From positions 72,177-136,176 of the forward strand of contig CAWEST010000005.1 in assembly GCA_963811815.1 (NCBI GenBank): a DNA stretch of 64,000 nt, given 5' to 3'. The notes under the pieces are model-generated. The model saw only the letters and a list, made by a program, of their open reading frames with translations. It did no database searches and was not told the origin of the DNA. Of this stretch, positions 1 through 64,000 are shown one piece after another (the stretch's first letter is position 1; each line of letters starts with the position of its first letter). Source of the stretch: an uncultured Acidobacteriota bacterium. GTDB lineage: Bacteria; Acidobacteriota; Terriglobia; Acidiferrales; UBA7541. The position numbers were made by a program, and so were the translations under genes.

Positions 1-159
1 GCAACTTCCGTTCCGGGCGCTCCCTCGCAATTGGATTCGGATGATTGGAAGCCGGCTCGGTTACGTGTGTTCAATCAGCAGGGACAATTGATCGCTATCG
101 CCGAGCCGGTCGTGCCGCGCACCTACCAGCCGGTCGTAGTCCTGGAGGCGATTCCCTGA
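1..159 (+). CDS. 3' end of a CDS entering from upstream; tail resembles tRNA pseudouridine synthase B (TruB)
   Basis: Frame 1 is open from base 1 to TGA at 157-159 (...ARLRVFNQQGQLIAIAEPVVPRTYQPVVVLEAIP*). The 'RVF..G.LIAIAE' tail is TruB-like, but only 52 aa are visible. Confidence 0.35.
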   Translation, partial: ATSVPGAPSQLDSDDWKPARLRVFNQQGQLIAIAEPVVPRTYQPVVVLEAIP

Positions 160-213
160 GATTGCTCGTTCAGCCTTGACCATTGCGGACTGTCAAATCC
201 AGCAGTGTCTCGG

Positions 214-3200
214 CTACCGTGGTTCGGGTTGTTGCTGCGGAGCCGGTTGAGGCGGAGTTTGCTGCGGCGGCGCTCCCTGCTCGGGAGGAGCCGGTTGTTG
301 CGGTTGAGACCAAGGCTCGGGAGCTGTAGGAGGCGGTGGCTGGGTTTGGGGCTGAGGCTGTGGCACGCCTGGCACCCGCTCTTGGCGCTCTTGGTGCGTG
401 GGACCCAGCGAGCCCGGACCTTCCGGAGCACCGCGGCCCGCGTAAATTAGATGATCTTTGCGCGGCGCTAGGGCGACCATACGCGGGGTCACCAGAATCA
501 GCACCTCGGTATCTTGTTGTTGTACGTCTTCCGCCGCTCCTAACAACCCCGCGCCAGTTGCGCCTCCAAACGCAGGCGTGCCGTTCAGGCCACGCATATA
601 CTGCGGCGAGCGGAATCCTGCCAAGGCCGCCGTTTGGTCCGTCTTTACGCGCACTGTTTGATGGATCTCTTCGTTCGCCACTACAGGGATGTTGTTGAGA
701 AGTGATCCCGTGAGGCTAGTAATACTGAACTCAAGCTGCAGCGTGACCTCATCGTTTTGATGTATGCGCGGCGTGGCCTTTACCTTGACTCCCACGTCAA
801 TATATTCGGCGTTGGGGAATTGAGTACCGATGGCCGAAGAGCTACCGCTCAGAAATTGCGAAGAATTAAGTATGACCGACACGGTATTCGAGCCGTAGTT
901 GGCGACTGCCAAATCAGGTTGTGAAGTGTCCGTAAATGCAGCGGTGGCCAGTGAAACAGGATTCGTCTCGACGGGGAATTCAAAAAATGGGGTAAAGGTC
1001 CCGTCGCCGAGTCCGATCAGCAGGGATACGGCATTGTCAGTTTGCGCCGTGACGGCCAGGTCGGGAATGCCGTCGATGTTGTAATCGGCGATGGCGATCG
1101 AAGTGGGGCCATTGCCAGCCGGAAAGTTGTTTGTTGCACCAAAGGTGCCATCACCGACACCCAGAAGGATTGAAACGGAGGCGCCGGAAAGCGTGTCCGT
1201 TCCCGGGCCATTATTTGCGACCGCAAGGTCCAGGATGTTGTCGCCGTTGAAGTCGGCTGCCGCCACATAGATCGGCGTTTGCCCGGTCGGATAGCTCAAA
1301 GGCGTATTGAACGTCCCATCCCCATTTCCCAGATAGACGGAGACCGAGTTGTCGGTTTGATTGGTAACCGCCAGATCTAACTTGCCGTCGTTGTTGAAAT
1401 CCGCGACCACAACGCCGGTGGGCCCTTTGCCGGTGGTTAAATTTACAGGGGCCGCGAAAGTTCCGTCTCCGTTGCCCATGAAGACGGAAACCGTGTCGTC
1501 CTGTTGATTCGCAACGAGCAGATCGAATTGTCCGCCCGCAATCAGCGTTGCGGAGACAACGGAGACCGGATGGTTTCCGGTCTTGATAGGAGAACCGGAA
1601 GCGGCCGTGAAGGTGCCGTCGCCGTTACCCAGCAGAATTGTAAGAGTATTGTCAGTTTCGTTGGCTACAGCCAAGCCCACATTCGTGTTGTTCTTAGCGT
1701 TGAAGGTGCCCGTTGCGATGGAAATAGGTCCCTTGCCGGTTGTGGGTTTAAGGGTAGCCGGATTCTGAAAGGTTCCATCGCCATTGCCGAGAAAAATAGA
1801 AAGGTTGTCATCGGTGAAGTTCGAGACGATGAGATCTTGAAAATTATCGCCGTTCAAGTCGGCCGTTGTTACGAAATCCGGGGCATTTCCCGTGGCATAG
1901 TTCGTTACCGGAAAATCAGCAGTGCTCAGGCCCAGTATGCTTGTGCCGCCCGTGGTCGCCCCCGTTCCAAGACTGTTGGAATATTGCGCGAGCGAAACCG
2001 GGAAACGCTCGCCCACGAAGAATGTCGCGGGCTGGTTGTCCTCGGCGCGCAGCAAAATCCGGCGGCCATGGCGCACCAGCGAAAGCATCTCGGAAAAACT
2101 AGCGGCCGCGCCGGGAATGGTGGCCAGAAAAGTTGACGCTCCGCCTCCGAAAGCGACGATTGGCGGAATCAGGCCGCCGACATCCACTTGGCCCGAGGCC
2201 AGCAATGTGGCGAGCTGGGTCGGCGAAAGACCCGCGGTCGCGGCGCTTCCGAATATTTGCGTGAGCACGGTAAGCAGCCCAGGAAGCCCCGATTCCGCCT
2301 CGGTTACGGCGTTTGAGGGAATGGTGTAAACATGGCCACTCTGCGGCGGCAGGATGCCAAGCTGCTCCGCATAATTGCGATCCATTTCAAGGATTTCCAT
2401 TTCCAACACCAGTTCGCCGACCGGTTGATCGAGGTCATCGATTACTCCGCTGGCTACGGCGATCGCTTGGGGAGAGGCGCGCATCGTAAGCGTGCGGCTG
2501 CGGGTGTCCAACTGGCTTCGCGTGATTCCTGCAACTTCCCGGACCAGATGCGAGATTTCCGTCATCTGTTCCGGAGTCTCGGTAGATGAAAACAGGACGG
2601 TGCGCACGATCGAAAGATCGTAATCTTTGCGCTTTTGCGTTGTATCGTCGGCCACGAAAAACAGGTGTTTGGTAAGCGGCCGCCAGAAAGTGTGAGTTTC
2701 TTCGCCCAGGATCCGCGTGACAGTGGCGAAATCCAGGTCATTCGCGTCAATGTGTACCTGCCGCGAGCGTAAGTCCACGTCGAATGCAACGTCCACGCCG
2801 AACTTCCGCGCGATCTCTTCATAAGCGCTTTGCGTGTCGCCTCGCAATCGGAAATTCTGCTTTCCCGGCAAATGCTCGAGGTGCACCTCACGGGGAAGCT
2901 CGGGGCCGGAAAGAACTTGCCTTGCTTGGCGGGGATCCAAAGCGGAGAGTTCAGTCAATCGGTCGCGGATCACCTTGTTGCTGGGATCGAGTTCCCGAGC
3001 CTCGCGCAGTGTATGCAGGGCGGCGGGGATTTCCCCGGAAATTGCGTGCCGCTCCGCCAGATCGACTTTCATCTGAACCACATGGCTCTTGGCTATTTCC
3101 CGGCGCGAAAAATAATCGCTATCGTTAGGCGCGAAGTTAACCGCGTCGGAATAGGCTTCGTAGGCCGCTTCCCAGTCACCCTGCTCTTCTGCGCGGAGGC

Positions 3201-3495
3201 CCTGCTTGTTAGCCTGCTTGGCTTTTTTAAGGTCGGCCTTTACGAGTGGGGATGCGGGAGTACTTGGAGAGTTCGTCCCCGGCGCGGGTGTTGGCTTGCT
3301 GGTTGAATCAGGATTCGTGTCAGATTGCGATTGCTGCGCTGTCGCGGGCTTGGCGCTGTCCGATTGAGACTGAACAACGCCAGGCAGCCTTGCGCCGGCG
3401 GAAGCGGCATGAAAGGCACCCAAGAAAGAAATCGTCAACAGGGCCGGCACGGCGACTAAGATTTTAGGCGATCTTGAACGAAGTGCAGATGGCAT
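214..3495 (-). CDS. Secretin-family outer-membrane protein with N-terminal TPR region, inserted FG-GAP/VCBS repeat propeller and Pro/Gln-rich tail
   Basis: 1093-aa ORF with a signal peptide (KILVAVPALLTISFLGAFHAASAGA) and TPR-like helices. Secretin core motifs are VLEMEILEMDRNYAEQLGI, LLRAEDNQPATFFVGERFPV, YIDVGVKVKATPRI and DTEVLILVTPRMV. Seven D-x-N-x-D...LAVxN / LGNGDGTF repeats lie at aa ~527-878. Confidence 0.85.
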   Translation of the reverse strand: MPSALRSRSPKILVAVPALLTISFLGAFHAASAGARLPGVVQSQSDSAKPATAQQSQSDTNPDSTSKPTPAPGTNSPSTPASPLVKADLKKAKQANKQGLRAEEQGDWEAAYEAYSDAVNFAPNDSDYFSRREIAKSHVVQMKVDLAERHAISGEIPAALHTLREARELDPSNKVIRDRLTELSALDPRQARQVLSGPELPREVHLEHLPGKQNFRLRGDTQSAYEEIARKFGVDVAFDVDLRSRQVHIDANDLDFATVTRILGEETHTFWRPLTKHLFFVADDTTQKRKDYDLSIVRTVLFSSTETPEQMTEISHLVREVAGITRSQLDTRSRTLTMRASPQAIAVASGVIDDLDQPVGELVLEMEILEMDRNYAEQLGILPPQSGHVYTIPSNAVTEAESGLPGLLTVLTQIFGSAATAGLSPTQLATLLASGQVDVGGLIPPIVAFGGGASTFLATIPGAAASFSEMLSLVRHGRRILLRAEDNQPATFFVGERFPVSLAQYSNSLGTGATTGGTSILGLSTADFPVTNYATGNAPDFVTTADLNGDNFQDLIVSNFTDDNLSIFLGNGDGTFQNPATLKPTTGKGPISIATGTFNAKNNTNVGLAVANETDNTLTILLGNGDGTFTAASGSPIKTGNHPVSVVSATLIAGGQFDLLVANQQDDTVSVFMGNGDGTFAAPVNLTTGKGPTGVVVADFNNDGKLDLAVTNQTDNSVSVYLGNGDGTFNTPLSYPTGQTPIYVAAADFNGDNILDLAVANNGPGTDTLSGASVSILLGVGDGTFGATNNFPAGNGPTSIAIADYNIDGIPDLAVTAQTDNAVSLLIGLGDGTFTPFFEFPVETNPVSLATAAFTDTSQPDLAVANYGSNTVSVILNSSQFLSGSSSAIGTQFPNAEYIDVGVKVKATPRIHQNDEVTLQLEFSITSLTGSLLNNIPVVANEEIHQTVRVKTDQTAALAGFRSPQYMRGLNGTPAFGGATGAGLLGAAEDVQQQDTEVLILVTPRMVALAPRKDHLIYAGRGAPEGPGSLGPTHQERQERVPGVPQPQPQTQPPPPTAPEPWSQPQQPAPPEQGAPPQQTPPQPAPQQQPEPR

Positions 3496-3644
3496 AAGTG
3501 GTTAGACGTTGCGTTCCTGCCTTGAGTTATCAAGGGTTGAGCGCAGGCTTCGAGCTTACTCGTACATTGTACAGGGAAGCGCGGGCCTGCGAACAAGCGT
3601 GGATTCTCTTGCCGTTGCCGTTGCGCTGAGATACACTGGGAATG

Positions 3645-3669
3645 CTAGTTGACACACGTTTACAACTAG
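3645..3669. promoter_or_regulatory. Inverted repeat (CTAGTTG-N11-CAACTAG) overlapping a TTGACA hexamer just upstream of the iron-permease operon; candidate operator
   Basis: ctagttg at 3645-3651 pairs with caactag at 3663-3669. TTGACA lies at 3649-3654. The ATG of the FTR1 gene is at 3676, with no obvious SD. Confidence 0.3.
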
Positions 3670-3675
3670 AATTCG

Positions 3676-4938
3676 ATGCTATCTGCTCTTCTTGTCGCAC
3701 TTCGTGAAGGCGTCGAAGCCGCGCTCGTCGTCGGTATCGTCCTGGTCTATCTGAATCGTACCGGGCGCCGCGCGCTGACGGGCTACGTCTGGGCCGGCGT
3801 AATTCTGGCCGTCGCCGCCAGTGTTGCTGCGGCATTGCTCCTGCAACGCTGGCATGTAAGCGAAGATGGTTTTGAAGGTTTGCTGATGCTGGCGGCGGGC
3901 GTTCTGGTGGTAACCATGATCGTCTGGATGAACCGCGTGGCGCGGCACCTAAAGAAGCACATCGAGCAAAGGATAGAAACATTTGCGCAGCAATCCACAC
4001 GCGCGGCCGGGTGGGGAATTGGATTCTTCGTATTCCTGATGGTGGTGCGGGAAGGCGCGGAGCTGGTTTTGATCCTGCGTGCCGTGGAACTATCCAGTGC
4101 CGGCGTGCAGGTCTGGATTGGAACCGGGCTTGGCATCGCGATCGCGGTGGCCGTCGGTCTTTTCTTCTTTCAAGGTACCTTGCGAATTCCTCTTCATCGT
4201 TTTTTTGCGGCCACCAGCACGATTCTGCTGGTGGTCGCTTTCCAGCTTTTGCTCACTGGTCTGCACGAACTAAGCGAGGCCATGTGGCTGCCGTCAAGTA
4301 AACGTGAAATGGCCACGATAGGGCCGATTGTGCGTAACGAAGTATTCTTTTTTGTGGTGATTCTGGGAGTTGCGGCGCTGGTGGTGCTGCGCGAATGGTT
4401 CAGCGCGAAAAGCCCGGCGCCTGCGGAAGCAGCCAATTCGGCCGATCGGCGGATGCGCGAGTGGGAATTTCGACGGCAGAAGCGCTGGAGTTTCGCAGCC
4501 GCGATTTTGTGCGTGGCTGTCGTTCTCTCTTTCGCGGCCGAGTATGTATATGCCCGGGCGGTAACGGCGCCGGTGCGTGCCCAGGTGCTTGTGGCGCAAA
4601 ACGGCCAGGTTAACATCCCACTTTCTGAGCTTACAGATTCGAGTTTGCATTTCTACACCGCCGACGTGAACGGGACCGTAATCCGATTTCTGGTCATCCA
4701 CAAACAAAACGGCGACTTCGCCACGGCGCTGGACGCTTGCCAGATCTGCGGCACGGCCGGCTATCGCCAGGAAGGCCAGAACGTGATCTGCAGGAATTGT
4801 GGGGCGGCGATTTACATTCCTTCCATCGGAGAATCCGGCGGCTGCAACCCAATCGCGGTGAAATCCCGAATAGAAGGGGGACAAGTGATTGTGGATGTTT
4901 CGGCGCTCGCCAATGCCGCCTCTACGATTCACCCCTGA
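3676..4938 (+). CDS. FTR1-family iron permease fused to a C-terminal DUF2318-like Cys-rich membrane domain
   Basis: Two REGxE motifs (ALREGVEAALV, VVREGAELVLIL) sit in a multi-TM N-terminal half. An extra TM follows, then CQICGTAGYRQEGQNVICRNCGAAIYIPSIGESGGCNPI. Confidence 0.8.
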   Translation: MLSALLVALREGVEAALVVGIVLVYLNRTGRRALTGYVWAGVILAVAASVAAALLLQRWHVSEDGFEGLLMLAAGVLVVTMIVWMNRVARHLKKHIEQRIETFAQQSTRAAGWGIGFFVFLMVVREGAELVLILRAVELSSAGVQVWIGTGLGIAIAVAVGLFFFQGTLRIPLHRFFAATSTILLVVAFQLLLTGLHELSEAMWLPSSKREMATIGPIVRNEVFFFVVILGVAALVVLREWFSAKSPAPAEAANSADRRMREWEFRRQKRWSFAAAILCVAVVLSFAAEYVYARAVTAPVRAQVLVAQNGQVNIPLSELTDSSLHFYTADVNGTVIRFLVIHKQNGDFATALDACQICGTAGYRQEGQNVICRNCGAAIYIPSIGESGGCNPIAVKSRIEGGQVIVDVSALANAASTIHP

Positions 4939-4941
4939 ACG

Positions 4942-6264
4942 ATGTTTGGCCGGCTGGTAAGAGAATCCTTCGTTCGTAACCCGCGCAGGAAAGTCCTGGT
5001 TGCGGCGGCACTGGTCGTGGGCATGGCCGTGGCGACTTCGACGCTGACTATTGCGCTCGAAGTTGGCGACCGGCTGGCACGCGAATTTCGCAGCCTGGGC
5101 GCAAATCTGTTGGTCACGCCGCAAGCGGATACGCTGCCGATCGAAATTGGCGGCGTCGATTATCGGCCGGTGAACGAAGGCGCTTACCTCGACGAAACCG
5201 ACCTCGGAAAACTGAAAACAATTTTCTGGCGCCACAATATTCTGGGATTCACGCCGTTCCTTGACGTTCCTGCGACGATTCAGCAATCTGAGGGCTCTAA
5301 GCCGACACTGGCCATGATTGTGGGGACGTGGTACGCGCAGGATGTGTCCGTCCCCGACGGCACGAAATTCAAAACTGGCTTGAGCGTCACGCATCCCTGG
5401 TGGAAAGTTCAGGGCCGCTGGTTTCACGATGACGCAAATGAATGTGTCATCGGCTCGACGCTGGCCGCGACCATGCCGGGTGTGAGCGCTGGAGAGGTTA
5501 TTTACGTAACCAGCCGGTCGCCTGGTGACTTAATGCAAGGGCAATCCGGCGCAGCACAAGCGGTTGCTCTCAAGGTAGTGGGAATCGTCTCGACGGATGA
5601 CGCGGAGGACAGGGCGTTGCTCGTGCCTCTCGCGATCGCGCAGAAATTATCGGGACATCCGGGGCAGTTCCGCCAGCTTTTTGTAAGCGCGCTGACGAAA
5701 CCGGCGGACACGTTCTCCGAACGCGATCCGCTGAAAATGACGCCGACGGAATACGATCGCTGGTTCTGCTCGCCGTACATTTCTTCGATCAGCTTCCAAA
5801 TTAAAACGGTGTTGCCTGGTACCGACGTGCGCACCATTCGGCGTGTTGCAGATACGGAAGGGCGAATCCTTTCGCGCGTAGGCACTCTGCTGTGGATTGT
5901 TACGCTTGCGGCGCTGGGCGCTGCAGCCTTGGCGGTTGCCGCTACGTCGGCTACCACCGTTCTTGAGCGGCGCGCAGAAATCGGTGTCATGAAAGCTCTC
6001 GGAGCAAGCAATTCCCTGATTGCCGGAATATTCCTCGCCGAACAGTTACTGCTCGCAGTTGCGGGAGGGGCTATCGGGTTTGTAGTAGGCGCGGCACTGG
6101 CGCGGAGCCTGGGCGCGAGCGTGTTTGGCACGGCCGCTTCGCCGCGGCTGATTTTGTTTCCGGTGGTCCTTGGCATCGCGGCAATCGTGGCGTTCGTGGG
6201 CAGTCTGATTCCTTTGCGGCGCGCGTCGCACTTCAATCCCGCGCCGATTCTGCGGGGCGAGTAA
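4942..6264 (+). CDS. ABC transporter permease, FtsX/MacB type (large periplasmic domain)
   Basis: N-terminal TM, ~250-aa extracytoplasmic region and a C-terminal FtsX-like 3-TM block (ERRAEIGVMKALGASNSLIAGIFLAEQ...). It starts 4 nt after the upstream stop. Confidence 0.85.
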   Translation: MFGRLVRESFVRNPRRKVLVAAALVVGMAVATSTLTIALEVGDRLAREFRSLGANLLVTPQADTLPIEIGGVDYRPVNEGAYLDETDLGKLKTIFWRHNILGFTPFLDVPATIQQSEGSKPTLAMIVGTWYAQDVSVPDGTKFKTGLSVTHPWWKVQGRWFHDDANECVIGSTLAATMPGVSAGEVIYVTSRSPGDLMQGQSGAAQAVALKVVGIVSTDDAEDRALLVPLAIAQKLSGHPGQFRQLFVSALTKPADTFSERDPLKMTPTEYDRWFCSPYISSISFQIKTVLPGTDVRTIRRVADTEGRILSRVGTLLWIVTLAALGAAALAVAATSATTVLERRAEIGVMKALGASNSLIAGIFLAEQLLLAVAGGAIGFVVGAALARSLGASVFGTAASPRLILFPVVLGIAAIVAFVGSLIPLRRASHFNPAPILRGE

Positions 6265-7400
6265 TGTTCTGGCGCTTGCTCTGGAAACTCTTGCGTGGCA
6301 GCAGCGGGCGGCTGGTGGTGGCGATTCTAGCTCTGGTAAGCGGCGCCATGGTGATCTCTGCTCTGCTGAATCTCGAATTCGACATCGAAGGCAAGCTTAC
6401 GCAAGAATTTCGCATGCTGGGTGCAAATCTGGTGATTTCGCCCGGTCGTGATGCACAAATCAACGGAGCAGCCCCCGCTGCGCTTATGAATGAGAGCGCG
6501 GTGTTCGCCGCAATTCAGAACTTGAGAGACCCAGGTGTTGTGGCTGCGGTGCCTTTTCTCTACATTGTCGAGCGCGCCGGCGATACGCCCGTAGTGGTTG
6601 CCGGAACGAAGATGGAAGCTCTGCCGAAGCTTGAGCCGGCGTGGAGGATCGAGGGCCAGTGGACTTCGTCCGGCGATAATCAGATACCTTGCATCGTTGG
6701 GCGCAACGCCGCGCGGCAACTTCATCTCGCTCTGGGCAGCACGCTCCATTTGTCTTACTTGGGTAAGACTACGCAGCTTACGCTTGTCGGAACCGTGGAT
6801 ACGGGCGGCGCGGAAGACAATCAAGTCTTCGTGGAATTGGCTGAAGTTCAAAGACTCGCGGGGCTTCCGGGGCGGATCGGCCTGGCGCAAGTGAGCGTGA
6901 GGGGAACCGCCCGGAACATCTCGGAATACGCGGCGCGGCTGGCGACTGCGCTGCCGTCGTACGAAGTGCGGCCCATTCGCCAGGTTACTGAAGCCGAGGG
7001 TGACCTTTTGAATCGCATTCGGCTGCTGATCGGGTCCATGGTGGTTCTGATTCTGGCACTGACGGCACTTTGCGTCCTTGCGACGATGGCGGCCCTGGCG
7101 ATGGAGAGGCGGCAGGACGTGGGGCTGATGAAGGCGCTGGGCGGATCGATTGCGCGGATAGTTACATTATTTATGGCCGAAGTGGGCGTTCTCGGCGCTG
7201 TGGGGGGATTTGTCGGCGCCATTCTGGGCATTGAACTTTCGCGCTGGATGGGCCAGCGCGTTTTTGGCACGGCAATTTCGCTGCGCTGGGAAATCTTTCC
7301 GCTGACCATCGCTCTTATGGTTGCGGTCGCGCTCGCCGGAGCGCTTCCTTTGCGCCTGCTCGGAAAAGTGAAACCGGCGCTAATTTTTCGAGGGGAATAG
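6264..7400 (+). CDS. ABC transporter permease, FtsX/MacB type (paralog of the previous gene)
   Basis: Same architecture (ERRQDVGLMKALGGSIARIVTLFMAEV...). TAATG stop/start overlap with the upstream gene. Confidence 0.85.
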   Translation: MFWRLLWKLLRGSSGRLVVAILALVSGAMVISALLNLEFDIEGKLTQEFRMLGANLVISPGRDAQINGAAPAALMNESAVFAAIQNLRDPGVVAAVPFLYIVERAGDTPVVVAGTKMEALPKLEPAWRIEGQWTSSGDNQIPCIVGRNAARQLHLALGSTLHLSYLGKTTQLTLVGTVDTGGAEDNQVFVELAEVQRLAGLPGRIGLAQVSVRGTARNISEYAARLATALPSYEVRPIRQVTEAEGDLLNRIRLLIGSMVVLILALTALCVLATMAALAMERRQDVGLMKALGGSIARIVTLFMAEVGVLGAVGGFVGAILGIELSRWMGQRVFGTAISLRWEIFPLTIALMVAVALAGALPLRLLGKVKPALIFRGE

Positions 7401-8077
7401 TGGCGACTCTGGTGCAAGTCGAGAATTTGCGCAAGGAATTCGGAAACGTTTGCGCGCTTGCGGGCGTGTCGTTCCGCGTGGAAGCCGGAGAATGGATTGC
7501 CATCATGGGGCCATCGGGCTCCGGAAAAACCACATTGATTAATATTTTGGGCGGGCTCGATATGCCCACTTCGGGGCAAGCCATTGTGGATGCTGTTGAC
7601 GTTGGCCGGCTCGACGAATCCGGACTCACCCGTTTCAGGGCGCAGAAGATTGGCTTCATTTTTCAACAATTTCACTTGGTCCCCTATCTGACCGCGATTG
7701 AAAACGTAATGCTGGCGCAATATTTTCACAGCACCACCGATGAGAAAGAGGCGCGCGAAGCGCTCGAACGCGTAGGCTTGGGCGATCGCATCGAGCATCT
7801 GCCCGGAAAGCTTTCCGGCGGCGAACAACAACGTGTAGCTGTCGCCCGGGCGCTGATCAATCATCCGAAACTCATACTCGCCGACGAACCTACGGGAAAT
7901 CTGGATGAAGCCAATGAAGAGACCGTGCTCCGGCTCTTCCACGATCTGCACCGCGATGGACACACCATTCTTATGGTCACGCACGCGCCTTCCATCGGAG
8001 GACTGGCTGATCGCCGCATCGAATTTGCGCATGGAAGGCTGGTGGAAGTCCCGGCGTCGTTAAAAACCGCTCCCTAA
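7400..8077 (+). CDS. ABC transporter ATP-binding protein (MacB/LolD-like)
   Basis: Walker [10 protein letters not shown], signature [15 protein letters not shown], Walker [13 protein letters not shown]. The GTG start overlaps the upstream TAG. Confidence 0.92.
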
Positions 8078-8126
8078 TGGCTCCGTAGAGATTAACGTCA
8101 AAGCGGGTCTGCTAGAATAGAAAGAA

Positions 8127-8531
8127 ATGCCGATACCACATGACGTGCGAAAAAAGCCCATGGATGTGAAAGTGCGCGTATCGACAGGGCAAGGCGTCGA
8201 AGTCACCTGGTCGGACGGCCATGCGAGCCGCTACGACTTTCCCTACCTGCGAGAACATTGCCCGTGCGCGCTGTGTAACGACGAGCGCGAAAAGAAGGCT
8301 CGCATAGGGACATCAGCCAGCGGAGCCAGAACTCCCAGCGCAGTATTGCCGATGTTTAAGCCGCGCGTGACGGCCAAGAGCGCGACGGCGGTAGGGAACT
8401 ACGCAATCCAGATTGAATTTTCGGACAGCCACGCAACCGGCATCTACAGCTTCGAACATTTGCGCGAAATCTGCCCTTGCGAAGCTTGCGTGCGCGAGTT
8501 TGGCTCGGCGCCAAAAGAGAAGCTTTCCTGA
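8127..8531 (+). CDS. DUF971 (gamma-butyrobetaine hydroxylase N-terminal-like) family protein
   Basis: VTWSDGHASRYDFPYLREHCPCALC and IEFSDSHATGIYSFEHLREICPCEAC half-repeats. Confidence 0.75.
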   Translation: MPIPHDVRKKPMDVKVRVSTGQGVEVTWSDGHASRYDFPYLREHCPCALCNDEREKKARIGTSASGARTPSAVLPMFKPRVTAKSATAVGNYAIQIEFSDSHATGIYSFEHLREICPCEACVREFGSAPKEKLS

Positions 8532-8646
8532 ACGCAGGCGCGCCCCTCGCCGCGCGATCGCGGGCCGGGGAAGAAATCGCGAACGAGCAACTCTTTGTTT
8601 TTGCGATAAATTCAACGTATAGTTCTTCTCCTCATCTCTATAACGT

Positions 8647-10950
8647 ATGTCATCCGACTCCACCGGCCACATTTTCACACCTGGTAGGGTACGCCCCGTA
8701 GCCAAGGTCCTCGTGGCCACTACGGCCATGCTGGCGTTCATTTCTTTCTGGCGGGCCGCAGCTATCGTCCTGAACGACCTTGCGTCGTCGGCTTATTACG
8801 CCGGCGGCGAAGCCGAGCAGTTCATCGGCAAGACCGCTCCGTGGTTCATCCTCGGCATCATGCTGTTTTCCTACGCCGTACGCGCGATTTACGTAGAGAG
8901 CTGCAGCATGTTCGTTCGGGGCGGCGTGTATCGGGTGGTGAAGGAAGCCCTGGGCGGTACGCTGGCGAAGTTTTCAGTTTCGGCGCTGATGTTCGACTAC
9001 GTCCTGACTGGGCCGATCAGCGGCGTGTCCGCGGGCCAATATCTGGTCGGCGTGCTAAACGAACTATTCGTTTACGCTCATATTCCGATTCATCTTCACG
9101 TAAACGGCAGCGCTGCAGCGGTCGCCATCGTGATCACGCTTTATTTCTGGTGGGAAAACATCAAGGGCGTGCCGGAATCCAGCGGCAAAGCGCTGCGGAT
9201 CATGCAGCTCACCACCATCATGGTGATCGTTCTGATTGGCTGGTGTTTTTACACTTTATACGCTCGTAGCGGCTGGCACCTACCTCCCGCGCCGCTGCCC
9301 CAGAACATGAAGCTCGACAAGGCGTCGCTTGGCTGGCTGGATCGCTATCAATGGGCGCATACGATCACGCTGATTGCGATTTTTGTCGGGCTGGGCCATT
9401 CCGTGCTGGCTATGAGCGGCGAGGAATCGCTCGCGCAGGTCTATCGAGAAATCGAACACCCCAAGCTGCCGAATCTGAAAAAAGCCGGGCTGATCATCTT
9501 CATTTACAGTCTGGTTTTCACCTCGTTGGTTTCCTTCTTCGCGGTAATGATCATTCCGGACAACGTGCGGGGAAAATTCACCGAGAACTTGATCGGAGGA
9601 CTCTCGATGCATCTGGTCGGAAGTTTTCCGGTTCGGCTTGCGTTTCATGTGTTCGTCGTGGTCGTGGGCGTCCTGATTCTTGCGGGAGCTGTGAACACGG
9701 CGATTGTGGGCTCGAACGGAGTACTCAACCGCGTATCGGAAGACGGAGTGCTGACCGACTGGTTCCGCCACCCGCACTCACGCTTCGGAACCACTCACCG
9801 CATCATCAACATGGTTGTAGCTTTCCAGATCATCACCATCCTGGCCAGCCGAGGCGACGTAACATTTCTGGGCAACCTCTACGCGTTCGGCGTGATCTGG
9901 AGTTTTGCGATGAAAGGCATTGCGGTTCTGGTGCTGCGTTATACGCACCCCCAGGATCGCGAATACCGCGTGCCGCTCAATCCCGTTATTTTCGGCGTGG
10001 AAATTCCAATTGGACTGGGAATAATCACTCTGGTTCTGCTCTCGATTGCGGTGATTAATCTATTTACAAAACCCGATGCCACCATGGCGGGAATTACGTT
10101 CACTCTCATTCTGTTCACTGTCTTTGAAATCTCCGAACATCGAATGCACAAACGCCAGGCCGGCGCAACTCACGTCGAGCTCGATCAGTTCAATCTTGCG
10201 CAGGAAGCCGAGCTGACTCCCACAAGCGTGGGTGTTGCACCGGGAAGCATCCTCGTTCCGGTTAGCACCTACTACGCGCTGTACCACCTGGAAGCTGCGT
10301 TGAAACGGGTGAAGGGATTGGACGCGGAAATAGTGGTATTGCACGTGCGGATGTTGCGGCGAGCGGCATCGGGCGAATACGATCTGGATCCGGACCAGCT
10401 CTTCAGCACTATCGAGCAGTTGCTGTTCACCAAAGTGCTCGCCATCGCGGAGAAAGAAGGTAAGCCGGTGCGCTTGGCCGTGGCCGCGGCCAACGATTTG
10501 TGGGAAGGCATTCTGCGTACGGCGATGAACCTTCAATCGAGCACGATTGTGAGCGGCAGCTCATCAAAAATGCCGGTGACGGAACAAGCGCGTGAGATTG
10601 GATTAGCCTGGGAACGAATGCCGGAACCCCGGCCTCGCTTGGCGCTGGAGATTTTCACGCCCGCGGGCCAGGAATATATCTTCTACCTCGGCCCGCACGC
10701 GCCGAGGCTTACACCCAAGGAAATTGATGTACTGCACAAGATGTGGCTCAAGTTCAGCGAAAAGCTGGCAGGCGAGGAACTACACCATCACGACATCATT
10801 CATTTCGCGCTGACCGAACTGGAGCGGGAAATCGCGGAAGGTCAAGGCGATGAGGTACTCGAAAGGCTTCGCCAGCATCTTCGCGACATCCAGACCCGCA
10901 GGATGAATCCTCCGATAGACCCGAAAAATTTACCGCCCAAACTGAATTGA
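8647..10950 (+). CDS. APC-superfamily amino-acid/polyamine permease with a large cytoplasmic C-terminal (USP-like) domain
   Basis: 767-aa ORF. About 12 hydrophobic segments occupy the first ~500 aa, followed by a soluble ~250-aa tail (ILVPVSTYYALYHLEAALKR...AEIVVLHV). Confidence 0.75.
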   Translation: MSSDSTGHIFTPGRVRPVAKVLVATTAMLAFISFWRAAAIVLNDLASSAYYAGGEAEQFIGKTAPWFILGIMLFSYAVRAIYVESCSMFVRGGVYRVVKEALGGTLAKFSVSALMFDYVLTGPISGVSAGQYLVGVLNELFVYAHIPIHLHVNGSAAAVAIVITLYFWWENIKGVPESSGKALRIMQLTTIMVIVLIGWCFYTLYARSGWHLPPAPLPQNMKLDKASLGWLDRYQWAHTITLIAIFVGLGHSVLAMSGEESLAQVYREIEHPKLPNLKKAGLIIFIYSLVFTSLVSFFAVMIIPDNVRGKFTENLIGGLSMHLVGSFPVRLAFHVFVVVVGVLILAGAVNTAIVGSNGVLNRVSEDGVLTDWFRHPHSRFGTTHRIINMVVAFQIITILASRGDVTFLGNLYAFGVIWSFAMKGIAVLVLRYTHPQDREYRVPLNPVIFGVEIPIGLGIITLVLLSIAVINLFTKPDATMAGITFTLILFTVFEISEHRMHKRQAGATHVELDQFNLAQEAELTPTSVGVAPGSILVPVSTYYALYHLEAALKRVKGLDAEIVVLHVRMLRRAASGEYDLDPDQLFSTIEQLLFTKVLAIAEKEGKPVRLAVAAANDLWEGILRTAMNLQSSTIVSGSSSKMPVTEQAREIGLAWERMPEPRPRLALEIFTPAGQEYIFYLGPHAPRLTPKEIDVLHKMWLKFSEKLAGEELHHHDIIHFALTELEREIAEGQGDEVLERLRQHLRDIQTRRMNPPIDPKNLPPKLN

Positions 10951-10990
10951 CGTGAGAATGGAACGCCTCCGCGCATACCGCGGAGAATTT

Positions 10991-11425
10991 TCAGGCTCGA
11001 AGCTCTGAAGTGCAATTAGGGCAACGTGTGGCTTTGATCGGAATTGCAGAAAAACAGTACGGGCATTCCTTGGTCGCCGGCGCCGCGGCGGGAACCGGTT
11101 TTTTCCAACGATTCGCCTGGCGTATCACCAGGAAGATTACGAAAGCCACGATCAAGAAATCGATTACGGTGTTCAGAAACAGTCCGTAGTTGATTGTCAC
11201 GGCCCCCGCAGCTTTGGCCGCGGCCAGCGAATCGAAGTGTGTATGTGACAGGCTCAGAAATAGATTGGAGAAATCGACTCGTCCCAGAAGAAGCCCAATC
11301 GGCGGCATTATGACGTCGCCTACCAGTGAGGTGATGATCTTTCCGAACGCGGCGCCAATGATAATGCCTATGGCCATGTCCAGCACGTTGCCCTTCATCG
11401 CGAATTCTTTGAATTCTTTCAGCAT
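10991..11425 (-). CDS. mscL: Large-conductance mechanosensitive channel MscL with C-terminal zinc-ribbon extension
   Basis: [48 protein letters not shown] is the canonical MscL N-terminus (ATG at 11425). The tail is [22 protein letters not shown]. Confidence 0.9.
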
Positions 11426-11590
11426 GTTCTCGTCCTCTTTCAATCCCAAGTCTGAATTGTCAGGCTCAGATTCGTCGAATTCAACTGAACCGGCGAACCT
11501 AGATATGCGAGTGAGATTATCGGGAAGCGGACAGACTGGCAAGAGCGAAGGATGCCTATCGCGAGTTTCGAAATATACAAGCAGTCGAGT

Positions 11591-11950
11591 TCATTCACCT
11601 CGAGCGAAGAGGATGGCGCCCAGAATCCCGCGCAGAACGAGCACCGCTCCGGCAAGCCCCAGAAGCAATGGAATGCAACGAACGGGAAGAAGCGGGACAC
11701 CCAAAATAAGCGCGCCGACCAGCGCCAGCGAGCCCGCGCGTATATTTGAGGGCCAGTGGGGTGCCGCAGGCCCGCGCCGCGTCCAGGCGCGGGCACCCCA
11801 GTAAAAGAAAACAATTGCCACGGCAATCAAAGCCACCGGCCGCGTTGGCAATCCCACGCGCCCGGAAACGGCCAGCAGTATCAGTAGAGCTCCGAGGAGC
11901 AAAACGATAGACTCATTCAGAAGCTGAAAGAGCTTTGCAGACGTCAACAT
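11591..11950 (-). CDS. Small integral membrane protein, unknown function
   Basis: Internal ATG at 11950 (MLTSAKLFQLLNESIVLLLGALLILLAV...). Four hydrophobic segments, no recognisable motif. Confidence 0.5.
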   Translation of the reverse strand: MLTSAKLFQLLNESIVLLLGALLILLAVSGRVGLPTRPVALIAVAIVFFYWGARAWTRRGPAAPHWPSNIRAGSLALVGALILGVPLLPVRCIPLLLGLAGAVLVLRGILGAILFARGE

Positions 11951-12123
11951 CGTTCTTCTTATCCGGTCCTCGGCATGGTTCCGCGGCCTTGGGCCGCTAA
12001 TACTTCGCGCGGGTCGGACATCCTGCATCCCGCGGGGCCATGGCATCGCGGACATGGAATGATACAATTAAACTTTTGGTGTGTCGCATCGGCGGCCGGC
12101 GAGAATTTTTCCAGGAGATCTCA

Positions 12124-13047
12124 GTGCACAAAGTGATCATCATCGGAAGCGGATGCGCGGGCTTGACCGCCGCAATTTATGCTGCGCGTGCTGACCTGAA
12201 ACCGCTTGTTCTTGACGGCTATGAACCCGGGGGCCAACTCGCCTTAACCACCATGGTCGAGAATTTTCCGGGCTTTCCGGAGGGTATCCTGGGACCGGAA
12301 CTGATCGAAAACACCCGCAAGCAAGCCCAGCGGTTTGGAACTGAGTTTCGTTCCGGCGCGGTTACATCCGTGGACCTGAGCAAGCGGCCATTTAAAATTG
12401 AAGCAGGAAAAGAGACTTACGAATGCGAGGCGTTGATCGTCGCGGCTGGCGCTTCGGCGCGAATGCTCGGTATCGAATCGGAGGGCCACTTGCTTGGGCA
12501 CGGTGTTTCCACTTGTGCTACATGCGATGGCTATTTTTTTCGCGGCCGCGATATCTTAGTCGTTGGGGGCGGTGATACCGCGATGGAAGAGGCCACCTTC
12601 CTTACGAAATTTGCAAAAAGCGTCACCATCCTGCATCGACGTAACGAATTTCGCGCTACTAGAATTATGCTCGATCGCGCTCGCGCAAATGAGAAGATTC
12701 AATTTCTCACTCCGTACGTCATCGATGAAGTCCACGACGTCAGCAAGAAATCGGTTGAAATGGTTACGGTCCGCAACGTGGATACCAATGAGAAGAAGAC
12801 CATCGCTACGGAGGGTGTTTTTGTTGCCATAGGCCATGACCCGAACACGAAAGTCTTTCAGGGGCAGCTAAAGATGGACGACACGGGTTATCTGCTCACT
12901 AACCACGGTTCGCAGACGAATGTGGAAGGCGTGTTTGCTGCCGGAGACGTACAAGATCATCGTTACAGACAGGCGGTTACCGCCGCGGGCTCCGGCTGCA
13001 TGGCGGCGATCGATGCAGAAAAATTCCTTACCGGACTTAAGGACTGA
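12124..13047 (+). CDS. trxB: Thioredoxin-disulfide reductase
   Basis: VIIIGSGCAGLTAAIYAAR FAD motif, redox-active CATCDG, GGGDTAMEEA NADPH motif. GTG at 12124 is preceded by AGGAG; the ORF track start at 12040 adds a non-conserved leader. Confidence 0.92.
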   Translation: MHKVIIIGSGCAGLTAAIYAARADLKPLVLDGYEPGGQLALTTMVENFPGFPEGILGPELIENTRKQAQRFGTEFRSGAVTSVDLSKRPFKIEAGKETYECEALIVAAGASARMLGIESEGHLLGHGVSTCATCDGYFFRGRDILVVGGGDTAMEEATFLTKFAKSVTILHRRNEFRATRIMLDRARANEKIQFLTPYVIDEVHDVSKKSVEMVTVRNVDTNEKKTIATEGVFVAIGHDPNTKVFQGQLKMDDTGYLLTNHGSQTNVEGVFAAGDVQDHRYRQAVTAAGSGCMAAIDAEKFLTGLKD

Positions 13048-13132
13048 TGCATCTGTTTCACTCTGGGCATAATCCCGGCTGGATGCAAGTTCCGGCGATT
13101 TCCGGTCGCCAATTCGTCATTGTCTCCTTCTG

Positions 13133-14062
13133 ATGCGCTCATTCCTTCTGCACCTCTCAGAGAGTAAGCGGCTCGCGCCGCTGATCATGCACAACGCACT
13201 GAGTCGGCGAGTGGCGCGGCGATTCGTCGCCGGTGAGAGCCTGGACGACGCCGTCGAAGCCGCCCGCCATGTAAATGGCGCGATGCAATTGGCTAGCCTC
13301 GATTTGCTGGGCGAAAATGTGTCGGATGAAGCCGGAGCGCGACAGGCAGCCGAAAATTACCTGGCGATCTTCGAGCGCATCGAACGCGAAAAACTCGACT
13401 CCAATGTTTCACTCAAACTCACGCAGCTTGGCATCGATCTGAACGAGAATCTCTGCCAGGAGCTTCTCGAAAAAATCGTCGCGCGCGCCACGGCCCAACA
13501 GAATTTCGTGCGCATTGACATGGAAGGGTCTCCCTATACGGAGCGTACGGTCGAAATGGCAAAGCGCGTTCGCGCGAAGTATGCCGCCGTGGGTACCGTG
13601 ATGCAGGCCTACCTTTACCGAGCGGAGAAGGACGTCCTGGATTTGATTGCCGCGGGCTGCCGCCTTCGCCTTTGCAAGGGCGCGTACCAAGAGCCGCCAG
13701 ACATTGCGTTTCCGAAAAAGTCAGACGTGGACGCCAACTACGTGAAATTGATGAAGCTGCTGTTGCCCAGCGGGATTTATCACGGAATAGCGACCCACGA
13801 TCCCGCAATGATCGAGGCTACGAAGAATTTCGTTCGCGAGAAAAATATCGGCCGCGAGCAATTCGAGTTTCAAATGCTGTACGGTATTCGCACGGACCTG
13901 CAGAAACAGCTTGTTCGAGAAGGCTTCCGGCTCCGCATTTATATTCCTTATGGCACGGACTGGTTTCCTTACTTCATGCGCCGCCTAGCGGAGCGGCCCG
14001 CTAACCTCACTTTCTTTTTGCGCAACCTGCTTCCGAGGTCTTCGCGCAATTCCGCTTCGTGA
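13133..14062 (+). CDS. Proline dehydrogenase (monofunctional PutA-type)
   Basis: Motifs LDLLGE, SLKLTQLG, RIDMEGS, MQAYLYR, RLCKGAY, IATHD, EFQMLYG and FMRRLAERPANL. Confidence 0.88.
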   Translation: MRSFLLHLSESKRLAPLIMHNALSRRVARRFVAGESLDDAVEAARHVNGAMQLASLDLLGENVSDEAGARQAAENYLAIFERIEREKLDSNVSLKLTQLGIDLNENLCQELLEKIVARATAQQNFVRIDMEGSPYTERTVEMAKRVRAKYAAVGTVMQAYLYRAEKDVLDLIAAGCRLRLCKGAYQEPPDIAFPKKSDVDANYVKLMKLLLPSGIYHGIATHDPAMIEATKNFVREKNIGREQFEFQMLYGIRTDLQKQLVREGFRLRIYIPYGTDWFPYFMRRLAERPANLTFFLRNLLPRSSRNSAS

Positions 14063-14115
14063 ATTCAAAGGCCGAGCGTCCCGGAGGCACGGTCCGCAGA
14101 GAGTGGGAAACAATT

Positions 14116-14745
14116 CTAGGACTTGCGGCAAACCGCAACACCGTCGCGCAGAGGAATGATCACGGGAAAGAGTTCAGGCGAAGAATAAATCAGTTTGTTG
14201 AATTGTTGGATCGCACGCGTCTCCGGGTCCTTCGCCTTGGCGGTAACGTGGCCAGACCAGAGCACGTTGTCGGTGATTAACAATCCGCTCGAGCGCAGGC
14301 GCGGAACGGCTTTGCGCAAAGCCTGCGGATATTGATGTTTGTCCACGTCGATGAAGATCAGATCGAATTCGCCGGGAACTTGATCGATCAGATTCACGGC
14401 ATCGCCGGTCATGATCTGGATGCACTGTTCAACGCCGGCGCGTTTAAAGTACCCACGTGCAAGCGCCGCGTTGGCCGGATCGCCGTCGGTGTAATAAACC
14501 TCTGCATCCGCGCCTGCCGCGCGCGCAAGCCAGATTGTCGAATATCCGATCGCTGAACCCATTTCGAACATTCGCTTGGCTCCTGAAATCTGCGCCAAAA
14601 GATAGATCGTTCGCGCAACAACCGGGCCGATAATCGGAACGTCGTGCCGTTTGGCGTAGCGCTCCATGTCTGAGATTACGGCGTCACGCTTGGGCAACAA
14701 ATCCGCGACGTACTGTTCGACCTTCGCATTCAAAATGCCGGGCAT
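14116..14745 (-). CDS. Class I SAM-dependent O-methyltransferase (family 3, caffeoyl-CoA OMT-like)
   Basis: MFEMGSAIGYSTIWLA SAM-binding loop and DLIFIDVDKHQYP. ATG at 14745 has an upstream GAGAGGA; the longer start at 14796 would overlap the upstream gene. Confidence 0.8.
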   Translation of the reverse strand: MPGILNAKVEQYVADLLPKRDAVISDMERYAKRHDVPIIGPVVARTIYLLAQISGAKRMFEMGSAIGYSTIWLARAAGADAEVYYTDGDPANAALARGYFKRAGVEQCIQIMTGDAVNLIDQVPGEFDLIFIDVDKHQYPQALRKAVPRLRSSGLLITDNVLWSGHVTAKAKDPETRAIQQFNKLIYSSPELFPVIIPLRDGVAVCRKS

Positions 14746-14779
14746 TTTGCTCCTCTCTCGTGAGCCAGCAGCCGAATCG

Positions 14780-15493
14780 CTAACCGATGGAATCACCTGG
14801 TTTCAATGCGTGAATCTCAAGCCCTGAAATGTCCTGCGTGATTTGACGAAGTTCCTCGGGCCGGCCGACCAGCGGCGGAAAAGTTCCGAAGTGCATCGGA
14901 ACCACTTGGCGAACGCCGAGAAGCCTGATGGCCACGGCTGCTTCTCGCGGGCCCATGGTGAAGTGGTCGCCAATCGGTAAAAGGGCGAGATCCGGGGCGT
15001 ACAGTTCGCCGATTAATTTCATGTCGCCAAAAACCGCGGTGTCGCCCGCGTGATAAATCGTAAGTCCGCCGGGAAGGCGGATGATGTAACCACAAGCTTC
15101 CCCGCCGTACACGATCTTGTCGCCATCCTGAATCCCGCAGGAATGAATCGCATTCACCATCGTGACTTCGATCTCGCCCACTCGCTGAGTGCCGCCTTTG
15201 TTCATTCCATTCGTATTCGAGACGCCTTTCGATTCCAGCCACACGCACGTCTCGAAAATTCCAACGATCTGCGGCTTAAACTGCTTCCCGAGCGCCACCG
15301 CGTCCGCGATGTGGTCGAAGTGCCCGTGGGTAATGAGCATCGTGTCAAGGCGATTGAATTTCTTCAGCGGCTCGGGGCACATCGGATTGGTCTGCACCCA
15401 CGGGTCAATGACGATCACTTTTCCGGACGGTGTGGTGATGCGAAATGTGGCGTGGCCCAGCCACGTTAGTTTATTTCCTCGCGTGTGAAGCAT
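14780..15493 (-). CDS. Metal-dependent hydrolase, MBL fold (UPF0173 family)
   Basis: LTWLGHATFRI..., ITHGHFDH, HAGDT and VPMHFGTFP motifs. Confidence 0.85.
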   Translation of the reverse strand: MLHTRGNKLTWLGHATFRITTPSGKVIVIDPWVQTNPMCPEPLKKFNRLDTMLITHGHFDHIADAVALGKQFKPQIVGIFETCVWLESKGVSNTNGMNKGGTQRVGEIEVTMVNAIHSCGIQDGDKIVYGGEACGYIIRLPGGLTIYHAGDTAVFGDMKLIGELYAPDLALLPIGDHFTMGPREAAVAIRLLGVRQVVPMHFGTFPPLVGRPEELRQITQDISGLEIHALKPGDSIG

Positions 15494-15515
15494 GAATCAT
15501 TCCCTCGTTATAAAA

Positions 15516-16130
15516 TTAGCCGTGTCCAGCTATGCTTCGATCGGCAGTTATGCCGTTACTAGCGGTGGGTTTTGCCAGTAGATCGCGGAAAGCCTGCTCG
15601 AAAACGGGGCGCGGCCGCGTGCCTAGGAAATATCCTCCGATGTGCCCGTCGCGCGTGTAAAAAACTGTCTGCGGCATGGTTCCTTTCCATGCCGGATTCA
15701 CTCCTTGATAGAACGCGTCAAGATCGATTCCTGGTTTCTGGCGGTAATTCGGGAAGCGCGGCTGCGTGCGCGCGATGAACCGGCGAACCAGATTCATGTC
15801 TGAATCGTCGTCCATGTTTATTCCAACAACGTTCACGCCTTGCGCTTTAAACTCCGTAGCCAATTCAACGATTAGAGGGTATTCGTCGCGGCAAGGCTCG
15901 CACCAGGTAGCCCAAAAATTCACGACCAGCGGCTTGCCGCGGTATTTTGCGAGAATTTGTTGGTAGCCTGCGAGATCAATTATCGCCGGATCTGGAACTT
16001 TTGCAGCCTGCGCAACGCCCGGCTGAGCCTTCTCCCCGGCGTTCTCCGTTCGAGCGGGATGAACCGACGGCATCGAAAACAGCAAAGCTGAGGCGAAAAT
16101 CAGAAAGCGCAAGAGCCATTTTCGTTTCAA
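15516..16130 (-). CDS. TlpA/ResA-like periplasmic thiol:disulfide oxidoreductase (redoxin)
   Basis: Signal peptide and thioredoxin-fold active site WATWCEPC. Confidence 0.85.
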   Translation of the reverse strand: MKRKWLLRFLIFASALLFSMPSVHPARTENAGEKAQPGVAQAAKVPDPAIIDLAGYQQILAKYRGKPLVVNFWATWCEPCRDEYPLIVELATEFKAQGVNVVGINMDDDSDMNLVRRFIARTQPRFPNYRQKPGIDLDAFYQGVNPAWKGTMPQTVFYTRDGHIGGYFLGTRPRPVFEQAFRDLLAKPTASNGITADRSIAGHG

Positions 16131-16320
16131 GTCCGTTTCCCTCGGGATGCCATTCTATCGGTTTCTCGGCGTGAGCGGCAACTGCGGCAAGGCCGGAGAA
16201 AACAGGAACAGGGCCTTGCGCTTGTGCCTGCTATTATTTGATGGTATAAAAAATGGATAAGGCTATTGGCAATACTCCGGGACCATCCGGGAAATGTGAT
16301 TGCTTCGAGGAGAATGCGAT

Positions 16321-16590
16321 ATGGCTTACGTAATTGCTGAACCCTGCATCGGTACCAAAGACACGGCCTGCGTTGACGTGTGTCCGGTGGACTGCATCCA
16401 CCCCCGAAAAGACGAGGCGGATTTCGAAGCAGAGAAAATGCTCTACATCAGTCCGGTTGAGTGTATTGACTGCGGAGCTTGCGTTCCGGTCTGCCCGGTG
16501 ACAGCCATTTTCGCGCTCGAGGATTTGCCGGAAAAGTGGGCAAGCTTCACACCTATCAACGCGGACTGGTACACGAACAAGAAAACCTAG
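16321..16590 (+). CDS. Ferredoxin (4Fe-4S type, two cluster motifs)
   Basis: MAYVIAEPCIGTKDTACVDVCPVDCIH ... CIDCGACVPVCPVTAIF. ATG at 16321 is preceded by GAGGAG. Confidence 0.9.
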   Translation: MAYVIAEPCIGTKDTACVDVCPVDCIHPRKDEADFEAEKMLYISPVECIDCGACVPVCPVTAIFALEDLPEKWASFTPINADWYTNKKT

Positions 16591-16638
16591 ACTGAGGCTT
16601 TTTTGCGCGAGCTAGTCTGAGCTCGCCTAGAGATTTAC

Positions 16639-16671
16639 GACGGCGGATCGAGTGATCCGCCGTTTTCTTTT
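16639..16671 (+). terminator. Rho-independent terminator after the ferredoxin gene
   Basis: cggcggatc (16641-16649), loop gagt, gatccgccg (16654-16662), then ttttctttt. Confidence 0.7.
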
Positions 16672-16680
16672 GCGGAGTGG

Positions 16681-16989
16681 CTAGACTTCGAGGCCCAGCA
16701 CTTTCCGACCACTCTCGCTGATCATGCTCGGATTCCAGGCCGGCTCCCACACGATTTCCACGGTCACATCTCGCACTTGTTCAATGGCTGCAATCCGGGC
16801 TTTTACCTGCTCGGGGATGGCCAGAGCAGAAGGACAGCCTTGTGTAGTCAGGGTCATTTTCACTGCCACGTTGCCAGCCTCGTCGGACTGCGCATCGTAA
16901 ATCAGCCCGAGATCCACGATATTGATGGGAATCTCCGGGTCGTAACACTGCCGCAGGGCTTCTAAGATACGTTCTCGTTCTACTGCCAT
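16681..16989 (-). CDS. DUF59 / SufT-like iron-sulfur cluster assembly protein
   Basis: ILEALRQCYDPEIPINIVDLGLIY ... MTLTTQGCP motifs. Confidence 0.85.
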   Translation of the reverse strand: MAVERERILEALRQCYDPEIPINIVDLGLIYDAQSDEAGNVAVKMTLTTQGCPSALAIPEQVKARIAAIEQVRDVTVEIVWEPAWNPSMISESGRKVLGLEV

Positions 16990-17091
16990 TTAGATATCTC
17001 CTCGCTTGACTGGGCCGCGACATTTGATGCCGCTGGCTCTGAGGCGTCGCAAATAAGCGCTAAGCCAGCGTTTCATAGCCATACCCAGGTG

Positions 17092-17484
17092 TCAATCGCT
17101 CCCGCTGTTTATTGGCGGAAGCTCTTCGCTCCGGCGTAGCCGTGGAATCTGCGCGCGACCGGCTTTTTCGCCTTCGCCGATGCTCCTTGCCCACCGTCTT
17201 GCCGCGGCGCGCAAGTCCCCGATTGCCAGACCGCGATGATGCGCGGGAAAACGCGACAGTTTAACGATACCGGCGGCGAGCAGCGATTCCGCCCCGTCAG
17301 GGTTTTCGCGGCAGTAATGATGAAATGCCGCGGCGATTTGAATGATGCCTTGCAGAAAGGTCTTTTCCGGCTCGGGCTCCACCAGCCAAATCTCCTCCCA
17401 CACTTCGTGAGCCTCGAAAAATTCCTGCGCGTTGAAATGCAAAATACCGCGCTGGAATTTCTCATCTTTTTCCCTGGAATTCAT
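17092..17484 (-). CDS. DUF309 domain protein
   Basis: GILHFNAQEFFEAHEVWEEIW ... LQGIIQIAAAFHH. Confidence 0.75.
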   Translation of the reverse strand: MNSREKDEKFQRGILHFNAQEFFEAHEVWEEIWLVEPEPEKTFLQGIIQIAAAFHHYCRENPDGAESLLAAGIVKLSRFPAHHRGLAIGDLRAAARRWARSIGEGEKAGRAQIPRLRRSEELPPINSGSD

Positions 17485-17565
17485 CGCCTGGAAATCCTTT
17501 TCCCTTTAAACTCTCTAAATCGCGAGCCATCATAGCAGCCGGCTATCGCGCGAGCGAGGGCACTC

Positions 17566-18222
17566 GTGGAAATCAATTTCAAGCTGCCCGGCGTGAAACT
17601 CGGTACGGTCGAAGCTGATGGCCTACGCGTCGCGCCTGCCGATCCTGGACTCGCCCAGTTGATGGACGAAGTCTGCGAACGCAAGCGCCGTGAATTTACC
17701 CTGGAAACTTTAGCCGACGCCAAGCCGGTTCGAGACGTGCGCGCGATGTTCCGCGAGTGGGGCATGGACCCTTCTAAATATCGTCCGTCATCGGAAGCTT
17801 TGCTGCGGCGCGTGGTCCAAGGGAGGGGCCTCTATCGCGTTTCAAATGTCGTAGACATCGGGAATCTGGGATCTATCGAAACAGGATGGCCGTTCGGTTG
17901 TTACGACCGGTCGCGAATTCATCAGCCCATCGAATTTCGACACGGTATTTCAGGCGAGAGCTATGAAGGCATCGGCAAACAAACATGGCATCTTAACGGC
18001 CGCCCGTTGCTCGCCGATTCCCAGGGTCCGTTCGGCAGCCCGATAAGCGATTCCACGCGTAGCATGATCACGGAAAGCGCCCAGGATATCCTGATCGTTC
18101 TCTACGTACCCGCGGCCGCTGTCGACGCGTCTCTAGAAGTGGCGATCAAGCGGCTCATCGAGCGCCTCACGCTGTTTGCTGGAGCATCGGTAACGCGTTC
18201 CGGAATCTGTCGACCAGCTTGA
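17566..18222 (+). CDS. B3/B4 tRNA-binding-domain protein (stand-alone PheT B3/4-like)
   Basis: GTG start. RDVRAMFREWGMDPSKYRPSSEALLRRVVQGRGLYRVSNVVDIGN pattern. Confidence 0.65.
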   Translation: MEINFKLPGVKLGTVEADGLRVAPADPGLAQLMDEVCERKRREFTLETLADAKPVRDVRAMFREWGMDPSKYRPSSEALLRRVVQGRGLYRVSNVVDIGNLGSIETGWPFGCYDRSRIHQPIEFRHGISGESYEGIGKQTWHLNGRPLLADSQGPFGSPISDSTRSMITESAQDILIVLYVPAAAVDASLEVAIKRLIERLTLFAGASVTRSGICRPA

Positions 18223-18341
18223 CGCAGTTGGATTGCGCAATTTGCACGTTCCCGTGAATATTATAGAAACATGCAAGCACCCCGTTTTCTGGGAAGTTCG
18301 CCGGATTCAGGTTATTCTGTGAAGGTCAAAGAGGTTCCGTA

Positions 18342-20465
18342 GTGGCGAAATTCCAGTTAGCACTACTCATTCACGCGCATCAACCCGTTGGAAACTTTGA
18401 CGATGTAATGGAGCGCGCCTATCAGCAATCCTACCTGCCTTTCGTGCAAGTCCTCGAACGCCATCCCGTGATTCGCATGGGACTGCATTATTCAGGGGTG
18501 TTGCTCGAGTGGCTGGAGGGCACGCATCCGGAATATTTCGAGCAGCTTCGCGGGCTCGTGAAACGGGGCCAGGTGGAAATCGTGGGAGGCGGTTTTTACG
18601 AGCCAATCCTTGTGGTAATTCCTCCCGAAGACCGTTTGGAACAGATCACGAGGCTCGCGGATTACATCGAGAAACATTTTGGCCGGCGTCCCAAGGGAGC
18701 ATGGCTTGCAGAGCGGGTCTGGGAGCCTCAGCTTCCGTCATCGCTCGGTGCCGCGGGAGTTGAATACACTCTGGTTGACGACAACCATTTCCTGGGCGCG
18801 GGTTTTGAGTTGGAACAACTATTCGGCTACTACACCGCCGAAGATCAATGCCATTGGGTGAAGCTTCTTCCCGGGCTGAAATCGCTGCGATACCTGATCC
18901 CTTTCCGCGGCGTGGAAGAGACTACTCAATTCTTGCGCCGAGCCGCAGCCGAGCATCCGGGTGGTTTCGCCTCCATGGGCGACGACATGGAAAAGTTCGG
19001 CGTGTGGCCCGGAACGTACGATCATTGCTATCGGGATCGCTGGCTCGAAAAGTTTTTCTCCGAGCTTGAACGAAATGTCGATTGGCTCGAGACCAGCACG
19101 CCCGCTGATAGCGTCTCTTCGCACGTGCCATTCGGCCGAGCCGACGTTCCCACTGCGTCTTATAGTGAAATGATGGAATGGGCGCTGCCCACCCCGGCGC
19201 GAAATCGCTACCACGCGCTGAGCGTGGAATTCGCGAACCGTCCGGCGGACTTGCCTTTCCTGCGCGGCGGCATTTGGAGAAATTTCTTCTCGAAGTATTG
19301 CGAATCGAATCTTCTGCACAAGAAAATGCAGCATGTTTCGGCGAAAGTCCGCCGCCTGGACCAAAGCCGCCGGCACGACAAGCCGTTTCTTGCCGGTCGC
19401 GATCAGGCCAAAACGCTCGTGCTGCGCGGCCAATGCAACGACGCCTACTGGCACGGCATTTTCGGCGGGCTCTATTCGCCTCATCTGAGGACGGCACTCT
19501 GGCGCTCGCTGGTTCAGGCAGAAGCTATCGCCGATTCTCTTGCGCATCGCGGCCGGCAATACGCCGACGTAGCAACAATTGATTTCAATGCTGACGGCCG
19601 CGAGGAAATCTATTTCTACTCCGACCGCTACGCGGCGGTTCTCGTGCCACACGATGGAGCTACGATTTCCGCCATCGATTGCCGCGAGTCCAATGCCGCG
19701 TTGGTTAATTCGCTCTGTAGGAAGCCGGAGGCGTACCATGCGGCTCTGAAGAATTTAACTGCAAAGAGCACGCAAGGTGTTCAGTCCATTCACGAACAGA
19801 CGCGCATGAAGGAACCGGGCCTGGAGCGCTTTCTGAATTACGATCGCTGGCCGCAGAATGCCTTTCGGTTGAAGCTTTTCGGACGCGGCAAGAAATATGA
19901 AGATTGCGCAACCGTGCGACTCGATGAAGATGCCGGTCTGGCGGGCGGCAGGTATCGCCTCGTGGACCTGTCGCCCGCAAAAGCAACCTTTGCGTCGGAA
20001 GAAAGCGCGGATTGGCCCGCTGAAAAGACATTTTCATTTGCCACCACGCCGATGGGCTTTGAAATTATGTGCGACGTGAGGTTGCGGCGCAGCGCGCCCG
20101 GCACAGCTTCCGTGTTCGTGGGAATCGAGGCAATCATAAATTTTCTGGCGCCCTCCGCCCCGGACCGATATTTTGAAACCCACGGCCAGCGCTATCCGTT
20201 ACGTTGGGGCGCGGCAACTCCCGCTTCCGAATTGCGCGTCGTAGATGAGTGGCAGGGAATCAGTGTGACGCTCGGCGCGCCGAACGCGCAAGATTTTTGG
20301 GTGACGCCCATAGAAAGCGTGTCGGAATCAGAAGACGGTTTCGAGCGCATCTACCAGGGGTCGCAGATCATCGCAGTTTGGCCCGTGGAATTGGCGCTGG
20401 GCACGGAATGGAAGGGAAAACTTTCCCTAAGAATCGAACGCCTGCCGGAGAAAACAAAAGTTTGA
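18342..20465 (+). CDS. Glycoside hydrolase family 57 protein (4-alpha-glucanotransferase/amylase type, with DUF1925/1926-like C-terminal half)
   Basis: LLIHAHQPVGNF, EIVGGGFYEPIL, WLAERVWEP and DDMEKFG motifs. GTG start. Confidence 0.85.
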   Translation: MAKFQLALLIHAHQPVGNFDDVMERAYQQSYLPFVQVLERHPVIRMGLHYSGVLLEWLEGTHPEYFEQLRGLVKRGQVEIVGGGFYEPILVVIPPEDRLEQITRLADYIEKHFGRRPKGAWLAERVWEPQLPSSLGAAGVEYTLVDDNHFLGAGFELEQLFGYYTAEDQCHWVKLLPGLKSLRYLIPFRGVEETTQFLRRAAAEHPGGFASMGDDMEKFGVWPGTYDHCYRDRWLEKFFSELERNVDWLETSTPADSVSSHVPFGRADVPTASYSEMMEWALPTPARNRYHALSVEFANRPADLPFLRGGIWRNFFSKYCESNLLHKKMQHVSAKVRRLDQSRRHDKPFLAGRDQAKTLVLRGQCNDAYWHGIFGGLYSPHLRTALWRSLVQAEAIADSLAHRGRQYADVATIDFNADGREEIYFYSDRYAAVLVPHDGATISAIDCRESNAALVNSLCRKPEAYHAALKNLTAKSTQGVQSIHEQTRMKEPGLERFLNYDRWPQNAFRLKLFGRGKKYEDCATVRLDEDAGLAGGRYRLVDLSPAKATFASEESADWPAEKTFSFATTPMGFEIMCDVRLRRSAPGTASVFVGIEAIINFLAPSAPDRYFETHGQRYPLRWGAATPASELRVVDEWQGISVTLGAPNAQDFWVTPIESVSESEDGFERIYQGSQIIAVWPVELALGTEWKGKLSLRIERLPEKTKV

Positions 20466-20549
20466 GACGGGAATTCACCATCGCGAGGGCAGTTGCCGGG
20501 AATCGGCAGGCTCTGCTAGAGTGCGCCAGAAGAAAAAATGGAGGAAGCT

Positions 20550-20723
20550 ATGGCCGTATCCAAGGAATTGCTCGACATTTTGGTCTGCCCCGTAGATAAG
20601 ACGCCGGTAGTTCTCACGGCCGATAAAAGCGGACTGAAATGCTCGGCGTGCAGGCGCGTCTATCCCATCCGCGATGACATTCCGGTCATGCTGATCGACG
20701 AAGCGCGTATCGACGCGAAATAA
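20550..20723 (+). CDS. Trm112-family (UPF0434) small zinc-ribbon-like protein
   Basis: MAVSKELLDILVCPVDKTPV ... YPIRDDIPVMLIDEA. GGAGGA lies 5 nt upstream of ATG 20550; an alternative ATG is at 20538. Confidence 0.85.
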   Translation: MAVSKELLDILVCPVDKTPVVLTADKSGLKCSACRRVYPIRDDIPVMLIDEARIDAK

Positions 20724-20744
20724 TTATTCAGCGTAAGTCGGGGT

Positions 20745-21164
20745 CTATGGCGGGAAGCCCAGCGATTGATCCTTAAATTGCACCCAAATGCGCACTTCTT
20801 GAGTTTTATTTTGCTTTGCTTCGTCATGACTGTCGGGAAAAGGTTGATACGGACTTACTTTGATCGTAGCAACTGCCCCCGAAGCCTCGCCGCCTGAAGC
20901 CGCGGCCATACGCTCGATGTGGTCTACATGATAGCTCTTGATCGTGCCGTAATAGCCGTTGGGACCCCAATCCTCGAGGAAATCCTTGAAGGAATACGTC
21001 GGGGTCGGCTTCCAGATTCGATAGGCCTCATCCATATTTCCTGCAGCAATGGTGTCCATAAAATGGCGGACGGTTTTTTCTTCGTTGTGAAAGCGAAGTT
21101 GATACGCAGCGAAGAGTGCGACAAGTACGATGAAGACCACACCCGTGATGATGTAGCGCATCAT
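20745..21164 (-). CDS. Membrane-anchored hypothetical protein, last gene of the ABC-2 efflux operon
   Basis: MMRYIITGVVFIVLVALFAAYQL anchor followed by a ~115-aa soluble domain. The start is uncertain: ATG at 21164 or TTG at 21221, abutting the upstream stop. Confidence 0.5.
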   Translation of the reverse strand: MMRYIITGVVFIVLVALFAAYQLRFHNEEKTVRHFMDTIAAGNMDEAYRIWKPTPTYSFKDFLEDWGPNGYYGTIKSYHVDHIERMAAASGGEASGAVATIKVSPYQPFPDSHDEAKQNKTQEVRIWVQFKDQSLGFPP

Positions 21165-21221
21165 CTTCGCTGGCGGATGCTCCTCGGTTGAATCAAAAAG
21201 TCCCACGAACGCTCCTTGCAA

Positions 21222-22340
21222 TTACAGTTGGCGTTTGAACAGCGCCAGGCACCCCGCAATCATGACGACTGAGATGCCCAACAAAACTAACACGTCCTTG
21301 TAAATTCCTTCAATGCCCGTGTCTTTGAGGGTCAGGTTTCGCAGCGCGTGCACCGTATAAGTGAAGGGGTCGATAATCGAGATCCAGCGAAGCCAGCGAG
21401 GGAAAGCTTGAATCGGATAGACCGCGCCGGAAGGGAAGAATAGCAGCGTATTGAGAACGCCGAACGTCGCGCGCGGCACCAGCGGATCGTCCACGCGGAC
21501 CATCAGCAGAAACATGAAACTCATCATGGCAATGGCCGCTGCGGTCACCACGATCGCCAGATAAAACAGCCGCACGGGATCCCAGATTCGCGGAATTCCC
21601 GCAATCATCCCGCCAATGACGGTCAGCACCATTCCAGCCATTAACCCCTTGATTGTGCCCGCGCCGATTAGGCCTGCCACCAGTTCCGTTTTCTTGATGG
21701 GAGTTACAAGATAGCCTTCGTGCAGACCGCGCGCCTTGTCATCAATGAAAGTAATTCCGCCGCCAATCATGGCCACCACAAAGATGGAAAGCGCAATCGA
21801 ACCCGCCAGCAGATATTTGATGTAATCGATGTACGGATAAATTTCCACGGTGTCCAACTGTATTTGGTTCGCCAGCCGCGGCGTGACGTCCGGAGCGTTG
21901 AGTTGCTCCACCATCTGTTGGACCCGCTCCAGAACCGCGCTCGAGATGAATTGGTCGGTATTGTCCTCCATAAAAGCTATGCGTGGGCGATCGCGGTGGT
22001 AGAAGCGCTGCGAAAAATTCCGCGGCACGTAAATGACTGCGCGGACATAACCGTTGCGAAGGTCTTCGTCCGCCTTTTCCGGAGAATTATAATCAATCAC
22101 GTGAAAGGTTCGCGGTCCGGCGGCAATCCCGTTAAACATTTCACGAATCTCTTGCGATTCCGCCGAATTGTCCATATCCACGAAAGCGACCTGGACGCCG
22201 GTGACCTTGCCGCCAAATGCGTAGCCCAGCACGACCAACTGCATCAGCGGGAAAATCATGGAAGTCATCATCAAGGCCGGGCTGCGGAAGAATTTGCGCA
22301 GATCGCGCTCGATCAACGCCCATACGCGGCCGAAATTCAT
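21222..22340 (-). CDS. ABC-2 type transporter permease
   Basis: 372 aa. N-terminal TM, extracytoplasmic loop and a five-TM C-terminal block typical of ABC-2 permeases. Confidence 0.85.
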   Translation of the reverse strand: MNFGRVWALIERDLRKFFRSPALMMTSMIFPLMQLVVLGYAFGGKVTGVQVAFVDMDNSAESQEIREMFNGIAAGPRTFHVIDYNSPEKADEDLRNGYVRAVIYVPRNFSQRFYHRDRPRIAFMEDNTDQFISSAVLERVQQMVEQLNAPDVTPRLANQIQLDTVEIYPYIDYIKYLLAGSIALSIFVVAMIGGGITFIDDKARGLHEGYLVTPIKKTELVAGLIGAGTIKGLMAGMVLTVIGGMIAGIPRIWDPVRLFYLAIVVTAAAIAMMSFMFLLMVRVDDPLVPRATFGVLNTLLFFPSGAVYPIQAFPRWLRWISIIDPFTYTVHALRNLTLKDTGIEGIYKDVLVLLGISVVMIAGCLALFKRQL

Positions 22341-22379
22341 CGCCCGAAGCCTTTCACGGTTTCGTCTGGCGCATTGCGG

Positions 22380-23363
22380 CTAACGATAAAGGTGGCCAAT
22401 GTCATAGCGCGCTCCTTCTTTCGACGCATCCCGCAAATCGTTTCCGGTGTAATGCACGAAAACGTCGTCGAGAGTCGTACTCTGCACGGAAACCCTGCGG
22501 ACGACCACGCCTCGCGAGCGCGTCAAATCCATCAACGCAGCAATGGTTGCCGGCCCGTCATTCGACGCAATATGAACCACGCCGTCGCGGTCGGTTACGT
22601 TGGAAACGTGAGCCAGTGCCTGCAACTGCGCGGCCCAATCAGGCGGAGCCTTTTCAAATTCAGCTTCGACGGTGTCCGTTCCTGAAATGCTGTCCTTCAG
22701 CCGCGCCGGTGAATCCAGAGCCGCGAGTACCCCGTGATCCACAATCGCGATGCGGTCGCAAAGCTTGTCGGCTTCGTCCATGTAGTGCGTGGTGATTAAG
22801 ATGGTGAGCTCAGATTTTTCACGCAGCGCGCGAATCATTTGCCAGACATTTGTCCTTGAAACCGGATCCAGGCCAGTCGTCGGCTCATCGAGAAACAATA
22901 TTTTCGGGGAATGAATCAATCCGCGCGCAATTTCAAGCCGCCGCCTCATGCCGCCGGAGAAAGTACGAACCAGCGCATCCTTGAACTTGAGCAAGTCCAC
23001 GTCCGAGAGCAAATCGTGGATGATCTGGCCGCGCTTCTGCCGGGGAACGCCGTAGAGTTTTGCGTGGACCTCCATATTCTCCACGGCGGTAAGCTCCGGA
23101 TCCGAAGTCAGCGCCTGGGGAATCACGCCCATGGCAAAACGAACGCCGTTCGCGTCGTCGCGAATATCGTGCCCGGCGATGCGCGCAGTGCCGGAGGTTG
23201 GCGGCGTAAGTGTCGTCATCATGCGAATGAGAGTGGTCTTCCCCGCGCCGTTGGGACCCAGCAAACCGAAAATCTCCTGTTGCGCGACATTGAAACTGAT
23301 GTCGTTGACGGCCACCAGGTCGCCGAACTTTTTCGTAAGATGATCCACTTCGATTGCATTCAT
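22380..23363 (-). CDS. ABC transporter ATP-binding protein (DrrA/ABC-2 subfamily)
   Basis: GPNGAGKTT, FSGGMRRRLEIARGL and ILFLDEPTTGLD. Confidence 0.92.
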   Translation of the reverse strand: MNAIEVDHLTKKFGDLVAVNDISFNVAQQEIFGLLGPNGAGKTTLIRMMTTLTPPTSGTARIAGHDIRDDANGVRFAMGVIPQALTSDPELTAVENMEVHAKLYGVPRQKRGQIIHDLLSDVDLLKFKDALVRTFSGGMRRRLEIARGLIHSPKILFLDEPTTGLDPVSRTNVWQMIRALREKSELTILITTHYMDEADKLCDRIAIVDHGVLAALDSPARLKDSISGTDTVEAEFEKAPPDWAAQLQALAHVSNVTDRDGVVHIASNDGPATIAALMDLTRSRGVVVRRVSVQSTTLDDVFVHYTGNDLRDASKEGARYDIGHLYR

Positions 23364-23382
23364 TGTTTGTTCCGAATCCGTT

Positions 23383-24456
23383 TCACAAGCGTGCGAACCA
23401 GCTCTTCCTCGCGGGCGGAGGAAGCAAAACGGTCGCCGTCATTCCCGTAAACAAACGCCGGCCCGGGTTTGGAATTGATACTTTGATTGCAAACGTTTTG
23501 ATGTCACGCTTCGTGCGACTCACGTCACGCTGCGTGGCGAAGTCGTTCTCCACGCCTTTGAAGAACACCGGCCCTTCGAGTATGTCCCCTGAGGGCAGCC
23601 TGATGCGCAGTTTTTGCCCAAACTCGATCGAATCGACATACGATTCTTCCACGTCCGCGTGAACCCATAAGTGGTCCACATCCACGATCACCACGATTGG
23701 CGACCCCTGCGCCACAACTTCTCCCTGTTTGGCCACCCGCACAGAGACGATCCCGTCAATCGGGGCGTAAATCTTTGTATAACCGAGTTGCGCCGATACT
23801 TGCGCTGCTGTTGCTCGCGCTTGCTCCAGCTGCGCGATTGTGGTGTTTACGGCGCTCTCTCGCGCGGCCACCTGCTTGCGGTTTTCCTGCGCGACGATCT
23901 GGGTCGCAGCTGCGGCCTTCACCGCCTCTTCCAGCATTTCCACATTGGCTTGCGAGATTTTTACCGCGGCCTCGGCGTGGTCGCGGTCCTGCGCTGAGAC
24001 CTCTCCCTTGTCGAACAATTGCTGCATGCGCTTCAAGTCGTCCTGGTCACGACCCAGTTGCGCGCGCGTGGGGCCGAGTTGCGCCTTGGCGGACGCCACC
24101 CTCGCCTCCGCCTCCGTCACCGACGCATCCGTCTGGCCGTTCGTCCATGAATAATTGTGGTTGGCCTCATTGACCTGCGCTTCCAGGCTATCCACGTTAG
24201 CCTTCGCCGCGGAAAGGGATGCTTGCAGTTCCTTCGAATCGAGCTCCGCGATCAGGTCGCCCTTCTTCACCACCGATCCCTCGTCCACTGTCAAATTGAC
24301 GATCCGCCCGGTGATCTGCGGGCTCACCACGACTTCGTTGCCGTCGATAACGCCGGTTAAGGGGATGTACTTCCCACTCGGAGTTGTGAAGTAATACACC
24401 ACGGCGGTAATCAGCAATATCACTCCGATAAATGAAAGAAATTTGCGGCCGGTCAT
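23383..24456 (-). CDS. HlyD-family membrane fusion / periplasmic adaptor protein
   Basis: N-terminal TM, lipoyl-like GRIVNLTVDEGSVVKKGDLIAELD, a long coiled coil and IYAPIDGIV. Confidence 0.88.
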   Translation of the reverse strand: MTGRKFLSFIGVILLITAVVYYFTTPSGKYIPLTGVIDGNEVVVSPQITGRIVNLTVDEGSVVKKGDLIAELDSKELQASLSAAKANVDSLEAQVNEANHNYSWTNGQTDASVTEAEARVASAKAQLGPTRAQLGRDQDDLKRMQQLFDKGEVSAQDRDHAEAAVKISQANVEMLEEAVKAAAATQIVAQENRKQVAARESAVNTTIAQLEQARATAAQVSAQLGYTKIYAPIDGIVSVRVAKQGEVVAQGSPIVVIVDVDHLWVHADVEESYVDSIEFGQKLRIRLPSGDILEGPVFFKGVENDFATQRDVSRTKRDIKTFAIKVSIPNPGRRLFTGMTATVLLPPPARKSWFARL

Positions 24457-25088
24457 CGGGACCTCGCTTGCCTGCGCATTAATCCGTGCTCCAGAAAGTC
24501 AAGGAGCGCGCCCTTCCGTATTTTCAGTGCTTGCGCGGAAAGAAAATCGTGGCCTACCACCCGGCTCATCACCGGAGCGGAGGCGAAATAAAATACGGTC
24601 ATACCTATCAGCGTAAAAACGGTCTGATGCGCGTCCACTTTGCGGAATTCGCCGGACGCCACTCCGTCCTCGATCAAGCCGGTAAGCCGCTTGTGAAACG
24701 GGCGGAAATATTCGCGGACGATCCAATCGATCTTGGAAGTTTCCATCACTTCGCGTTGAACCAGCCGCGGGTAGTTCGGATGCGAAGCCAGAAAGTCAAA
24801 ATATCCGTTCACCCAGGCAATCAGGCGATCGCGCGAACTGGTCTTGGCCGCTGCGGCGCCAAAGGTGTCGTTACGAAGTTGCCGCAGAAGATTTTCCATC
24901 ACGGCACGGTGCAGGCGCCGCTTGTCCCCGAAGTAATAGTAGAGCATGGCCTTATTCGCATGGGCGGCCGCGGCAATTTCGTCCGTTCGCGCGCCGGCCA
25001 TCCCTTGGGCGGCGAAGTGCTCTTCCGCCGCGGCTAAAATGCGGCGGGCGGTTAACGGATTTTCAACCTTCTTGCGCCCTGTTCGCAT
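24453..25088 (-). CDS. TetR/AcrR-family transcriptional regulator
   Basis: ILAAAEEHFAAQGMAGARTDEIAAAAHANKAMLYYYFGDKRRL HTH region. ATGA overlap with the HlyD gene. Confidence 0.9.
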   Translation of the reverse strand: MRTGRKKVENPLTARRILAAAEEHFAAQGMAGARTDEIAAAAHANKAMLYYYFGDKRRLHRAVMENLLRQLRNDTFGAAAAKTSSRDRLIAWVNGYFDFLASHPNYPRLVQREVMETSKIDWIVREYFRPFHKRLTGLIEDGVASGEFRKVDAHQTVFTLIGMTVFYFASAPVMSRVVGHDFLSAQALKIRKGALLDFLEHGLMRRQARSR

Positions 25089-25121
25089 CTCTCGTTCGAT
25101 CTCACTAAAGAAGAATTCTTT

Positions 25122-25137
25122 AACTAACTAGTTAGTT
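25122..25137. promoter_or_regulatory. Perfect 16-bp palindrome AACTAACTAGTTAGTT, 34 nt upstream of the TetR start; candidate TetR operator
   Basis: Read directly at 25122-25137. It lies in an AT-rich stretch between the ddl stop and the TetR start. Confidence 0.55.
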
Positions 25138-25206
25138 TAATTAGCATGGCTCCGTTCTGTCAAGGGGAGGGGTCCTTAGATTGATACGCCTGCAGAGGGA
25201 AAAAGA

Positions 25207-26340
25207 TTACGCGTCGAGAGCCCCGCCGGCGCCTGCCGGAAGATCGATGGAATATTTTGTGCGGGCCTTTTCAGCATGCAGTTCAAGCGCGAGGTCTATA
25301 AGCCGGTCGATTAATTGCATATAGGGCAGGCCGGAAGCCTCCCACAGTTTTGGATACATACTGATGGACGTAAAACCGGGGATGGTATTCAGCTCGTTGA
25401 CGTATATTTTGCCGGTACGGCGCTCCAGGAAAAAATCACAACGTGCCATACCGCAACCGTCAATTGCCCGAAACGCCTGCACGGCGAAATCCTGAAAGAC
25501 CGCTACCTGCTGCTTGGTCAGCGGCGCGGGAATCAATAGACTTGTTCCACCCTCCAGGTACTTTGCCGTGTAGTCGTAGTATTCCCGATGAGGAACAATC
25601 TCGCCGGGAATCGAAGCGCGCAAATCATCGTTGCCCAGCACGGCAACTTCGATTTCCCGGCCCACAATGCCGCGCTCGATGACAATTTTCAGCGCAAATT
25701 CCGCCGCCAGATCCATCGCGGCAGAAATCTCGTTCGCTGCTTTCACCCGCGTCATTCCCACCGAAGAACCCAGCGTGGCCGGCTTCACGAAGAACGGAAA
25801 ACGAAATTTCTTTTTGATCGCCTTCAAGACCGCAGTGCGCTTGTGCTCCCATTCCGAGCGTCGCGCGACCATAAACGGGACGACCGGCAATCCAGCTTGT
25901 TCGAACAGCCGCTTCTGCACATCCTTATCCATGCCCACCGCAGAAGCCAGGACGCCCGCTCCCACGTATGGCAGTCCGGCAAGTTCCATCAGCCCTTGTA
26001 TTGTGCCGTCTTCCCCAAAAGTGCCGTGGATGACCGGAAACATCACATCCACCATTACGCTCGGACGTCCGGCAGCGGGCACCAGCGGAACGAGCGTGGC
26101 AGCCGTGGGATCGGAAGGGAGAATCACGCGATCGCCCGACTTCAAAACTTCCGCAAGCATATCGTGTGCGCCGCGGCCCAAAAGCCATCGGCCGTCTTTC
26201 GAAATGCCGATCGGCACAGCTTCGTATTTTTCCGGATCCAGCGCGCGAATTACGGATGCCGCGGAAGCCAACGAGACTTCATGCTCGCCCGACCGTCCGC
26301 CAAAGAGCACGCCAATACGCAAGCGTTTCCGGGAAATCAT
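25207..26340 (-). CDS. ddl: D-alanine--D-alanine ligase
   Basis: RIGVLFGGRSGEHEVSL, PVIHGTFGEDGTIQG, FVKPATLGSSVG and VNELNTIPGFT. Confidence 0.92.
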   Translation of the reverse strand: MISRKRLRIGVLFGGRSGEHEVSLASAASVIRALDPEKYEAVPIGISKDGRWLLGRGAHDMLAEVLKSGDRVILPSDPTAATLVPLVPAAGRPSVMVDVMFPVIHGTFGEDGTIQGLMELAGLPYVGAGVLASAVGMDKDVQKRLFEQAGLPVVPFMVARRSEWEHKRTAVLKAIKKKFRFPFFVKPATLGSSVGMTRVKAANEISAAMDLAAEFALKIVIERGIVGREIEVAVLGNDDLRASIPGEIVPHREYYDYTAKYLEGGTSLLIPAPLTKQQVAVFQDFAVQAFRAIDGCGMARCDFFLERRTGKIYVNELNTIPGFTSISMYPKLWEASGLPYMQLIDRLIDLALELHAEKARTKYSIDLPAGAGGALDA

Positions 26341-26380
26341 TGGGGGGCCCGAACGGTTGAACAAAGAATATGCATAGAAA

Positions 26381-27292
26381 TCACAGAATTTTCTTTCCCA
26401 GTCCCGACAAAACGAGTTCGACGCCGAGGAGCGCGGTCATGTTGTGCAAGTCGATCACGGGATTAATTTCCACCAGCTCAAAGGAGACCATCGAGCGGCT
26501 GTCCGCAATCATTTCCAGAGCCAGGTGCGCTTCGCGGTAGGTAACGCCACCGCGAACGGGAGTTCCCACGCCGGGGGCGTCTGTAGGGTCCACAAAATCC
26601 ATGTCCAGGCTCACTGAAATCCCCGCAGTGTCGTCGCCGGCAAATCGCAACGCGTCGGTCATGACCTCGCGCATTCCGCGTTCATCAATATCTCGCATGG
26701 TGAAAATATGAACGCCCGATTCTTTCACCAGGCGGCGCTCCTTCGCGTCCAGATCGCGAATGCCGACCAACGCCACATTGCGCGGTTCGACCATGGGCTT
26801 AATGCCGGCGAGGTCCGTAAGCTCCGGAGGACCATAACCCATAATGGCAGCGAGAGGCATGCCGTGAACGTTTCCGGAAGGCGAGGATTCCGGCGTGTTC
26901 ATATCGCCGTGTGCGTCAAGCCAAATGACTCCGATGCGCTTGGACTGTTTGTTGAAATGCGCCGCGGTACCGGCAGTTGTTCCGACTGCAATGGAATGGT
27001 CGCCCCCGAGCACAACCGGCACCAGGTCCTCGTCGAGCGTTTTCTTCACCATCTCCGCGAGGCCTTTGCAGGCTTCGGCAATCTCGTCGAGGTATCTGGC
27101 ACGTTTTTCGCCGTAGGGTTTTTCCTCGGGCTGAGGGACCACCACGTTGCCGATATCTTCTACCTGACGGCCAAGCTGCTTCAGCCGCGCCTGCAATCCA
27201 GCGACGCGCAACGCCGAGGGACCCATGTCCACACCGCGGCGGCTCTGACCCAAGTCCATCGGCACACCGATGATTCTTATTTTGTCTGGCAT
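26381..27292 (-). CDS. Arginase
   Basis: Ureohydrolase Mn motifs GGDHSIAVG, WLDAHGDMNTP and SLDMDFVDP. The overall pattern is RocF-like. Confidence 0.88.
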   Translation of the reverse strand: MPDKIRIIGVPMDLGQSRRGVDMGPSALRVAGLQARLKQLGRQVEDIGNVVVPQPEEKPYGEKRARYLDEIAEACKGLAEMVKKTLDEDLVPVVLGGDHSIAVGTTAGTAAHFNKQSKRIGVIWLDAHGDMNTPESSPSGNVHGMPLAAIMGYGPPELTDLAGIKPMVEPRNVALVGIRDLDAKERRLVKESGVHIFTMRDIDERGMREVMTDALRFAGDDTAGISVSLDMDFVDPTDAPGVGTPVRGGVTYREAHLALEMIADSRSMVSFELVEINPVIDLHNMTALLGVELVLSGLGKKIL

Positions 27293-27335
27293 TTTGTTGT
27301 GTCTTTCGCGCCCTCGGCTTCAGGGCGAAGGAACA

Positions 27336-28661
27336 TTAAGGATAGACGCGATAGAGCATCCGAGGGAAGGGAATCACTTCGCGGATGTGCTCCGTTCCGC
27401 AAATCCAGGCCACGGTGCGTTCCAGCCCAAGCCCGAACCCAGCGTGCGGAACGCTGCCGTAACGGCGCAAGTCGAGGTACCACTGAAATGCTTCCTCGGG
27501 TAAGTTGTGCTCGCGAAGGCGTTTAACCAGCGTGTCATAATTTGCCAGGCGCTCGCCGCCGCCGATTATTTCGCCGTAGCCTTCCGGAGCGATCATGTCG
27601 AAGCTCAGTGAAAGGTCAGGGCGCTGCTCATCCGTAGCCATATAAAAGGCCTTCATGGCTGCGGGGTAACGGTGAATGATTACGGGCTTCTCGAATTCCT
27701 TCGAGAGAATCGTTTCCTCATCTCCGCCGAAGTCGTCGCCCCACTTGGCGGGGTTGCCGGCTTTCTGCAAAACTTTGATTGCTTCGTCGTAACTCACGCG
27801 AGGAAAGGGCGGCACGATCTTTTCCAGCTTCGAAATGTCGCGCTGAATCGTCTCGAGTTCACGAGTGCGATTTTTAACCACGGATTGCACCACCGCGCTT
27901 ACCAGCCCCTCGCCGAGTTGGACCATATCCTCCAGATGCGCGAATGAGGCTTCCGGCTCGAGCATCCAGAATTCTGTCAGATGGCGGCGAGTCTTGGATT
28001 TCTCAGCGCGAAATGTTGGCCCGAACGTGTAGACCTTGCCGAGTGCTGCGGCTGTCGCTTCCACGTAGAGCTGGCCCGATTGCGTCAGATAGGCCTTCTG
28101 ATCGTCAATGTAGTTCACTTCAAAGAGCGTGGATGTTCCTTCGCAGGCTGCGGGCGTAAAGATAGGCGCGTCCGTGAGCGTATAGCCTTGGCTATCCATA
28201 TAAATTCGCGCGCTGAGCTCTGCCTCTGCGCGTATGCGCAGAATGGCAGCTTGGCGCGGCGTGCGAATCCACAGATGGCGGCGATCCAGAAGAAAATCCA
28301 CGCCGTGCTCTTTTAGCTGGATCGGGTAAGGTTCTGAATCGGATACTCGCTGCACGACTTCCACTTCGCTGACGTGCATCTCAAACCCGCCCGTCGCGCG
28401 CGCCTCGGCGCGAATTGTGCCGGTGACAATCACGCTCGATTCTTGCGGGAGACCTTTGAGGGCATTGAACGCTTCCGCGTGCTCTTTCTGCGAGACGACA
28501 CCTTGAATCACACCGGTGCCATCGCGAAAAATAGGGAAAAGGAGTTTGCCCGATTCGCGCTGGTTGTAGAGCCAGCCCTGAATTGTCACGGTGCTGCCGA
28601 CATGCTGGCCGGCGTGCTCAATGGTGATGATGGTTGCGCCTGATTGCTTATCCTGAGTCAT
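27336..28661 (-). CDS. asnS: Asparagine--tRNA ligase
   Basis: OB-fold N-terminus ([24 protein letters not shown]). Class II motifs [21 protein letters not shown] and [10 protein letters not shown]. Confidence 0.9.
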
Positions 28662-28695
28662 TTACCTGCCTGTGAATTATTTTTGATGGCCAGAT

Positions 28696-29541
28696 CTAGG
28701 AGCGTGACCGCTTCTTCTCGAAATTCTTTTCCAGCTTATCAAACGTTGAGCGAATTTGATCGAGCGCTGGCCCTCCGCCGGGCTGTTCCTTTACTTCCAG
28801 GACGAGCGCAACCGGCTGCGGAGCGCTCGCGAGCGCAGCGAGGCCGGCTTCCCAATCTATGGTGCCTTCGTAGGGAAGCAGATGCTCGTCCTTCTCGCCG
28901 TGATTGTCGTGAATGTGCGCGGTCACCACGCGTTCGCGCATGGCGTCAAAACCCACTTCGACGCCCTCTTCGATATGCGCGTGGCCGGTGTCGAAGCAAA
29001 GCCGCAAATCATGCAAGTGGGTATCGGCGATGAAGTGCTGCAGCGAAGCCGGCGCGCCCAGCTCATCGGGCGTATTTTCCAGCGCGATTGTTACTCCGCG
29101 AGCCTTGGCGAAAATCGAAAGTTGCTCGAGCGAGCTGAAAGCCGCATCGAGCTTGCGGGGGTCTGCGCTTTGGCGGCCGTGTCCCATATGTTGAACCAAA
29201 AAGCGAAAGGGAATTCGTTCGGCCACTTCGAGCGCTCGCTTCACTTCATCTACTGCGTCGAGGCGGCGGATGCGTTCGGTGTCAGAAATGGAAATGGGCA
29301 CTCCGCTTTCGCGCCCCGGCGAAAGGTCGCGTTCGGTGGGCGAGTGCAGAGCGTGTAGCTCCAGATGATATTCGCCAAGTGCATCGGCCAGTTCTCGCAC
29401 GGCTTGCGGCTCGCGATAGCTGAAATGTTGCGGCGCGCAGAAAATCTCGATTCCGGCGATCCCCGCCTGAGAAATCTCCGCGAGCAAAGCGGGGCCGAGC
29501 GGCTGATTGATATAACGATATGTGGATAGGACGCGTTGCAT
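28696..29541 (-). CDS. Sugar phosphate isomerase/epimerase (xylose-isomerase-like TIM barrel)
   Basis: IALENTP, CFDTGHAHI and HIHDNHG metal-site pattern. Confidence 0.8.
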   Translation of the reverse strand: MQRVLSTYRYINQPLGPALLAEISQAGIAGIEIFCAPQHFSYREPQAVRELADALGEYHLELHALHSPTERDLSPGRESGVPISISDTERIRRLDAVDEVKRALEVAERIPFRFLVQHMGHGRQSADPRKLDAAFSSLEQLSIFAKARGVTIALENTPDELGAPASLQHFIADTHLHDLRLCFDTGHAHIEEGVEVGFDAMRERVVTAHIHDNHGEKDEHLLPYEGTIDWEAGLAALASAPQPVALVLEVKEQPGGGPALDQIRSTFDKLEKNFEKKRSRS

Positions 29542-29766
29542 TCAGCCCTCGGGCGGTTCCATATCAGCTAGTCGGATGCGAAAACAAGTAGAAGCAGCGC
29601 AATAAAAGCTCCCAGCAAAAGCGCGAGGCCGATCCACACATAGACGGGCCGCTTTTTTCGCATCAAACCCGCGGGCGGCTGAACGACTTCAGGAAGCAGC
29701 GGATTGGAAGTCACAGTCTTCCTCGATTGCGAAAGCGTCCAAAGTTCAGATCGAGTAGCATCCGGA

Positions 29767-30762
29767 TCAGCCTTTACGAAATGATTTGGCGGCGGTGACA
29801 CAAGAGCGCAGCTTTTCGACGGCTTCTTCTACCGTGCGCGTTTTTAGGCCGCAGTCCGGGTCCACCCATACGCGCTCTTTCGGGAGAATGGTCAGAGCCT
29901 GCTCGACTCTTTCGCGCACGGCGCCAGCGCTGTCGCTCGTATGCGAGTGCACGTCCACCACTCCGAAACTGATGTCTTTCGTAAACGGATGGCGGCGGAA
30001 AAGTTCGAGCAGGTCGAGGTCGCTATTGGACATTTCCAGATCGAAATTATCTACGGCCAGATCAAGCATGCCGGGATAAATATGTTCGAACTCGCCATAG
30101 CAAGCGTGGGTGATGAAGTAGGCGTCCTGGCCCTGGGTGGTGAATTCCATGGCTTCGATGGCTATGGGCAATTCTTCGGGGCGCACGGAAAGCGCAGGCT
30201 CGTCGATTTGGATGATTTTGCAGCCCGCAGCGATTAACGTTTCCACTTCCTGGCGAATCACTTTCGCCAGTGCAAAGGCGGCGGCGCGGCGGTCAGGGTA
30301 AAACTCGTTGAAGCTCCAGTCCATGATGGTGTAGGCGCCGGTAAGCATGCCCTTGACCGGCTTCTTGGTGAGGCTTTGAGCGTATTTCCACCAGTCAACC
30401 GTCACCGGGCCGCGCCATCCAACTTCGCCAGTAATTACCGGCTTGTGATAGTAGCGATTCCCATAGCTGCGAACCAAACCGCTGGTTGCAAATCCCGGCA
30501 GCCGCTCGGCGAAGTAAGCGACCATGTCCCCGCGGTACATTTCGCCGTCCACGAGCACGTCCAGTCCGAGTTTTTCCTGCTGCTCGATCCAGAAAGCGGT
30601 GGCCTTGCGCTCCAGATCGTGAAGATCTTTTTCCGGAATTTGGCCCTTTGTGAATTCTGAGCGAGCCTTAACCAGATAATCGGGCTTAGGGAAGCTGCCG
30701 ACCGAAGTGGTCGGGAAGAGCGGCAACTTCAAGCCGAGCTTTTCCAATTTTTCACGGCTCAT
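29767..30762 (-). CDS. Cobalamin-independent methionine-synthase catalytic (MetE C-terminal-like) domain protein
   Basis: 331 aa. Zn-site pattern THACYGEF ... LEMSNSD ... VDPDCGLKTR. Also TTSVGSFPKP and IIQIDEPAL. Confidence 0.85.
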   Translation of the reverse strand: MSREKLEKLGLKLPLFPTTSVGSFPKPDYLVKARSEFTKGQIPEKDLHDLERKATAFWIEQQEKLGLDVLVDGEMYRGDMVAYFAERLPGFATSGLVRSYGNRYYHKPVITGEVGWRGPVTVDWWKYAQSLTKKPVKGMLTGAYTIMDWSFNEFYPDRRAAAFALAKVIRQEVETLIAAGCKIIQIDEPALSVRPEELPIAIEAMEFTTQGQDAYFITHACYGEFEHIYPGMLDLAVDNFDLEMSNSDLDLLELFRRHPFTKDISFGVVDVHSHTSDSAGAVRERVEQALTILPKERVWVDPDCGLKTRTVEEAVEKLRSCVTAAKSFRKG

Positions 30763-31832
30763 GGGCGGCCGCCTTTTAGCTCGGAGCGAACTTTTGAGAG
30801 TAATTCAAGCTTGGCGAAGGCGCGATCGCGCGGAAGATATTCGAGACCGGATGAAGTTCCAAGAAAAGCGCGTTCGCCTTTTATTTTTGGCAGCATGCGT
30901 TCAATCTGGCGCGCGATTTGCGCGGGATCTTCCAGCCGCGTGTTGCGGCCGTCCACAAGTCCGAGTCCGAGCGCTTTCGGAGAGCCTCTTGCGGCAATCA
31001 TATCCACGAGTTTTGGGTAGTAAGTAAAATCCAGACCGACGATGTCCACCGGCAGCGAGACCAGCTTTTCGTAAAATGGCGCGCAATCGTGGAAGTAAAC
31101 GTAGAGAGCCAGCTCGAGTTTGCGTCCGCTCTTCGTAAAAGTGTCGCGCGCTTTAACGAGCGGGGGGAGCGAAGCCTCGAAAATCGCCCAGTCATTCGGG
31201 TACTTGATCGCGGCGGGCTCGTCGACCTGAATTAACTCGGCGCCCAATTGCGCTAGCGTCTCGATCTCGGTAGCAAGAATTTCGGAGTAGGCCTGGGCGC
31301 GGTCTTCGAGAGCGGCGAACCGCCCCGACGAGCCATTTCCGTGCTGTTCGCCAAGCGAAAATTTTGCGAGGGTATACGGGCCAGTCAGCACAGGCTTAAC
31401 GCTGAGCTTTCCCGCTTTCCCCGAAGGAGTTGGCAAATGGCCAAGGGCGTTTCGCGCGAAGCTGTAATCACCGGCGGCAAGATGTCCGCGTTTGAGCGGC
31501 GTTCCGGTGAAGATGGGCTGGCGAAAATAGGTGTTGGTGTCGAAGAAGCGAACGAGCCCTTTGATTTGGATGTTATCGAGTTTGCCGGCCAGGTGAGAGA
31601 TGGGATCGTACCAGCGAATCAGCCCGTCGGTGACGACGTCAAGGCCGGCCCTCACTTGTTCGGCGATGACGAAGCGGGTCACGTCGTTCTGAACGTCGAG
31701 AAGATCGGCGGTGGAGCGGTCACCACGGTCGAGCGCGGCAATGGTTCGCCGCAGGAGCTGCAATTCCGGGGGATCGCCGATGCGCGGATAGCTTCCCGTG
31801 CTGGAAAGGAAGAGGCCCGGAGTGGCGCTCAT
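30759..31832 (-). CDS. MetE N-terminal-like (Meth_synt_1-type) domain protein lacking the Zn site
   Basis: 357 aa. STGSYPRIG, VVTDGLIRWYDP, LIQVDEPAA and VDGRNTRLE, with no His/Cys Zn ligands. ATGA overlap with the downstream catalytic-domain gene. Confidence 0.75.
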   Translation of the reverse strand: MSATPGLFLSSTGSYPRIGDPPELQLLRRTIAALDRGDRSTADLLDVQNDVTRFVIAEQVRAGLDVVTDGLIRWYDPISHLAGKLDNIQIKGLVRFFDTNTYFRQPIFTGTPLKRGHLAAGDYSFARNALGHLPTPSGKAGKLSVKPVLTGPYTLAKFSLGEQHGNGSSGRFAALEDRAQAYSEILATEIETLAQLGAELIQVDEPAAIKYPNDWAIFEASLPPLVKARDTFTKSGRKLELALYVYFHDCAPFYEKLVSLPVDIVGLDFTYYPKLVDMIAARGSPKALGLGLVDGRNTRLEDPAQIARQIERMLPKIKGERAFLGTSSGLEYLPRDRAFAKLELLSKVRSELKGGRP

Positions 31833-31875
31833 GACTGCCCTGCCTGCGCGACACTATAGCTTGGTTCAAAGTTCG

Positions 31876-32261
31876 CGATTAGAAGGGTTGGTCGGTGTTT
31901 GTTTTCAGCAGGTTGCGGAATTTCTAATTCCAAGAGTTCTCGATTAGAAATGCCAGTGGTTAGTGGCGAGTGGCGAACGCGATTAGAAATGGGTGAGTTC
32001 TGAGCCAAAACCAGGCTCGAATTTCGGGCTTTGCGGAATTTAATTCTTTGGCGATTTAACTTGCTGCAAAAATGGCCAGATTCGATTGCTCGCAATTGCG
32101 GTTGTAGCATTCTTATGTCGGCGGACCAAGACTTGTCGCGCGATTGCTCGGCGCCAGTCTTGACCAAATTCTGCTTGGGCGAGTCGGCGGCACGATTGCT
32201 AATTCCGGCACAGCCGGTTAGGAAAGCGACCTCAGCGCTTCCAGCAGCCACCTTTTCGATT
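31876..32261. repeat. Oriented array of eight CGATT-core motifs (3x CGATTAGAA, 3x CGATTGCT, 2 degenerate) plus a duplicated TTGCGGAATTT(C)TAATTC segment, in the non-coding leader of the split-metE operon
   Basis: CGATT occurs at 31876, 31941, 31980, 32052, 32083, 32141, 32193 and 32257, all on the + strand. TTGCGGAATTT occurs at 31913 and 32031. Hairpin arms are tttctaat (31921-28) and attagaaa (31943-50). Confidence 0.6.
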
Positions 32262-32728
32262 CGAACAGCCTCCATCAGCCACCCTCGGTCCTTATAAAGC
32301 AAACTCAGAATGTAATCAGAATTGGGCGCGGGAAGCAAGGAAATGCAACCGAACGGCGGAAATCTAAACGCGAGCTTCGAGAATAGAGGCGCGAAAGTTA
32401 CAGAAATTATTTGCATCGAGAAGACCCGAACTCTTCACACCACGAAGGGTCCGGCATCCGCAGGGAGCTCCTGCGGTTCAGTGCGTTATTTCTGCAAGGA
32501 GAGAGTTGAGCAAAATGGTAGCGAACTATCGGTGAGGCGCTTTCCGCGGTGGTGTGGGTTGGAGACCCGAAGAGAGCCGGCGAGACGCCGGCGCTACGAA
32601 AATCTAGGCTGCCGTTTGCGGGAATTGTCCGCCTAGCGGCGTGTAAAACGGCAAAGCTATGAGGCGAGATGATGGCAGGCCTACGCGGCGCAGCAGGTTG
32701 GGCTGCTACGCCGGTGCGCAGGGTGGCG

Positions 32729-33715
32729 TTAGATACCGGTTCCGACGTAGCCGTTTTCGGCGGTTCGGAGGCCCATGTTTGGCATTTCTGTTTTCACTTT
32801 TACCGGCTCAAGACTCGGCTTATTTGCGCTCTTGGCAAGAAACGTAAGCTCGTATTGGTGCTTCAGGTTGTAGCTTACATCCTGCAAGTAGGGAGTGAAA
32901 TCAACCGAAGCGCCGAGACCGAGGTAGTAGGTCTCGCCACCGGTCTTTTGAGCGAGCAGATCCAGGCCAGTCTGCGCCAGATTGGTGCGGAAAGCACCAC
33001 GGCCGGCAAGGCCAGCTCCGGGCGTATAAATTGAATAGACGATAAAGCCTCCCCGTTGCGCGCGATTCAAAGCCTCGTCGAGGTAGGGATTCGTGTATGG
33101 ATCGTTTGAAAATCCGCCGCCGAGAGGATCAATTCCGTTGGTGAACATCAAGATTTCGCGGCGGTCTTGAGTCTGCGGCCATTTCTTCATAAGGTCCGAC
33201 AGCGCCAAGTACGGGCTGGTGTATCCCGCCGAAGCGCCGATGGGCAAGCGCAACGCTTTTTGTGCCAAGGCGTGGTCCGTGGTCAACTCTTGGGCCGTGG
33301 TGACCATGCCGTTGTGCATATAACCCACGGCGATGGCTGTGCTAGCGGGCTGTTCGTCGATAAATTTCGCGATGCTGCTGAACTGCAAGCTGAGGCTGTC
33401 TCTGGAATTGTCGTCGATCAAAATGAAAAGCTGCAATCCGGCACGGTCTCCCTGCAGCGGGATCCAGCTGGTGACGGCATCCTGCTTTTCGCGCTGATAC
33501 ACTTTCACGTCAGCTTCTGCGACCACTGGCACTTCTGCGCCGCGGTGCGGCTTCACCGTCACGACCATTTTGACTGGGACGTCGGTCGAAGTGTTGGGCT
33601 TGTGCGGTGCGGCCAGTGTCGGTCCGGAGATCATGCCGAGAGCGAGACCAAACATCGCTCCCAAGGCTAAAGAGTGCTTCGTTATCGAGTTTTTCCCCAT
33701 CTTTAAGTTTTGCAT
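32729..33715 (-). CDS. Secreted VWA-like domain protein (acidobacterial VWFA-related type)
   Basis: Signal peptide (ITKHSLALGAMFGLALGMISGPTLAA) and LQLFILIDDNSRDS MIDAS-like start. ATG at 33715; the ORF track start at 33874 adds a non-protein-like leader. Confidence 0.65.
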   Translation of the reverse strand: MQNLKMGKNSITKHSLALGAMFGLALGMISGPTLAAPHKPNTSTDVPVKMVVTVKPHRGAEVPVVAEADVKVYQREKQDAVTSWIPLQGDRAGLQLFILIDDNSRDSLSLQFSSIAKFIDEQPASTAIAVGYMHNGMVTTAQELTTDHALAQKALRLPIGASAGYTSPYLALSDLMKKWPQTQDRREILMFTNGIDPLGGGFSNDPYTNPYLDEALNRAQRGGFIVYSIYTPGAGLAGRGAFRTNLAQTGLDLLAQKTGGETYYLGLGASVDFTPYLQDVSYNLKHQYELTFLAKSANKPSLEPVKVKTEMPNMGLRTAENGYVGTGI

Positions 33716-33946
33716 CGTCTCATCCCTTCTCTCGGAATCCGAGAGTTTCAACTGCTGATGGCGCCGCTCTTGCAGGGGCCTATAGTCGCGAGCCGAAGAA
33801 CAGCATTTCGGCCCTAGGGATAAGATGCGCTGACGGCAGGTTTGGGGTACTTGCAGATTCGTCTCTAACTGCAAGATTATAAGAAACTTGGAAAAAGGGC
33901 AGTTGGGCGAATGCTCTCGCTCGTGTTAATCCGTGCTGGATTACCG

Positions 33947-35470
33947 CTATGGCGCGATTTCTCTTGGATAGACGCTAATGGCGGTAGGGTCAATCTCGAA
34001 GCGCAGGAGCCAGTCGCTTGGCACGTTACGGCCGTCGATTTTCGCGGGGGCAAATTTCCAAAGTTGCGCGGCTTTCAGGGTGCGGTCGGCGAAATACGTG
34101 CTGGGGCCCGGGGAATCGAACGACGCTTCCGTTACGTCGCCTGATTCGTTTACGTGAACTTTGACGCTGACTCGAACCTTTCCGTGAATCGTGTCTCTGG
34201 CTTTCTGCGGCGCGTCGGGCAGGATTTGCTGAAGTACTTTGCCACGGACGATGCCGCTGGCGGATGTTGTGGCGGGCGCAGCGGATTGAACTGGGATTGG
34301 TGATGGAGCAGGATTGCCCGCAGCCGGTTTTTTCTCTCGTGGGAGAACTGGCCGCGGTGCAGTCTGCTGCGCGGGCTTCGCAGCGGGCGAAGCCGATTTG
34401 GCGGACAGCACTGGTTTGTTTTCTGATTTTGGCTGAACTTTTGCAGGAACCGAGGACTGAACTCTTGACTGCACCGGCGGCTGAGCTTGCGCCGGAACTT
34501 TTGGCTGCGGCGCCGACGGCTGGACTGCGACCGGAGCGGGGGGTGGACTTTGAGAGTGGCGGGCGGAAGATCGCGAGCGTGCGATGATCGCTACGAGCAG
34601 AAGGACAGCCAGCACCACCGCGGCGATGGTGCGCGGGTTTACAAGCGAAGTTTCCGGACCCGGAGTGATCTGCCTCGGCTGCGCGGGCGAATTCTGCTGT
34701 AGGCGCGCGGCGATGTCCGCAACGGTCCAGCGCAATTGCGGGTCACGGCGCAAACAGTGGCGCGCCAAATCGAGAACCTCCGGCGGGAGGTTTGACGGCA
34801 GCGCCGGCTCGGCTTGATTCGTTCTCTCCCACACGGGCAAGCGCTGAGTCAAAGCTTCGGCCAAGGTCATGCCCAGCGACCAAACGTCGCCCGCGGGAGA
34901 AATTCTTCCTCCGGCTGCTTCGGGAGGATCGTAGGCGCCGGGTTTTCCCAAGCTGCCACTGTATTCGCCGATGCGGCAAAGTCCGTCGCTCGAAATTTTC
35001 AGGAGGTCGTCATCGGCCATGATGTTGGCGGGTTTCAAGCGGCAATGAACGAAGCCCTTGGAGTGAACGTAGGCGAGGGCGTCGGCCACGGGGCCGAGAA
35101 TGTCGCGTGCTTCCGCAGGAGAGAGCGGCCTGCGCGCAACTACTTGCGAGAGGTTTTCTTCGGCGTATTCCATGACCACGTAGAGCATCGGCGTGTGATC
35201 CAACTCGCAGCGGCCCGTTTGCAGGAGGCGGATCAAGTGGGGATGAGAAAGTCTTGCGGCTTGTTTCCAGCGGGCGAGTTGGGCCGGGGCATCAACTGAA
35301 TCGGCCGGGATCAGCTTGATTGCGGCTTTGGGGACTTCCTGCCCGTCGTAATCAACCAGAAATACGGAGCTGCGTTCATTTCCGCCGACGAATTGGCCAA
35401 GGCGGAATTTCCCGTCAACGACTTGGCCCATCTGTTTTGTCGCGGCCTCGGTCATGTAATCCCCCTGCAT
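33947..35470 (-). CDS. Ser/Thr-kinase-like (predicted pseudokinase) / TM / Pro-rich spacer / TonB C-terminal domain fusion protein
   Basis: The kinase fold has AAIKLI, HCRLKPAN (HRD Asp replaced by Arg), KISSDG (DFG degenerate), PPE and DVWSLG. TM is IAAVVLAVLLLVAIIA, followed by a ~100-aa P/Q/A-rich spacer. TonB_C-like end: IHGKVRVSVKVHVNESGDVTEASF...AAQLWKFAPA. Alternative ATG at 35455. Confidence 0.8.
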   Translation of the reverse strand: MQGDYMTEAATKQMGQVVDGKFRLGQFVGGNERSSVFLVDYDGQEVPKAAIKLIPADSVDAPAQLARWKQAARLSHPHLIRLLQTGRCELDHTPMLYVVMEYAEENLSQVVARRPLSPAEARDILGPVADALAYVHSKGFVHCRLKPANIMADDDLLKISSDGLCRIGEYSGSLGKPGAYDPPEAAGGRISPAGDVWSLGMTLAEALTQRLPVWERTNQAEPALPSNLPPEVLDLARHCLRRDPQLRWTVADIAARLQQNSPAQPRQITPGPETSLVNPRTIAAVVLAVLLLVAIIARSRSSARHSQSPPPAPVAVQPSAPQPKVPAQAQPPVQSRVQSSVPAKVQPKSENKPVLSAKSASPAAKPAQQTAPRPVLPREKKPAAGNPAPSPIPVQSAAPATTSASGIVRGKVLQQILPDAPQKARDTIHGKVRVSVKVHVNESGDVTEASFDSPGPSTYFADRTLKAAQLWKFAPAKIDGRNVPSDWLLRFEIDPTAISVYPREIAP

Positions 35471-35887
35471 CGTCGCGAGCGATAATCGGCGAGATCTTGC
35501 CCGAGCGGCCGCGTTCGACTTGCCAAGGAATCGAACTGTGTTGCGCCTGAAATCGGGCTCGGCGCGTCTTGCTGCGGTGAATCAGGCTGGGTTGGTGCCG
35601 GCTGCAGAGGGCGATGATTCCCCATGTCCCACTCCCTCTTGCAGTCCATTTTGCAACAATCCGGTGCTGCGCGCGTGGAAAACTAATTTGTGCGGTGCTC
35701 AATGGCACCACTGTCTGGAATCACTTGCTGGGAGCGGGCTCCTAGTCTCCAGTTCGATACAGGGCTTTGAGAATCTTGCTGCAAAGTGCGGCTAGATAGA
35801 GGATTTTGTTGAGTCGCCACCGGGAACTCAGAGCCCGGAGCGATCTAGAAAATCGATTGAAGCGTACATCTGCGTCGAGAGAGGGCA

Positions 35888-36642
35888 ATGGAGATTACTT
35901 CTGGCAACCGATTGGGAACTTTCGAAGTGTTTTTGCCGGTCCGCTCCGCTGAGCGGGAGGCTCAGCCGCGCGGCGATGATGGATTTCCCGGACGACTATT
36001 TATCGTTGAAGGCATCGACGGGTCGGGAAAATCCACGCAACTGAGCTTGCTGCACAAATGGCTCGAATCGAAAGGCTACGGGGTGGTGTTCAGCGAGTGG
36101 AATTCCTCTCCGCTGGTGAAAAACACGACGAAGTTCGGGAAGAAAAAAAGATGCTGACGGCGGCGACGTTTTCGCTGATTCACGCCACCGATTTCGCCGA
36201 CCGGACGGAGAAGAGCATTCTGCCGCTGTTGAAAGCGGGCGCGGTGGTGCTGTGCGATCGCTACATCTACACGGCGTTCGCGCGAGACGTGGCACGCGGA
36301 ATGGACCGCGAGTGGGTTCGCGAGCTTTATGGGTTTGCGGTGAAGCCCGCGGTGGCGTTCTACTTCCGAGTGCCGCTGGAGACCGCCATCGGACGGCTGA
36401 TGGATGGCCGCGATGAACTCAAGTATTACGAAGCAGGGATGGACCTGGACCTGAGCGATGACCCCGAGGAAAGCTTTCGGCTCTTTCAAGGCTTGATACT
36501 GAAGGAATACGAAAAAATGATTTCCGAATTCGGATTGACGGTCATTGACGCCACTTTGCCAATCGAAGTGCAGCAAACGCAAGTGAGACAAATCGTAAAA
36601 ACGCAACTCGAGAAAGCGGTGAACGTGAGGGTGCAACGATGA
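35888..36642 (+). pseudogene. Thymidylate-kinase-like P-loop protein interrupted by a frameshift at an A7 run (a -1 shift restores a 251-aa product)
   Basis: ORF 35888-36157 carries FIVEGIDGSGKSTQ and ends ...FGKKKRC*. ORF 36058-36642, in the -1 frame, continues ...KKMLTAATFSLIHATDFADR...CDRYIYTAFA. The A7 run is at 36143-36149. Confidence 0.75.
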
Positions 36643-37502
36643 GGCAGACATATGGAAAGCTTCTCCCGGGGATGCGAATTTCCGATCTGACGGGCAAGCT
36701 GATCGTGATTGAAGGGACCGATGGCGTTGGGCGCACGACGCAGATCGATCTGTTGAAACCGTGGCTCGAAGAGCTGGGACATGCGGTGCTGGATACGGGC
36801 ATGGCGCGTTCGACGCTGGCTGGAGAAGGACTCCGGCGCGCGAAGGAAGGAAATAACCTGGGACGCGTGACACAAAGCCTTTTTTACGCGACGGATTTTA
36901 TCGATCGTTTGGAGAACGAGATCGTTCCGGCGCTGCGGTCCGGGTTCATCGTGCTGACCGACCGGTACGTTTATTCGCTGATGGCCAGGGCGTTCGTTCG
37001 CGGCATGGACTCGAAATGGATTCGCAGCATTTACAGCGTGGCGTTAAAACCAGATGCGACATTCTATTTGCGGTTGAGCATCGACCAGCTGATTCCGCGC
37101 GTTGTTTTCTCACGGGGATTCGATTATTGGGAGTCCGGGATGGATCTGTATCCGGGGCGGGATATGTACGACTGCTTTTGCAATTATCAGACTGCATTGA
37201 TGGGGGAGTTCGACCGGCTTAGCGAAGAATATAAGTTTGATGTGATTGAGGCATCGGCGGATGCCGAGCAGGTTTTCGAGCACCTCAAGGCAGGAATATT
37301 CCGCGCTCTGGAAAGTGATTCCCGAAAAGAATACATTTCCGCGCGCAGCACGAAGACATTGTCTATTTCCGATTTGAGCGCGAATGAAAGGATCGCACCT
37401 GCGGCACACACCACTCATTCAGCTAAGTTCGAGTCGGTGCTGCGATCTATCATGGCGCACTCTGCGGACGGCAACGGCAGAACGGCCCAGCACCAGAAAT
37501 AG
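36639..37502 (+). CDS. Thymidylate-kinase-like paralog with degenerate P-loop (GVGRTT) and ~70-aa C-terminal extension
   Basis: LIVIEGTDGVGRTTQIDLL, FYATDFIDR and LTDRYVYSLMA. ATGA overlap with the upstream paralog. Confidence 0.8.
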   Translation: MRQTYGKLLPGMRISDLTGKLIVIEGTDGVGRTTQIDLLKPWLEELGHAVLDTGMARSTLAGEGLRRAKEGNNLGRVTQSLFYATDFIDRLENEIVPALRSGFIVLTDRYVYSLMARAFVRGMDSKWIRSIYSVALKPDATFYLRLSIDQLIPRVVFSRGFDYWESGMDLYPGRDMYDCFCNYQTALMGEFDRLSEEYKFDVIEASADAEQVFEHLKAGIFRALESDSRKEYISARSTKTLSISDLSANERIAPAAHTTHSAKFESVLRSIMAHSADGNGRTAQHQK

Positions 37503-37523
37503 TTTTTACATGCCGGCCACTGG

Positions 37524-39548
37524 CTAGCGAGAAGAATCTGTGAACCGGAGGGACTGCATGGTATGGACGAGTTCATCGAGCTTTGACACATCGGTGCTTG
37601 AGAAAACGAAGAGAAGCAAATAGTCTTTCTCCATCGTGACGGCCTCGACCACGTGGCTAGTCGCGCCCTTGATCGTGGGATTCAAGTTTAACTTCCAAAA
37701 GGTTTTTCCAGCAACAGTGAATTGCTCCGGCGGGCCGACAACTGAGATCGCCATACCCCTGTTTGTCAAAATCGCGGCCATTGATTTCAAAAAGTCTTCG
37801 CCCGATTTCAAATCAGGTTCGAGTACTCGCTTGTCCATAGCTTGGATGAGAATCGAACTCACATTGGTTGATATGTCCTTCGTCGTCTGCCTGGTGACAA
37901 ACAAGAGTTGGTACGCATTTCTAGCAGCTGCTTCTGCTATGTCCGGCATTGTGGGATCGCCGTTCGCCAATATTGATGAGCCAAGTCTAGCTGCCGCTTC
38001 GCCTGCGCCAGCCTTCAAAACAATCCAGTTCTTGGGAAACTCGTAGGAGAAGCCGAAAAAGGTGTTTGTATAGATGTTGTCAGAAAAGAAGCCGTCGTCC
38101 GGCTGCGGTCCGACGGGTTTCGTGGCTGCGTTCGCGGTTTCTTTTGAACCGGCGGGATCAACAACTACGGAATACAGCGGGTTACTCGGCTCGATGCGCG
38201 CGGCCTCCCGGAATTCAGCAAGAGCCTCGTCTCGTTTGCCCTTGTCCCGCAAAGCTACGCCCAAAAAGTAGTGAGCTTGGGCGTCATTTGGACTCGTCTT
38301 CAAGAACAGATTCAGTTCCTCAATGGCCGCATCGGAATCGCCCGCGTGAACGAGTGAAAGGCCAAGAAGCTTGTGGATCATTGGTAGTTCCGGCGCGAGG
38401 GGGATCGCCTCTTCCAGAACAGGGATGGCGTCTTTGAATTGCCCACTTCGCGCCAGGCTGATGCCAAGTTCGGCAAGCGCGAGCTTATGACTTGGAAAGA
38501 TTCGCAGCGCTTCGCGAGCCTCAAGCGTGGCTTCACTGTCGCGCTTCTGAAGACTCAACGCCATTGCCACTGTGACATGCGCTTCTGCGTCTTCGGGCCA
38601 GAGTTTCAGAGACTCTCGGGCCTGAGCCTCGGCTCCGGGGTAGTTCCGGACAAGAAGAAGATTCCTTGCATATGCAAGATGAAGTGTTGCTGAATCGGGC
38701 GCAAGTTGGAGCGCACGCACAAAATTCTCGTTGGCCGATGCGGGTTGTTTGTTGCGTTTGTCAGTAAGCGCTGCGTCGAGGAGTCCATAGGCCTTGACCC
38801 GGTCAGGCGACGGTTGCTTAACAGCCAGAGGCTTGAGAGTAGTGAGCGCCTCAACGAGATTGGGAGGCGCCTCATACAATCGAAGTGAAGCGAGAAAAGC
38901 GGAGTCAGGAGTGAAATCGATGCCGCGCTGGCAGATCGGTTGGGCTTCGTATAGGGTGCGATTTTGACCTGCGAGAAAAGCAAGCAGTTCGAGACGGTCA
39001 AACGGGGGCGCCAGAGGCGTGCCAGCCTCGGCGGCGCTGCAGTCGGTCAGTGGTGGCAGCGGTGGCTGCGGTGGCTGGAGGTTATAATAGAAGGTGCAAC
39101 GTAGTCTAATGGAGGGCCCCTTAAAGGCCGCTGGAAGTGGGGCCTGCGGGTAAAAGTAACGGATAGCATTCATGGCTGCTTGATCGAGTGAATCGTTCCC
39201 AGAGCTTGTCTCGAGAAAGACGCGAGCAATGCTGCCATCCTGGTTGATATCGAATTGAATAACGGCCTGACCCTTTTCCCCTTTATAGAACGCTTCCGGC
39301 AGCGAGGCAGACCAGTTCCTCATCACCCGAGCGTGTAACAGATTCATGTAAGGACCGAAATTTACTCCCTCAGTTGGAGTTAGGATTTGCATCCCACTTG
39401 GGGGAGAACCCAAAGGATGAACGGTGACGCTCGGCGTAGTGCCCTGAACGGGTTCCTGAGCGCGGCTCACTGACTGAATTAGGAACATCGCGAGGGCCAC
39501 GATCACGAACGTTTTGAAAGCGAATCCGGGCCGACGCGGTTGTCTCAT
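37524..39548 (-). CDS. Secreted TonB-C-terminal-like domain / TPR repeat / C-terminal unknown (possibly PsbP/DcrB-like) domain protein
   Basis: Signal peptide, then TonB_C-like GQAVIQFDINQDGSIARVFLETSSGNDSLDQAAMNAI. Multiple TPR units span aa ~250-470. The final ~200 aa (FGFSYEFPKNWIV...) are not recognised. Confidence 0.75.
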   Translation of the reverse strand: MRQPRRPGFAFKTFVIVALAMFLIQSVSRAQEPVQGTTPSVTVHPLGSPPSGMQILTPTEGVNFGPYMNLLHARVMRNWSASLPEAFYKGEKGQAVIQFDINQDGSIARVFLETSSGNDSLDQAAMNAIRYFYPQAPLPAAFKGPSIRLRCTFYYNLQPPQPPLPPLTDCSAAEAGTPLAPPFDRLELLAFLAGQNRTLYEAQPICQRGIDFTPDSAFLASLRLYEAPPNLVEALTTLKPLAVKQPSPDRVKAYGLLDAALTDKRNKQPASANENFVRALQLAPDSATLHLAYARNLLLVRNYPGAEAQARESLKLWPEDAEAHVTVAMALSLQKRDSEATLEAREALRIFPSHKLALAELGISLARSGQFKDAIPVLEEAIPLAPELPMIHKLLGLSLVHAGDSDAAIEELNLFLKTSPNDAQAHYFLGVALRDKGKRDEALAEFREAARIEPSNPLYSVVVDPAGSKETANAATKPVGPQPDDGFFSDNIYTNTFFGFSYEFPKNWIVLKAGAGEAAARLGSSILANGDPTMPDIAEAAARNAYQLLFVTRQTTKDISTNVSSILIQAMDKRVLEPDLKSGEDFLKSMAAILTNRGMAISVVGPPEQFTVAGKTFWKLNLNPTIKGATSHVVEAVTMEKDYLLLFVFSSTDVSKLDELVHTMQSLRFTDSSR

Positions 39549-39768
39549 ATTTAGGAACTTAGCGCATATCTAATAGCTGTCAAGCTCCGGATATTCGCGC
39601 CGTTCTGAACGGCGATGGCGGGCTCGGTGGGCAGGACGCTGCGAGTCATTAACAACTATTGCGGCTCGTCTAAGCCCTCCACGGCGAAGTAAGTACTAAC
39701 AATGCTGGTTTGGAAGCAGCCGGGCTTCGTTGACTTGGCGTCTCATAAGACCTTAAGATGCGCGTAAA

Positions 39769-42471
39769 GTGACGGACTCCTCCTCTTTCATCGGCCGCAC
39801 AATTTCCCACTATCGCATCGTCGAAAAGCTGGGCGGGGGCGGGATGGGCGTGGTCTATAAGGCGGAGGACACGCGGCTGCATCGCGCAGTCAGTTTGAAA
39901 TTCCTGCCCGGCGAGATGTCCCACGACCTGGGCGCTCTTGAACGGTTCCGGCGGGAGGCGCAGGCGGCATCGGCGTTAAATCATCCGAACATCTGCACGA
40001 TTTACGACATCGGCGAGCAAGACGGCCAGCAATTCATTGCCATGGAGTTTCTGGAAGGCGAGACGCTGAAACAACGGATCTCCGGCAAGCCGCTGCCTCT
40101 GGAACAAGTGGTGGAGCTGGGAATTGAAATCGCGGAGGCGCTGGATGCGGCGCACGCCAAAGGAATCGTGCACCGCGACATCAAGCCTGCGAACATTTTC
40201 GTCACCGCGCGCGGGCATGCCAAGATTCTGGATTTCGGTCTAGCCAAGCAGAGTTCCGGCGACGAACGTCCCGGCGTTTCCGCGCTGCCGACTGCAACTG
40301 CAGAAGAATTCCTGACAAGCCCGGGCACAGCACTGGGCACAGTGGCTTATATGTCGCCAGAACAAGTGCGAGGCGAGCAACTGGATTCGCGCACGGATCT
40401 TTTCTCGTTCGGCGTGGTGTTATACGAGATGGCCACGGGCGTTCTGCCATTTCGCGGAGAAACTTCCGGCGTCATTTTCGACGCCATCCTAAATCGCGAG
40501 CCGGTCACAGCCGTGCGGCTGAATCCCGATCTGCCGACGAAGCTGGAAGAAATTATCGATCGGGCGATGGAGAAAGACCGCAATCTGCGCTACCAGCACG
40601 CGTCGGACGTGCGAGCAGAATTACAGAGGCTGAAACGCGACAGCACGTCGGGCCGCTCGCATGTGTCATTTGCAGGAAAAGCGGAACAAGTAACAGCAGA
40701 ATCACAGGCTGTAGCTTCGGGCGCGACACGGAGTGGTGCGAGGCGAAAAGGCTACTATTACGCCGCGGCGGCAATTCTTGTGCTGGCGGCAGCGGCTGGA
40801 GCATTCTTCCTGTATCGATCGTCGCGGAGTAGCCCTCCTGCGAGCAAGGACTGGGAGCAGCTTACTTTTTTCACGGACTCCGCCGTGTACCCGGCACTCT
40901 CGCCGGATGGACGGATGCTCGCGTTCATACGCGGAAGCAATTCATTTTTCGGCCCCGGACAAGTTTGCGTCAAGTTTCTGCCCGACGGCCAGCCCGTGGA
41001 ACTCACGCATGACGCCTCGCAGAAATTAAATCCAGTCTTCTCCGCTGACAATTCGCTCATCGCCTATGGAGTGGCCATACCTTTCAGCGTGTGGGAAGTG
41101 CCGGTTCTCGGCGGCGAGCCGCATATGATGTTCCCCAACGCGACCTCTTTGACCTGGATCGACGATGGAAAGCGGCTGCTTTTTTCTGAGATCAAAGAAG
41201 GATTGCACATGGTGCTGGTGACCACCGACCAAGGCCGAGGGCAGCGGCGGGAAGTTTACGCACCTCCCGGCGAGCGCAGCATGATCCATCATTCCTATCT
41301 TTCCCCTGACGGGCGATGGGTGCTGGTGGTGGAGATGGGCGATCGTGGCGACTTTCTCCCTTGCAGTGTTGTTCCTTTTCAGGGAACGGGCGATGCGCGT
41401 GTCGTGGGTCCTCCCGACGGTTCCTGCACTTCGGGCGCGTGGTCGCCTGACGGCAAATGGGTGTACCTCACGGTGACGAAAGGGGACAAGTCCCACATCT
41501 GGCGGCAACGATTTCCGAGCGGAGAGCCTGAGCAGGTGACTCCTGGCCCGACTACCCAGGAGGGAATTGCAATGTCCGCGGACGGCAAATCGCTCATTAC
41601 CTCGGTCGGCACGGAGGACAGCACGGTGTGGCTGCACGACAAGGACGGCGACCATCAGATTTCCTCGGAAGGGAATGCGCACGGAGCGTCCTTCTCGTCT
41701 GATGGAAAAGAACTCTATTACCTGATGGCCAACGGCAAAGCCTCGGATTATGAGCTCTGGGTCAAGGATTTGAGCGATGGCAAGACGGAGAGGTTCCTAC
41801 CGGGGTATTCCATGGCAGACTACTCAGTTTCTGCTGATGGAAAAGAAGTCGCGTTCGAAATGGACGACCAGAACGGACGGTCCAGTCTGTGGGTTGCTCC
41901 AACCAGTCGCCGCTCTTCCCCAGTTCGGATATCTTCCAGCGCGGTCGAAGATTCCGCCGTTTTCCTCCCCGATGGGGACCTGGTTTTTCGAGTGGTCGAA
42001 AATGGATCGAATTTTTTGTACCGCATGAAAGCTGATGGAACCGGGCGCCACAAGGTAATCCCCGGACGTATATTCGATCTTGGTGCAGGGTCGCCGGACG
42101 GTCGTTGGATCGTTGCTACTTCGCCGGGCCCGGATCAGGAGTACACGGCTCAATTTAGTGCGATTGCAACGGATGGAAGCAAGATCGTACCGCTCTGCCT
42201 GGGCTATTGCGACGCAATCTGGGATGTCACTGGAAAATTCATGTACGTTGACTTCCCCTCTTTGCGCGACGGTACCTTCCCGCTGCCCCTGGTGCACGAC
42301 TCGGGCCTTCCGATGTTGCCCCCTGGTGGAATCGCGAGAATCGAGGACTTCACCAATGCAAAAGCTGCAGCCGTGATTCCCCGGGTCGTGGATTCTGCCA
42401 TCAGCCCATCCGATTACGCCTACAGCGTCAAGAATACCCGCCGCAACTTGTATCGCATCCCGTTGCCGTAG
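39769..42471 (+). CDS. Ser/Thr protein kinase with TM segment and C-terminal TolB-like (PD40/WD40-like) beta-propeller region
   Basis: Canonical motifs [33 protein letters not shown] and YMSPEQ. TM is [35 protein letters not shown] repeats occur in the C-terminal 500 aa. GTG start. Confidence 0.9.
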
Positions 42472-42531
42472 GCCACGCGCTGATTGATCGGCTTCGCCGT
42501 AAAAGTTTGCTCAAGATTTTTGGAACTGCGG

Positions 42532-45500
42532 CTACTGCGGATCGGGTTGGTCGCCGACGGAGAAGTAGGTGCAATCGGGGTGATGGAAGACGAGGGCGCT
42601 GACGCTGGCTTCGGGGTCCATCATCATGCCTTCGGTGAGATGCACGCCGATTTCTTCGGGGCGGAGGAGCATCCAAATGCCGGCCTGGTCGTCGAGATTG
42701 GGGCAGGCGGGGTAGCCGAAGCTGTAGCGTTTGCCGCGATAGCGCGAAGTGAAGCGCTCGGCCATGGTCAGCGCGGGCGGATCGGGGAAGCCCCAATCTT
42801 CGCGGATGCGTCGATGCAGCCATTCGGCGCACGCTTCGGCGGTTTCGATGGCGAGAGCCTGCAGACCGTGTGAAAAAAGATAACGGCCGTCGGCTTTGGC
42901 TTCTTCGGCGCGTTCGCGGACTCCGGCGCCGGCGGTGACGACGAAAAGAGCGAGGTGATCGCGGCGGACATTTTTCTTTTCCGCGCCGTTCTGACCTGCG
43001 ACGGCAGGCTCAGCGGGCAGGATGTAATCGCTCAAGCAGAGATTGTCTGCGAGGCGCTGGCGCTGAAAATGGAATTTGTGAATGGGCGAAACTTTTCCCG
43101 GCTCGAACAAGGCGATGGAATTCCCTTCGCGTTCCGCTTCGAAGAATTGCCACACGGCTGAAATTTTCATGAATGATTCGGCTTCGCGTTTGACTTCTTC
43201 CATGCTGTGAAAAAGCTCAAGCGCGCGCGGGTCGCGCTCTTTTAGCGCCTTTTCGAAATTTCCGCGAAAGCCCATGTGACGCCCGAAAATCATGAAGGGA
43301 TTGATATAGCTCCAAATTTCATTTCTGTCGGGAATGGAGCGGGCTTTGCGGTCCAGATAAGCGACGGGCGGAATGGGAATGCCGGTGCGAATTCGCGGCG
43401 AGCGCTCTTCGCCAGCGGGGCCAAGCGGAAGAGGCGCGGCTTCCTCCACGGCGATGGTTCCGGCATGTGTGTTGTCTTGCAGGACGGCCTGGCGTTGCGC
43501 GGGATCGCTCAGATGATTCATCAGGCGCAAGCCGGTCATGGCGTCTTTGGCGTAGCAGACGGCGGTGCTGTATTGCGGAGCAATTTTCAGGCGCGTGAAT
43601 TTTTCCGATAGCGCCGCGCCGCCTACCAGCAGGGGCACGTCAATACCTGCTTCGCGCAAGTCCGCAGCGGTGATGACCATTTGCTGCGCGCTTTTCACCA
43701 GCAGGCCGGAAAGGCCGATGGCGTCGGGATTATGTTCGCGATGAGCGCGAATCAATTCCTCCGGGGGAACTTTGATGCCGAGATTGATCACCTCGTAGCC
43801 GTTATTTTTCAGGATGATCTCGACGAGATTTTTGCCGATGTCGTGCACGTCGCCTTTGACAGTGGCCAGCATGACTTTGGCGCGCTTCTCGGTGTCGGCC
43901 TTCTCCATGAACTGTTCGAGATGACTGACTGCGGCCTTCATGGCTTCGGCGGATTGCAACACTTCCGCGACGATTAGTTCATTGTTGTTGAATAAACGGC
44001 CGACTTCCGCCATTCCGGTCATCAAGGGACCGTTGATGATGTCCAGCGGCGCATTGCCTTCGGCGCGCTTGCGATTTAGATCATCGACCAAACCGTCTTT
44101 GGAGCCTTCGAGAATGTAGTTCGCGAGGCGCTGGTCGAGAGGAAGGTCGGCAGCGCGTTCCTTTTTCCGCGAGCCGGAAGCGCGGAAATGATCGGTGATT
44201 GCAGCGATATGAAATTGGTTGATGGCGGCTTTCTGTTCCGGCGTTTGCTGGCGCCAGCCAGCCGGGGCGTTTCGCAGGTGTTGGGCTTGCGGGTGACCTT
44301 CCGGCACCGACGCGGGGGGAGTATTGAACAGAAGATCTTCGGCCAACTTTCTTTCGGGCTCCGGAATGGAGCCGAAGCGCTCGATGCGCTCGGCGTTGAC
44401 GATGGCGAGATCCAATCCTGCTTTGGTGCAGTGATACAGAAAGACGGAATTCACTACCTCGCGCGCGCCGGGAGGCAAGCCGAATGAAACGTTGGAAATT
44501 CCGAGAACGGTGCGCACGTGGGGAATTTGTTTCTTGATCAGGCGAACGCCTTCGATTGTTTCCAGCGCGCCGCCAATATAATTCTTGTCGCCGGTGCCAC
44601 AGGGGAAAACCAGCGGGTCGAAGATTATATTTTCCGCGTGAATTGCAAAACGTTCGGTGAGCAGGCGATAGGAGCGTTCGGCGATTTCTAGTTTGCGTTC
44701 GCGGGTGAAGGCCTGCGCCTGCACCGGATCTTCGTCGATACATCCAACGATAATTGCGGCTCCGTAGGACCGAGCAAGCGGGCAGATGCGCTCGAATTTT
44801 TCTTCGCCATCTTCGAGGTTAATCGAATTGATGATGCTTTTGCCCTGGCAATAGGTGAGGGCGAGTTCGACCGCGCGGGGATCGGTGGTGTCGATCATGA
44901 TGGGAGCTTTAATTTTGCGGATGAGCTGGTCGTAAAACGGCGGGATGTCGTTGATTTCGTCGCGATCGGTGCTTTGCAGGCAAACGTCCACAATGTGCGC
45001 GCCGCTTTTCACCTGCCGCCGCGCGATCTCGGTGGCTTCCTCCCATAGTTCCGCGGCCACCAGGTTTTTGAACTGGCGCGAGCCGATGACATTCGTGCGC
45101 TCGCCGACCACGAGCGGGCGCGTGCTCTCTTCCGCCTCGATCATTTCGATCCCGGAATACACGGCGCGATGAGCCGAATCCGGCGGGCGCCGCGGAGACT
45201 TGTTCTGGACCATTTGCGCAATCGCGCGAATGTGTTTTTCGGTAGTGCCGCAGCAGCCGCCGACGATGTTCAGCCAGCCGCGATCGACGAAACGCTCGAG
45301 CTGTTGCGCGAGCGACGTGGGCGTTTCCTGGTAGAGGCCTTCTTCATTGGGCAGGCCGGCGTTGGGGTAGCAGGATACAAAGCCGCTGGTGAGCGAATGC
45401 AAGGTGCGAACATGATCGGTCATGAATTCCGGACCGGTTGCGCAATTGAGGCCGAGCGAAATCAAATCCACGTGGTCGAGCGAGGACCACAGCGCCTCGA

Positions 45501-46137
45501 TGCCCTGGCCGGCGAGCATGGTTCCCATAGGCTCGATGGTCACGGAAACCATCAGCGGAATCGGCTGGCCGAGTTCGTGGCTTAGTTGCTGAATGGCGAG
45601 GACGCCAGCCTTGATGTTGCGAGTGTCCTGGCAAGTCTCCAGGAGAAGAAGGTCTGCGCCACCTTCGATGAGGCCGCGCGCCTGATCGTGATAATTATTT
45701 TGAAGCTGTTCGAAATTGATGCCGCCGGTGACGCTGATGGCCTTGGTAGTGGGACCCATAGAGCCCGCCACAAAACGCGGTTTTGCAGGCGTGGAGAATT
45801 CGTCAGCTGCCTGGCGCGCCAGTTCGGCGGCGATGCGGCTGATTTCGCGAGCGCGAGCACCGAGGCCATATTCCGCCAGCACCACCGGGGTGCTGCCAAA
45901 GGAGTCTGTTTCGATGATGTCCGAGCCGGCCTCGAGATATTTCCGGTGGATGGAGAGGACAACCTCGGGCTTGCTGACGACGAGGTACTCATTGCAACCT
46001 TCGAGCTGCGGTCCGCCAAAATCCGCCGCAGTGAGATTCGCCTGCTGCAGCATGGTGCCCATCGCGCCATCCAGGATCAGGATGCGTTCGCGCAATAACT
46101 CCCGGAGGGCCAGGCCCTGTTGAATGAAGTTCCTCAT
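42532..46137 (-). CDS. metH: Cobalamin-dependent methionine synthase
   Basis: 1201 aa with Hcy-binding, pterin-binding, B12-binding (GDVHDIGKN) and AdoMet-activation domains in canonical order. Confidence 0.95.
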   Translation of the reverse strand: MRNFIQQGLALRELLRERILILDGAMGTMLQQANLTAADFGGPQLEGCNEYLVVSKPEVVLSIHRKYLEAGSDIIETDSFGSTPVVLAEYGLGARAREISRIAAELARQAADEFSTPAKPRFVAGSMGPTTKAISVTGGINFEQLQNNYHDQARGLIEGGADLLLLETCQDTRNIKAGVLAIQQLSHELGQPIPLMVSVTIEPMGTMLAGQGIEALWSSLDHVDLISLGLNCATGPEFMTDHVRTLHSLTSGFVSCYPNAGLPNEEGLYQETPTSLAQQLERFVDRGWLNIVGGCCGTTEKHIRAIAQMVQNKSPRRPPDSAHRAVYSGIEMIEAEESTRPLVVGERTNVIGSRQFKNLVAAELWEEATEIARRQVKSGAHIVDVCLQSTDRDEINDIPPFYDQLIRKIKAPIMIDTTDPRAVELALTYCQGKSIINSINLEDGEEKFERICPLARSYGAAIIVGCIDEDPVQAQAFTRERKLEIAERSYRLLTERFAIHAENIIFDPLVFPCGTGDKNYIGGALETIEGVRLIKKQIPHVRTVLGISNVSFGLPPGAREVVNSVFLYHCTKAGLDLAIVNAERIERFGSIPEPERKLAEDLLFNTPPASVPEGHPQAQHLRNAPAGWRQQTPEQKAAINQFHIAAITDHFRASGSRKKERAADLPLDQRLANYILEGSKDGLVDDLNRKRAEGNAPLDIINGPLMTGMAEVGRLFNNNELIVAEVLQSAEAMKAAVSHLEQFMEKADTEKRAKVMLATVKGDVHDIGKNLVEIILKNNGYEVINLGIKVPPEELIRAHREHNPDAIGLSGLLVKSAQQMVITAADLREAGIDVPLLVGGAALSEKFTRLKIAPQYSTAVCYAKDAMTGLRLMNHLSDPAQRQAVLQDNTHAGTIAVEEAAPLPLGPAGEERSPRIRTGIPIPPVAYLDRKARSIPDRNEIWSYINPFMIFGRHMGFRGNFEKALKERDPRALELFHSMEEVKREAESFMKISAVWQFFEAEREGNSIALFEPGKVSPIHKFHFQRQRLADNLCLSDYILPAEPAVAGQNGAEKKNVRRDHLALFVVTAGAGVRERAEEAKADGRYLFSHGLQALAIETAEACAEWLHRRIREDWGFPDPPALTMAERFTSRYRGKRYSFGYPACPNLDDQAGIWMLLRPEEIGVHLTEGMMMDPEASVSALVFHHPDCTYFSVGDQPDPQ

Positions 46138-46224
46138 GTCGGCAAAAATAATCCTGGAAGAATTCTAGCAGGGGACGCGGCGACGAGACCGGAAGGAATC
46201 GCGCTGCGGTACGAACTTACAACT

Positions 46225-47115
46225 TTATGCGGATCGCAATCGTGTCTCGCTCACATCGCTATTCAGAAATTCTATGGAGACAGACTTGGGAACCATACCG
46301 GCTGCAGCGCCCCGGGCGAGCAGTTCGCGGACGGCGCGGCGTCCCTCTTCGCCATAGTCGAGCGTCCAGCGGTTCACATACATGCCCACGAATTTGTCGG
46401 CCAAAACCGGATCCATATCGCGGGCAAATTGCAGCGCATAATTCAGCGCGGCTTCGCGATGTTCCAACGCAAAGGAAACGCTTTCGCGAATGACACGGCC
46501 GATCTGGCGCCCGAGATCGGGACCCAGTTTGCGCCGAATAGCGTTTGCGCCAAGCGGCAAGGGCAGTCCGGTGATTTCCTGCCACCATTGGCCAAGGTCA
46601 ACGACGCGGTGGAGTCCGATTTGAGAGAAAAGCAATTGTCCTTCGTGAATCAGGAGGCCGGCTTCGACTTCCTTGGCTTGCACGGCCGCCAGAATTTTAT
46701 CGAACGGCATGGTCACGGTTTCTACGTTGGGCTCGAAGAGCTTCAGGGCGAGATACGAAGTTGTAAGTTCTCCAGGAATGGCAACTTTGCGTCCGGCTAA
46801 ATCCGTTTTCTTGATGGGATGTCCCGCGACGACAATGGGGCCGTAGCCTTCGCCGAAGCTGGCGCCGCAATCGAGCAGGACGTATTTGTCAGCGACGAAC
46901 GGATAGGCGTAAAAGCTGATGGCGGTGACGTCATAGACTTCTTTTCGGGCAGCCTGATTGAGCGATTCAATGTCGGACAAGACGTGGGTGAATTTCACAC
47001 CAGGCAAGCGGACTTTGCCGGTGGCCAGAGCGTAAAACATGAAAGCATCATCGCTGTCGGGCGAATGCGCGAGGCGAATCTCTGCTGTTTTTGGTACGGC
47101 TGCTGGTGTGGACAT
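46225..47115 (-). CDS. MqnA/MqnD-family (futalosine-pathway menaquinone biosynthesis-like, periplasmic-binding fold) protein
   Basis: IRLAHSPDSDDAFMFYALATGKV...DIESLN...DVTAISFYAY...GPIVVA resembles the MqnD N-terminal pattern (SPCPND replaced by SPDSDD). Confidence 0.6.
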   Translation of the reverse strand: MSTPAAVPKTAEIRLAHSPDSDDAFMFYALATGKVRLPGVKFTHVLSDIESLNQAARKEVYDVTAISFYAYPFVADKYVLLDCGASFGEGYGPIVVAGHPIKKTDLAGRKVAIPGELTTSYLALKLFEPNVETVTMPFDKILAAVQAKEVEAGLLIHEGQLLFSQIGLHRVVDLGQWWQEITGLPLPLGANAIRRKLGPDLGRQIGRVIRESVSFALEHREAALNYALQFARDMDPVLADKFVGMYVNRWTLDYGEEGRRAVRELLARGAAAGMVPKSVSIEFLNSDVSETRLRSA

Positions 47116-47386
47116 GCTGGGTCCGTCCTGGCGCTCACGGAAACGGTCACATTCGCCCAGGGCGGAAGAGATACCATAGAGACTCGTGCCCGCGGCGATG
47201 AAAAGTACGAACGGTGTGGACCCTTCCGGCGTGAGTGCCGAATAGTACGAGCAAAGAATAGCACACGGTACTGGTTTAGGTACAGGAGTAGCGAGGAAAT
47301 CCGGGGCCCGCAGAATTCATGGGAAATTCATACCGGTGTAGTGCGAGACACGCAGACGAATTGATGCCCCGGAACAAAAACGCGCG

Positions 47387-47833
47387 TTATTGGACGGTGG
47401 AGTGAGCCGGATTTGGAAGCGGCGAGGCATGATGAGCTACGAGCATCCAGCCCTCTTCCTGGAGCACGAAGATGTTCGTGGCTTGGACCATGGCATCGTC
47501 AAAGCTATCGGCAAACGCGGTGGTGACGTGTTCGGTGCAAGCCACCCATCCGACGCGGCCTTCGATGCGCAGCCAGACGGAACTCAAAGCGATGCGGACA
47601 CGCCGGGCGTTGGCGAAAAGCCGGGCCCAACGCTCGCGCACTTCATCCCATCCGAGCAAAAGCTCCCAGCCGGGATGAACGCATTCCACTTCGTCATCAT
47701 GGGCCCAGACAGCTTCCATCTGAGCGAGGTCAAGCGATTCGAAAGCGGAATAGAACCGGGTGTTTGCGGCGCGAAGAGCATCTTCGACTGTTGGCTTTTG
47801 GGGCGTGATAGGTGTCGACATGTTGAAGGGCAA
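47387..47833 (-). CDS. NTF2-like / SnoaL-like (DUF4440-type) protein
   Basis: ALRAANTRFYSAFESLDLAQMEAVWAHDDEVECVHPGW... pattern. Confidence 0.75.
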   Translation of the reverse strand: MPFNMSTPITPQKPTVEDALRAANTRFYSAFESLDLAQMEAVWAHDDEVECVHPGWELLLGWDEVRERWARLFANARRVRIALSSVWLRIEGRVGWVACTEHVTTAFADSFDDAMVQATNIFVLQEEGWMLVAHHASPLPNPAHSTVQ

Positions 47834-47885
47834 GCTGGGATGTACAGATCCACATCAACTCAAAAAACCAAGGAAACGCGAGCCG

Positions 47886-48500
47886 TCAGTTCGAATTCTT
47901 GGGGCGCGCGAATTCCAATCCGCCGACGGCAGACACGATTAGCGCCATCTTGATAATCTCACCGGGGAGGAACGGCAGAGCGCCGAGGCGGAAGGAATTC
48001 GCCCATCCGGAGCCGGTCACCAGAGCGAGCCAGGCGCAACCACTCACGAAAATTATTACCTCGCCGGAAACGAGCGCACCGATGAGTTTCGCGCCACTAG
48101 CACGGAGGGACGCAAAATGCGTTCGTGCGCCAGAGGCGCCGCGCTCCATCAACCATCCTGTTACGAATGCCGCGGGCGGATACGCCAGCAAATAACCCGC
48201 GGTGGGACCGAGGAACCGCGCAGGGCCCGGCAGGCCAAGAGGCTGAAAAACGGGCAGGCCAGCCAATCCCTCCAAGAGATACAACCCGAGAGTAAGCGCT
48301 CCGCGACGTGATCCAAGAAGGATAGCGATGAGAAGAACGCCAAAAGTCTGTCCGGTGACGGGGACCGGCGTCCAGGGCAAAGGAAAGGCGATGTGCGCGC
48401 ACAACACGAGCAAAATGTTTGCGGCGGCAATCCTCACCACGTCCGCGGCGAGACCTTCTGCCGGGTAAAGTCTATCGGCGAGAACTCTGGATTGTGACAT
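47886..48500 (-). CDS. bioY: Biotin transporter BioY
   Basis: HIAFPLPWTPVPVTGQTFGVLLIAILLG...GLPVFQPLG...GPTAGYLLAYPPAAFVTGW. Confidence 0.88.
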   Translation of the reverse strand: MSQSRVLADRLYPAEGLAADVVRIAAANILLVLCAHIAFPLPWTPVPVTGQTFGVLLIAILLGSRRGALTLGLYLLEGLAGLPVFQPLGLPGPARFLGPTAGYLLAYPPAAFVTGWLMERGASGARTHFASLRASGAKLIGALVSGEVIIFVSGCAWLALVTGSGWANSFRLGALPFLPGEIIKMALIVSAVGGLEFARPKNSN

Positions 48501-48570
48501 CCGCTTCCTCTTCGGGATTTTGGTTAGCTCAAACTATCTGGCGGCCATTATACCTGAGGGAGCGGGTTTG

Positions 48571-49470
48571 TTACGGCGACTTTTCGCCATCCATGAGCGG
48601 ATCGTCGGAGGTTGCCACGGCGCCATGCTTGTCGGCGGCGTGAATTTTTCCGGCAGCGTCAAGAAAGAAGGAGCGGCGAGCAAGCTTATCGTAGGATTCG
48701 GGTGTGGCAGCGAGTTCGAAATTCGTATCGTTTCCGGACGGGTCCGGCACGATGCGGAATCGAAACAAATATCCGTTCTCTTTGCCGGCAGCGAGATCGG
48801 CACTTACGAGGGACGCTTGCTCGGGTGAGATCTGGCCTTTGGGCGCGGGACCCAGCTCCGCAAGCGATTCCGGCAACTTTCCGAATGCGCGGTTGTAGGT
48901 CTCAATCGCGGCAGCCAAATTCCGCAATGTTTCAATAGCGGCGTCTTCGCGGGCGCGCAAATCTTCGGCGACCCATTGCTTTGCGAGCTGTGGAATGTCG
49001 AGCAGGACGAGCCCAAGGGAGAGGAGGCGCCATCCTCCGTTTTCACGCACGAGTCCGAACTCGGCTTGCTCGCCGTCCACCACGGAGACGGGAATGAAAG
49101 CGAGGTTTTCATGGACGCGCGCGGAGCCAAAGCGGTATTGCACCGTGCCGCTCGGCGTTTGGCAGAGCAGCACGGCGTGATTCTGCGGGTCCGTGGAACT
49201 GAGCGGCTTGCCGGGCATATCAGAAAGCGAAAACCTTTTCAAAAATGCTGTACGTTGTTCAGCAGGTAGGGCGCGGAAAGCAGCGGCGCTTTCGGCGGTG
49301 AGATAATTCGAGAATTGCGTTTCATTACCGCGACAGGCGGCGACAATCGCCGAAGAAAGCGCCGCTGCAGGATCCGAGCCTTCTTGAGCATGTAACGCGG
49401 GAGCGCCGGAAAGCGCCAGCGAGACGATGGCCGCTGCGAGTGTAGCGGAAAGAAAAAAACGCTTTGTCAT
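48571..49470 (-). CDS. Secreted hypothetical protein
   Basis: ATG at 49470 gives the signal peptide MTKRFFLSATLAAAIVSLALSGAPALHA. No confident family. The C-terminal part (AAIETLRNLAAAIETYNRAFGKLPESLAELGP) is faintly pseudopilin-globular-like. Confidence 0.6.
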   Translation of the reverse strand: MTKRFFLSATLAAAIVSLALSGAPALHAQEGSDPAAALSSAIVAACRGNETQFSNYLTAESAAAFRALPAEQRTAFLKRFSLSDMPGKPLSSTDPQNHAVLLCQTPSGTVQYRFGSARVHENLAFIPVSVVDGEQAEFGLVRENGGWRLLSLGLVLLDIPQLAKQWVAEDLRAREDAAIETLRNLAAAIETYNRAFGKLPESLAELGPAPKGQISPEQASLVSADLAAGKENGYLFRFRIVPDPSGNDTNFELAATPESYDKLARRSFFLDAAGKIHAADKHGAVATSDDPLMDGEKSP

Positions 49471-49892
49471 TTCGACTCGGATTTCCCGCGAGCAAGGATG
49501 GTTGCCAGGTCGTTGGTGAATTTCGAACGCGGCATCACTTCGCGGCAACCGGCTGCGCGGGCTTGCTCAGCCAGTTCGGTCTGGACGTGCGAGAGAAAGC
49601 CAACCAGAGGCACATCCGGAGCTGTTGCCTGCATGCGTGCGACAGCCTCAAGCGGCTGGTTACGCGAGTTGAGGTCCACGACTACGAGCTTGGGAGTTGC
49701 CTTGGAGATTTCGGCGAGCAGTGCGTCCGGGGTGGTACAAATGTGCAAGTCGACTGCCAGATGGCGGGCAGTTTCGACAATCTTCGCCTGGAAGAAAAGA
49801 TCATCCACCATAGCTAGTACGTTTGCCAAGCTCGCTACCTCTCTTTCCGGTTTATCATGCACCTCGCGAGTGTACAAGTTCAGTTCTTCCAC
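49467..49892 (-). CDS. Stand-alone response-regulator receiver-like domain protein
   Basis: MVDDLFF..., KLVVVDLNS (putative phospho-Asp), VGFLSH and RSKF. ATGA overlap with the downstream secreted protein. The start codon is uncertain. Confidence 0.6.
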   Translation of the reverse strand: MEELNLYTREVHDKPEREVASLANVLAMVDDLFFQAKIVETARHLAVDLHICTTPDALLAEISKATPKLVVVDLNSRNQPLEAVARMQATAPDVPLVGFLSHVQTELAEQARAAGCREVMPRSKFTNDLATILARGKSESK

Positions 49893-49946
49893 TTCGGCTA
49901 TCCGCTAAGGTATAAATGTGCCGGAAAGGACTTCTGGGAGGTTTTG

Positions 49947-50480
49947 ATGGCCGGACCATCGAATCCGGATGCGTTGCCGGGACTGGCCGTTCTGGAGCAG
50001 ACGCCCATCATCATCGAGAAAATCGTGTGGTCAGCCAGCGAGGAGCAAATGCACTGGAAGCCAGCGATGGATCGCTGGTCCATCAGCGAAGTGCTGGCAC
50101 ATCTGGCCGACGTGGAAGTGGTTGGCTTCCGCGAACGCATACAGAAGATGCTGGAAAAAAATAATCCAGCGCTGGAGCCCTACGATCAAAACGCCGCCTA
50201 CGCTGCGGGGAAATATTCGAGCGGCAAAGCCCGTGAACATCTGAAAATATTCTGCCACGAGCGCGACCGATCGCTTTCGATGTTTCGTTACGTCCCGGCG
50301 CACGCGGTCGCGCGCATCGGACAACACGGCCAAATCGGGCAGATTTCAATCGGGCAACTGATGAATGAATGGGCGTTCCACGATCTAGGCCACATCCGGC
50401 AGATCGCGGAGCTTTTCCGGTCGCGCGCATTCTTTCCTTCGATGGGGCCTTTCCAAAAATATTATACGATCAAACCGTAA
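49947..50480 (+). CDS. DinB-family protein
   Basis: WSISEVLAHLADVE ... NEWAFHDLGHIRQI His-triad pattern. ATG at 49947 is preceded by GGGAGG. Confidence 0.8.
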   Translation: MAGPSNPDALPGLAVLEQTPIIIEKIVWSASEEQMHWKPAMDRWSISEVLAHLADVEVVGFRERIQKMLEKNNPALEPYDQNAAYAAGKYSSGKAREHLKIFCHERDRSLSMFRYVPAHAVARIGQHGQIGQISIGQLMNEWAFHDLGHIRQIAELFRSRAFFPSMGPFQKYYTIKP

Positions 50481-50502
50481 CCCAGGCGGAGCGACCGAGC
50501 AG

Positions 50503-50973
50503 ATGGAAACAATAGTCAGCAAGAAAATTCTTTCCACCTTCGATCAACTCGAAAAAGATTCGCTGGATCTGCACACACTATTTGAGTTTGTCGGAGGCAA
50601 CGATCCGGCGGAGCGGGAACTTGTTCTCGACTCGGTACAAGACTTGGCGCAGAGAGGTTTGTTGCGCGAAGACAGCGCCGATTTCTACAGCCGCACGGAA
50701 AGCGGAAGACTGATCGTCGCGGGCCCGCGGGAGATTACGATGTACACGCGCGAGGGATGCCATCTGTGCGATGAAGCGAAAGCGGCGATGACTCCGCTGC
50801 TTTCTGAATTTGACGCGAAGCTTCGCGAGGTGGATATCGACGAAGATCCAGTCCTGCTGGAACGCTACAACGACGACGTGCCTGTGATTTTTCTGGGCGG
50901 ATTATTACTTGCGCAGCATCGAATCGATCCGGCTCTCTTGCGGCAGCGCTTGGAACAGACGAAGGAGCTGTAA
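50503..50973 (+). CDS. Glutaredoxin-like protein with ~85-aa N-terminal extension
   Basis: ITMYTREGCHLCDEAKAAM...DIDEDPVLLERYNDDVPVIFL (CxxC thioredoxin fold). The N-terminal extension is not recognised. Confidence 0.75.
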   Translation: METIVSKKILSTFDQLEKDSLDLHTLFEFVGGNDPAERELVLDSVQDLAQRGLLREDSADFYSRTESGRLIVAGPREITMYTREGCHLCDEAKAAMTPLLSEFDAKLREVDIDEDPVLLERYNDDVPVIFLGGLLLAQHRIDPALLRQRLEQTKEL

Positions 50974-51051
50974 CGATCGTCTGCCTTAGGAACTAGCGTT
51001 TTCGAGTGCTGTTGTTTGCAGGCATTCGGAGTGGAGAGCTTCGCGGGACGC

Positions 51052-51501
51052 TTAGTGTTTTGATTTTTCCGCTTCCACGCCTACGCCTTCGTCGGGCACA
51101 TCGCCCGGGCGGCCTTTCACGCGGTCATATTCGCTTACGTGGCAGGTGGATCCAATAGCTTCGTTGTAATAAGTGGGCACGCCCAGAGCGGTTCGCAGTT
51201 CTTCATTGAACTTGCGCAAATCAACCAACTGGCCCTTGTGCGCGGGGAATTTCTTCTTGTCATGGGTAAGCAGGAATTTCTGATAGCCTGCATCCCACAG
51301 CAAGGTGAACTGGCCCTGCAGCATGATGCAGGGAATCTCAGTCATCTGAAAACTGTCCCCGGATGTCTTGCGCAGTTCCGCGCCGCAATTGTACTTTTCG
51401 ATTCGGACGACTCCGCCGGAGCTACGGACAAGAAACCCTCTGGCCGAGAGCGATTCCACTTGCGACTGGACGAATAGCTTGTTGACGTACCACATGCCCA
51501 T
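51052..51501 (-). CDS. Hypothetical protein, no recognised family
   Basis: 149-aa ORF with no competing ORF on the other strand. Divergent from the cysM cluster. Confidence 0.45.
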   Translation of the reverse strand: MGMWYVNKLFVQSQVESLSARGFLVRSSGGVVRIEKYNCGAELRKTSGDSFQMTEIPCIMLQGQFTLLWDAGYQKFLLTHDKKKFPAHKGQLVDLRKFNEELRTALGVPTYYNEAIGSTCHVSEYDRVKGRPGDVPDEGVGVEAEKSKH

Positions 51502-51732
51502 CCAGACTAGTGAGTCAGCGGGGCTTCTGTAAAGTCAAAAATTGGGAACCTTGGATTGGTAACAGGGATTGCGCTAGATTTGCCGGGGGTCTGCTAAACT
51601 GTCCTGAATTCGTTGCATACGCGACGGCCTTCTGCGCATCTAATTTGCCTTTCGACTTCATTCCGGTTGCCGGAGTGAAGCGACATTAACGATAGAGACG
51701 TTGAGACAGGGAACTTGGCGGACAAACGGAGC

Positions 51733-52701
51733 ATGAGTACGGCGAACAAACAATCGTTATCGCGAGAAAATTCCGGTGTGGAGGCACGGTTCGGACAGAA
51801 TCTACTGGAACGAATTGGCAATACGCCTCTGCTTCGGCTGGGGCGCATTGGCGCTGAATTTCCCAACGCGGGGTTCTATGCCAAGGCCGAATGGTTCAAT
51901 CCGGGAGGTTCGGTAAAGGATCGCGCAGCGTATTCCATGATCCGCGAAGGCGAGCGAACGGGAGCGCTGCAGCCCGGCAAAGTGATCCTCGACGCCACCA
52001 GCGGAAATACGGGAATCGCGTACGCGATGATCGGCGCAGCGCTAGGATATAGAGTGAAATTGTGCCTACCGTCAAGTGCTTCGCCCGAACGCAAACAAAT
52101 CCTGGCGGCTTACGGCGTGGAGATCGTGTTGACGCCCGGAGACGAAGGAACCGACGGAGCCATTCGCCGCGTGCGGCAAATTTATGAAGCAGAGCCGGCT
52201 AAATATTTTTATCCGGACCAATACAGCAATTCCGCAAATCCGGCAGCGCACTATTTCACCACCGCTCCGGAGATCTGGGAGCAGACACGCGGGCAGATCA
52301 CGCATTTTGTGGCGGGCCTGGGAACCAGCGGAACTTTCGTCGGCACTACACGCCGACTGAAAGAACTGAATCCGGCCATTCGCTGCATCAGCATGCAACC
52401 TGATTCCGGATTTCACGGACTTGAGGGACTGAAGCATATGGCCACGGCGATTGTGCCGAGCATCTATGATCCGAAACTTGCCGATGAGGATATGGCGGTG
52501 CGCACGGAAGATGCGTACCGAATGGTGAAGCGACTGGCGCGCGAAGAAGGAATCCTGGCGGGAGTCAGTTCGGGAGGCGCGCTGTGGGCGTGCCTTGAGG
52601 TGGCGCGGAATTTGCCGAGCAGCCGGCCAGCGGTGATCGTGACGGTCTTCCCGGATTCCGGCGAAAAATACCTGAGCGAGAAATTCTGGAGCGAAGAGTG
52701 A
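51733..52701 (+). CDS. cysM: PLP-dependent cysteine synthase (CysM type, sulfur-carrier-dependent by context)
   Basis: IGNTPLLRL, NPGGSVKDR (PLP Lys), SGNTGIA and GTSGT. Alternative TTG start at 51715. Confidence 0.88.
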   Translation: MSTANKQSLSRENSGVEARFGQNLLERIGNTPLLRLGRIGAEFPNAGFYAKAEWFNPGGSVKDRAAYSMIREGERTGALQPGKVILDATSGNTGIAYAMIGAALGYRVKLCLPSSASPERKQILAAYGVEIVLTPGDEGTDGAIRRVRQIYEAEPAKYFYPDQYSNSANPAAHYFTTAPEIWEQTRGQITHFVAGLGTSGTFVGTTRRLKELNPAIRCISMQPDSGFHGLEGLKHMATAIVPSIYDPKLADEDMAVRTEDAYRMVKRLAREEGILAGVSSGGALWACLEVARNLPSSRPAVIVTVFPDSGEKYLSEKFWSEE

Positions 52702-53147
52702 GCGGCACGACGCTGCGAATCTCAGACGCGCTGGTTCGCCGGATTCAGGCGCACGGCGTGGAGACATATCCGTACGAATGCTGTGGTGCGCTGCTGGGAA
52801 GGGACAACGAAACGTCACGCGAAGTTGTCGAGCTGGTTCCACTGGCGAATCGCCGGGATGATTCACCGCGCAATCGTTTCGAGGTAACTCCGGGTGACGT
52901 TCAAATGGCGGAGAAAAAGGCGCGAGATATGCGGGTTGAGGTGATCGGCTGGTACCATTCGCATCCGAATGCTCCGGCGCGTCCCAGCGAATTCGATCGC
53001 GAACACGCTTGGCCGTGGTACAGCTACGTCATCGTGAGTGTTGAAGCAAGCGAGCCGCGCGATACGAAGTCGTGGCGATTGCGCGACGATCGTTCCGCGT
53101 ACGACGCGGAAGCGATTGAATCCGTCGCACAATCCGCGAGCATCTAA
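52698..53147 (+). CDS. mec: JAMM/MPN+ metalloprotease (Mec-type)
   Basis: YPYECCGALLG (Glu) and WYHSHPNAPARPSEFD (HxH-x7-S-xx-D). GTGA overlap with cysM. Confidence 0.88.
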   Translation: MSGTTLRISDALVRRIQAHGVETYPYECCGALLGRDNETSREVVELVPLANRRDDSPRNRFEVTPGDVQMAEKKARDMRVEVIGWYHSHPNAPARPSEFDREHAWPWYSYVIVSVEASEPRDTKSWRLRDDRSAYDAEAIESVAQSASI

Positions 53148-53175
53148 TCGGAATAATGAAGAGGGAGACCACCGA

Positions 53176-53487
53176 ATGGCAGTGAAAGTGATCATTCCTA
53201 CGCCGCTGCGGCCTTACGCAGGCAAGCAGGAAAGTGTTGAAATGGAAGCCGGCAGTGTCCGCGAGGCCCTTACTGGGCTTACCACTCGATTCGGGGAGCT
53301 CAAGAAACATTTGTACTCCGAGGATGGGCGCCTGCGAAGCTTCGTGAATGTTTATGTGAACGATGAGGATATTCGCTATTTGGAGAAGGAAGAGACGCAG
53401 CTGCGTGATGGAGACATCGTCAGTATCGTGCCTTCGATCGCAGGCGGAACGCGCAAGTCAGGAGAGTTTTCGTGGCATCAAAAATAA
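53176..53487 (+). CDS. cysO: MoaD/ThiS-family sulfur-carrier protein (CysO-like) with residues after the Gly-Gly
   Basis: MAVKVIIPTPLRPYAG...DGDIVSIVPSIAGG followed by TRKSGEFSWHQK*. GAGGGAG SD upstream of ATG 53176. Confidence 0.8.
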   Translation: MAVKVIIPTPLRPYAGKQESVEMEAGSVREALTGLTTRFGELKKHLYSEDGRLRSFVNVYVNDEDIRYLEKEETQLRDGDIVSIVPSIAGGTRKSGEFSWHQK

Positions 53488-54668
53488 AAATTCCTAATTC
53501 GCCGGAGACGGGAAATCCGAGCGTGGCGCTGTCAAAAGAGGAAATAACGCGCTACAGCCGCCATTTAATCATGCCCGAAGTTGGGATGGACGGGCAGCTC
53601 AAGCTGAAACAAGCGAAAGTTCTTTGCATCGGCACTGGCGGGCTGGGAGCGCCGTTGGGCTTGTACCTTGCGGCTGCGGGAGTGGGGAGAATCGGCTTAG
53701 TCGATTTCGACAAGGTGGATCTGACCAATCTTCAGCGGCAGATTCTTTTCGACACGAACGATATTGGACGTCCCAAAATCGAAGCGGCGACGAATCGCCT
53801 GCGGAACCTAAACCCGGATATTCAGATCGACAATTTCGAAACGCGCCTTACGAGCGAAAATGCACTCGATATCCTGAAGGATTACGACATCGTGGTGGAC
53901 GGCACAGACAATTTCCCCACACGCTACCTGGTGAATGATGCCTGCGTGATTCTGGGCAAGCCCAATGTTTATGGTTCTATCTTCCGCTTCGAGGGCCAAA
54001 TTACTATTTTCGGTTATCCGGGCGGCCCGTGCTACCGGTGTTTGTATCCTGAGCCGCCTCCGCCAGGGCTGGTGCCTTCTTGCGCGGAAGGAGGAGTGCT
54101 CGGTGTGCTTCCGGGAATTGTGGGGGCGATACAGGCCGCTGAAACTTTGAAGCTGATCATCGGGAAAGGGGAACCGCTGGTTGGGCGCTTGCTCCTTTTT
54201 GACGCTTTGGCGATGCGCTTTCGAGAATTGAAGCTGCGGAAAAATCCGGAGTGCCCGGTTTGCGGCGGACACCCGACGATTACGAAGCTAATTGATTACC
54301 AGGAATTCTGCGGAATTCGCGGCGAAGAAGCTGCGAGCCCAACTCAAACGTCGGTGCCCGAAATCGCTCCGCGCGAACTCAAAGCCCGGCTCGATCGCGG
54401 CGACGATCTTTTTATTCTTGATGTGCGCGAGCCGCACGAGTATCAGATCTGCAATCTCGGGGGACACTTGATTCCGCTGGGCGAGCTTTCGCGGCGCGTA
54501 AACGAGTTGGATAGTTCGCGCGAAATCGTCGCGCACTGCCGCAGCGGCAAACGGTCCGCGGAAGCGGTGGAATTCCTGCGCGGCGCAGGTTTCCGCAAGG
54601 TCTTGAACCTGAAGGGTGGTATTCTTGCATGGTCGGATGAAGTGGATGCCTCTGTTCCAAAGTACTGA
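53472..54668 (+). CDS. moeZ: E1-like adenylyltransferase/sulfurtransferase with C-terminal rhodanese domain (MoeZ/MoeB type)
   Basis: RYSRHLIMPEVG, IGTGGLGAP, CYRC...CPVC Zn motif and rhodanese active site AHCRSGKRS. GTG start is preceded by AGGAG. Confidence 0.9.
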   Translation: MASKIKIPNSPETGNPSVALSKEEITRYSRHLIMPEVGMDGQLKLKQAKVLCIGTGGLGAPLGLYLAAAGVGRIGLVDFDKVDLTNLQRQILFDTNDIGRPKIEAATNRLRNLNPDIQIDNFETRLTSENALDILKDYDIVVDGTDNFPTRYLVNDACVILGKPNVYGSIFRFEGQITIFGYPGGPCYRCLYPEPPPPGLVPSCAEGGVLGVLPGIVGAIQAAETLKLIIGKGEPLVGRLLLFDALAMRFRELKLRKNPECPVCGGHPTITKLIDYQEFCGIRGEEAASPTQTSVPEIAPRELKARLDRGDDLFILDVREPHEYQICNLGGHLIPLGELSRRVNELDSSREIVAHCRSGKRSAEAVEFLRGAGFRKVLNLKGGILAWSDEVDASVPKY

Positions 54669-54739
54669 GCGGTTCCGAGAGCGTCCGAACGTTGCCAGAA
54701 ACACGTTGAGAATTTTATGAACTTCGATCGGAGGATCGA

Positions 54740-54973
54740 TTGCCAGATATCAAAGTGACCGTCGTTAATAATGGACCGCTGCTTATTGATGGTGAAGTGC
54801 AGATTGTCGATCAGGAAGGCAAGTCTTACGGTCTGGGAGGGCGAACCAAGATCGGGCTGTGTCGCTGCGGCGCGTCCGAGCGCAAGCCCTTCTGCGATGG
54901 TTCGCACAAAAAGTCGAATTTTCAGAGCCTGGTCGAGGCCCACGAACTTCCCCCGCCACAACCTAAGCCCTAA
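54740..54973 (+). CDS. CDGSH iron-sulfur domain protein
   Basis: CRCGASERKPFCDGSH. TTG start is preceded by GGAGGA. Confidence 0.85.
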   Translation: MPDIKVTVVNNGPLLIDGEVQIVDQEGKSYGLGGRTKIGLCRCGASERKPFCDGSHKKSNFQSLVEAHELPPPQPKP

Positions 54974-55136
54974 TCCAAATTTGGGCAGCTCTGGGGTGGT
55001 ATTGTAACAATCCTACCCAGAGGGCGAAAATTATATACGTAGTATTTCCGGCGTGGCAAGTCGCTTGTAAGTATTAAACTGTTTGTTTTAATATAGTTAA
55101 CAGGTACTAAAACTATGGTCCGGAACGGTACACCAC

Positions 55137-56489
55137 TTGCAAGTTTCTCCACGGGCAGAAGTACGTCTCTTGGGGGAAGTGGTGGGTCGTCCGAGCAAGA
55201 TTTGGAGTTTTCTGCATCGTTTTCGTCTCGTCCTTCTCTGGACGATAGCCGGTGCGTCGTACCTCATTCTCTTGTGGGTCGTTCGAAATTCTTCTTACAT
55301 CGCCGATCCTCTTCTTGACACTTATCTTCAAATGGCGGGAAGCCTAATCGCGTTCACGTTTGCCGCGAACGCGCTGGTTCGGTTTCGCGGAACACACGAT
55401 CGAATTTCTCTGATCTTGGCATTCGGCTTTGTAATGGCGGGGCTGATCGAGGCGGGGACAAGCATGACGTTCTACCGCGGCATGCTCGTCACGGCCAGCG
55501 CAGGGAATGAAATTTCAATTGGGTGGCTCGCAGGGCAGACGCTTCTGGGAATTCTATTGCTGGCTGCGCTGGTGGTGGAGCGTCGAATTCCGGTGGCGCG
55601 AGAACCGGGGAAGGAAATGGCCGGCTCTACGCTGCTGGTAGGAGCCGCCGCCTATTTGACCAGTGTCTTTTATTTCATGCTGCCGAACGCACCCAAAATT
55701 CATCCCGGCGCAATTATTCCGCGTCCTTGGGATTTGCTGCCGGCGGCAATTTTTGCTGCCGCCACGGTAGGATATGCGTGGCGTTTGCGTCGCGGGAATT
55801 CTGAATCGTCGCTCGACCGCGCATTGTTTATAGCAGCGGCGATGAATGTGATTTGCCATATTACGATCAGCCAGTCGCAACACGTCTTCGATGCCGCTTT
55901 TACGCTCGCGCATGTGACGATGGACCTCAGTTATGTGGTGGTTCTGGGCGGCACGCTGCTGGACAACGCGCAACTATTCGATCAGGTCAGCCGGCTGGCT
56001 GCCTCTGATTCGCTTACTGGACTTGCAAATCATCGCCGGCTTCTGGAAGTTCTGGAAAATGAAATTCAGCGTTCGCGGCGTACCGGTCGCAGCTTCGCGG
56101 TGGTGCTGTTCGATCTCGACAAATTGAAAAGGATCAACGATATGTTCGGGCATCTGACGGGCAGCCGGGCAATCAAGCGCCTGGGCGTGGCCTTGCGAAA
56201 TGATTGCCGATCCATCGACACGCCTGCGCGGTACGGCGGCGACGAATTCGTACTAATCCTGCCGGAATCGGGAGAAGAAGAAGCTCGCAAGGCCGCTCTG
56301 CGAATCTGCGAGAGGCTCGCACGCGATGGCCAGGAGCCGCCGGTGACCGTTAGCGCGGGTCTCGCTGTCTATCCCAACGACGGAACGACGATTGAAAAGC
56401 TCTTGGGCGCCGCCGATCGCGCGCTCTACGGGATGAAGGGCCGCGGCGAAAAGAAATTCCGTCTAGGGCATGTAGCGGCTTGCTTGTAA
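55137..56489 (+). CDS. Diguanylate cyclase (GGDEF) with N-terminal multi-TM sensor region
   Basis: About 7 hydrophobic segments, then DSLTGLANHRR and RYGGDEFVLIL. The start is uncertain (TTG 55137 or GTG ~55179/55182). Confidence 0.85.
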   Translation: MQVSPRAEVRLLGEVVGRPSKIWSFLHRFRLVLLWTIAGASYLILLWVVRNSSYIADPLLDTYLQMAGSLIAFTFAANALVRFRGTHDRISLILAFGFVMAGLIEAGTSMTFYRGMLVTASAGNEISIGWLAGQTLLGILLLAALVVERRIPVAREPGKEMAGSTLLVGAAAYLTSVFYFMLPNAPKIHPGAIIPRPWDLLPAAIFAAATVGYAWRLRRGNSESSLDRALFIAAAMNVICHITISQSQHVFDAAFTLAHVTMDLSYVVVLGGTLLDNAQLFDQVSRLAASDSLTGLANHRRLLEVLENEIQRSRRTGRSFAVVLFDLDKLKRINDMFGHLTGSRAIKRLGVALRNDCRSIDTPARYGGDEFVLILPESGEEEARKAALRICERLARDGQEPPVTVSAGLAVYPNDGTTIEKLLGAADRALYGMKGRGEKKFRLGHVAACL

Positions 56490-56505
56490 GAAAGGAGGTC
56501 GCGGG

Positions 56506-56838
56506 ATGCGACTTGGGATGGGGGTCCCAAAGACGATAGCGGAGCGACGCGAGTCGCGAATTCCGATGGAAGTAAGCGTCCAGATCACCGGGCATCTCGC
56601 GCTGCCGGGCACCGAAACCACATTCACGGATAATGTTAGCGCAGGTGGAGCGCGCGTCTGGAGTACGCGCCGGTGGACACCGGGCGACCGGCTCACCATT
56701 GCGACGCTCACCGGTTCATTCAAGTCCCTGGCACGCGTAGCGTACTGTCAGTTAGTCCCGGAAGCGGGCTTTGCCGTCGGGGTCGAATTCCTGGAGTCGA
56801 GGGACGGCTGGGTAATAGGAAATATGTCCGCCGCGTGA
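56506..56838 (+). CDS. PilZ domain protein
   Basis: RRESRIP ... DNVSAGGARV c-di-GMP-binding motifs. AAGGAGG SD. Confidence 0.85.
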   Translation: MRLGMGVPKTIAERRESRIPMEVSVQITGHLALPGTETTFTDNVSAGGARVWSTRRWTPGDRLTIATLTGSFKSLARVAYCQLVPEAGFAVGVEFLESRDGWVIGNMSAA

Positions 56839-57147
56839 TTACTGCACAAACCCGACGTTGGGTTCTGGACCTGGGCCGGGACCTTCGGGAAGCATTCCAA
56901 ACTGCTCTTCAAAACGAGACACATTTTCCTGCAGAGCTTTTGCCAATCGCTTCGCGTGGGCGGGGCTGAGGATCAAGCTGCCCACCAATTTTCCGTGGGG
57001 GACGCTGGGAAAAAGATAGATGAAATTCAGGGTGAACTCTTCCGCATTGTGGTGAACAACTACCAGATTTGCATATTGTCCGAGTAATTCCTTCTCGTCA
57101 GCCTTAATCTGGACTTGCTGTTGCTGCGGTTTCGGCGTTTCAGCCAT
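56839..57147 (-). CDS. DUF3467 family protein
   Basis: LLGQYANLVVVHHNAEEFTLNFIYLFP...LILSPAHAKRLAKAL. ATG at 57147 is preceded by AAGGAGGG. Confidence 0.8.
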   Translation of the reverse strand: MAETPKPQQQQVQIKADEKELLGQYANLVVVHHNAEEFTLNFIYLFPSVPHGKLVGSLILSPAHAKRLAKALQENVSRFEEQFGMLPEGPGPGPEPNVGFVQ

Positions 57148-57270
57148 CACTACCCTCCTTGGAATCACATCAACTATAGCAGAGGCGGAGAAGCAGTTCC
57201 CGGCGATTTTTGGAATGCGTATGCCCGGAACGGTTGACCTGAAACTTAGTTAAGCGTAGTTTATATCGAG

Positions 57271-57288
57271 AGTTTAGCTAGGTTAACT
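57271..57288. promoter_or_regulatory. Imperfect 18-bp palindrome AGTTTAGCTAGGTTAACT abutting the start codon of the NRAMP-like gene; candidate operator
   Basis: 14 of 18 positions are self-complementary. A second half-palindrome CTTAGTTAAG lies at 57245-57254. Confidence 0.3.
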
Positions 57289-57289
57289 C

Positions 57290-58723
57290 ATGGACAGGCC
57301 CAAAACCGAGCCTCACGCTGCCCCGTTTATCCACGCGCACCCCACCACGGAATCCGCCGCCGCATCTTCCACGGCGCCCGAGCTCGCGGGTCTTTTAACT
57401 CATGAGGATGTGGATCGCGCTCGCGACCGCTGGCAGGTAGCTCGCGCCCGGCGGAGAGGTCGCGGAGCGCAAGACTTTCGCGGTGTGCGCCTGCTGTGGC
57501 TATTAATCGGGCCCGGAGTTCTCGTTTTTCTGGGTGAGAACGATGCTCCGAGCATGCTTTCCTATTCGGCAGACGGCGCGCGCTACGGAATAGGATTTTT
57601 CATACCGTTTGTCATCCTGACTTTCGTGATGGGATTCATCGTGCAGGAAATGACGGTGCGTTTGGGAGCCGTCACTCATCGGGGTCACGCGGAATTAATC
57701 TTCGATCGCTTCGGAAAGTTCTGGGGGTTTTTTGCCATGGGGGATTTAGTCCTCGGCAACTTTCTGACGCTGGTGACGGAGTTCATCGGTGTGCGCGCAG
57801 GTTTAGGTTTTTTCGGCATCCGGCCGGCGATCGCGGTTGTAGGAGCGCTTGTAATCGTGGCGGGCGCGATCACGACGGGCCGTTATTGGACCTGGGAACG
57901 AATCACGCTGGCGCTGGCGATCTTCAACGGGCTTTTCATCCCGGCGGCGATCCTGGCACGTCCGAATTGGCATTCGGTGGGCCACGCGCTGCTGACGTGG
58001 ATGCCGCTGCCCAGGGGAAGCCACTACGAAATTCTGCTACTGATCCTGGCAACGATCGGCGCGACCGTGACGCCCTGGATGCTTTTCTTCCAGCAAAGCG
58101 CCGTGGTGGACAAGGGCATGCAACCACGCGACATCAATGCAGGCCGTTTCGACACAATTCTAGGAGTTGTCCTGGCATCGGTGTGCGCCATTGCCGCAAT
58201 CCTGGCCACGGCGCCGTTGTTCCACCACGGTATTGATGCTTCGAACTTTCAGGGAGCGCAGTTCGCGGAGGCGCTGGAGCCTTGGATCGGACACACCGGC
58301 GCGGCGCTTTTCGCGCTGGGAATTTTTGAAGCGGGGATCGTGGCGGCCATTGCAATTTCTACTTCTTCGGCTTACGCATTCGGCGAGGTTCTGCAAACAG
58401 GGCATAGCCTGAATCGCCCGTTGCGCGATGCGTGGCCTTTTTACTTGGTTTTGTTGGGTTCGGCCGCTGCGGCCGCGGCACTGGTGCTGATTCCGCGTTT
58501 TCCACTCGAGTTTGTAGTGCTTACCGTGAACGTGATCGCGGTTCTCGCCATGCCTCCGGCGCTCGCGTTTCTACTGCTGCTAGTGAACGATCGAGAGGTG
58601 ATGGGCGAGTACGTGAACGGCACGTGGGCCAACGTGGCAGGTGTGACCGTGACCGTGCTTTTGATCTGCGCGGGAATCGGATTTGGCCTGGCGACGGTGT
58701 TCCCGAAGTTGCTGGGAGGCTAG
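57290..58723 (+). CDS. NRAMP/SLC11-family transporter with non-canonical metal-site residues
   Basis: The family pattern is GPGVLVFLGENDAPSMLSYSADGARYG and IGATVTPWMLFFQQSAV. Canonical DPGN is replaced by DAPS, and canonical A..MPH by ATVTPW. Confidence 0.85.
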   Translation: MDRPKTEPHAAPFIHAHPTTESAAASSTAPELAGLLTHEDVDRARDRWQVARARRRGRGAQDFRGVRLLWLLIGPGVLVFLGENDAPSMLSYSADGARYGIGFFIPFVILTFVMGFIVQEMTVRLGAVTHRGHAELIFDRFGKFWGFFAMGDLVLGNFLTLVTEFIGVRAGLGFFGIRPAIAVVGALVIVAGAITTGRYWTWERITLALAIFNGLFIPAAILARPNWHSVGHALLTWMPLPRGSHYEILLLILATIGATVTPWMLFFQQSAVVDKGMQPRDINAGRFDTILGVVLASVCAIAAILATAPLFHHGIDASNFQGAQFAEALEPWIGHTGAALFALGIFEAGIVAAIAISTSSAYAFGEVLQTGHSLNRPLRDAWPFYLVLLGSAAAAAALVLIPRFPLEFVVLTVNVIAVLAMPPALAFLLLLVNDREVMGEYVNGTWANVAGVTVTVLLICAGIGFGLATVFPKLLGG

Positions 58724-58765
58724 GCTGGCGCGAGGGGCGGGTGTCATTTTTGAAAGGACGGAGAA

Positions 58766-59023
58766 TTGGTGAAGAGAGAATTGAAACCTAACATTGAGCC
58801 GGTTGCCCTGAGCGGGGAGCAGCCGCATCTCGAAGACCCGCGGGTGGTCTTGTCGCTGCTCGAAGCGGACCAAGTAGTAGCGGCCAAACAAAGAATGCGC
58901 TTCGGCCGTCAAAAGCTTTCGGGGGGAGTGCGAGCGATGCTTTGGGGCTTGCGCATTTACGTGGTGGTGATGCTGGTGATTGTCTTCATTTCGGTGCTAC
59001 GCGCAATCCAAGCGGCGCACTGA
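58766..59023 (+). CDS. Small C-terminally membrane-anchored hypothetical protein
   Basis: TTG/GTG start 43 nt after the transporter stop. C-terminal TM is LWGLRIYVVVMLVIVFISVL. No family recognised. Confidence 0.4.
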   Translation: MVKRELKPNIEPVALSGEQPHLEDPRVVLSLLEADQVVAAKQRMRFGRQKLSGGVRAMLWGLRIYVVVMLVIVFISVLRAIQAAH

Positions 59024-59172
59024 GTGCCAATTTCGCGCCGGGGTTCCAGCGGACCTGCCGGGCGCGTTTTTCCCGGCACGTTGCGTGATCTGCTACAATT
59101 CGAAGTCCCCGGCCTGCGTGCGAAAGTGTTTTTTTGTGACATTGAATTTGCGCAACGGTTTGCACCCCATCC

Positions 59173-59678
59173 ATGACTCCCGCTAAAAATCCAGAACCGC
59201 CAAAGCGGAAATTGCTGCTAGGCGTTTCCGTTGTGTTCGTGATCGTGGCCGCGGCGGGCTCCATCATTTTGTATGCAACGCGCGATTGGAACGCCCCAGC
59301 GGCGGCGAGAAAGTATTCAGAATCCCGTGCCGCCGACGGATGATTCCATCACCGCGGGAATGATGAGCTACTCAACTCACTGCCAGAGTTGCCACGGGGA
59401 GAGAGGGGACGGTAAAGGCGAGCGGGCGGGAAAAGCTTTCCATTGCGCCTTCGGATTTTACGGATGCGCACGCGATGGGCCAGATGACGGACGGCGAGCT
59501 TTTCTGGAAAATCTCGCACGGGCGGCGGCCGATGCCCGGCTTTCAAAACAAACTCACGGAGCAGGAGCGGTGGGAATTGGTGGATTACATTCGCACGCTG
59601 TCGCAAAAACCTGCCAGCGGTGCGGCGCCTGCCACAAATGCTGCACCACAAACAGGCGCTGCGCCGAAAAAGCAATAA
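59173..59678 (+). pseudogene. Membrane-anchored class I c-type cytochrome disrupted by two +1 frame changes
   Basis: Frame 1 gives MTPAKNPEPPKRKLLLGVSVVFVIVAAAGSIILY...AARK, with a stop at 59341. Frame 2 gives IQNPVPPTDDSITAGMMSYSTHCQSCHGERGDGKGERAGK. Frame 0 gives LSIAPSDFTDAHAMGQMTDGELFWKISHGRRPMPGFQNKLTEQERWELVDYIRTLS. The switches are near 59311-59315 and 59431-59435. Confidence 0.75.
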
Positions 59679-59709
59679 GCGACTGGGGCAAGGTGGGTCG
59701 CGGCTTGCG

Positions 59710-60174
59710 TTAATTTTTCAACTTGGCAAGCGCGTCGGAGACTTCCTTGACGTCCGGCAGAGTGGGGATGTCGTAGTTCTTGAACCAGGCGATTTTCCCC
59801 GAGCGGTCCACGACGGCGATGGCGCGTCCGGTGATCCCTTTGTCGGCCAGGTATACGCCATATTTTTCGCCGACGGCGCCGCGCGGCTGAAAATCGGCGA
59901 GAAGCGGATATTTAATTCCCATTTTTTCGGCGAAAGCCTTGTGCGACCATGCGCTGTCAACACTCACGCCCAGCACTTGCGCGTCGAGCTCTTCGAAACG
60001 CTTCATATCGTTCACCAGACAGATGTGCTCATTCGTGCAGACCGGACTCCAGTCGAGAGGGTAAAACACGATGACCACATTCTTCTTGCCTTGAAATTCC
60101 GAAAGCTTTACTTCTTTCTGGCTCTGATCCTTCAAGGTGAAATCCGGAGCCGCAGCACCCACTGAGATCGCCAT
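59710..60174 (-). CDS. Peroxiredoxin (AhpC/TSA family, AhpE/Bcp-like)
   Basis: VVIVFYPLDWSPVCTNE peroxidatic Cys motif. 154 aa. Confidence 0.88.
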   Translation of the reverse strand: MAISVGAAAPDFTLKDQSQKEVKLSEFQGKKNVVIVFYPLDWSPVCTNEHICLVNDMKRFEELDAQVLGVSVDSAWSHKAFAEKMGIKYPLLADFQPRGAVGEKYGVYLADKGITGRAIAVVDRSGKIAWFKNYDIPTLPDVKEVSDALAKLKN

Positions 60175-60351
60175 GCAAAATCCTCCTGTTCGCTCGCGCG
60201 AATTAAATAAGGACAGTTTTCATCCAGGGGACAATGATAGCCGAAGCCGCCGGAGCAGACAAACATCGGCAGGTTCGTCCCACGCCATTCGGCTCTGCAA
60301 TCTGCTAGGATACGATTTTGCGGAATTTGTGAAGGGAGCGTATCGAGGAAA

Positions 60352-60972
60352 TTGGCTCGCATTTCATATCGCGAGGCGTATCCGAGCCTTCAGATTTTGC
60401 CGCGCAGCCGCAACTGGTGGGCGCGGTTGAAGGGAGCTGCTCCCGAATGCGTTCATTTGGACGAAAATATAAGTTGGATTGCGGCGGTTTTACCGGACAC
60501 GTTGTACCTGCGCGGGAAAAGGGCGAACAGAAGAGAGCCGGTGCGGCCAGAAGTCTCGGTTTGCTTTGAATGTTTAAGCGACACATTCGCTTCAGAACTT
60601 GAGTCGTTTCCCGGACGTGTAGTAGCGTTCGAACCGGACCCGGCAATTTTCACGCAGTATTTTTTCGTGGCGACAACGGACTTCGAGGCCGCGGGATTGG
60701 CGCCGGAAACATCTACCGCGATTAACGCGCGCCTGGAGAGAAGCAGCGAGACGTGCCGCGAATGCTCCCAGGGAGCGACTTGGCTATGGTTTTCGCAGGA
60801 GCAAATTCCCAGTCTGGACGAGGTCGAGCTCATCTCGACCGCGCCCGGAGAAGTTTTTTGCGGAAAACACGGCGCCAGAAAGCTATTATCCGCATTCGAG
60901 AAGTTGGCGGAGGCGAACATTTTTTACATGAATCTTCCGTACGGCGACGCAGGCGCGTACGTCTGGATCTAA
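60352..60972 (+). CDS. Hypothetical protein with two CxxC pairs
   Basis: 206-aa ORF. VCFECLSD ... TCRECSQG ... FCGKH. No family recognised. Confidence 0.5.
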   Translation: MARISYREAYPSLQILPRSRNWWARLKGAAPECVHLDENISWIAAVLPDTLYLRGKRANRREPVRPEVSVCFECLSDTFASELESFPGRVVAFEPDPAIFTQYFFVATTDFEAAGLAPETSTAINARLERSSETCRECSQGATWLWFSQEQIPSLDEVELISTAPGEVFCGKHGARKLLSAFEKLAEANIFYMNLPYGDAGAYVWI

Positions 60973-60974
60973 CG

Positions 60975-61229
60975 ATGAGCCTGAAAGAACTGGTTGAAAA
61001 ATATCTGGCAGCGGCGGGCGGCTACGGAAAGCCGGTGTCGATTGCTGCGCTGGGAATTTCACGCGAAGAAACGGAGCGGGTTTTCGACTTTCTGGACGAG
61101 GACTACCACATCAGCCGGTTCTTTCATTTTCAAAATGCCGCCGGCGCCGGTTCCGGCGCCAGTTTTCAGATTAACGGATTTCCGCAGACTCACATCTCGA
61201 TCGACGCCGAGATCCGCGACATTCTTTAG
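60975..61229 (+). CDS. Small hypothetical protein
   Basis: ATG at 60975, 2 nt after the upstream TAA (MSLKELVEKYLAAAGGYGKPVSIAALGISREETERVFDFLDEDYHISRFFHF...). No family recognised. Confidence 0.45.
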   Translation: MSLKELVEKYLAAAGGYGKPVSIAALGISREETERVFDFLDEDYHISRFFHFQNAAGAGSGASFQINGFPQTHISIDAEIRDIL

Positions 61230-61257
61230 CGCCGCGAGATTTGGCCGGCGTCATCAC

Positions 61258-63384
61258 CTACCAGACGTGACAGACCTTTTCAGGCGGCTTCACCATGGGC
61301 TGCCCCGCTTTGCAGGAGAAGGCGGCGCCGAACTCCGGCATGTTCACCACCACGCCGTTGATGCGGTACTTTCCCGGGGAGTGTGGATCGGTGATTGCAT
61401 TTACCCGCTCATTCTCGGGGCGATTATTTTCGCAGGCCCATTGCGCAAAGCCGACGAAAAAGCGCTGATCGGGCGTGAGTCCATCGCGGTCTTTCAGCGT
61501 CATGTCCTTGGTGGCGTCCTTCCAGGCGATGTAGGCCAGAATCGTTCCGCCAAGGTCGGCAACGTCCTCGCCTTCGGTCAGCTTTGAATTGATGTGGATG
61601 TCGTCCACGACGACGTACTGCGCATACTGGTCCACGACGCAATCGGCGTGTTTCACGAATTGATCGGCGTCTTCCTTGGTCCACCAGTCTTTCAAATTCC
61701 CCTTGGCATCGAACTGGCGGCCTTCGTCGTCGAAGCCGTGGGTCAACTCGTGGCCGATGGTGGAACCGGTATTGCCGTAGTTCGGAGCGTCATCCAATTT
61801 GGCGTCGTAGAGAGGAGGTTGCAAAACGCCAGCGGGGAAATTGATGTCGTTCATTTGAGGATCGAAGTAGGCATTGACGGTGGGAGGCGTCATGCCCCAT
61901 TCGCCGCGGTCCACGGGTTTCCCAACTTTGTTTAACTCGCGATGAGTTTCGAACTCGGTGGCGCGCAGGTTGTTACCATAAAAATCGTTGGGCACAATTT
62001 TCACCGAGCTGTAATCGCGCCAAACGTCGGGATAGCCGATTTTGTTACGAATGGCGCGCAGCTTGGCCAGCGCCTGCTGCTTGGTTCCGGGGCTCATCCA
62101 ATCCAGCTGCTGAATACGCAGCGCCATAGCGTCTTCGATGCGCCTGGTCATGTCCACGGTGGCAGCTTTCAGCTCGGGCGAGAAAGTTTTGCGAACGTAT
62201 GCCTGTCCCAAAGCTTCTCCGAGATCGCGATCGATGTCGCGCACGCAACGTTTCCACCGAGGCTGAAGCTCCTTGGCGCCGCGCAGGTATTTGCGGTAGA
62301 AGTCGAAGTCCTCGTTTACGAAGGCGGTGGACAAATAGGGCGAGCGGGAATTGGCAACATGAAACCGAAGATAGGTCTTCCAGTCCTGGAGTGATTCTGA
62401 TTGCAGTTGGGCATCGACGTCCTTAAAGAAATCCGGCCAACCCACATTCAAGATTTGGAATCTGGGGACGCTGCCGGCAGCGAAGTAGGCGTTCCAATCG
62501 AAGTCCGGCGCGATTTTATAAAGGTCCGGAACGCTCATCTTGTGCTTCTCTTTGTAGGGATCGCGGCGCTCGACGCGGGTAAGCGAGGCCTTCGCAAGAC
62601 TGGTCTCCATGCGCATCACGACGGCGGCGTTGTTCTTGGCGGTATCCGGCGAATCACCCAGAAGTTCAAATACTTTCTGAACGTGCAGCAAATAACGCTC
62701 GCGGGTTTCTTTCGATTTGGCGTCGTCTGTAAGGTAGTAATCGCGGTCGGGAAGCCCGAGGCCACCCTGCGAAACGTTGATGATGACTTCATCAGAGTTA
62801 TCAGGGTCCTGGATCGGCCTGGCGCGGAAAAGAACTGAATCCCCTCTAAGCTGGAGAGTTGCGATCAAGACGGCGAGGTCTTTCGTGCTCTTGAGGTCTT
62901 GAATCGCCGACAGGTCCGGCTTCATAGGGCTGGCACCCAGCTTTTCGATTTCCGTTTCATCCATGCAAGAGGCGTAATAGTCGCCAATTTTCTGGGTCAC
63001 CGCGTCGCGGTCCTTGGCTGTGGAGGCTTCTTCGAGAATGCCGCGGAGATAGTTCAGATTATCTTCGTAGAGTTTGCCGTAAACGCTCCAGGAAGTTTGG
63101 TCGGAGGGAATCGGATTCATTTTTCTCCACCCGCCGCAGGAATACTCGTAGAAGTCCACGCAAGGATCGGCGGTGCGATTCATGGCCGCGGGATCGAGAC
63201 TGGGCGTGTAAGGAAGCACGGGCTCCGCGTGCTGCGGCGAGGCTCCGGGGGCTGAGTCCGGTGTCGTGAGTGCGGGCTTTGTCTGCTGAGCGCAAGTTGT
63301 AATGGCGAAGAAGGCAGTTATCCATAGGGCTTTCTTGAATGCCAAGGGAATCCTCCGAAGAACGGCTGAGCATACCAGCAGCAA
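61258..63384 (-). CDS. M13-family zinc metallopeptidase (PepO / endothelin-converting-enzyme-like)
   Basis: HELTHGFDDEGRQFD (HExxH), GEDVADLGG and a C-terminal ...CHVW. Signal/lipoprotein-like N-terminus. TTG start. Confidence 0.9.
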   Translation of the reverse strand: MLLVCSAVLRRIPLAFKKALWITAFFAITTCAQQTKPALTTPDSAPGASPQHAEPVLPYTPSLDPAAMNRTADPCVDFYEYSCGGWRKMNPIPSDQTSWSVYGKLYEDNLNYLRGILEEASTAKDRDAVTQKIGDYYASCMDETEIEKLGASPMKPDLSAIQDLKSTKDLAVLIATLQLRGDSVLFRARPIQDPDNSDEVIINVSQGGLGLPDRDYYLTDDAKSKETRERYLLHVQKVFELLGDSPDTAKNNAAVVMRMETSLAKASLTRVERRDPYKEKHKMSVPDLYKIAPDFDWNAYFAAGSVPRFQILNVGWPDFFKDVDAQLQSESLQDWKTYLRFHVANSRSPYLSTAFVNEDFDFYRKYLRGAKELQPRWKRCVRDIDRDLGEALGQAYVRKTFSPELKAATVDMTRRIEDAMALRIQQLDWMSPGTKQQALAKLRAIRNKIGYPDVWRDYSSVKIVPNDFYGNNLRATEFETHRELNKVGKPVDRGEWGMTPPTVNAYFDPQMNDINFPAGVLQPPLYDAKLDDAPNYGNTGSTIGHELTHGFDDEGRQFDAKGNLKDWWTKEDADQFVKHADCVVDQYAQYVVVDDIHINSKLTEGEDVADLGGTILAYIAWKDATKDMTLKDRDGLTPDQRFFVGFAQWACENNRPENERVNAITDPHSPGKYRINGVVVNMPEFGAAFSCKAGQPMVKPPEKVCHVW

Positions 63385-63472
63385 GCCTTGTGCGCTAGCT
63401 TGTGAAGGCGACTCAAACGGAAGGCGTCAGCAGATTTCGCCGATGAAGACACAACAAAGGAGCAGTGAAGTT

Positions 63473-64000
63473 TTACTTGGTAACAACGCTGGAGCGCTGG
63501 AGGCGATCGGCCAGAGCTTTGTGCTCGGTGCGAATTTCGTCCGGCAGGCGGTTGCCAAATTTCTCAAAGAACTTTCCGGTAGCAGCTACTTCCTCGGACC
63601 AATCGCCGGGATCCACGCGAAGCAATTCATCAAGGGCCTCGCGCGAGATTGCAAGGCCGTCCAGGTCGAGCGAACCGAGAGCCGGAACATCGCCGATGGG
63701 GGTCTCAGCGGCTTCCGCGCGCTCTTCAATGCGGTCGAGCATCCATTTCAGGACGCGTACATTTTCGCCGTAGCCGGGCCAGAGAAATTTTCCGCTGCGA
63801 TCCTTGCGGAACCAATTCACGTGGAAAATCTTGGGAGCGTTTTCCAGACGGGAACCCATCTCCAGCCAATGCCGGAAATAATCGCCCATGTTGTAACCGC
63901 AGAACGGAAGCATGGCCATGGGATCGCGCCTCGTGACGCCTACTGCGCCGGTGGCAGCGGCGGTGGTTTCAGAAGCCATGGTGGCGCCGACGAAGACACC
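63473..64000 (-). CDS. pckG: Phosphoenolpyruvate carboxykinase (GTP), C-terminal part; continues beyond the window end
   Basis: ...MLPFCGYNMGDYFRHWLEMG...IFHVNWFRKDRSGKFLWPGYGENVRVLKWMLDRIE. The frame stays open to base 64000. Confidence 0.88.
   Translation of the reverse strand, partial: GVFVGATMASETTAAATGAVGVTRRDPMAMLPFCGYNMGDYFRHWLEMGSRLENAPKIFHVNWFRKDRSGKFLWPGYGENVRVLKWMLDRIEERAEAAETPIGDVPALGSLDLDGLAISREALDELLRVDPGDWSEEVAATGKFFEKFGNRLPDEIRTEHKALADRLQRSSVVTK

Follow-up and report, generated by a model that had tools for sequence, protein, structure and literature searches.

A secretin of Candidatus Acidiferrales with a seven-blade FG-GAP propeller at the tip of Gate 1

In the secretin pIV, two conserved hinge glycines delimit Gate 1, which points to the centre of the pore and seals it. 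Gate 1 opens upward and outward. Secretins are built of 12–15 subunits; the inner barrel of pIV is 90 Å wide and 96 Å tall, and the lumen at the lip of RcpA measures 62 Å. In Vibrio-type GspD, a cap gate is added that narrows the extracellular mouth of the channel. The C-terminal half of PilY1 is a seven-blade Ca-binding propeller that rests on the gate of the secretin, inside the outer-membrane cavity, and turns its adhesive face outward; one copy of PilY1 is enough to fill the cavity of PilQ above the gate.

The secretin described here shares with GspD/PulD, PilQ, InvG/SctC, f1 pIV, RcpA and BfpB the Secretin domain, a putative N3-like domain, eight barrel strands (predicted by AF2 as long strands), the lip region, the hinge glycines of Gate 1 and the Gate 2 turn, but departs from these canonical secretins in a Gate 1 of ~400 aa against their ~11–30 aa, an N-terminal TPR module and the lack of partner machine genes nearby. 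Like Vibrio-type GspD it bears an added structure, which here would narrow the extracellular mouth, although the Vibrio cap is a short lip extension rather than a folded domain of 350 aa, and makes no contact with Gate 1. PilY1, in turn, is a separate protein delivered on the pilus tip, one per machine, whereas here the propeller is a covalent part of every subunit. A literature search on secretins with propellers, orphan secretins and secretins of Acidobacteria returned no description of this layout, and the curated NCBIfam families score far below cut-off, in line with the preliminary description, which knew of no characterised secretin built in this way.

The gene occupies positions 214–3495 of the window, i.e. 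the whole 64-kb stretch of DNA analysed, on the minus strand, and encodes 1093 aa in an intact frame. Signal peptide, Ser/Thr/Pro linker, TPR module and two N-domains are followed by a secretin domain that is split by the propeller (Table 1).

Table 1. Features of the propeller-bearing secretin, with residue numbers and window coordinates
Feature	Residues (aa)	Window position (nt)	Strand	Basis
Putative Sec signal peptide	1-33	3397..3495	(-)	Sequence: basic n-region, hydrophobic core, AASA/G
Low-complexity Ser/Thr/Pro/Gln linker	34-85	3241..3396	(-)	Sequence; pLDDT < 50
TPR module, ~3 repeats	86-190	2926..3240	(-)	AF2 helices aa 89-184, pLDDT ~90
Periplasmic N-domain 1	205-290	2626..2883	(-)	AF2 beta-alpha-beta-beta-alpha-type fold, pLDDT 77-90
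N3-like domain	293-358	2422..2619	(-)	Weak Secretin_N match, fold, PilQ/GspD alignments
Secretin domain part 1	359-494	2014..2421	(-)	AF2 strands; GspD, PilQ and 8jvb alignment
Gate 1 N-arm and linker	495-528	1912..2013	(-)	Conserved arm ERFPVSLAQYSNS, then ~20-aa flexible linker
Seven-blade FG-GAP/VCBS beta-propeller	529-880	856..1911	(-)	Pfam, blade HMM, AF2, Foldseek
Linker and Gate 1 C-arm	881-902	790..855	(-)	~10 flexible residues, then conserved GTQFPNAEYIDVG to hinge Gly902
Secretin domain part 2	903-1008	472..789	(-)	Pfam Secretin, AF2 strands, PDB alignments, invariant residues
Post-barrel motif PRKDHxIYAGRGxxEGPG	1009-1035	391..471	(-)	S-domain position; conservation 0.74
Pro/Gln-rich disordered tail	1036-1093	217..390	(-)	Sequence; pLDDT < 50

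The Pfam Secretin profile (PF00263) reaches 71.6 bits against a cut-off of 27.5, but covers only positions 42–168 of 169, at aa 886–1007, and such coverage starting at position 42 is the signature of a split domain. When aa 504–885 were excised in silico, the match grew to profile positions 18–168 and 79.9 bits, and the GspD model aligned over positions 303–590 of 600 as a single stretch, spanning the N3-like domain through the secretin domain. The excised construct matches 17 solved secretins at E ≤ 0.01, and the alignments shown, to the A. caldus secretin 8jvb and three GspD, cross the excision junction unbroken; the title of entry 8jvb names a type II secretion system protein from Acidithiobacillus caldus, and a literature search found no paper describing this structure. 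In Foldseek, the AF2 model of P0165, a natural ortholog without the insert, matches every solved secretin class (E 1e-16 to 1e-10), and the full-length model of the protein itself returned propellers only and no barrels. By profile comparison, the regions flanking the propeller are two halves of one secretin domain. The preliminary description had proposed this split from the motifs LLRAEDNQPATFFVGERFPV (aa 481–500) and YIDVGVKVKATPRI (aa 898–911), which lie where it had placed them, and the Pfam check, in which excision restores a continuous Secretin and GspD match, bears it out. Its signal peptide, Ser/Thr/Pro linker and TPR-like helices were likewise recovered (sequence and AF2, with the TPR weak in Pfam), as was the Pro/Gln-rich tail after the LILVTPRMV end.

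Within the inner barrel, it is the tip of the Gate 1 hairpin that carries the propeller, flanked by the hinge glycines G495 and G902. In the alignment, the counterpart of G495 in V. cholerae GspD is G453 (5wq8; 5wq9 is the G453A entry of that protein), the C-arm at G902 aligns with the xVG of GspD and RcpA, and the N-arm with the Gate 1 arm of propeller-less orthologs. Among 53 family sequences, G495, P499, L502, S506 and S508 are invariant, and so are F893, P894, D900 and G902. The excision junction maps to approximately residue 245 of RcpA, within the disordered Gate 1 tip (242–255) of that secretin, and the AF2 confidence falls to pLDDT < 50 at aa 499–519 and 884–897. The distance from blade 7 to G902 is 22–25 aa throughout the family. 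Between the hinge glycines there are ~400 residues here, compared with ~11–40 in other secretins.

The inserted domain is recognised by Pfam as FG-GAP_3 (E=2e-42, 6 stretches) and FG-GAP, with PF13517 at 144 bits and PF01839 at 56 bits, both above cut-off. Self-alignment and a blade HMM define seven blades at aa 539–884, AF2 gives pLDDT > 90 across aa 525–880, and the best Foldseek matches are seven-blade propellers (EPTP of LGI1, TM 0.82). An N-terminal strand (530–534) probably closes blade 7 in the manner of a velcro, so that both chain ends would exit on the same side. The motif GxGDGTF is present in six of the seven blades. The seven FG-GAP repeats first described are thus supported by the blade HMM and AF2, but not the Ca-binding loop that had been ascribed to each of them: the full D-x-N-x-D-x-x-x-D loop is found in four (blades 1, 4, 5 and 6), and its residues in blades 5 and 6 are invariant or nearly so in the family. 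The free-standing propellers closest to this one belong to proteins with a signal peptide and an Ig-like tail; one of these proteins also has RTX repeats. In three relatives (P0157, P0146 and P0124), Ig-like domains (Big_2, He_PIG and others) are nested between the blades. Integrin alpha subunits carry an inserted alpha-I domain in an inter-blade loop of their FG-GAP propeller. They resemble the secretin propeller in having seven blades with Ca-loops in some of them, and the three relatives in nesting a binding-type domain, but integrins are a different host protein from another kingdom, and the domains nested here are Ig-like, not vWA. Both the nested Ig-like domains and the Ig-tailed free-standing propellers were counted as support for a surface-type module.

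The remaining parts of the protein are those of a secretin with an additional TPR module. The region of the signal peptide is disordered in the AF2 model, and the N-terminus is conserved among orthologs. Inspection of the sequence revealed no Cys near the signal peptide and hence no lipobox; the secretin is therefore predicted not to be a lipoprotein, and a lipid-anchored, self-piloting liposecretin was ruled out. The Ser/Thr/Pro/Gln linker shows the lowest conservation in the family alignment (0.30). TPR matches in Pfam are slightly below cut-off here but above it in P0165 (TPR_2, 35.5 bits); the TPR part alone aligns to the N-terminal TPR of the Amuc_1098 and TraC models, and TPR proteins are among the Foldseek matches of the P0165 model, together with the N-terminal (N0-N2) domains of XcpQ and the N-terminal domain of GspD. 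Secretin_N is matched weakly at aa 328–359 (15.4 bits, 17.4 at most after excision, cut-off 28.2), and in the relatives P0140 and P0146 at 26–28 bits against the same cut-off; the N3-like stretch aligns with the part of PilQ and GspD that precedes the secretin domain. Part 1 of the secretin domain comprises a first barrel strand (361–372), a lip/amphipathic-helix region (~380–470) and two strands (474–484 and 490–499) that run to the hinge Gly495, with a family conservation of 0.87 at aa 471–499. Part 2 consists of four long strands (916–933, 936–951, 956–971 and 988–1007) and ends in LILVTPRMV. A Gate 2 turn, whose position was deduced from the order of elements in pIV, would lie near aa 930–940, where N934 and P937 are invariant. 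In the post-barrel motif, Y1018, A1019 and G1020 are invariant and D1014, H1015, G1022, G1026 and G1031 nearly so, and the Pro/Gln-rich tail shows low conservation (0.44) and is missing from many insert-bearing relatives.

The propeller-secretin is carried by ~52 species-level genomes, nearly all labelled Acidobacteriota and mostly Ca. Acidiferrales. Each of the best 120 protein clusters listed has FG-GAP domains, and nearly all of these clusters also have a Secretin domain. Purifying selection acts on every domain (dN/dS well < 1; propeller 0.05–0.17), and the variability of the propeller does not exceed that of the barrel. The insert-bearing sequences form one clade, with the insert-less P0165 as sister at the same FTR1/truB locus. 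The propeller was inserted once into a normal secretin and has been kept under purifying selection since; three lineages further elaborated it with nested Ig-like domains. Uncharacterised stand-alone TPR-secretins are widespread in Terriglobia, and the gene encodes their Ca. Acidiferrales form. The insert-less form of this secretin is represented by 3061 protein clusters and consists of proteins of ~600–650 aa, annotated as 'hypothetical' or 'GspD', that share the architecture of TPR module, two N-domains and secretin domain, are likewise without machine genes and have an ordinary Gate 1 of ~28–55 aa. Identity is 25–51% with the N-terminal half as query and 24–42% over the whole protein. Gate 1 expansions of medium size (gaps of 70–97 aa in P0245, P0253, P0256 and others) were dismissed as partial-match artefacts, with Gate 1 normal in these proteins. 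The named insert-less relatives among the best 120 are from Terriglobales, Acidobacteriia or Korobacteraceae and not from Acidiferrales, which fits orthology better than paralogy without being conclusive; a hetero-oligomer with an insert-less paralog was judged less likely on the same grounds.

We hypothesize, with a probability of roughly 40%, that the single propeller insertion at Gate 1 is presented as a ligand-binding crown or cap at the outer mouth of the channel. Export would be by Sec; if, as is assumed from homology, the protein forms the usual double-walled outer-membrane barrel of 12–15 subunits, the TPR and N-domains would hang into the periplasm. Given that 12–15 propellers cannot fit into a width of 62–90 Å and a height of < 100 Å, they would not be housed in the lumen. 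Since, in addition, only ~10 flexible residues would separate blade 7 from the conserved gate arm and Gate 1 would swing only up and out, the hairpins are probably held upright in an open-like state, presenting the propellers as a crown. Such a crown may bind ligands multivalently and in a Ca-dependent manner, as a lectin, adhesin or receptor, and, together with Gate 2, may effectively cap a pore that has no normal plug. However, ~14 hydrophilic domains of ~38 kDa each would have to cross the outer membrane during insertion of the secretin, the propeller, in contrast to many exposed adhesins, varies no more than the barrel, and a pore without the Gate 1 seal should leak unless the crown truly closes it.

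A possible, though doubtful, alternative to the crown is that the protein serves as the functional secretin for a type IV pilus, T2SS or Tad machine whose genes lie elsewhere in the genome; the propellers would then act as a PilY1-like cork in cis that is pushed aside on passage of fibre or cargo. The protein retains its barrel, its hinge glycines and Gate 2, the propeller of PilY1 corks PilQ from above, and secretins encoded apart from their machines are known. Against this, the cavity takes one cork, not 12–15, and the scores are 4–20 times below the cut-off of each curated secretin family. The T2SS GspD model (TIGR02517, cut-off 351) gives 66.8 bits, 77.3 after excision and 67–83 in insert-less orthologs, and no gsp genes were found; PilQ (TIGR02515, cut-off 284) gives 39–62 bits, with no pil genes in the window or related loci; SctC, MshL and HofQ (cut-offs 238, 250 and 554–598 bits) all remain at ≤ 50 bits. 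For the Tad secretins RcpA/CpaC, RcpA (8odn) was matched at E=2e-4 by the excised construct and at 0.45 by the gate segment, and no tad genes are near. The Amuc_1098 family (NF042912, cut-off 750) is matched at 28.5 bits in the TPR part only (model 36–138 of 805). The PilY1/PilC family is absent from the Pfam matches of the secretin, whose fused propeller is of the FG-GAP type. Genes for a pilus, T2SS, T3SS or Tad system are absent from the 64-kb window and from the ±10 kb around the gene in ~50 relatives, and no machine genes lie next to the insert-less relatives examined. The term orphan, used in the preliminary description, holds within this scope.

It is less probable that the protein is a self-displaying surface organelle, whose barrel would export and then carry its own 12–15 Ca-folding propellers on permanently everted Gate 1 hairpins, with an extracellular, lectin-like crown replacing the gate. 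If true, a macromolecular ligand would be captured at the mouth of the channel without an inner-membrane machine, and the secretin would be a counterpart of autotransporter display. We consider unlikely a non-conducting scaffold, in which the propellers jam the channel for good and the ring is a stable outer-membrane anchor, for example in envelope architecture or for tethering via the TPR module and the Pro-rich tail. A gate tip so bulky can neither close nor open in the normal way, and partner genes are absent for the whole TPR-secretin family, but both hinge glycines, the arms of the gate and the residues of Gate 2 are invariant, which would be unexpected were gating obsolete, and the lumen is too small for the propellers here too.

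The neighbours of the gene are those initially reported, the 3' end of truB (nt 1–159, +) and a divergent FTR1 operon. The secretin could be regarded as the outer-membrane part of the neighbouring iron uptake (FTR1-FtrD fusion and MacB/FtsX-type ABC transporter), with the crown capturing an iron-bearing ligand. Of 50 loci, 48 keep the divergent FTR1 arrangement, even where secretin identity is as low as 37%, the shared intergenic region contains a conserved palindrome, and in relatives the ATPase of the operon is fused to an iron-repressor C-domain. However, the whole block is syntenic, including truB-rbfA-infB and an amino-acid permease, so the linkage to FTR1 is not specific; the propeller-less P0165 holds the same position, the secretin occurs without the FTR1 operon in L028, L037 and P0133, and more distant TPR-secretins lie in unrelated housekeeping contexts. 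Because of the synteny, the propeller-less orthologs and these exceptions, the link was downgraded, and we give this role little credence. A mis-assembly, gene-fusion call or decaying pseudogene, suggested by nothing but the oddity of the layout, is refuted by the recurrence of the architecture in hundreds of independent assemblies and ~52 species, the intact frame, dN/dS well < 1 in all regions and the conserved linker lengths.

No functional element of secretins is more conserved than Gate 1, where mutations that make the pore leaky or affect its gating are located, and which has been assumed to be a short flexible plug. A Gate 1 that bears a propeller cannot, we infer, work as a normal gate. 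No studied secretin has been described with this layout, which is conserved in an entire bacterial order: these peat and soil Acidobacteriota keep a folded domain of 350 to ~650 aa at Gate 1. It further emerges that machine-less TPR-secretins form a very large family in Terriglobia, in which the propeller-less orthologs at the same locus and the variants with nested Ig-like domains are natural constructs to compare in work on structure and gating. The secretin scaffold can accommodate a gate of a radically different kind and make use of it, which implies an unexplored way of closing or using giant secretin pores.

The secretin gene is a single open reading frame encoding a protein of 1093 aa, in which the secretin motifs quoted in the preliminary description were located at the residues assigned to them. 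A Pfam search of this protein returned FG-GAP_3 in six stretches (E=2e-42) together with FG-GAP, and self-alignment combined with a blade HMM delimited exactly seven blades at aa 539-884. In an AlphaFold2 model built from the 53-sequence family alignment, the pLDDT was above 90 for aa 525-880, and the top Foldseek matches were seven-blade propellers (LGI1 EPTP, TM 0.82), in agreement with the seven FG-GAP repeats claimed beforehand. The Ca-binding-like motif attributed to every repeat was found in part, since the complete D-x-N-x-D-x-x-x-D loop is restricted to blades 1, 4, 5 and 6 and GxGDGTF to blades 1-6. Pfam Secretin matched aa 886-1007 with 71.6 bits (cut-off 27.5), covering only profile positions 42-168 of 169 and leaving the initial quarter of the model unmatched. 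Upon in silico excision of aa 504-885, the match extended to profile positions 18-168 (79.9 bits), and the NCBIfam GspD model aligned in one stretch (positions 303-590 of 600). The excised construct also gave 17 matches to solved secretins at E <= 0.01, including GspD of several species, PilQ, RcpA and the Acidithiobacillus caldus secretin 8jvb, and the displayed alignments with 8jvb and three GspD proteins were unbroken over the junction. Given this continuous alignment with the Pfam profile, the GspD model and solved secretins, the residues flanking the propeller are one secretin domain interrupted by an insert, as had been proposed.

Sequence alignment places FFVG(495)ERFPV opposite IVG(453)EEVPV of Vibrio cholerae GspD, whose G453A mutant is PDB 5wq9, and the excision junction at approximately residue 245 of RcpA. 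RcpA residues 242-255 form the disordered tip of Gate 1, the hairpin plugging the pore, and 11-15 residues of this tip are unmodelled in T2SS secretins (PMC10499894). Gate 1 of pIV, bounded by two conserved hinge glycines, reaches the pore centre, presumably sealing it, and swings up and out when the channel opens (PMC8563730). Both hinge glycines of the gate, G495 and G902, are invariant in the 53 family members, as are the hairpin-arm residues P499, L502, S506, S508, F893, P894 and D900. The chain runs from the first gate arm through a linker of ~20 aa (pLDDT below 50) into the propeller and returns through a linker of ~10 aa to the second gate arm. A turn resembling Gate 2, in which N934 and P937 are invariant, comes next; family-wide, 41-49 residues separate G495 from blade 1, and 22-25 separate blade 7 from G902.

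The protein belongs to the secretin superfamily, as its Pfam score exceeds the cut-off and both its fold and its hinge glycines conform. It lies outside every curated functional family scored, as all scores remained below the respective cut-offs: GspD (67-83 bits, cut-off 351), PilQ (39-62, cut-off 284), SctC (up to 47, cut-off 238), MshL (up to 50, cut-off 250), HofQ (up to 35, cut-off 554-598) and, for the TPR part only, Amuc_1098 (28-42, cut-off 750). The AlphaFold2 model of the insert-less relative P0165 matched PilQ, BfpB, PulD/GspD, InvG, pIV and RcpA (E 1e-16 to 1e-10), and none of these classes stood out. A literature search yielded no secretin with a folded Gate 1 domain and none with FG-GAP repeats, consistent with the initial remark that no characterised secretin was known to have this layout. 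Reported elaborations are of the lip (the cap gate of the Vibrio type), of the N-domains or of the S-domain (PMC10499894).

Three family members have enlarged inserts. Three unnamed Ig-like repeats (P0124) or two He_PIG domains plus a PKD-like signal (P0146) separate blades 1-3 from blades 4-7, and in P0157 three Big_2 domains stand between blade 1 and the other blades. These proteins are doubly nested, with Ig-like domains in an inter-blade loop and the propeller itself in the gate loop, and they represent three lineages in different subclades, in which the Ig-like domains were gained independently. The closest free-standing propeller relatives (35-46% identity) are signal-peptide proteins with about two propellers and C-terminal Ig-like domains, one of them additionally with RTX repeats; judged by its domains, this composition resembles that of secreted or surface proteins. 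The insert appears to evolve in the manner of a binding module.

By homology, the protein would assemble as a 12-15-mer double barrel. A propeller of 350 aa is ~50 Å across and ~30 Å thick. The inner barrel of pIV is 90 Å wide and measures 96 Å from the outer face to N3, with a gate aperture of 40 Å (PMC8563730), while RcpA measures 62 Å at the lip and its Gate 2 tips are 31 Å apart with Gate 1 disordered (PMC10499894). In Pseudomonas aeruginosa, one copy of the pilus-tip protein PilY1 (vWA domain plus seven-blade propeller) is enough to fill the cavity that PilQ has above its gate (PMC11525922). From these dimensions we infer that the lumen would have room for one to three propellers, not for 12-15. 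Since Gate 1 swings upward and the tether on the C side has only ~10 residues, the propellers of all subunits could together reach no position other than the outer rim of the mouth, the hairpins standing upright as they do when the channel is open. On these grounds we tentatively propose, with a probability of about 0.4, that the Ca-binding propellers form a crown at the extracellular mouth, where they would bind multivalently and, together with Gate 2, provide a substitute cap. Such an exposed binding role would fit the nested Ig-like domains and the secreted-type propeller relatives. Weak points of the crown are the path of the propellers to the cell exterior, which might lead through the lumen of the protein itself or involve Ca2+-assisted folding outside, and the absence of hypervariability in the propeller.

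As an alternative, which we consider rather unlikely, the propeller would be a PilY1-like cork acting in cis on a secretin whose machine is encoded at another locus; among the ~40 larger ORFs of the 64-kb window, no pilus, T2SS, T3SS or Tad components were found, as had been noted for the flanks. That the protein is a jammed, non-conducting scaffold seems more doubtful still.

That the protein serves the FTR1 iron system as its outer-membrane partner is a further, very unlikely reading. At 48 of 50 related loci the secretin gene lies between a divergent operon (FTR1-FtrD fusion, two MacB/FtsX permeases, ABC ATPase) and a convergent truB-rbfA-DUF503-infB-nusA-rimP block, bearing out the neighbours described initially. 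However, the synteny covers the entire block on both sides, the two exceptions (L028 and L037) have unrelated housekeeping neighbours, and the gene of the insert-less P0133 adjoins GBBH-like_N and Pyr_redox_2 genes without an FTR1 operon. More distant TPR-secretins occupy another housekeeping context (GH3-AnmK-SBP-YmdB-HAD upstream, DsbA-NadE downstream). The iron link is therefore not specific, and the secretin family is an orphan in terms of local context.

The iron-uptake operon of the window has the same components and lacks a P19/FtrA-type periplasmic protein. Its ATPase has only 225 aa without Fe_dep_repr_C; in many relatives it has 358-366 aa and is fused to this iron-dependent-repressor C-terminal domain. 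An inverted repeat (consensus yAGTTGnAA-N5-TTnCAACTr) occurs at the same place upstream of FTR1-FtrD in most of 49 related loci, including those with secretins only 41-44% identical, and changes in one half are mirrored in the other (CTAG../..CTAG versus CCAG../..CTGG). The repeat could act as a palindromic operator or, at the RNA level, form a hairpin that covers the ribosome-binding site. In many loci, another conserved block, AAATCAAGCAAATTCA, is located ~60 nt closer to the secretin.

Coordinates of the secretin gene and of further features in the window and at related loci
Feature	Sequence	Position	Strand
Secretin gene	window	214-3495	-
7-bp inverted repeat CTAGTTG-N11-CAACTAG, immediately 5' of the FTR1-FtrD start codon (3676)	window	3645-3669	+
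Iron-uptake operon	window	3676-8077	+
Iron-uptake operon	L001	4728-5804	
Iron-uptake operon	L085	602-1702	
Methionine synthases: cobalamin-independent enzyme (a pair of adjacent ORFs of 331 and 357 aa that overlap, both showing Meth_synt_1 and Meth_synt_2 signals) and full-length B12-dependent MetH	window	29767-31832; 42532-46137	-; -
Cluster of unusual signalling/envelope proteins: Ser/Thr kinase with C-terminal TonB_C; TonB-C/TPR protein; Ser/Thr kinase with PD40 (WD40-like propeller) repeats	window	33947-35470; 37524-39548; 39769-42471	-; -; +
P0133, propeller-less TPR-secretin	L084	2060-3925	

In a search of 5.8 billion proteins, FG-GAP was present in all of the best 120 clusters and the Secretin domain in nearly all of them, and full-length copies (37-95% identity) were found in ~52 GTDB species genomes. 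Pairwise comparison with five orthologs gave dN/dS values of 0.05-0.17 in the propeller and 0.02-0.17 in the barrel; only the tail and the first linker, where the ratio reached 0.34, exceeded these. The propeller-bearing secretin is a real gene family under selection, and an artefact is refuted by the shared layout, the number of genomes and the propeller dN/dS. Almost every carrier bears an Acidobacteriota label, in most cases Ca. Acidiferrales or Acidoferrum (class Terriglobia). Contigs L020, L034 and L044 are labelled Polarisedimenticolia, Ca. Cybelea and Limnocylindrales; these labels are probably binning errors, since the FTR1/secretin/truB synteny matches that of Acidiferrales loci.

Relatives were collected from 1.84 billion representatives with the N-domains and first barrel half as query and dissected with phmmer. 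The insert was present in ~35 clusters at 50% identity, and a far larger set consisted of TPR-secretins that are about 600-650 aa long and have a Gate 1 of ordinary size; one of these, used as query, matched 3061 clusters, the names being from Terriglobales, Acidobacteriia and Korobacteraceae. In a rough neighbour-joining tree of the two barrel halves, all insert-bearing sequences fell into a single clade with the insert-less P0165 and P0187 as sister. P0165 (603 aa) occupies the identical locus between the divergent FTR1 operon and convergent truB-rbfA, which makes it a propeller-less ortholog by position; in junction alignments, insert-less orthologs have the same gate arms, with ~40 aa separating the glycines. 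P0133 (621 aa, 51% identity over the N-terminal half), though insert-less, nests within the insert-bearing clade, which, for a single 4-kb contig in a rough tree, may reflect secondary propeller loss or tree error. A folded domain in Gate 1 would surprise a secretin specialist, and the natural insert-less orthologs are controls that make the propeller reading directly testable.

Follow-up and report, generated by a model that had tools for sequence, protein, structure and literature searches.

A degenerate Hanks-kinase fold joined to a TonB C-terminal domain in a protein family of Terriglobia

The open reading frame at 33947-35470 in a 64,000-nucleotide stretch of DNA from an uncultured Acidobacteriota bacterium (the whole stretch is called the window here) is a real gene, and its product consists of four parts: a Hanks-fold domain at the N-terminus, one transmembrane helix, a spacer rich in Pro and, at the C-terminus, TonB_C. 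This architecture and the degenerate catalytic motifs of the kinase fold are far beyond chance, because both recur in hundreds of independent sequences. The predicted topology is best explained by a bitopic inner-membrane protein whose N-terminus is cytoplasmic and whose C-terminus is periplasmic. As for its function, we give an even chance to the reading that the protein is a non-phosphorylating trans-envelope receptor or scaffold. A first-pass annotation made from the sequence alone had proposed the same layout of pseudokinase, single helix, spacer and TonB_C; profile matches, alignments and the predicted model now agree on it, and the motifs quoted in that annotation are all found where it had placed them (AAIKLI at residues 49-54, HCRLKPAN at 142-149, KISSDGL at 158-164, DVWSLG at 195-200, Arg247, and the transmembrane segment at 281-297). 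The features of the gene are as follows.

33947..35470, minus strand: maximal open reading frame, 507 aa, with the stop codon at 33947-33949
33947-35455, minus strand: probable real coding sequence, 502 aa, starting from the ATG of Met6 at 35455
35460..35466, minus strand: AGGGGGA, read from the sequence, resembling a Shine-Dalgarno site and lying 4 nt upstream of the start codon at 35455
34697..35428, minus strand: Hanks-fold pseudokinase domain, residues 15-258, predicted to be cytoplasmic (Pkinase match; PknB is the best PDB match in sequence and in fold)
35369..35386, minus strand: degenerate Gly-rich loop GGNERS, residues 29-34 (from the PknB alignment; family consensus GGS[DE][HR]S)
35315..35317, minus strand: beta3 (VAIK) Lys52, kept in 120/120 close homologues and 143/151 distant representatives
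35024..35047, minus strand: catalytic loop HCRLKPAN, residues 142-149, with Arg144 in place of the catalytic Asp and with Lys146 and Asn149 kept
34982..34990, minus strand: SDG in place of DFG, residues 161-163, with Ser161 at the site of the metal-binding Asp and Asp162 at that of the Phe
34580..34630, minus strand: single transmembrane helix TIAAVVLAVLLLVAIIA, residues 281-297 (hydropathy scan), with no SxxxH
34256..34579, minus strand: periplasmic low-complexity spacer, residues 298-405, 108 aa, rich in Pro, Ala, Ser and Gln and predicted to be disordered
33950..34255, minus strand: TonB_C domain, residues 406-507 (Pfam and NCBIfam matches above their cut-offs; TonB matches in the PDB)

Translation probably starts at the ATG at 35455, because the Shine-Dalgarno-like sequence precedes it and because Met is found at position 6 in 118 of the 120 aligned family sequences. 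The 502 residues counted from there equal the length of the gene call for this reading frame in the protein collection. A promoter and terminator scan around the gene found nothing, and Rfam and tRNA scans of the 64-kb window were empty.

The N-terminal part was correctly recognized as a Hanks fold. Residues 47-254 match the Pfam family Pkinase (PF00069) with E=3.9e-27 and 95.7 bits against a cut-off of 31.7, and PknB, the best sequence match of this domain in the PDB, is also the structure that the predicted model resembles most in fold (TM 0.77, rmsd 3.6 A). In this AlphaFold2 (AF2) model, built from a deep alignment of 146 sequences that included distant representatives (pLDDT 83.4), the block means over the kinase domain are 90-98 apart from one block of 81 at residues 171-180. 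A shallower model based on 50 sequences of at least 66% identity reached a mean pLDDT of only 51.8, with 30-45 in the C-lobe, and was discarded. A reading as the antiphage defence family MAD6 of NCBIfam was likewise set aside, its 74 bits against a cut-off of 460 being generic kinase similarity.

Equivalent motif positions were taken from a gap-free alignment to Mycobacterium tuberculosis PknB, which gave the same result for the single sequence and for the family profile. The first-pass annotation had proposed that the catalytic loop be aligned in this way and had read HCRLKPAN as a HRDLKPxN that lost its catalytic Asp; the alignment confirms HCR, with Cys143-Arg144 falling on the Arg-Asp of HRD, and no catalytic Asp is recovered by the profile. 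The loss is a property of the family, where Asp is present at this position in only 5 of 151 sequences (absent in 146) and the motif most often reads HGH (57) or HGR (36), with others besides. Ser161-Asp162-Gly163 align with Asp-Phe-Gly, which bears out the reading of SDG for DFG and adds a nuance to it: the residue that follows the replaced Asp is itself a nearly invariant Asp, and the site follows an xDx pattern across the family. The glycine-rich loop and the alphaC Glu had also been called degenerate, and the alignment places a four-residue deletion at the site of the PknB alphaC Glu (Glu59). Thus none of the HRD catalytic Asp, the DFG metal-binding Asp, the GxGxxG loop and the alphaC Glu is present in the aligned domain.

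The family has at the same time kept a set of residues around the pocket. K52, N149, D162, E184 and R247 are nearly invariant, and the residues that sandwich adenine, Val36, Ala50 and Met151, are all kept, Val36 being nearly invariant in the family and the other two among close homologues. Since the beta3 Lys, the catalytic-loop Asn and Asp162 are so strongly retained, binding of a nucleotide or a metal by the kinase fold is possible, with Asp162 as a potential shifted metal ligand. From here one could go further and suppose an unconventional enzyme, which would bind ATP through Lys52, Asn149 and Asp162 and carry out weak phosphotransfer without the HRD Asp, or AMPylation of the SelO type, under the control of the periplasmic domain. 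A kinase fold is capable of AMPylation-type chemistry, as SelO illustrates, and the near invariance of the pocket residues is what such an enzyme would show and counts against a pure receptor or scaffold. However, the residue that stands in for the catalytic Asp changes freely from member to member (H, R, S, G, Q, T, A or C), Asp162 sits at the DFG-Phe position, which belongs to the regulatory spine, in an alignment without gaps, the glycine loop is degenerate and the segment with the PknB alphaC Glu is deleted. We therefore regard catalysis of this kind as unlikely.

Comparison with known membrane pseudokinases is informative on this same point. EssB/YukC of the T7SSb and the pseudokinase domain of MviN/MurJ (ActPs3) are membrane-attached Hanks folds with degraded motifs and with roles as scaffolds or regulators (PMC12599244), and together with GltJ, discussed below, EssB and MviN are the closest precedents for the present protein. 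In the MviN domain aromatic residues occupy the pocket and so prevent ATP binding, and all three catalytic motifs of EssB are degraded (PMC12599244), whereas here the beta3 Lys, the Asn, the adjacent Asp and the small residues of the adenine pocket are kept; the contrast with MviN favors the enzymatic reading. EssB and MviN also have other extracytoplasmic parts and belong to other phyla (Firmicutes and Actinobacteria). Seven families of bacterial Ser/Thr-kinase-like pseudokinases are described in the main text of a recent preprint (ActPs1-3, GLW, CP1, DYD and DLHK), associated with PAS, PQQ, COG3899, helicase and other domains (bioRxiv 10.1101/2025.01.12.632604). They resemble the present family in the family-wide substitution of the catalytic triad within a PF00069-related domain. 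According to that text the VAIK Lys is substituted in all seven, namely in all members of five, in 34% of CP1 and in 60% of DYD (bioRxiv 10.1101/2025.01.12.632604), and the retention of this Lys in the family studied here stands against that pattern, which again speaks for the enzymatic reading. The present family is outside the seven, as judged by their published descriptions and not by their models, and the main texts of both papers (PMC12599244; bioRxiv 10.1101/2025.01.12.632604) make no mention of TonB or Acidobacteria.

The identity of the C-terminal domain is equally clear. The first-pass annotation had suggested a TonB_C-like domain and profile searches for both ends of the protein; alongside the Pkinase match, residues 425-487 match Pfam TonB_C (PF03544) with 29.9 bits (cut-off 24.6), NCBIfam tonB_Cterm (TIGR01352) also scores 29.9 bits (cut-off 27.1), and a profile of the family C-terminus retrieves from the PDB only TonB C-terminal structures (2K9K at 4.7e-7, followed by 6I97, 6FIP, 2GSK and 1U07, down to 2e-5). 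In the AF2 model this part folds into an alpha/beta domain, with pLDDT block means of 94-98 from residue 411 on. Neither of the outcomes that the first-pass annotation had named as refuting it was obtained, a catalytic and a DFG Asp restored by alignment or a C-terminus that fails to match TonB_C. The ‘YP’ motif, whose role at the start of the TonB C-terminal domain has been described (PMC10350073), reads Leu417-Pro418 here; Pro418 is found in 146 of 146 sequences, and the position of the Tyr is L, M, V or I in 132 of the 146, with Tyr outside the five commonest residues. This consistently aliphatic residue weighs against the receptor or scaffold reading in so far as binding of a TonB box is only putative. 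Like Pro418, the last beta strand SDWLLRFEI is highly conserved, in contrast to the TonBs of Bacteroides, where that strand contains none of the conserved residues (PMC10350073), and the conservation of strand and Pro418 points to one conserved partner for the domain rather than many. When the C-terminal domain by itself was used to look for homologues, the only matches were 41 fragments of 58-166 aa, which are uninformative about other N-terminal partners of this TonB_C subtype.

Between the two globular domains lie the membrane helix and the spacer, and both had been noticed from the sequence. Hydropathy places the one helix at 281-297, and the AF2 model extends it over 279-299. The spacer, described as about 100 residues rich in P, Q, A and V, measures 108 aa and is composed of P (22%), A (19%), S (16%), Q (10%) and V (9%); it is long enough to cross the periplasm, and over residues 301 to 400 the block means of pLDDT are 47-58. 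Across the family its length ranges from 29 to 139 aa, so that the shortest members may fail to span to the outer membrane. The helix has no conserved polar motif, and SxxxH occurs in it in 3 of 146 family sequences.

These features set the protein apart from canonical TonB as known from E. coli, P. aeruginosa and V. anguillarum, with which it has the topology, the spacer rich in Pro and a genuine TonB_C domain in common. TonB proteins “in general lack a cytoplasmic domain” (PMC8262864), whereas about 280 aa precede the helix here; the canonical helix carries SxxxH (SHLS) and couples to ExbB/ExbD, whereas no SxxxH and no linked exbBD gene are found here; and the canonical ‘YP’ is replaced by (L/M/V/I)-P. 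A classical TonB energized by ExbBD is unlikely. A related proposal is that the protein is a motor-coupled TonB paralogue, in which the helix would engage a stator of the ExbBD/TolQR type, the TonB_C domain would pull outer-membrane proteins and the pseudokinase would set when and where this happens, as has been proposed for GltJ. Its attraction lies in the shared TonB topology, spacer and TonB_C domain, and in a weak match of the spacer to NCBIfam gliding_GltJ (NF033761; 16.5 bits against a cut-off of 450, E=0.0036, in low-complexity sequence). Against this, the helix retains only 24% identity in distant members and nearly always lacks SxxxH, no exbB, exbD, tolQ or tolR is seen among the commonest families of the 134 neighbor clusters or among the scanned open reading frames of the window, and no gliding-gene cluster is nearby; we consider such motor coupling rather doubtful. 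The absence of SxxxH is no proof against coupling to a motor; genes for tonB are often unlinked to exbBD, and GltJ itself is believed to act together with a motor of the TolQR kind.

GltJ (AgmX) and GltG of the Agl-Glt gliding machinery of Myxococcus xanthus have the same domain order as the present protein. GltJ consists of a cytosolic regulatory domain, a single transmembrane segment, a flexible periplasmic stretch with little structure and, at its C-terminus, TonB-C; the proposal for it is that it connects regulators in the cytoplasm with the envelope (PMC11135422). The differences lie at the N-terminus and in the gene context: the cytosolic part of GltJ is a ZnR-GYF switch with MglA and AglZ as its binding partners, whereas here it is a kinase fold, and the gene for GltJ lies in a cluster of gliding genes and its product is believed to use the AglRQS motor, whereas here there is neither a conserved cluster nor any motor gene nearby. 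With no ZnR-GYF region and no agl-glt cluster, the protein does not belong to the GltJ/GltG type.

The family comprises about 1,000 clusters at 50% identity (1,048 at E<=1e-30), almost all of them from Terriglobia (Acidobacteriota); MAGs of the genera Terracidiphilus and Alloacidobacterium are among its carriers. Pkinase is present in all of the best 120 homologues, 110 of which also carry a precomputed TonB_C (PF03544) annotation, and the C-terminal domain together with one transmembrane helix is found in 147 of the top 150 cluster representatives. In distant members the two globular domains retain about 50% identity with about 1% gaps, and identity falls to 13% in the juxtamembrane region, 24% in the helix and 21% in the spacer (46% gaps); purifying selection is strong on both globular domains and not on the helix or the spacer. 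A probable homopolymer frameshift, at least one in the window, affects the neighboring Tmk-like gene, and an error of this sort would be the argument for regarding the frame as a decaying kinase gene or as a chance or chimeric product of assembly. Full-length intact orthologues with 40-88% identity and the same motifs fixed are found in hundreds of independent assemblies and both domains are clearly constrained, which refutes that reading and leaves it a negligible probability.

The first-pass annotation had also suggested a survey of this fusion and its conserved neighbors across Acidobacteriota. The fusion proved to be widespread in Terriglobia; conserved neighbors were not found, with no neighbor cluster present in more than 19 of 80 loci. 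The commonest Pfam family among the 134 distinct neighbor clusters, Response_reg, occurs just 4 times. From the recurrent Pfam families of these clusters exbB, exbD, tolQ, tolR and TonB-dependent transporters are absent, and single or unlinked copies may exist; the scanned open reading frames of the window contain none of exbB/exbD, tolQ/tolR or TonB-dependent transporter genes either. Nor does a gene for an ECF sigma factor or a transducer-type receptor recur in the neighbor clusters, and in place of a gliding-gene cluster the neighborhoods hold unrelated housekeeping genes. The order seen in the window (a Tmk-like pair, a MetE-like pair, MetH and an active kinase with PD40 repeats) is common to only about 15-17 close relatives. 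That active kinase, at 39769-42471, does have the canonical motifs attributed to it, including SPE, and was ruled out as a dedicated partner, its linkage being confined to the closest relatives. Because no partner gene is conserved across the family, guilt by association yields nothing, and the absence of a partner from the gene context on either side of the membrane counts against the receptor or scaffold reading.

A TonB C-terminal domain on a putative signal-transduction module is also known from the M56/BlaR1-like peptidase-TonB_C proteins of Bacteroides and Xanthomonas, which as of 2023 “have not been functionally characterized” (PMC10350073); these are polytopic M56 peptidases, and here the module is a cytoplasmic pseudokinase with a single helix. 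An analogy of function alone, with no homology, is offered by FecA-FecR-FecI, where a bitopic protein of the inner membrane tells a regulator in the cytoplasm whether an outer-membrane receptor is occupied (PMC2729926). The present protein has TonB_C and a kinase fold where FecR has another periplasmic domain and an anti-sigma N-terminus. Full-text searching of the literature found no paper on a kinase or pseudokinase fused to TonB_C.

The earlier suggestion that the protein might signal instead of transducing energy agrees with the sequence data, namely with a helix that is not conserved and has SxxxH in so few members, the lack of linked exbB/exbD and the strong conservation of both globular domains. 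If the protein is a receptor or scaffold, the spacer would let the TonB_C domain extend to the peptidoglycan or the outer-membrane layer, where it would dock with a conserved partner in the envelope; as in the pairing of TonB with the TonB box, docking would probably add a beta strand. Occupancy or clustering of the partner would then be passed through the loosely constrained helix, probably by a change of oligomeric state, and the pseudokinase would bind and so influence a partner in the cytoplasm, for instance one of the many active Hanks kinases of these genomes, with nucleotide as a possible gate. Alternatively no signal flows at all, and the protein is a passive envelope tether or spacer whose TonB_C domain anchors to peptidoglycan or to an outer-membrane protein and whose cytoplasmic domain only localizes. 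The absence of conserved signalling neighbors would suit a tether, and structural TonB-like proteins exist, such as SjdR of Anabaena, which has a structural rather than a transport role (PMC8262864); but SjdR has no TonB-like periplasmic domain (PMC8262864), and a localization tag would hardly need about 250 cytoplasmic residues that keep about 50% identity and an invariant constellation like that of an active site. We consider a mere tether distinctly unlikely; should the protein prove to be one, the value of the finding would be mainly a corrected annotation.

Acidobacteriota, and Terriglobia in particular, are among the most abundant bacteria of soil. Terriglobia are rich in Hanks kinases and TonB-dependent receptors, and to our knowledge almost none of the signalling of Acidobacteriota has been studied experimentally. 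The family is hidden in databases behind the labels “TonB family protein” or “protein kinase”, both of which would mislead if its members neither phosphorylate nor transduce energy. To the bacterial pseudokinases known so far it adds two features, a retained beta3 Lys that the seven published families substitute, and a periplasmic domain for which the literature found shows no earlier link to proteins with a kinase fold. A more ambitious and tentative idea, which we hold to be improbable on present evidence, is that it represents an unrecognized form of cell-surface signalling in Acidobacteriota, in which TonB_C would read one conserved outer-membrane or peptidoglycan partner, and Lys52, Asn149, Asp162 and a putatively open adenine pocket would form a nucleotide-gated switch or a non-canonical transferase controlling Ser/Thr-kinase signalling; if true, the FecR/ECF-sigma pathway would have a counterpart built on a pseudokinase. 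The family is also a candidate for coupling events at the outer membrane to the Ser/Thr-kinase networks of these bacteria.

The gene under study can be described as follows.

33947..35470, minus strand: maximal ORF of the pseudokinase-TonB_C protein, 507 aa

Its true start is likely the second ATG at 35455 (Met6), which is preceded at 4 nt by a Shine-Dalgarno-like AGGGGGA and is kept as Met in 118 of 120 aligned family sequences; in public data the gene is called with 502 aa. All the strings quoted in the first-pass annotation were found in place, and both domains it had named score above their cut-offs: Pkinase (Pfam) at residues 47–254 (E=3.9e-27, 95.7 bits vs. 31.7) and TonB_C (Pfam) at residues 425–487 (29.9 bits vs. 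24.6), the NCBIfam model tonB_Cterm giving 29.9 bits against 27.1. Public annotation knows the family as “TonB family protein,” “protein kinase,” or “eukaryotic-like serine/threonine-protein kinase.”

The catalytic motifs were aligned with those of Mycobacterium tuberculosis PknB, using the single query sequence and a 146-sequence family profile, and the equivalences are identical in both. The query-PknB alignment is gapless over the catalytic loop and DFG region and anchored at both sides. H-C-R falls on H-R-D of PknB, thus the catalytic Asp is replaced by Arg144, and K-I-S-S-D-G-L-C-R falls on K-V-M-D-F-G-I-A-R, thus the metal-binding Asp position is held by Ser161 while Asp162 takes the place of Phe. 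In the Gly loop the query has GGNERS, a four-residue deletion takes out the segment with the alphaC Glu of PknB, and the activation segment is about seven residues shorter than in PknB. The alignment bears out the loss of HRD (to HCR) and DFG (to SDG) and the degenerate Gly loop and alphaC Glu read on first pass, and the contrast drawn there also holds, since the second kinase of the window has the complete set of canonical motifs.

39769-42471, plus strand: predicted active, canonical Hanks kinase with all motifs intact, fused to PD40/WD40-like beta-propeller repeats beyond a TM-like hydrophobic stretch (by eye); linked to the pseudokinase gene in the closest relatives alone

Kept in the query are beta3 Lys52, catalytic-loop Lys146 and Asn149, APE Glu184 and its partner Arg247, together with Val36, Ala50, and Met151 at positions aligned with the PknB residues that sandwich the adenine. 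An unconventional enzyme working with the retained Lys, Asn, and Asp would accord with these remnants and would have to manage with Arg144 and Ser161 in place of the two canonical Asp residues; we consider it improbable.

The query belongs to a family and has not simply decayed from a kinase gene. In a collection of 5.8 billion proteins, the 120 closest share 62–88% identity with it over the full length; all of them carry Pkinase and 110 also a precomputed TonB_C annotation, and they retain Cys143 (115), Arg144 (117), Ser161 (118), Asp162 (119), Gly163 (120), and Lys52 (120). When 1.84 billion representatives clustered at 50% identity were scanned exhaustively with HMMER, 1,048 clusters reached E<=1e-30; the best 150 of them all have E<1e-91 at 39–70% identity. 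When these 150 are taken with the query (n = 151), the Asp of HRD is kept in merely five, the triplet being HGH (57), HGR (36), then HSR, HTR, and others, and the five members reading HGD are also without DFG. The DFG triplet is x-D-x with a conserved central Asp (SDG 51, SDS 18, SDT 11, and others); 143/151 retain the beta3 Lys, and nearly all retain the catalytic-loop Asn. The same C-terminal domain reaches the C-terminus in 147 of the 150 best clusters, so that the fusion seen on first pass recurs widely across relatives; exactly one hydrophobic segment occurs in 146 of 152 scanned sequences, and the spacer in the family sequences scanned is 29–139 aa long (median 77). The chance that the gene is an artefact or pseudogene is practically nil, as this reading is refuted by the 120 closest proteins, the 272 relatives, and the 1,048 clusters, with the same architecture and motifs in the sequences compared. 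Two family copies (loci L076 and L078) lie on separate contigs of one MAG (MFD09286.bin.1.244), indicating paralogues in some genomes. Three database proteins (P0283, P0302, and P0303) are 95–100 aa calls of the family TonB_C domain alone on long contigs (116–597 kb), and could be free-standing TonB_C proteins or else family copies that a frameshift or a faulty gene call has cut within the low-complexity spacer.

Conservation is distributed unevenly along the protein.

Regional identity to the query over 140 distant representatives
Kinase-fold domain: 51% identity, 1% gaps
Juxtamembrane stretch: 13% identity, 15% gaps
TM: 24% identity, 4% gaps
Spacer: 21% identity, 46% gaps
TonB_C domain: 49% identity, 1% gaps

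Near-invariant positions include K52, W68, H142, P147, N149, K158, S160, D162, Y180, P183, E184, D195, W197, G200, and R247 in the kinase fold and P418, G430, G444, W471, F473, W487, and F491 in TonB_C. These positions and the regional identities indicate a functional module at either end of the protein, joined by a tether. The constraint on the cytoplasmic domain speaks against the protein as a whole being a purely passive tether; we regard this explanation as distinctly improbable.

A first structural model from a shallow alignment was unusable (pLDDT 51.8), and a deep alignment gave a model with pLDDT 83.4. Block-mean pLDDT is 90–98 in the kinase domain (a single block at 81) and 94–98 in the alpha/beta C-terminal domain, with a helix at 279–299 and disorder from about 301 to 405 between them. 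Foldseek places the model beside the PknB catalytic domain (TM 0.77, rmsd 3.6 Å, 26% identity). Searched against the PDB, the C-terminal profile matches TonB C-terminal structures alone, as the first-pass assignment had it, with Vibrio anguillarum TonB2 on top (2K9K, 4.7e-7) followed by Pseudomonas aeruginosa 6I97 and 6FIP and Escherichia coli 2GSK, 1U07, 1XX3, 2GRX, and 1IHR. The query is a bitopic protein with a cytoplasmic kinase fold that lacks the catalytic base and a periplasmic TonB_C domain on a flexible tether.

Topology, Pro-rich spacer (22% Pro in the query), and C-terminal fold are common to the query and TonB. However, the query has some 280 cytoplasmic residues ahead of its TM, whereas TonB proteins are generally without a cytoplasmic domain (PMC8262864), and the family TM has no conserved polar signature, SxxxH being present in merely 3/146. 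The “YP” motif is fully conserved among Bacteroides TonBs (PMC10350073), whereas its family equivalent is (L/M/V/I)-P, with Pro in 146/146, preceded by a position at which Tyr is not one of the five most frequent residues. The last strand of the family, S-[ED]-W-[ILV]-L-[RH]-F-x-F, is highly conserved, unlike the final strand of Bacteroides TonBs, from which conserved residues are absent (PMC10350073), and this hints at a single conserved partner and not many transporters. The closest architectural precedent is GltJ of Myxococcus (PMC11135422), which carries TonB-C behind a cytosolic ZnR-GYF switch, a TM, and a flexible region. A motor-coupled GltJ-like TonB paralogue would fit this layout, to be set beside a TM without the polar signature and a gene that, unlike TonB, has no linked exbB, exbD, or transporter gene; we hold it to be rather unlikely.

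A species-level genome scan found 272 relatives, nearly all Acidobacteriota of the class Terriglobia (Acidiferrales, Terriglobales, and Bryobacteraceae); a few bins are oddly labelled and may be mis-binned. Among their 80 best loci, the arrangement of the window, with a divergent Tmk-like pair upstream together with a MetE-like pair, MetH, and the active kinase with PD40 repeats, is seen again in about 15–17 close relatives alone. The conserved neighbours envisaged on first pass did not emerge, as no cluster occupied more than 19 of the 80 loci when the 1,177 neighbouring ORFs were clustered without bias. The genes on either side vary by lineage and often run on the opposite strand, and the commonest direct neighbours are mutually unrelated (short-chain dehydrogenase, PIN protein, HEAT-repeat protein, response regulator, glutamine synthetase, RNase II, and FdhE). 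Response_reg (4/134) heads the Pfam families in the 134 distinct neighbour clusters lying no more than two genes away, and none of ExbB, ExbD, Plug, and TonB_dep_Rec is recurrent. The gene context gives no lead on function, and the lack of shared neighbours indicates that the gene acts as a stand-alone unit.

Several other features of the window were observed.

32729-33874, minus strand: directly downstream of the pseudokinase gene, adjoining it in just 3/80 loci; sub-threshold match (53.5 bits vs. 81.25) to TIGR03436, an Acidobacteria-specific VWA-domain model
35888-36642, plus strand: first of two adjoining thymidylate-kinase-like genes, split in two overlapping frames
35888-36157, plus strand: its P-loop part
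36058-36642, plus strand: its remainder
36639-37502, plus strand: second thymidylate-kinase-like paralogue, 287 aa, its start overlapping the stop of the first
37524-39548, minus strand: 674 aa, with a signal-peptide-like hydrophobic N-terminus (by eye), TonB_C/TonB_2 at residues 66–154 (tonB_Cterm 50.7 bits), TPR repeats at about 240–460, and an unassigned C-terminal stretch of about 200 aa
214-3495, minus strand: 1,093 aa, with weak TPR matches, FG-GAP repeats (E=2e-42), and a C-terminal Secretin (E=8e-20), an unusual secretin fusion

In some 16 close relatives the thymidylate-kinase-like pair and the pseudokinase gene point away from each other. At the A-run near 36143-36149 the window reads AAGAAAAAAAGATG, 15 relatives have 15-nt variants one base longer, mostly AAGAAAAAGAAGATG, and relatives in which the first gene is called have a single ORF of about 250–350 aa; the split is probably a homopolymer sequencing error or a real frameshift. 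With the product of 37524-39548, encoded just 2 kb from the pseudokinase gene, the window has a further and different protein that puts the TonB_C fold to a non-TonB use; its gene is found at the same position in locus L003 (89%) and weakly in L047, but in no other relative. No Rfam family at gathering score and no tRNA gene was found in the whole window (1-64000); this includes the riboswitch considered possible upstream of the MetE-like pair (29767-31832).

Known membrane pseudokinases such as EssB/YukC and MviN (PMC12599244) differ from the query in having further degraded catalytic motifs and dissimilar extracytoplasmic parts. An atlas of about 300,000 bacterial STKs from 2025 describes seven pseudokinase families, all showing VAIK-Lys substitution, in every member of five families and in 34% of CP1 and 60% of DYD (bioRxiv 10.1101/2025.01.12.632604); neither TonB nor Acidobacteria appears in its main text or in that of the companion review (PMC12599244), and our full-text literature search found no description of a kinase-TonB_C fusion. 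The architecture proposed on first pass (pseudokinase, TM, Pro-rich spacer, and TonB_C) stands, and the signalling role attached to it is plausible. The TonB_C domain would bind a conserved partner in the envelope, probably through the beta-strand addition by which TonB takes up the TonB box, the signal would cross the unconstrained Ala/Gly-rich TM, probably through a changed oligomeric state, and the pseudokinase would act by binding, possibly nucleotide-gated because Lys52, Asn149, Asp162, and the adenine-pocket residues are intact. The family is large and uncharacterised and joins two known modules in a way absent from the literature searched, and the best reading, in which we place moderate confidence, is that its members may serve as non-phosphorylating trans-envelope receptors or scaffolds.
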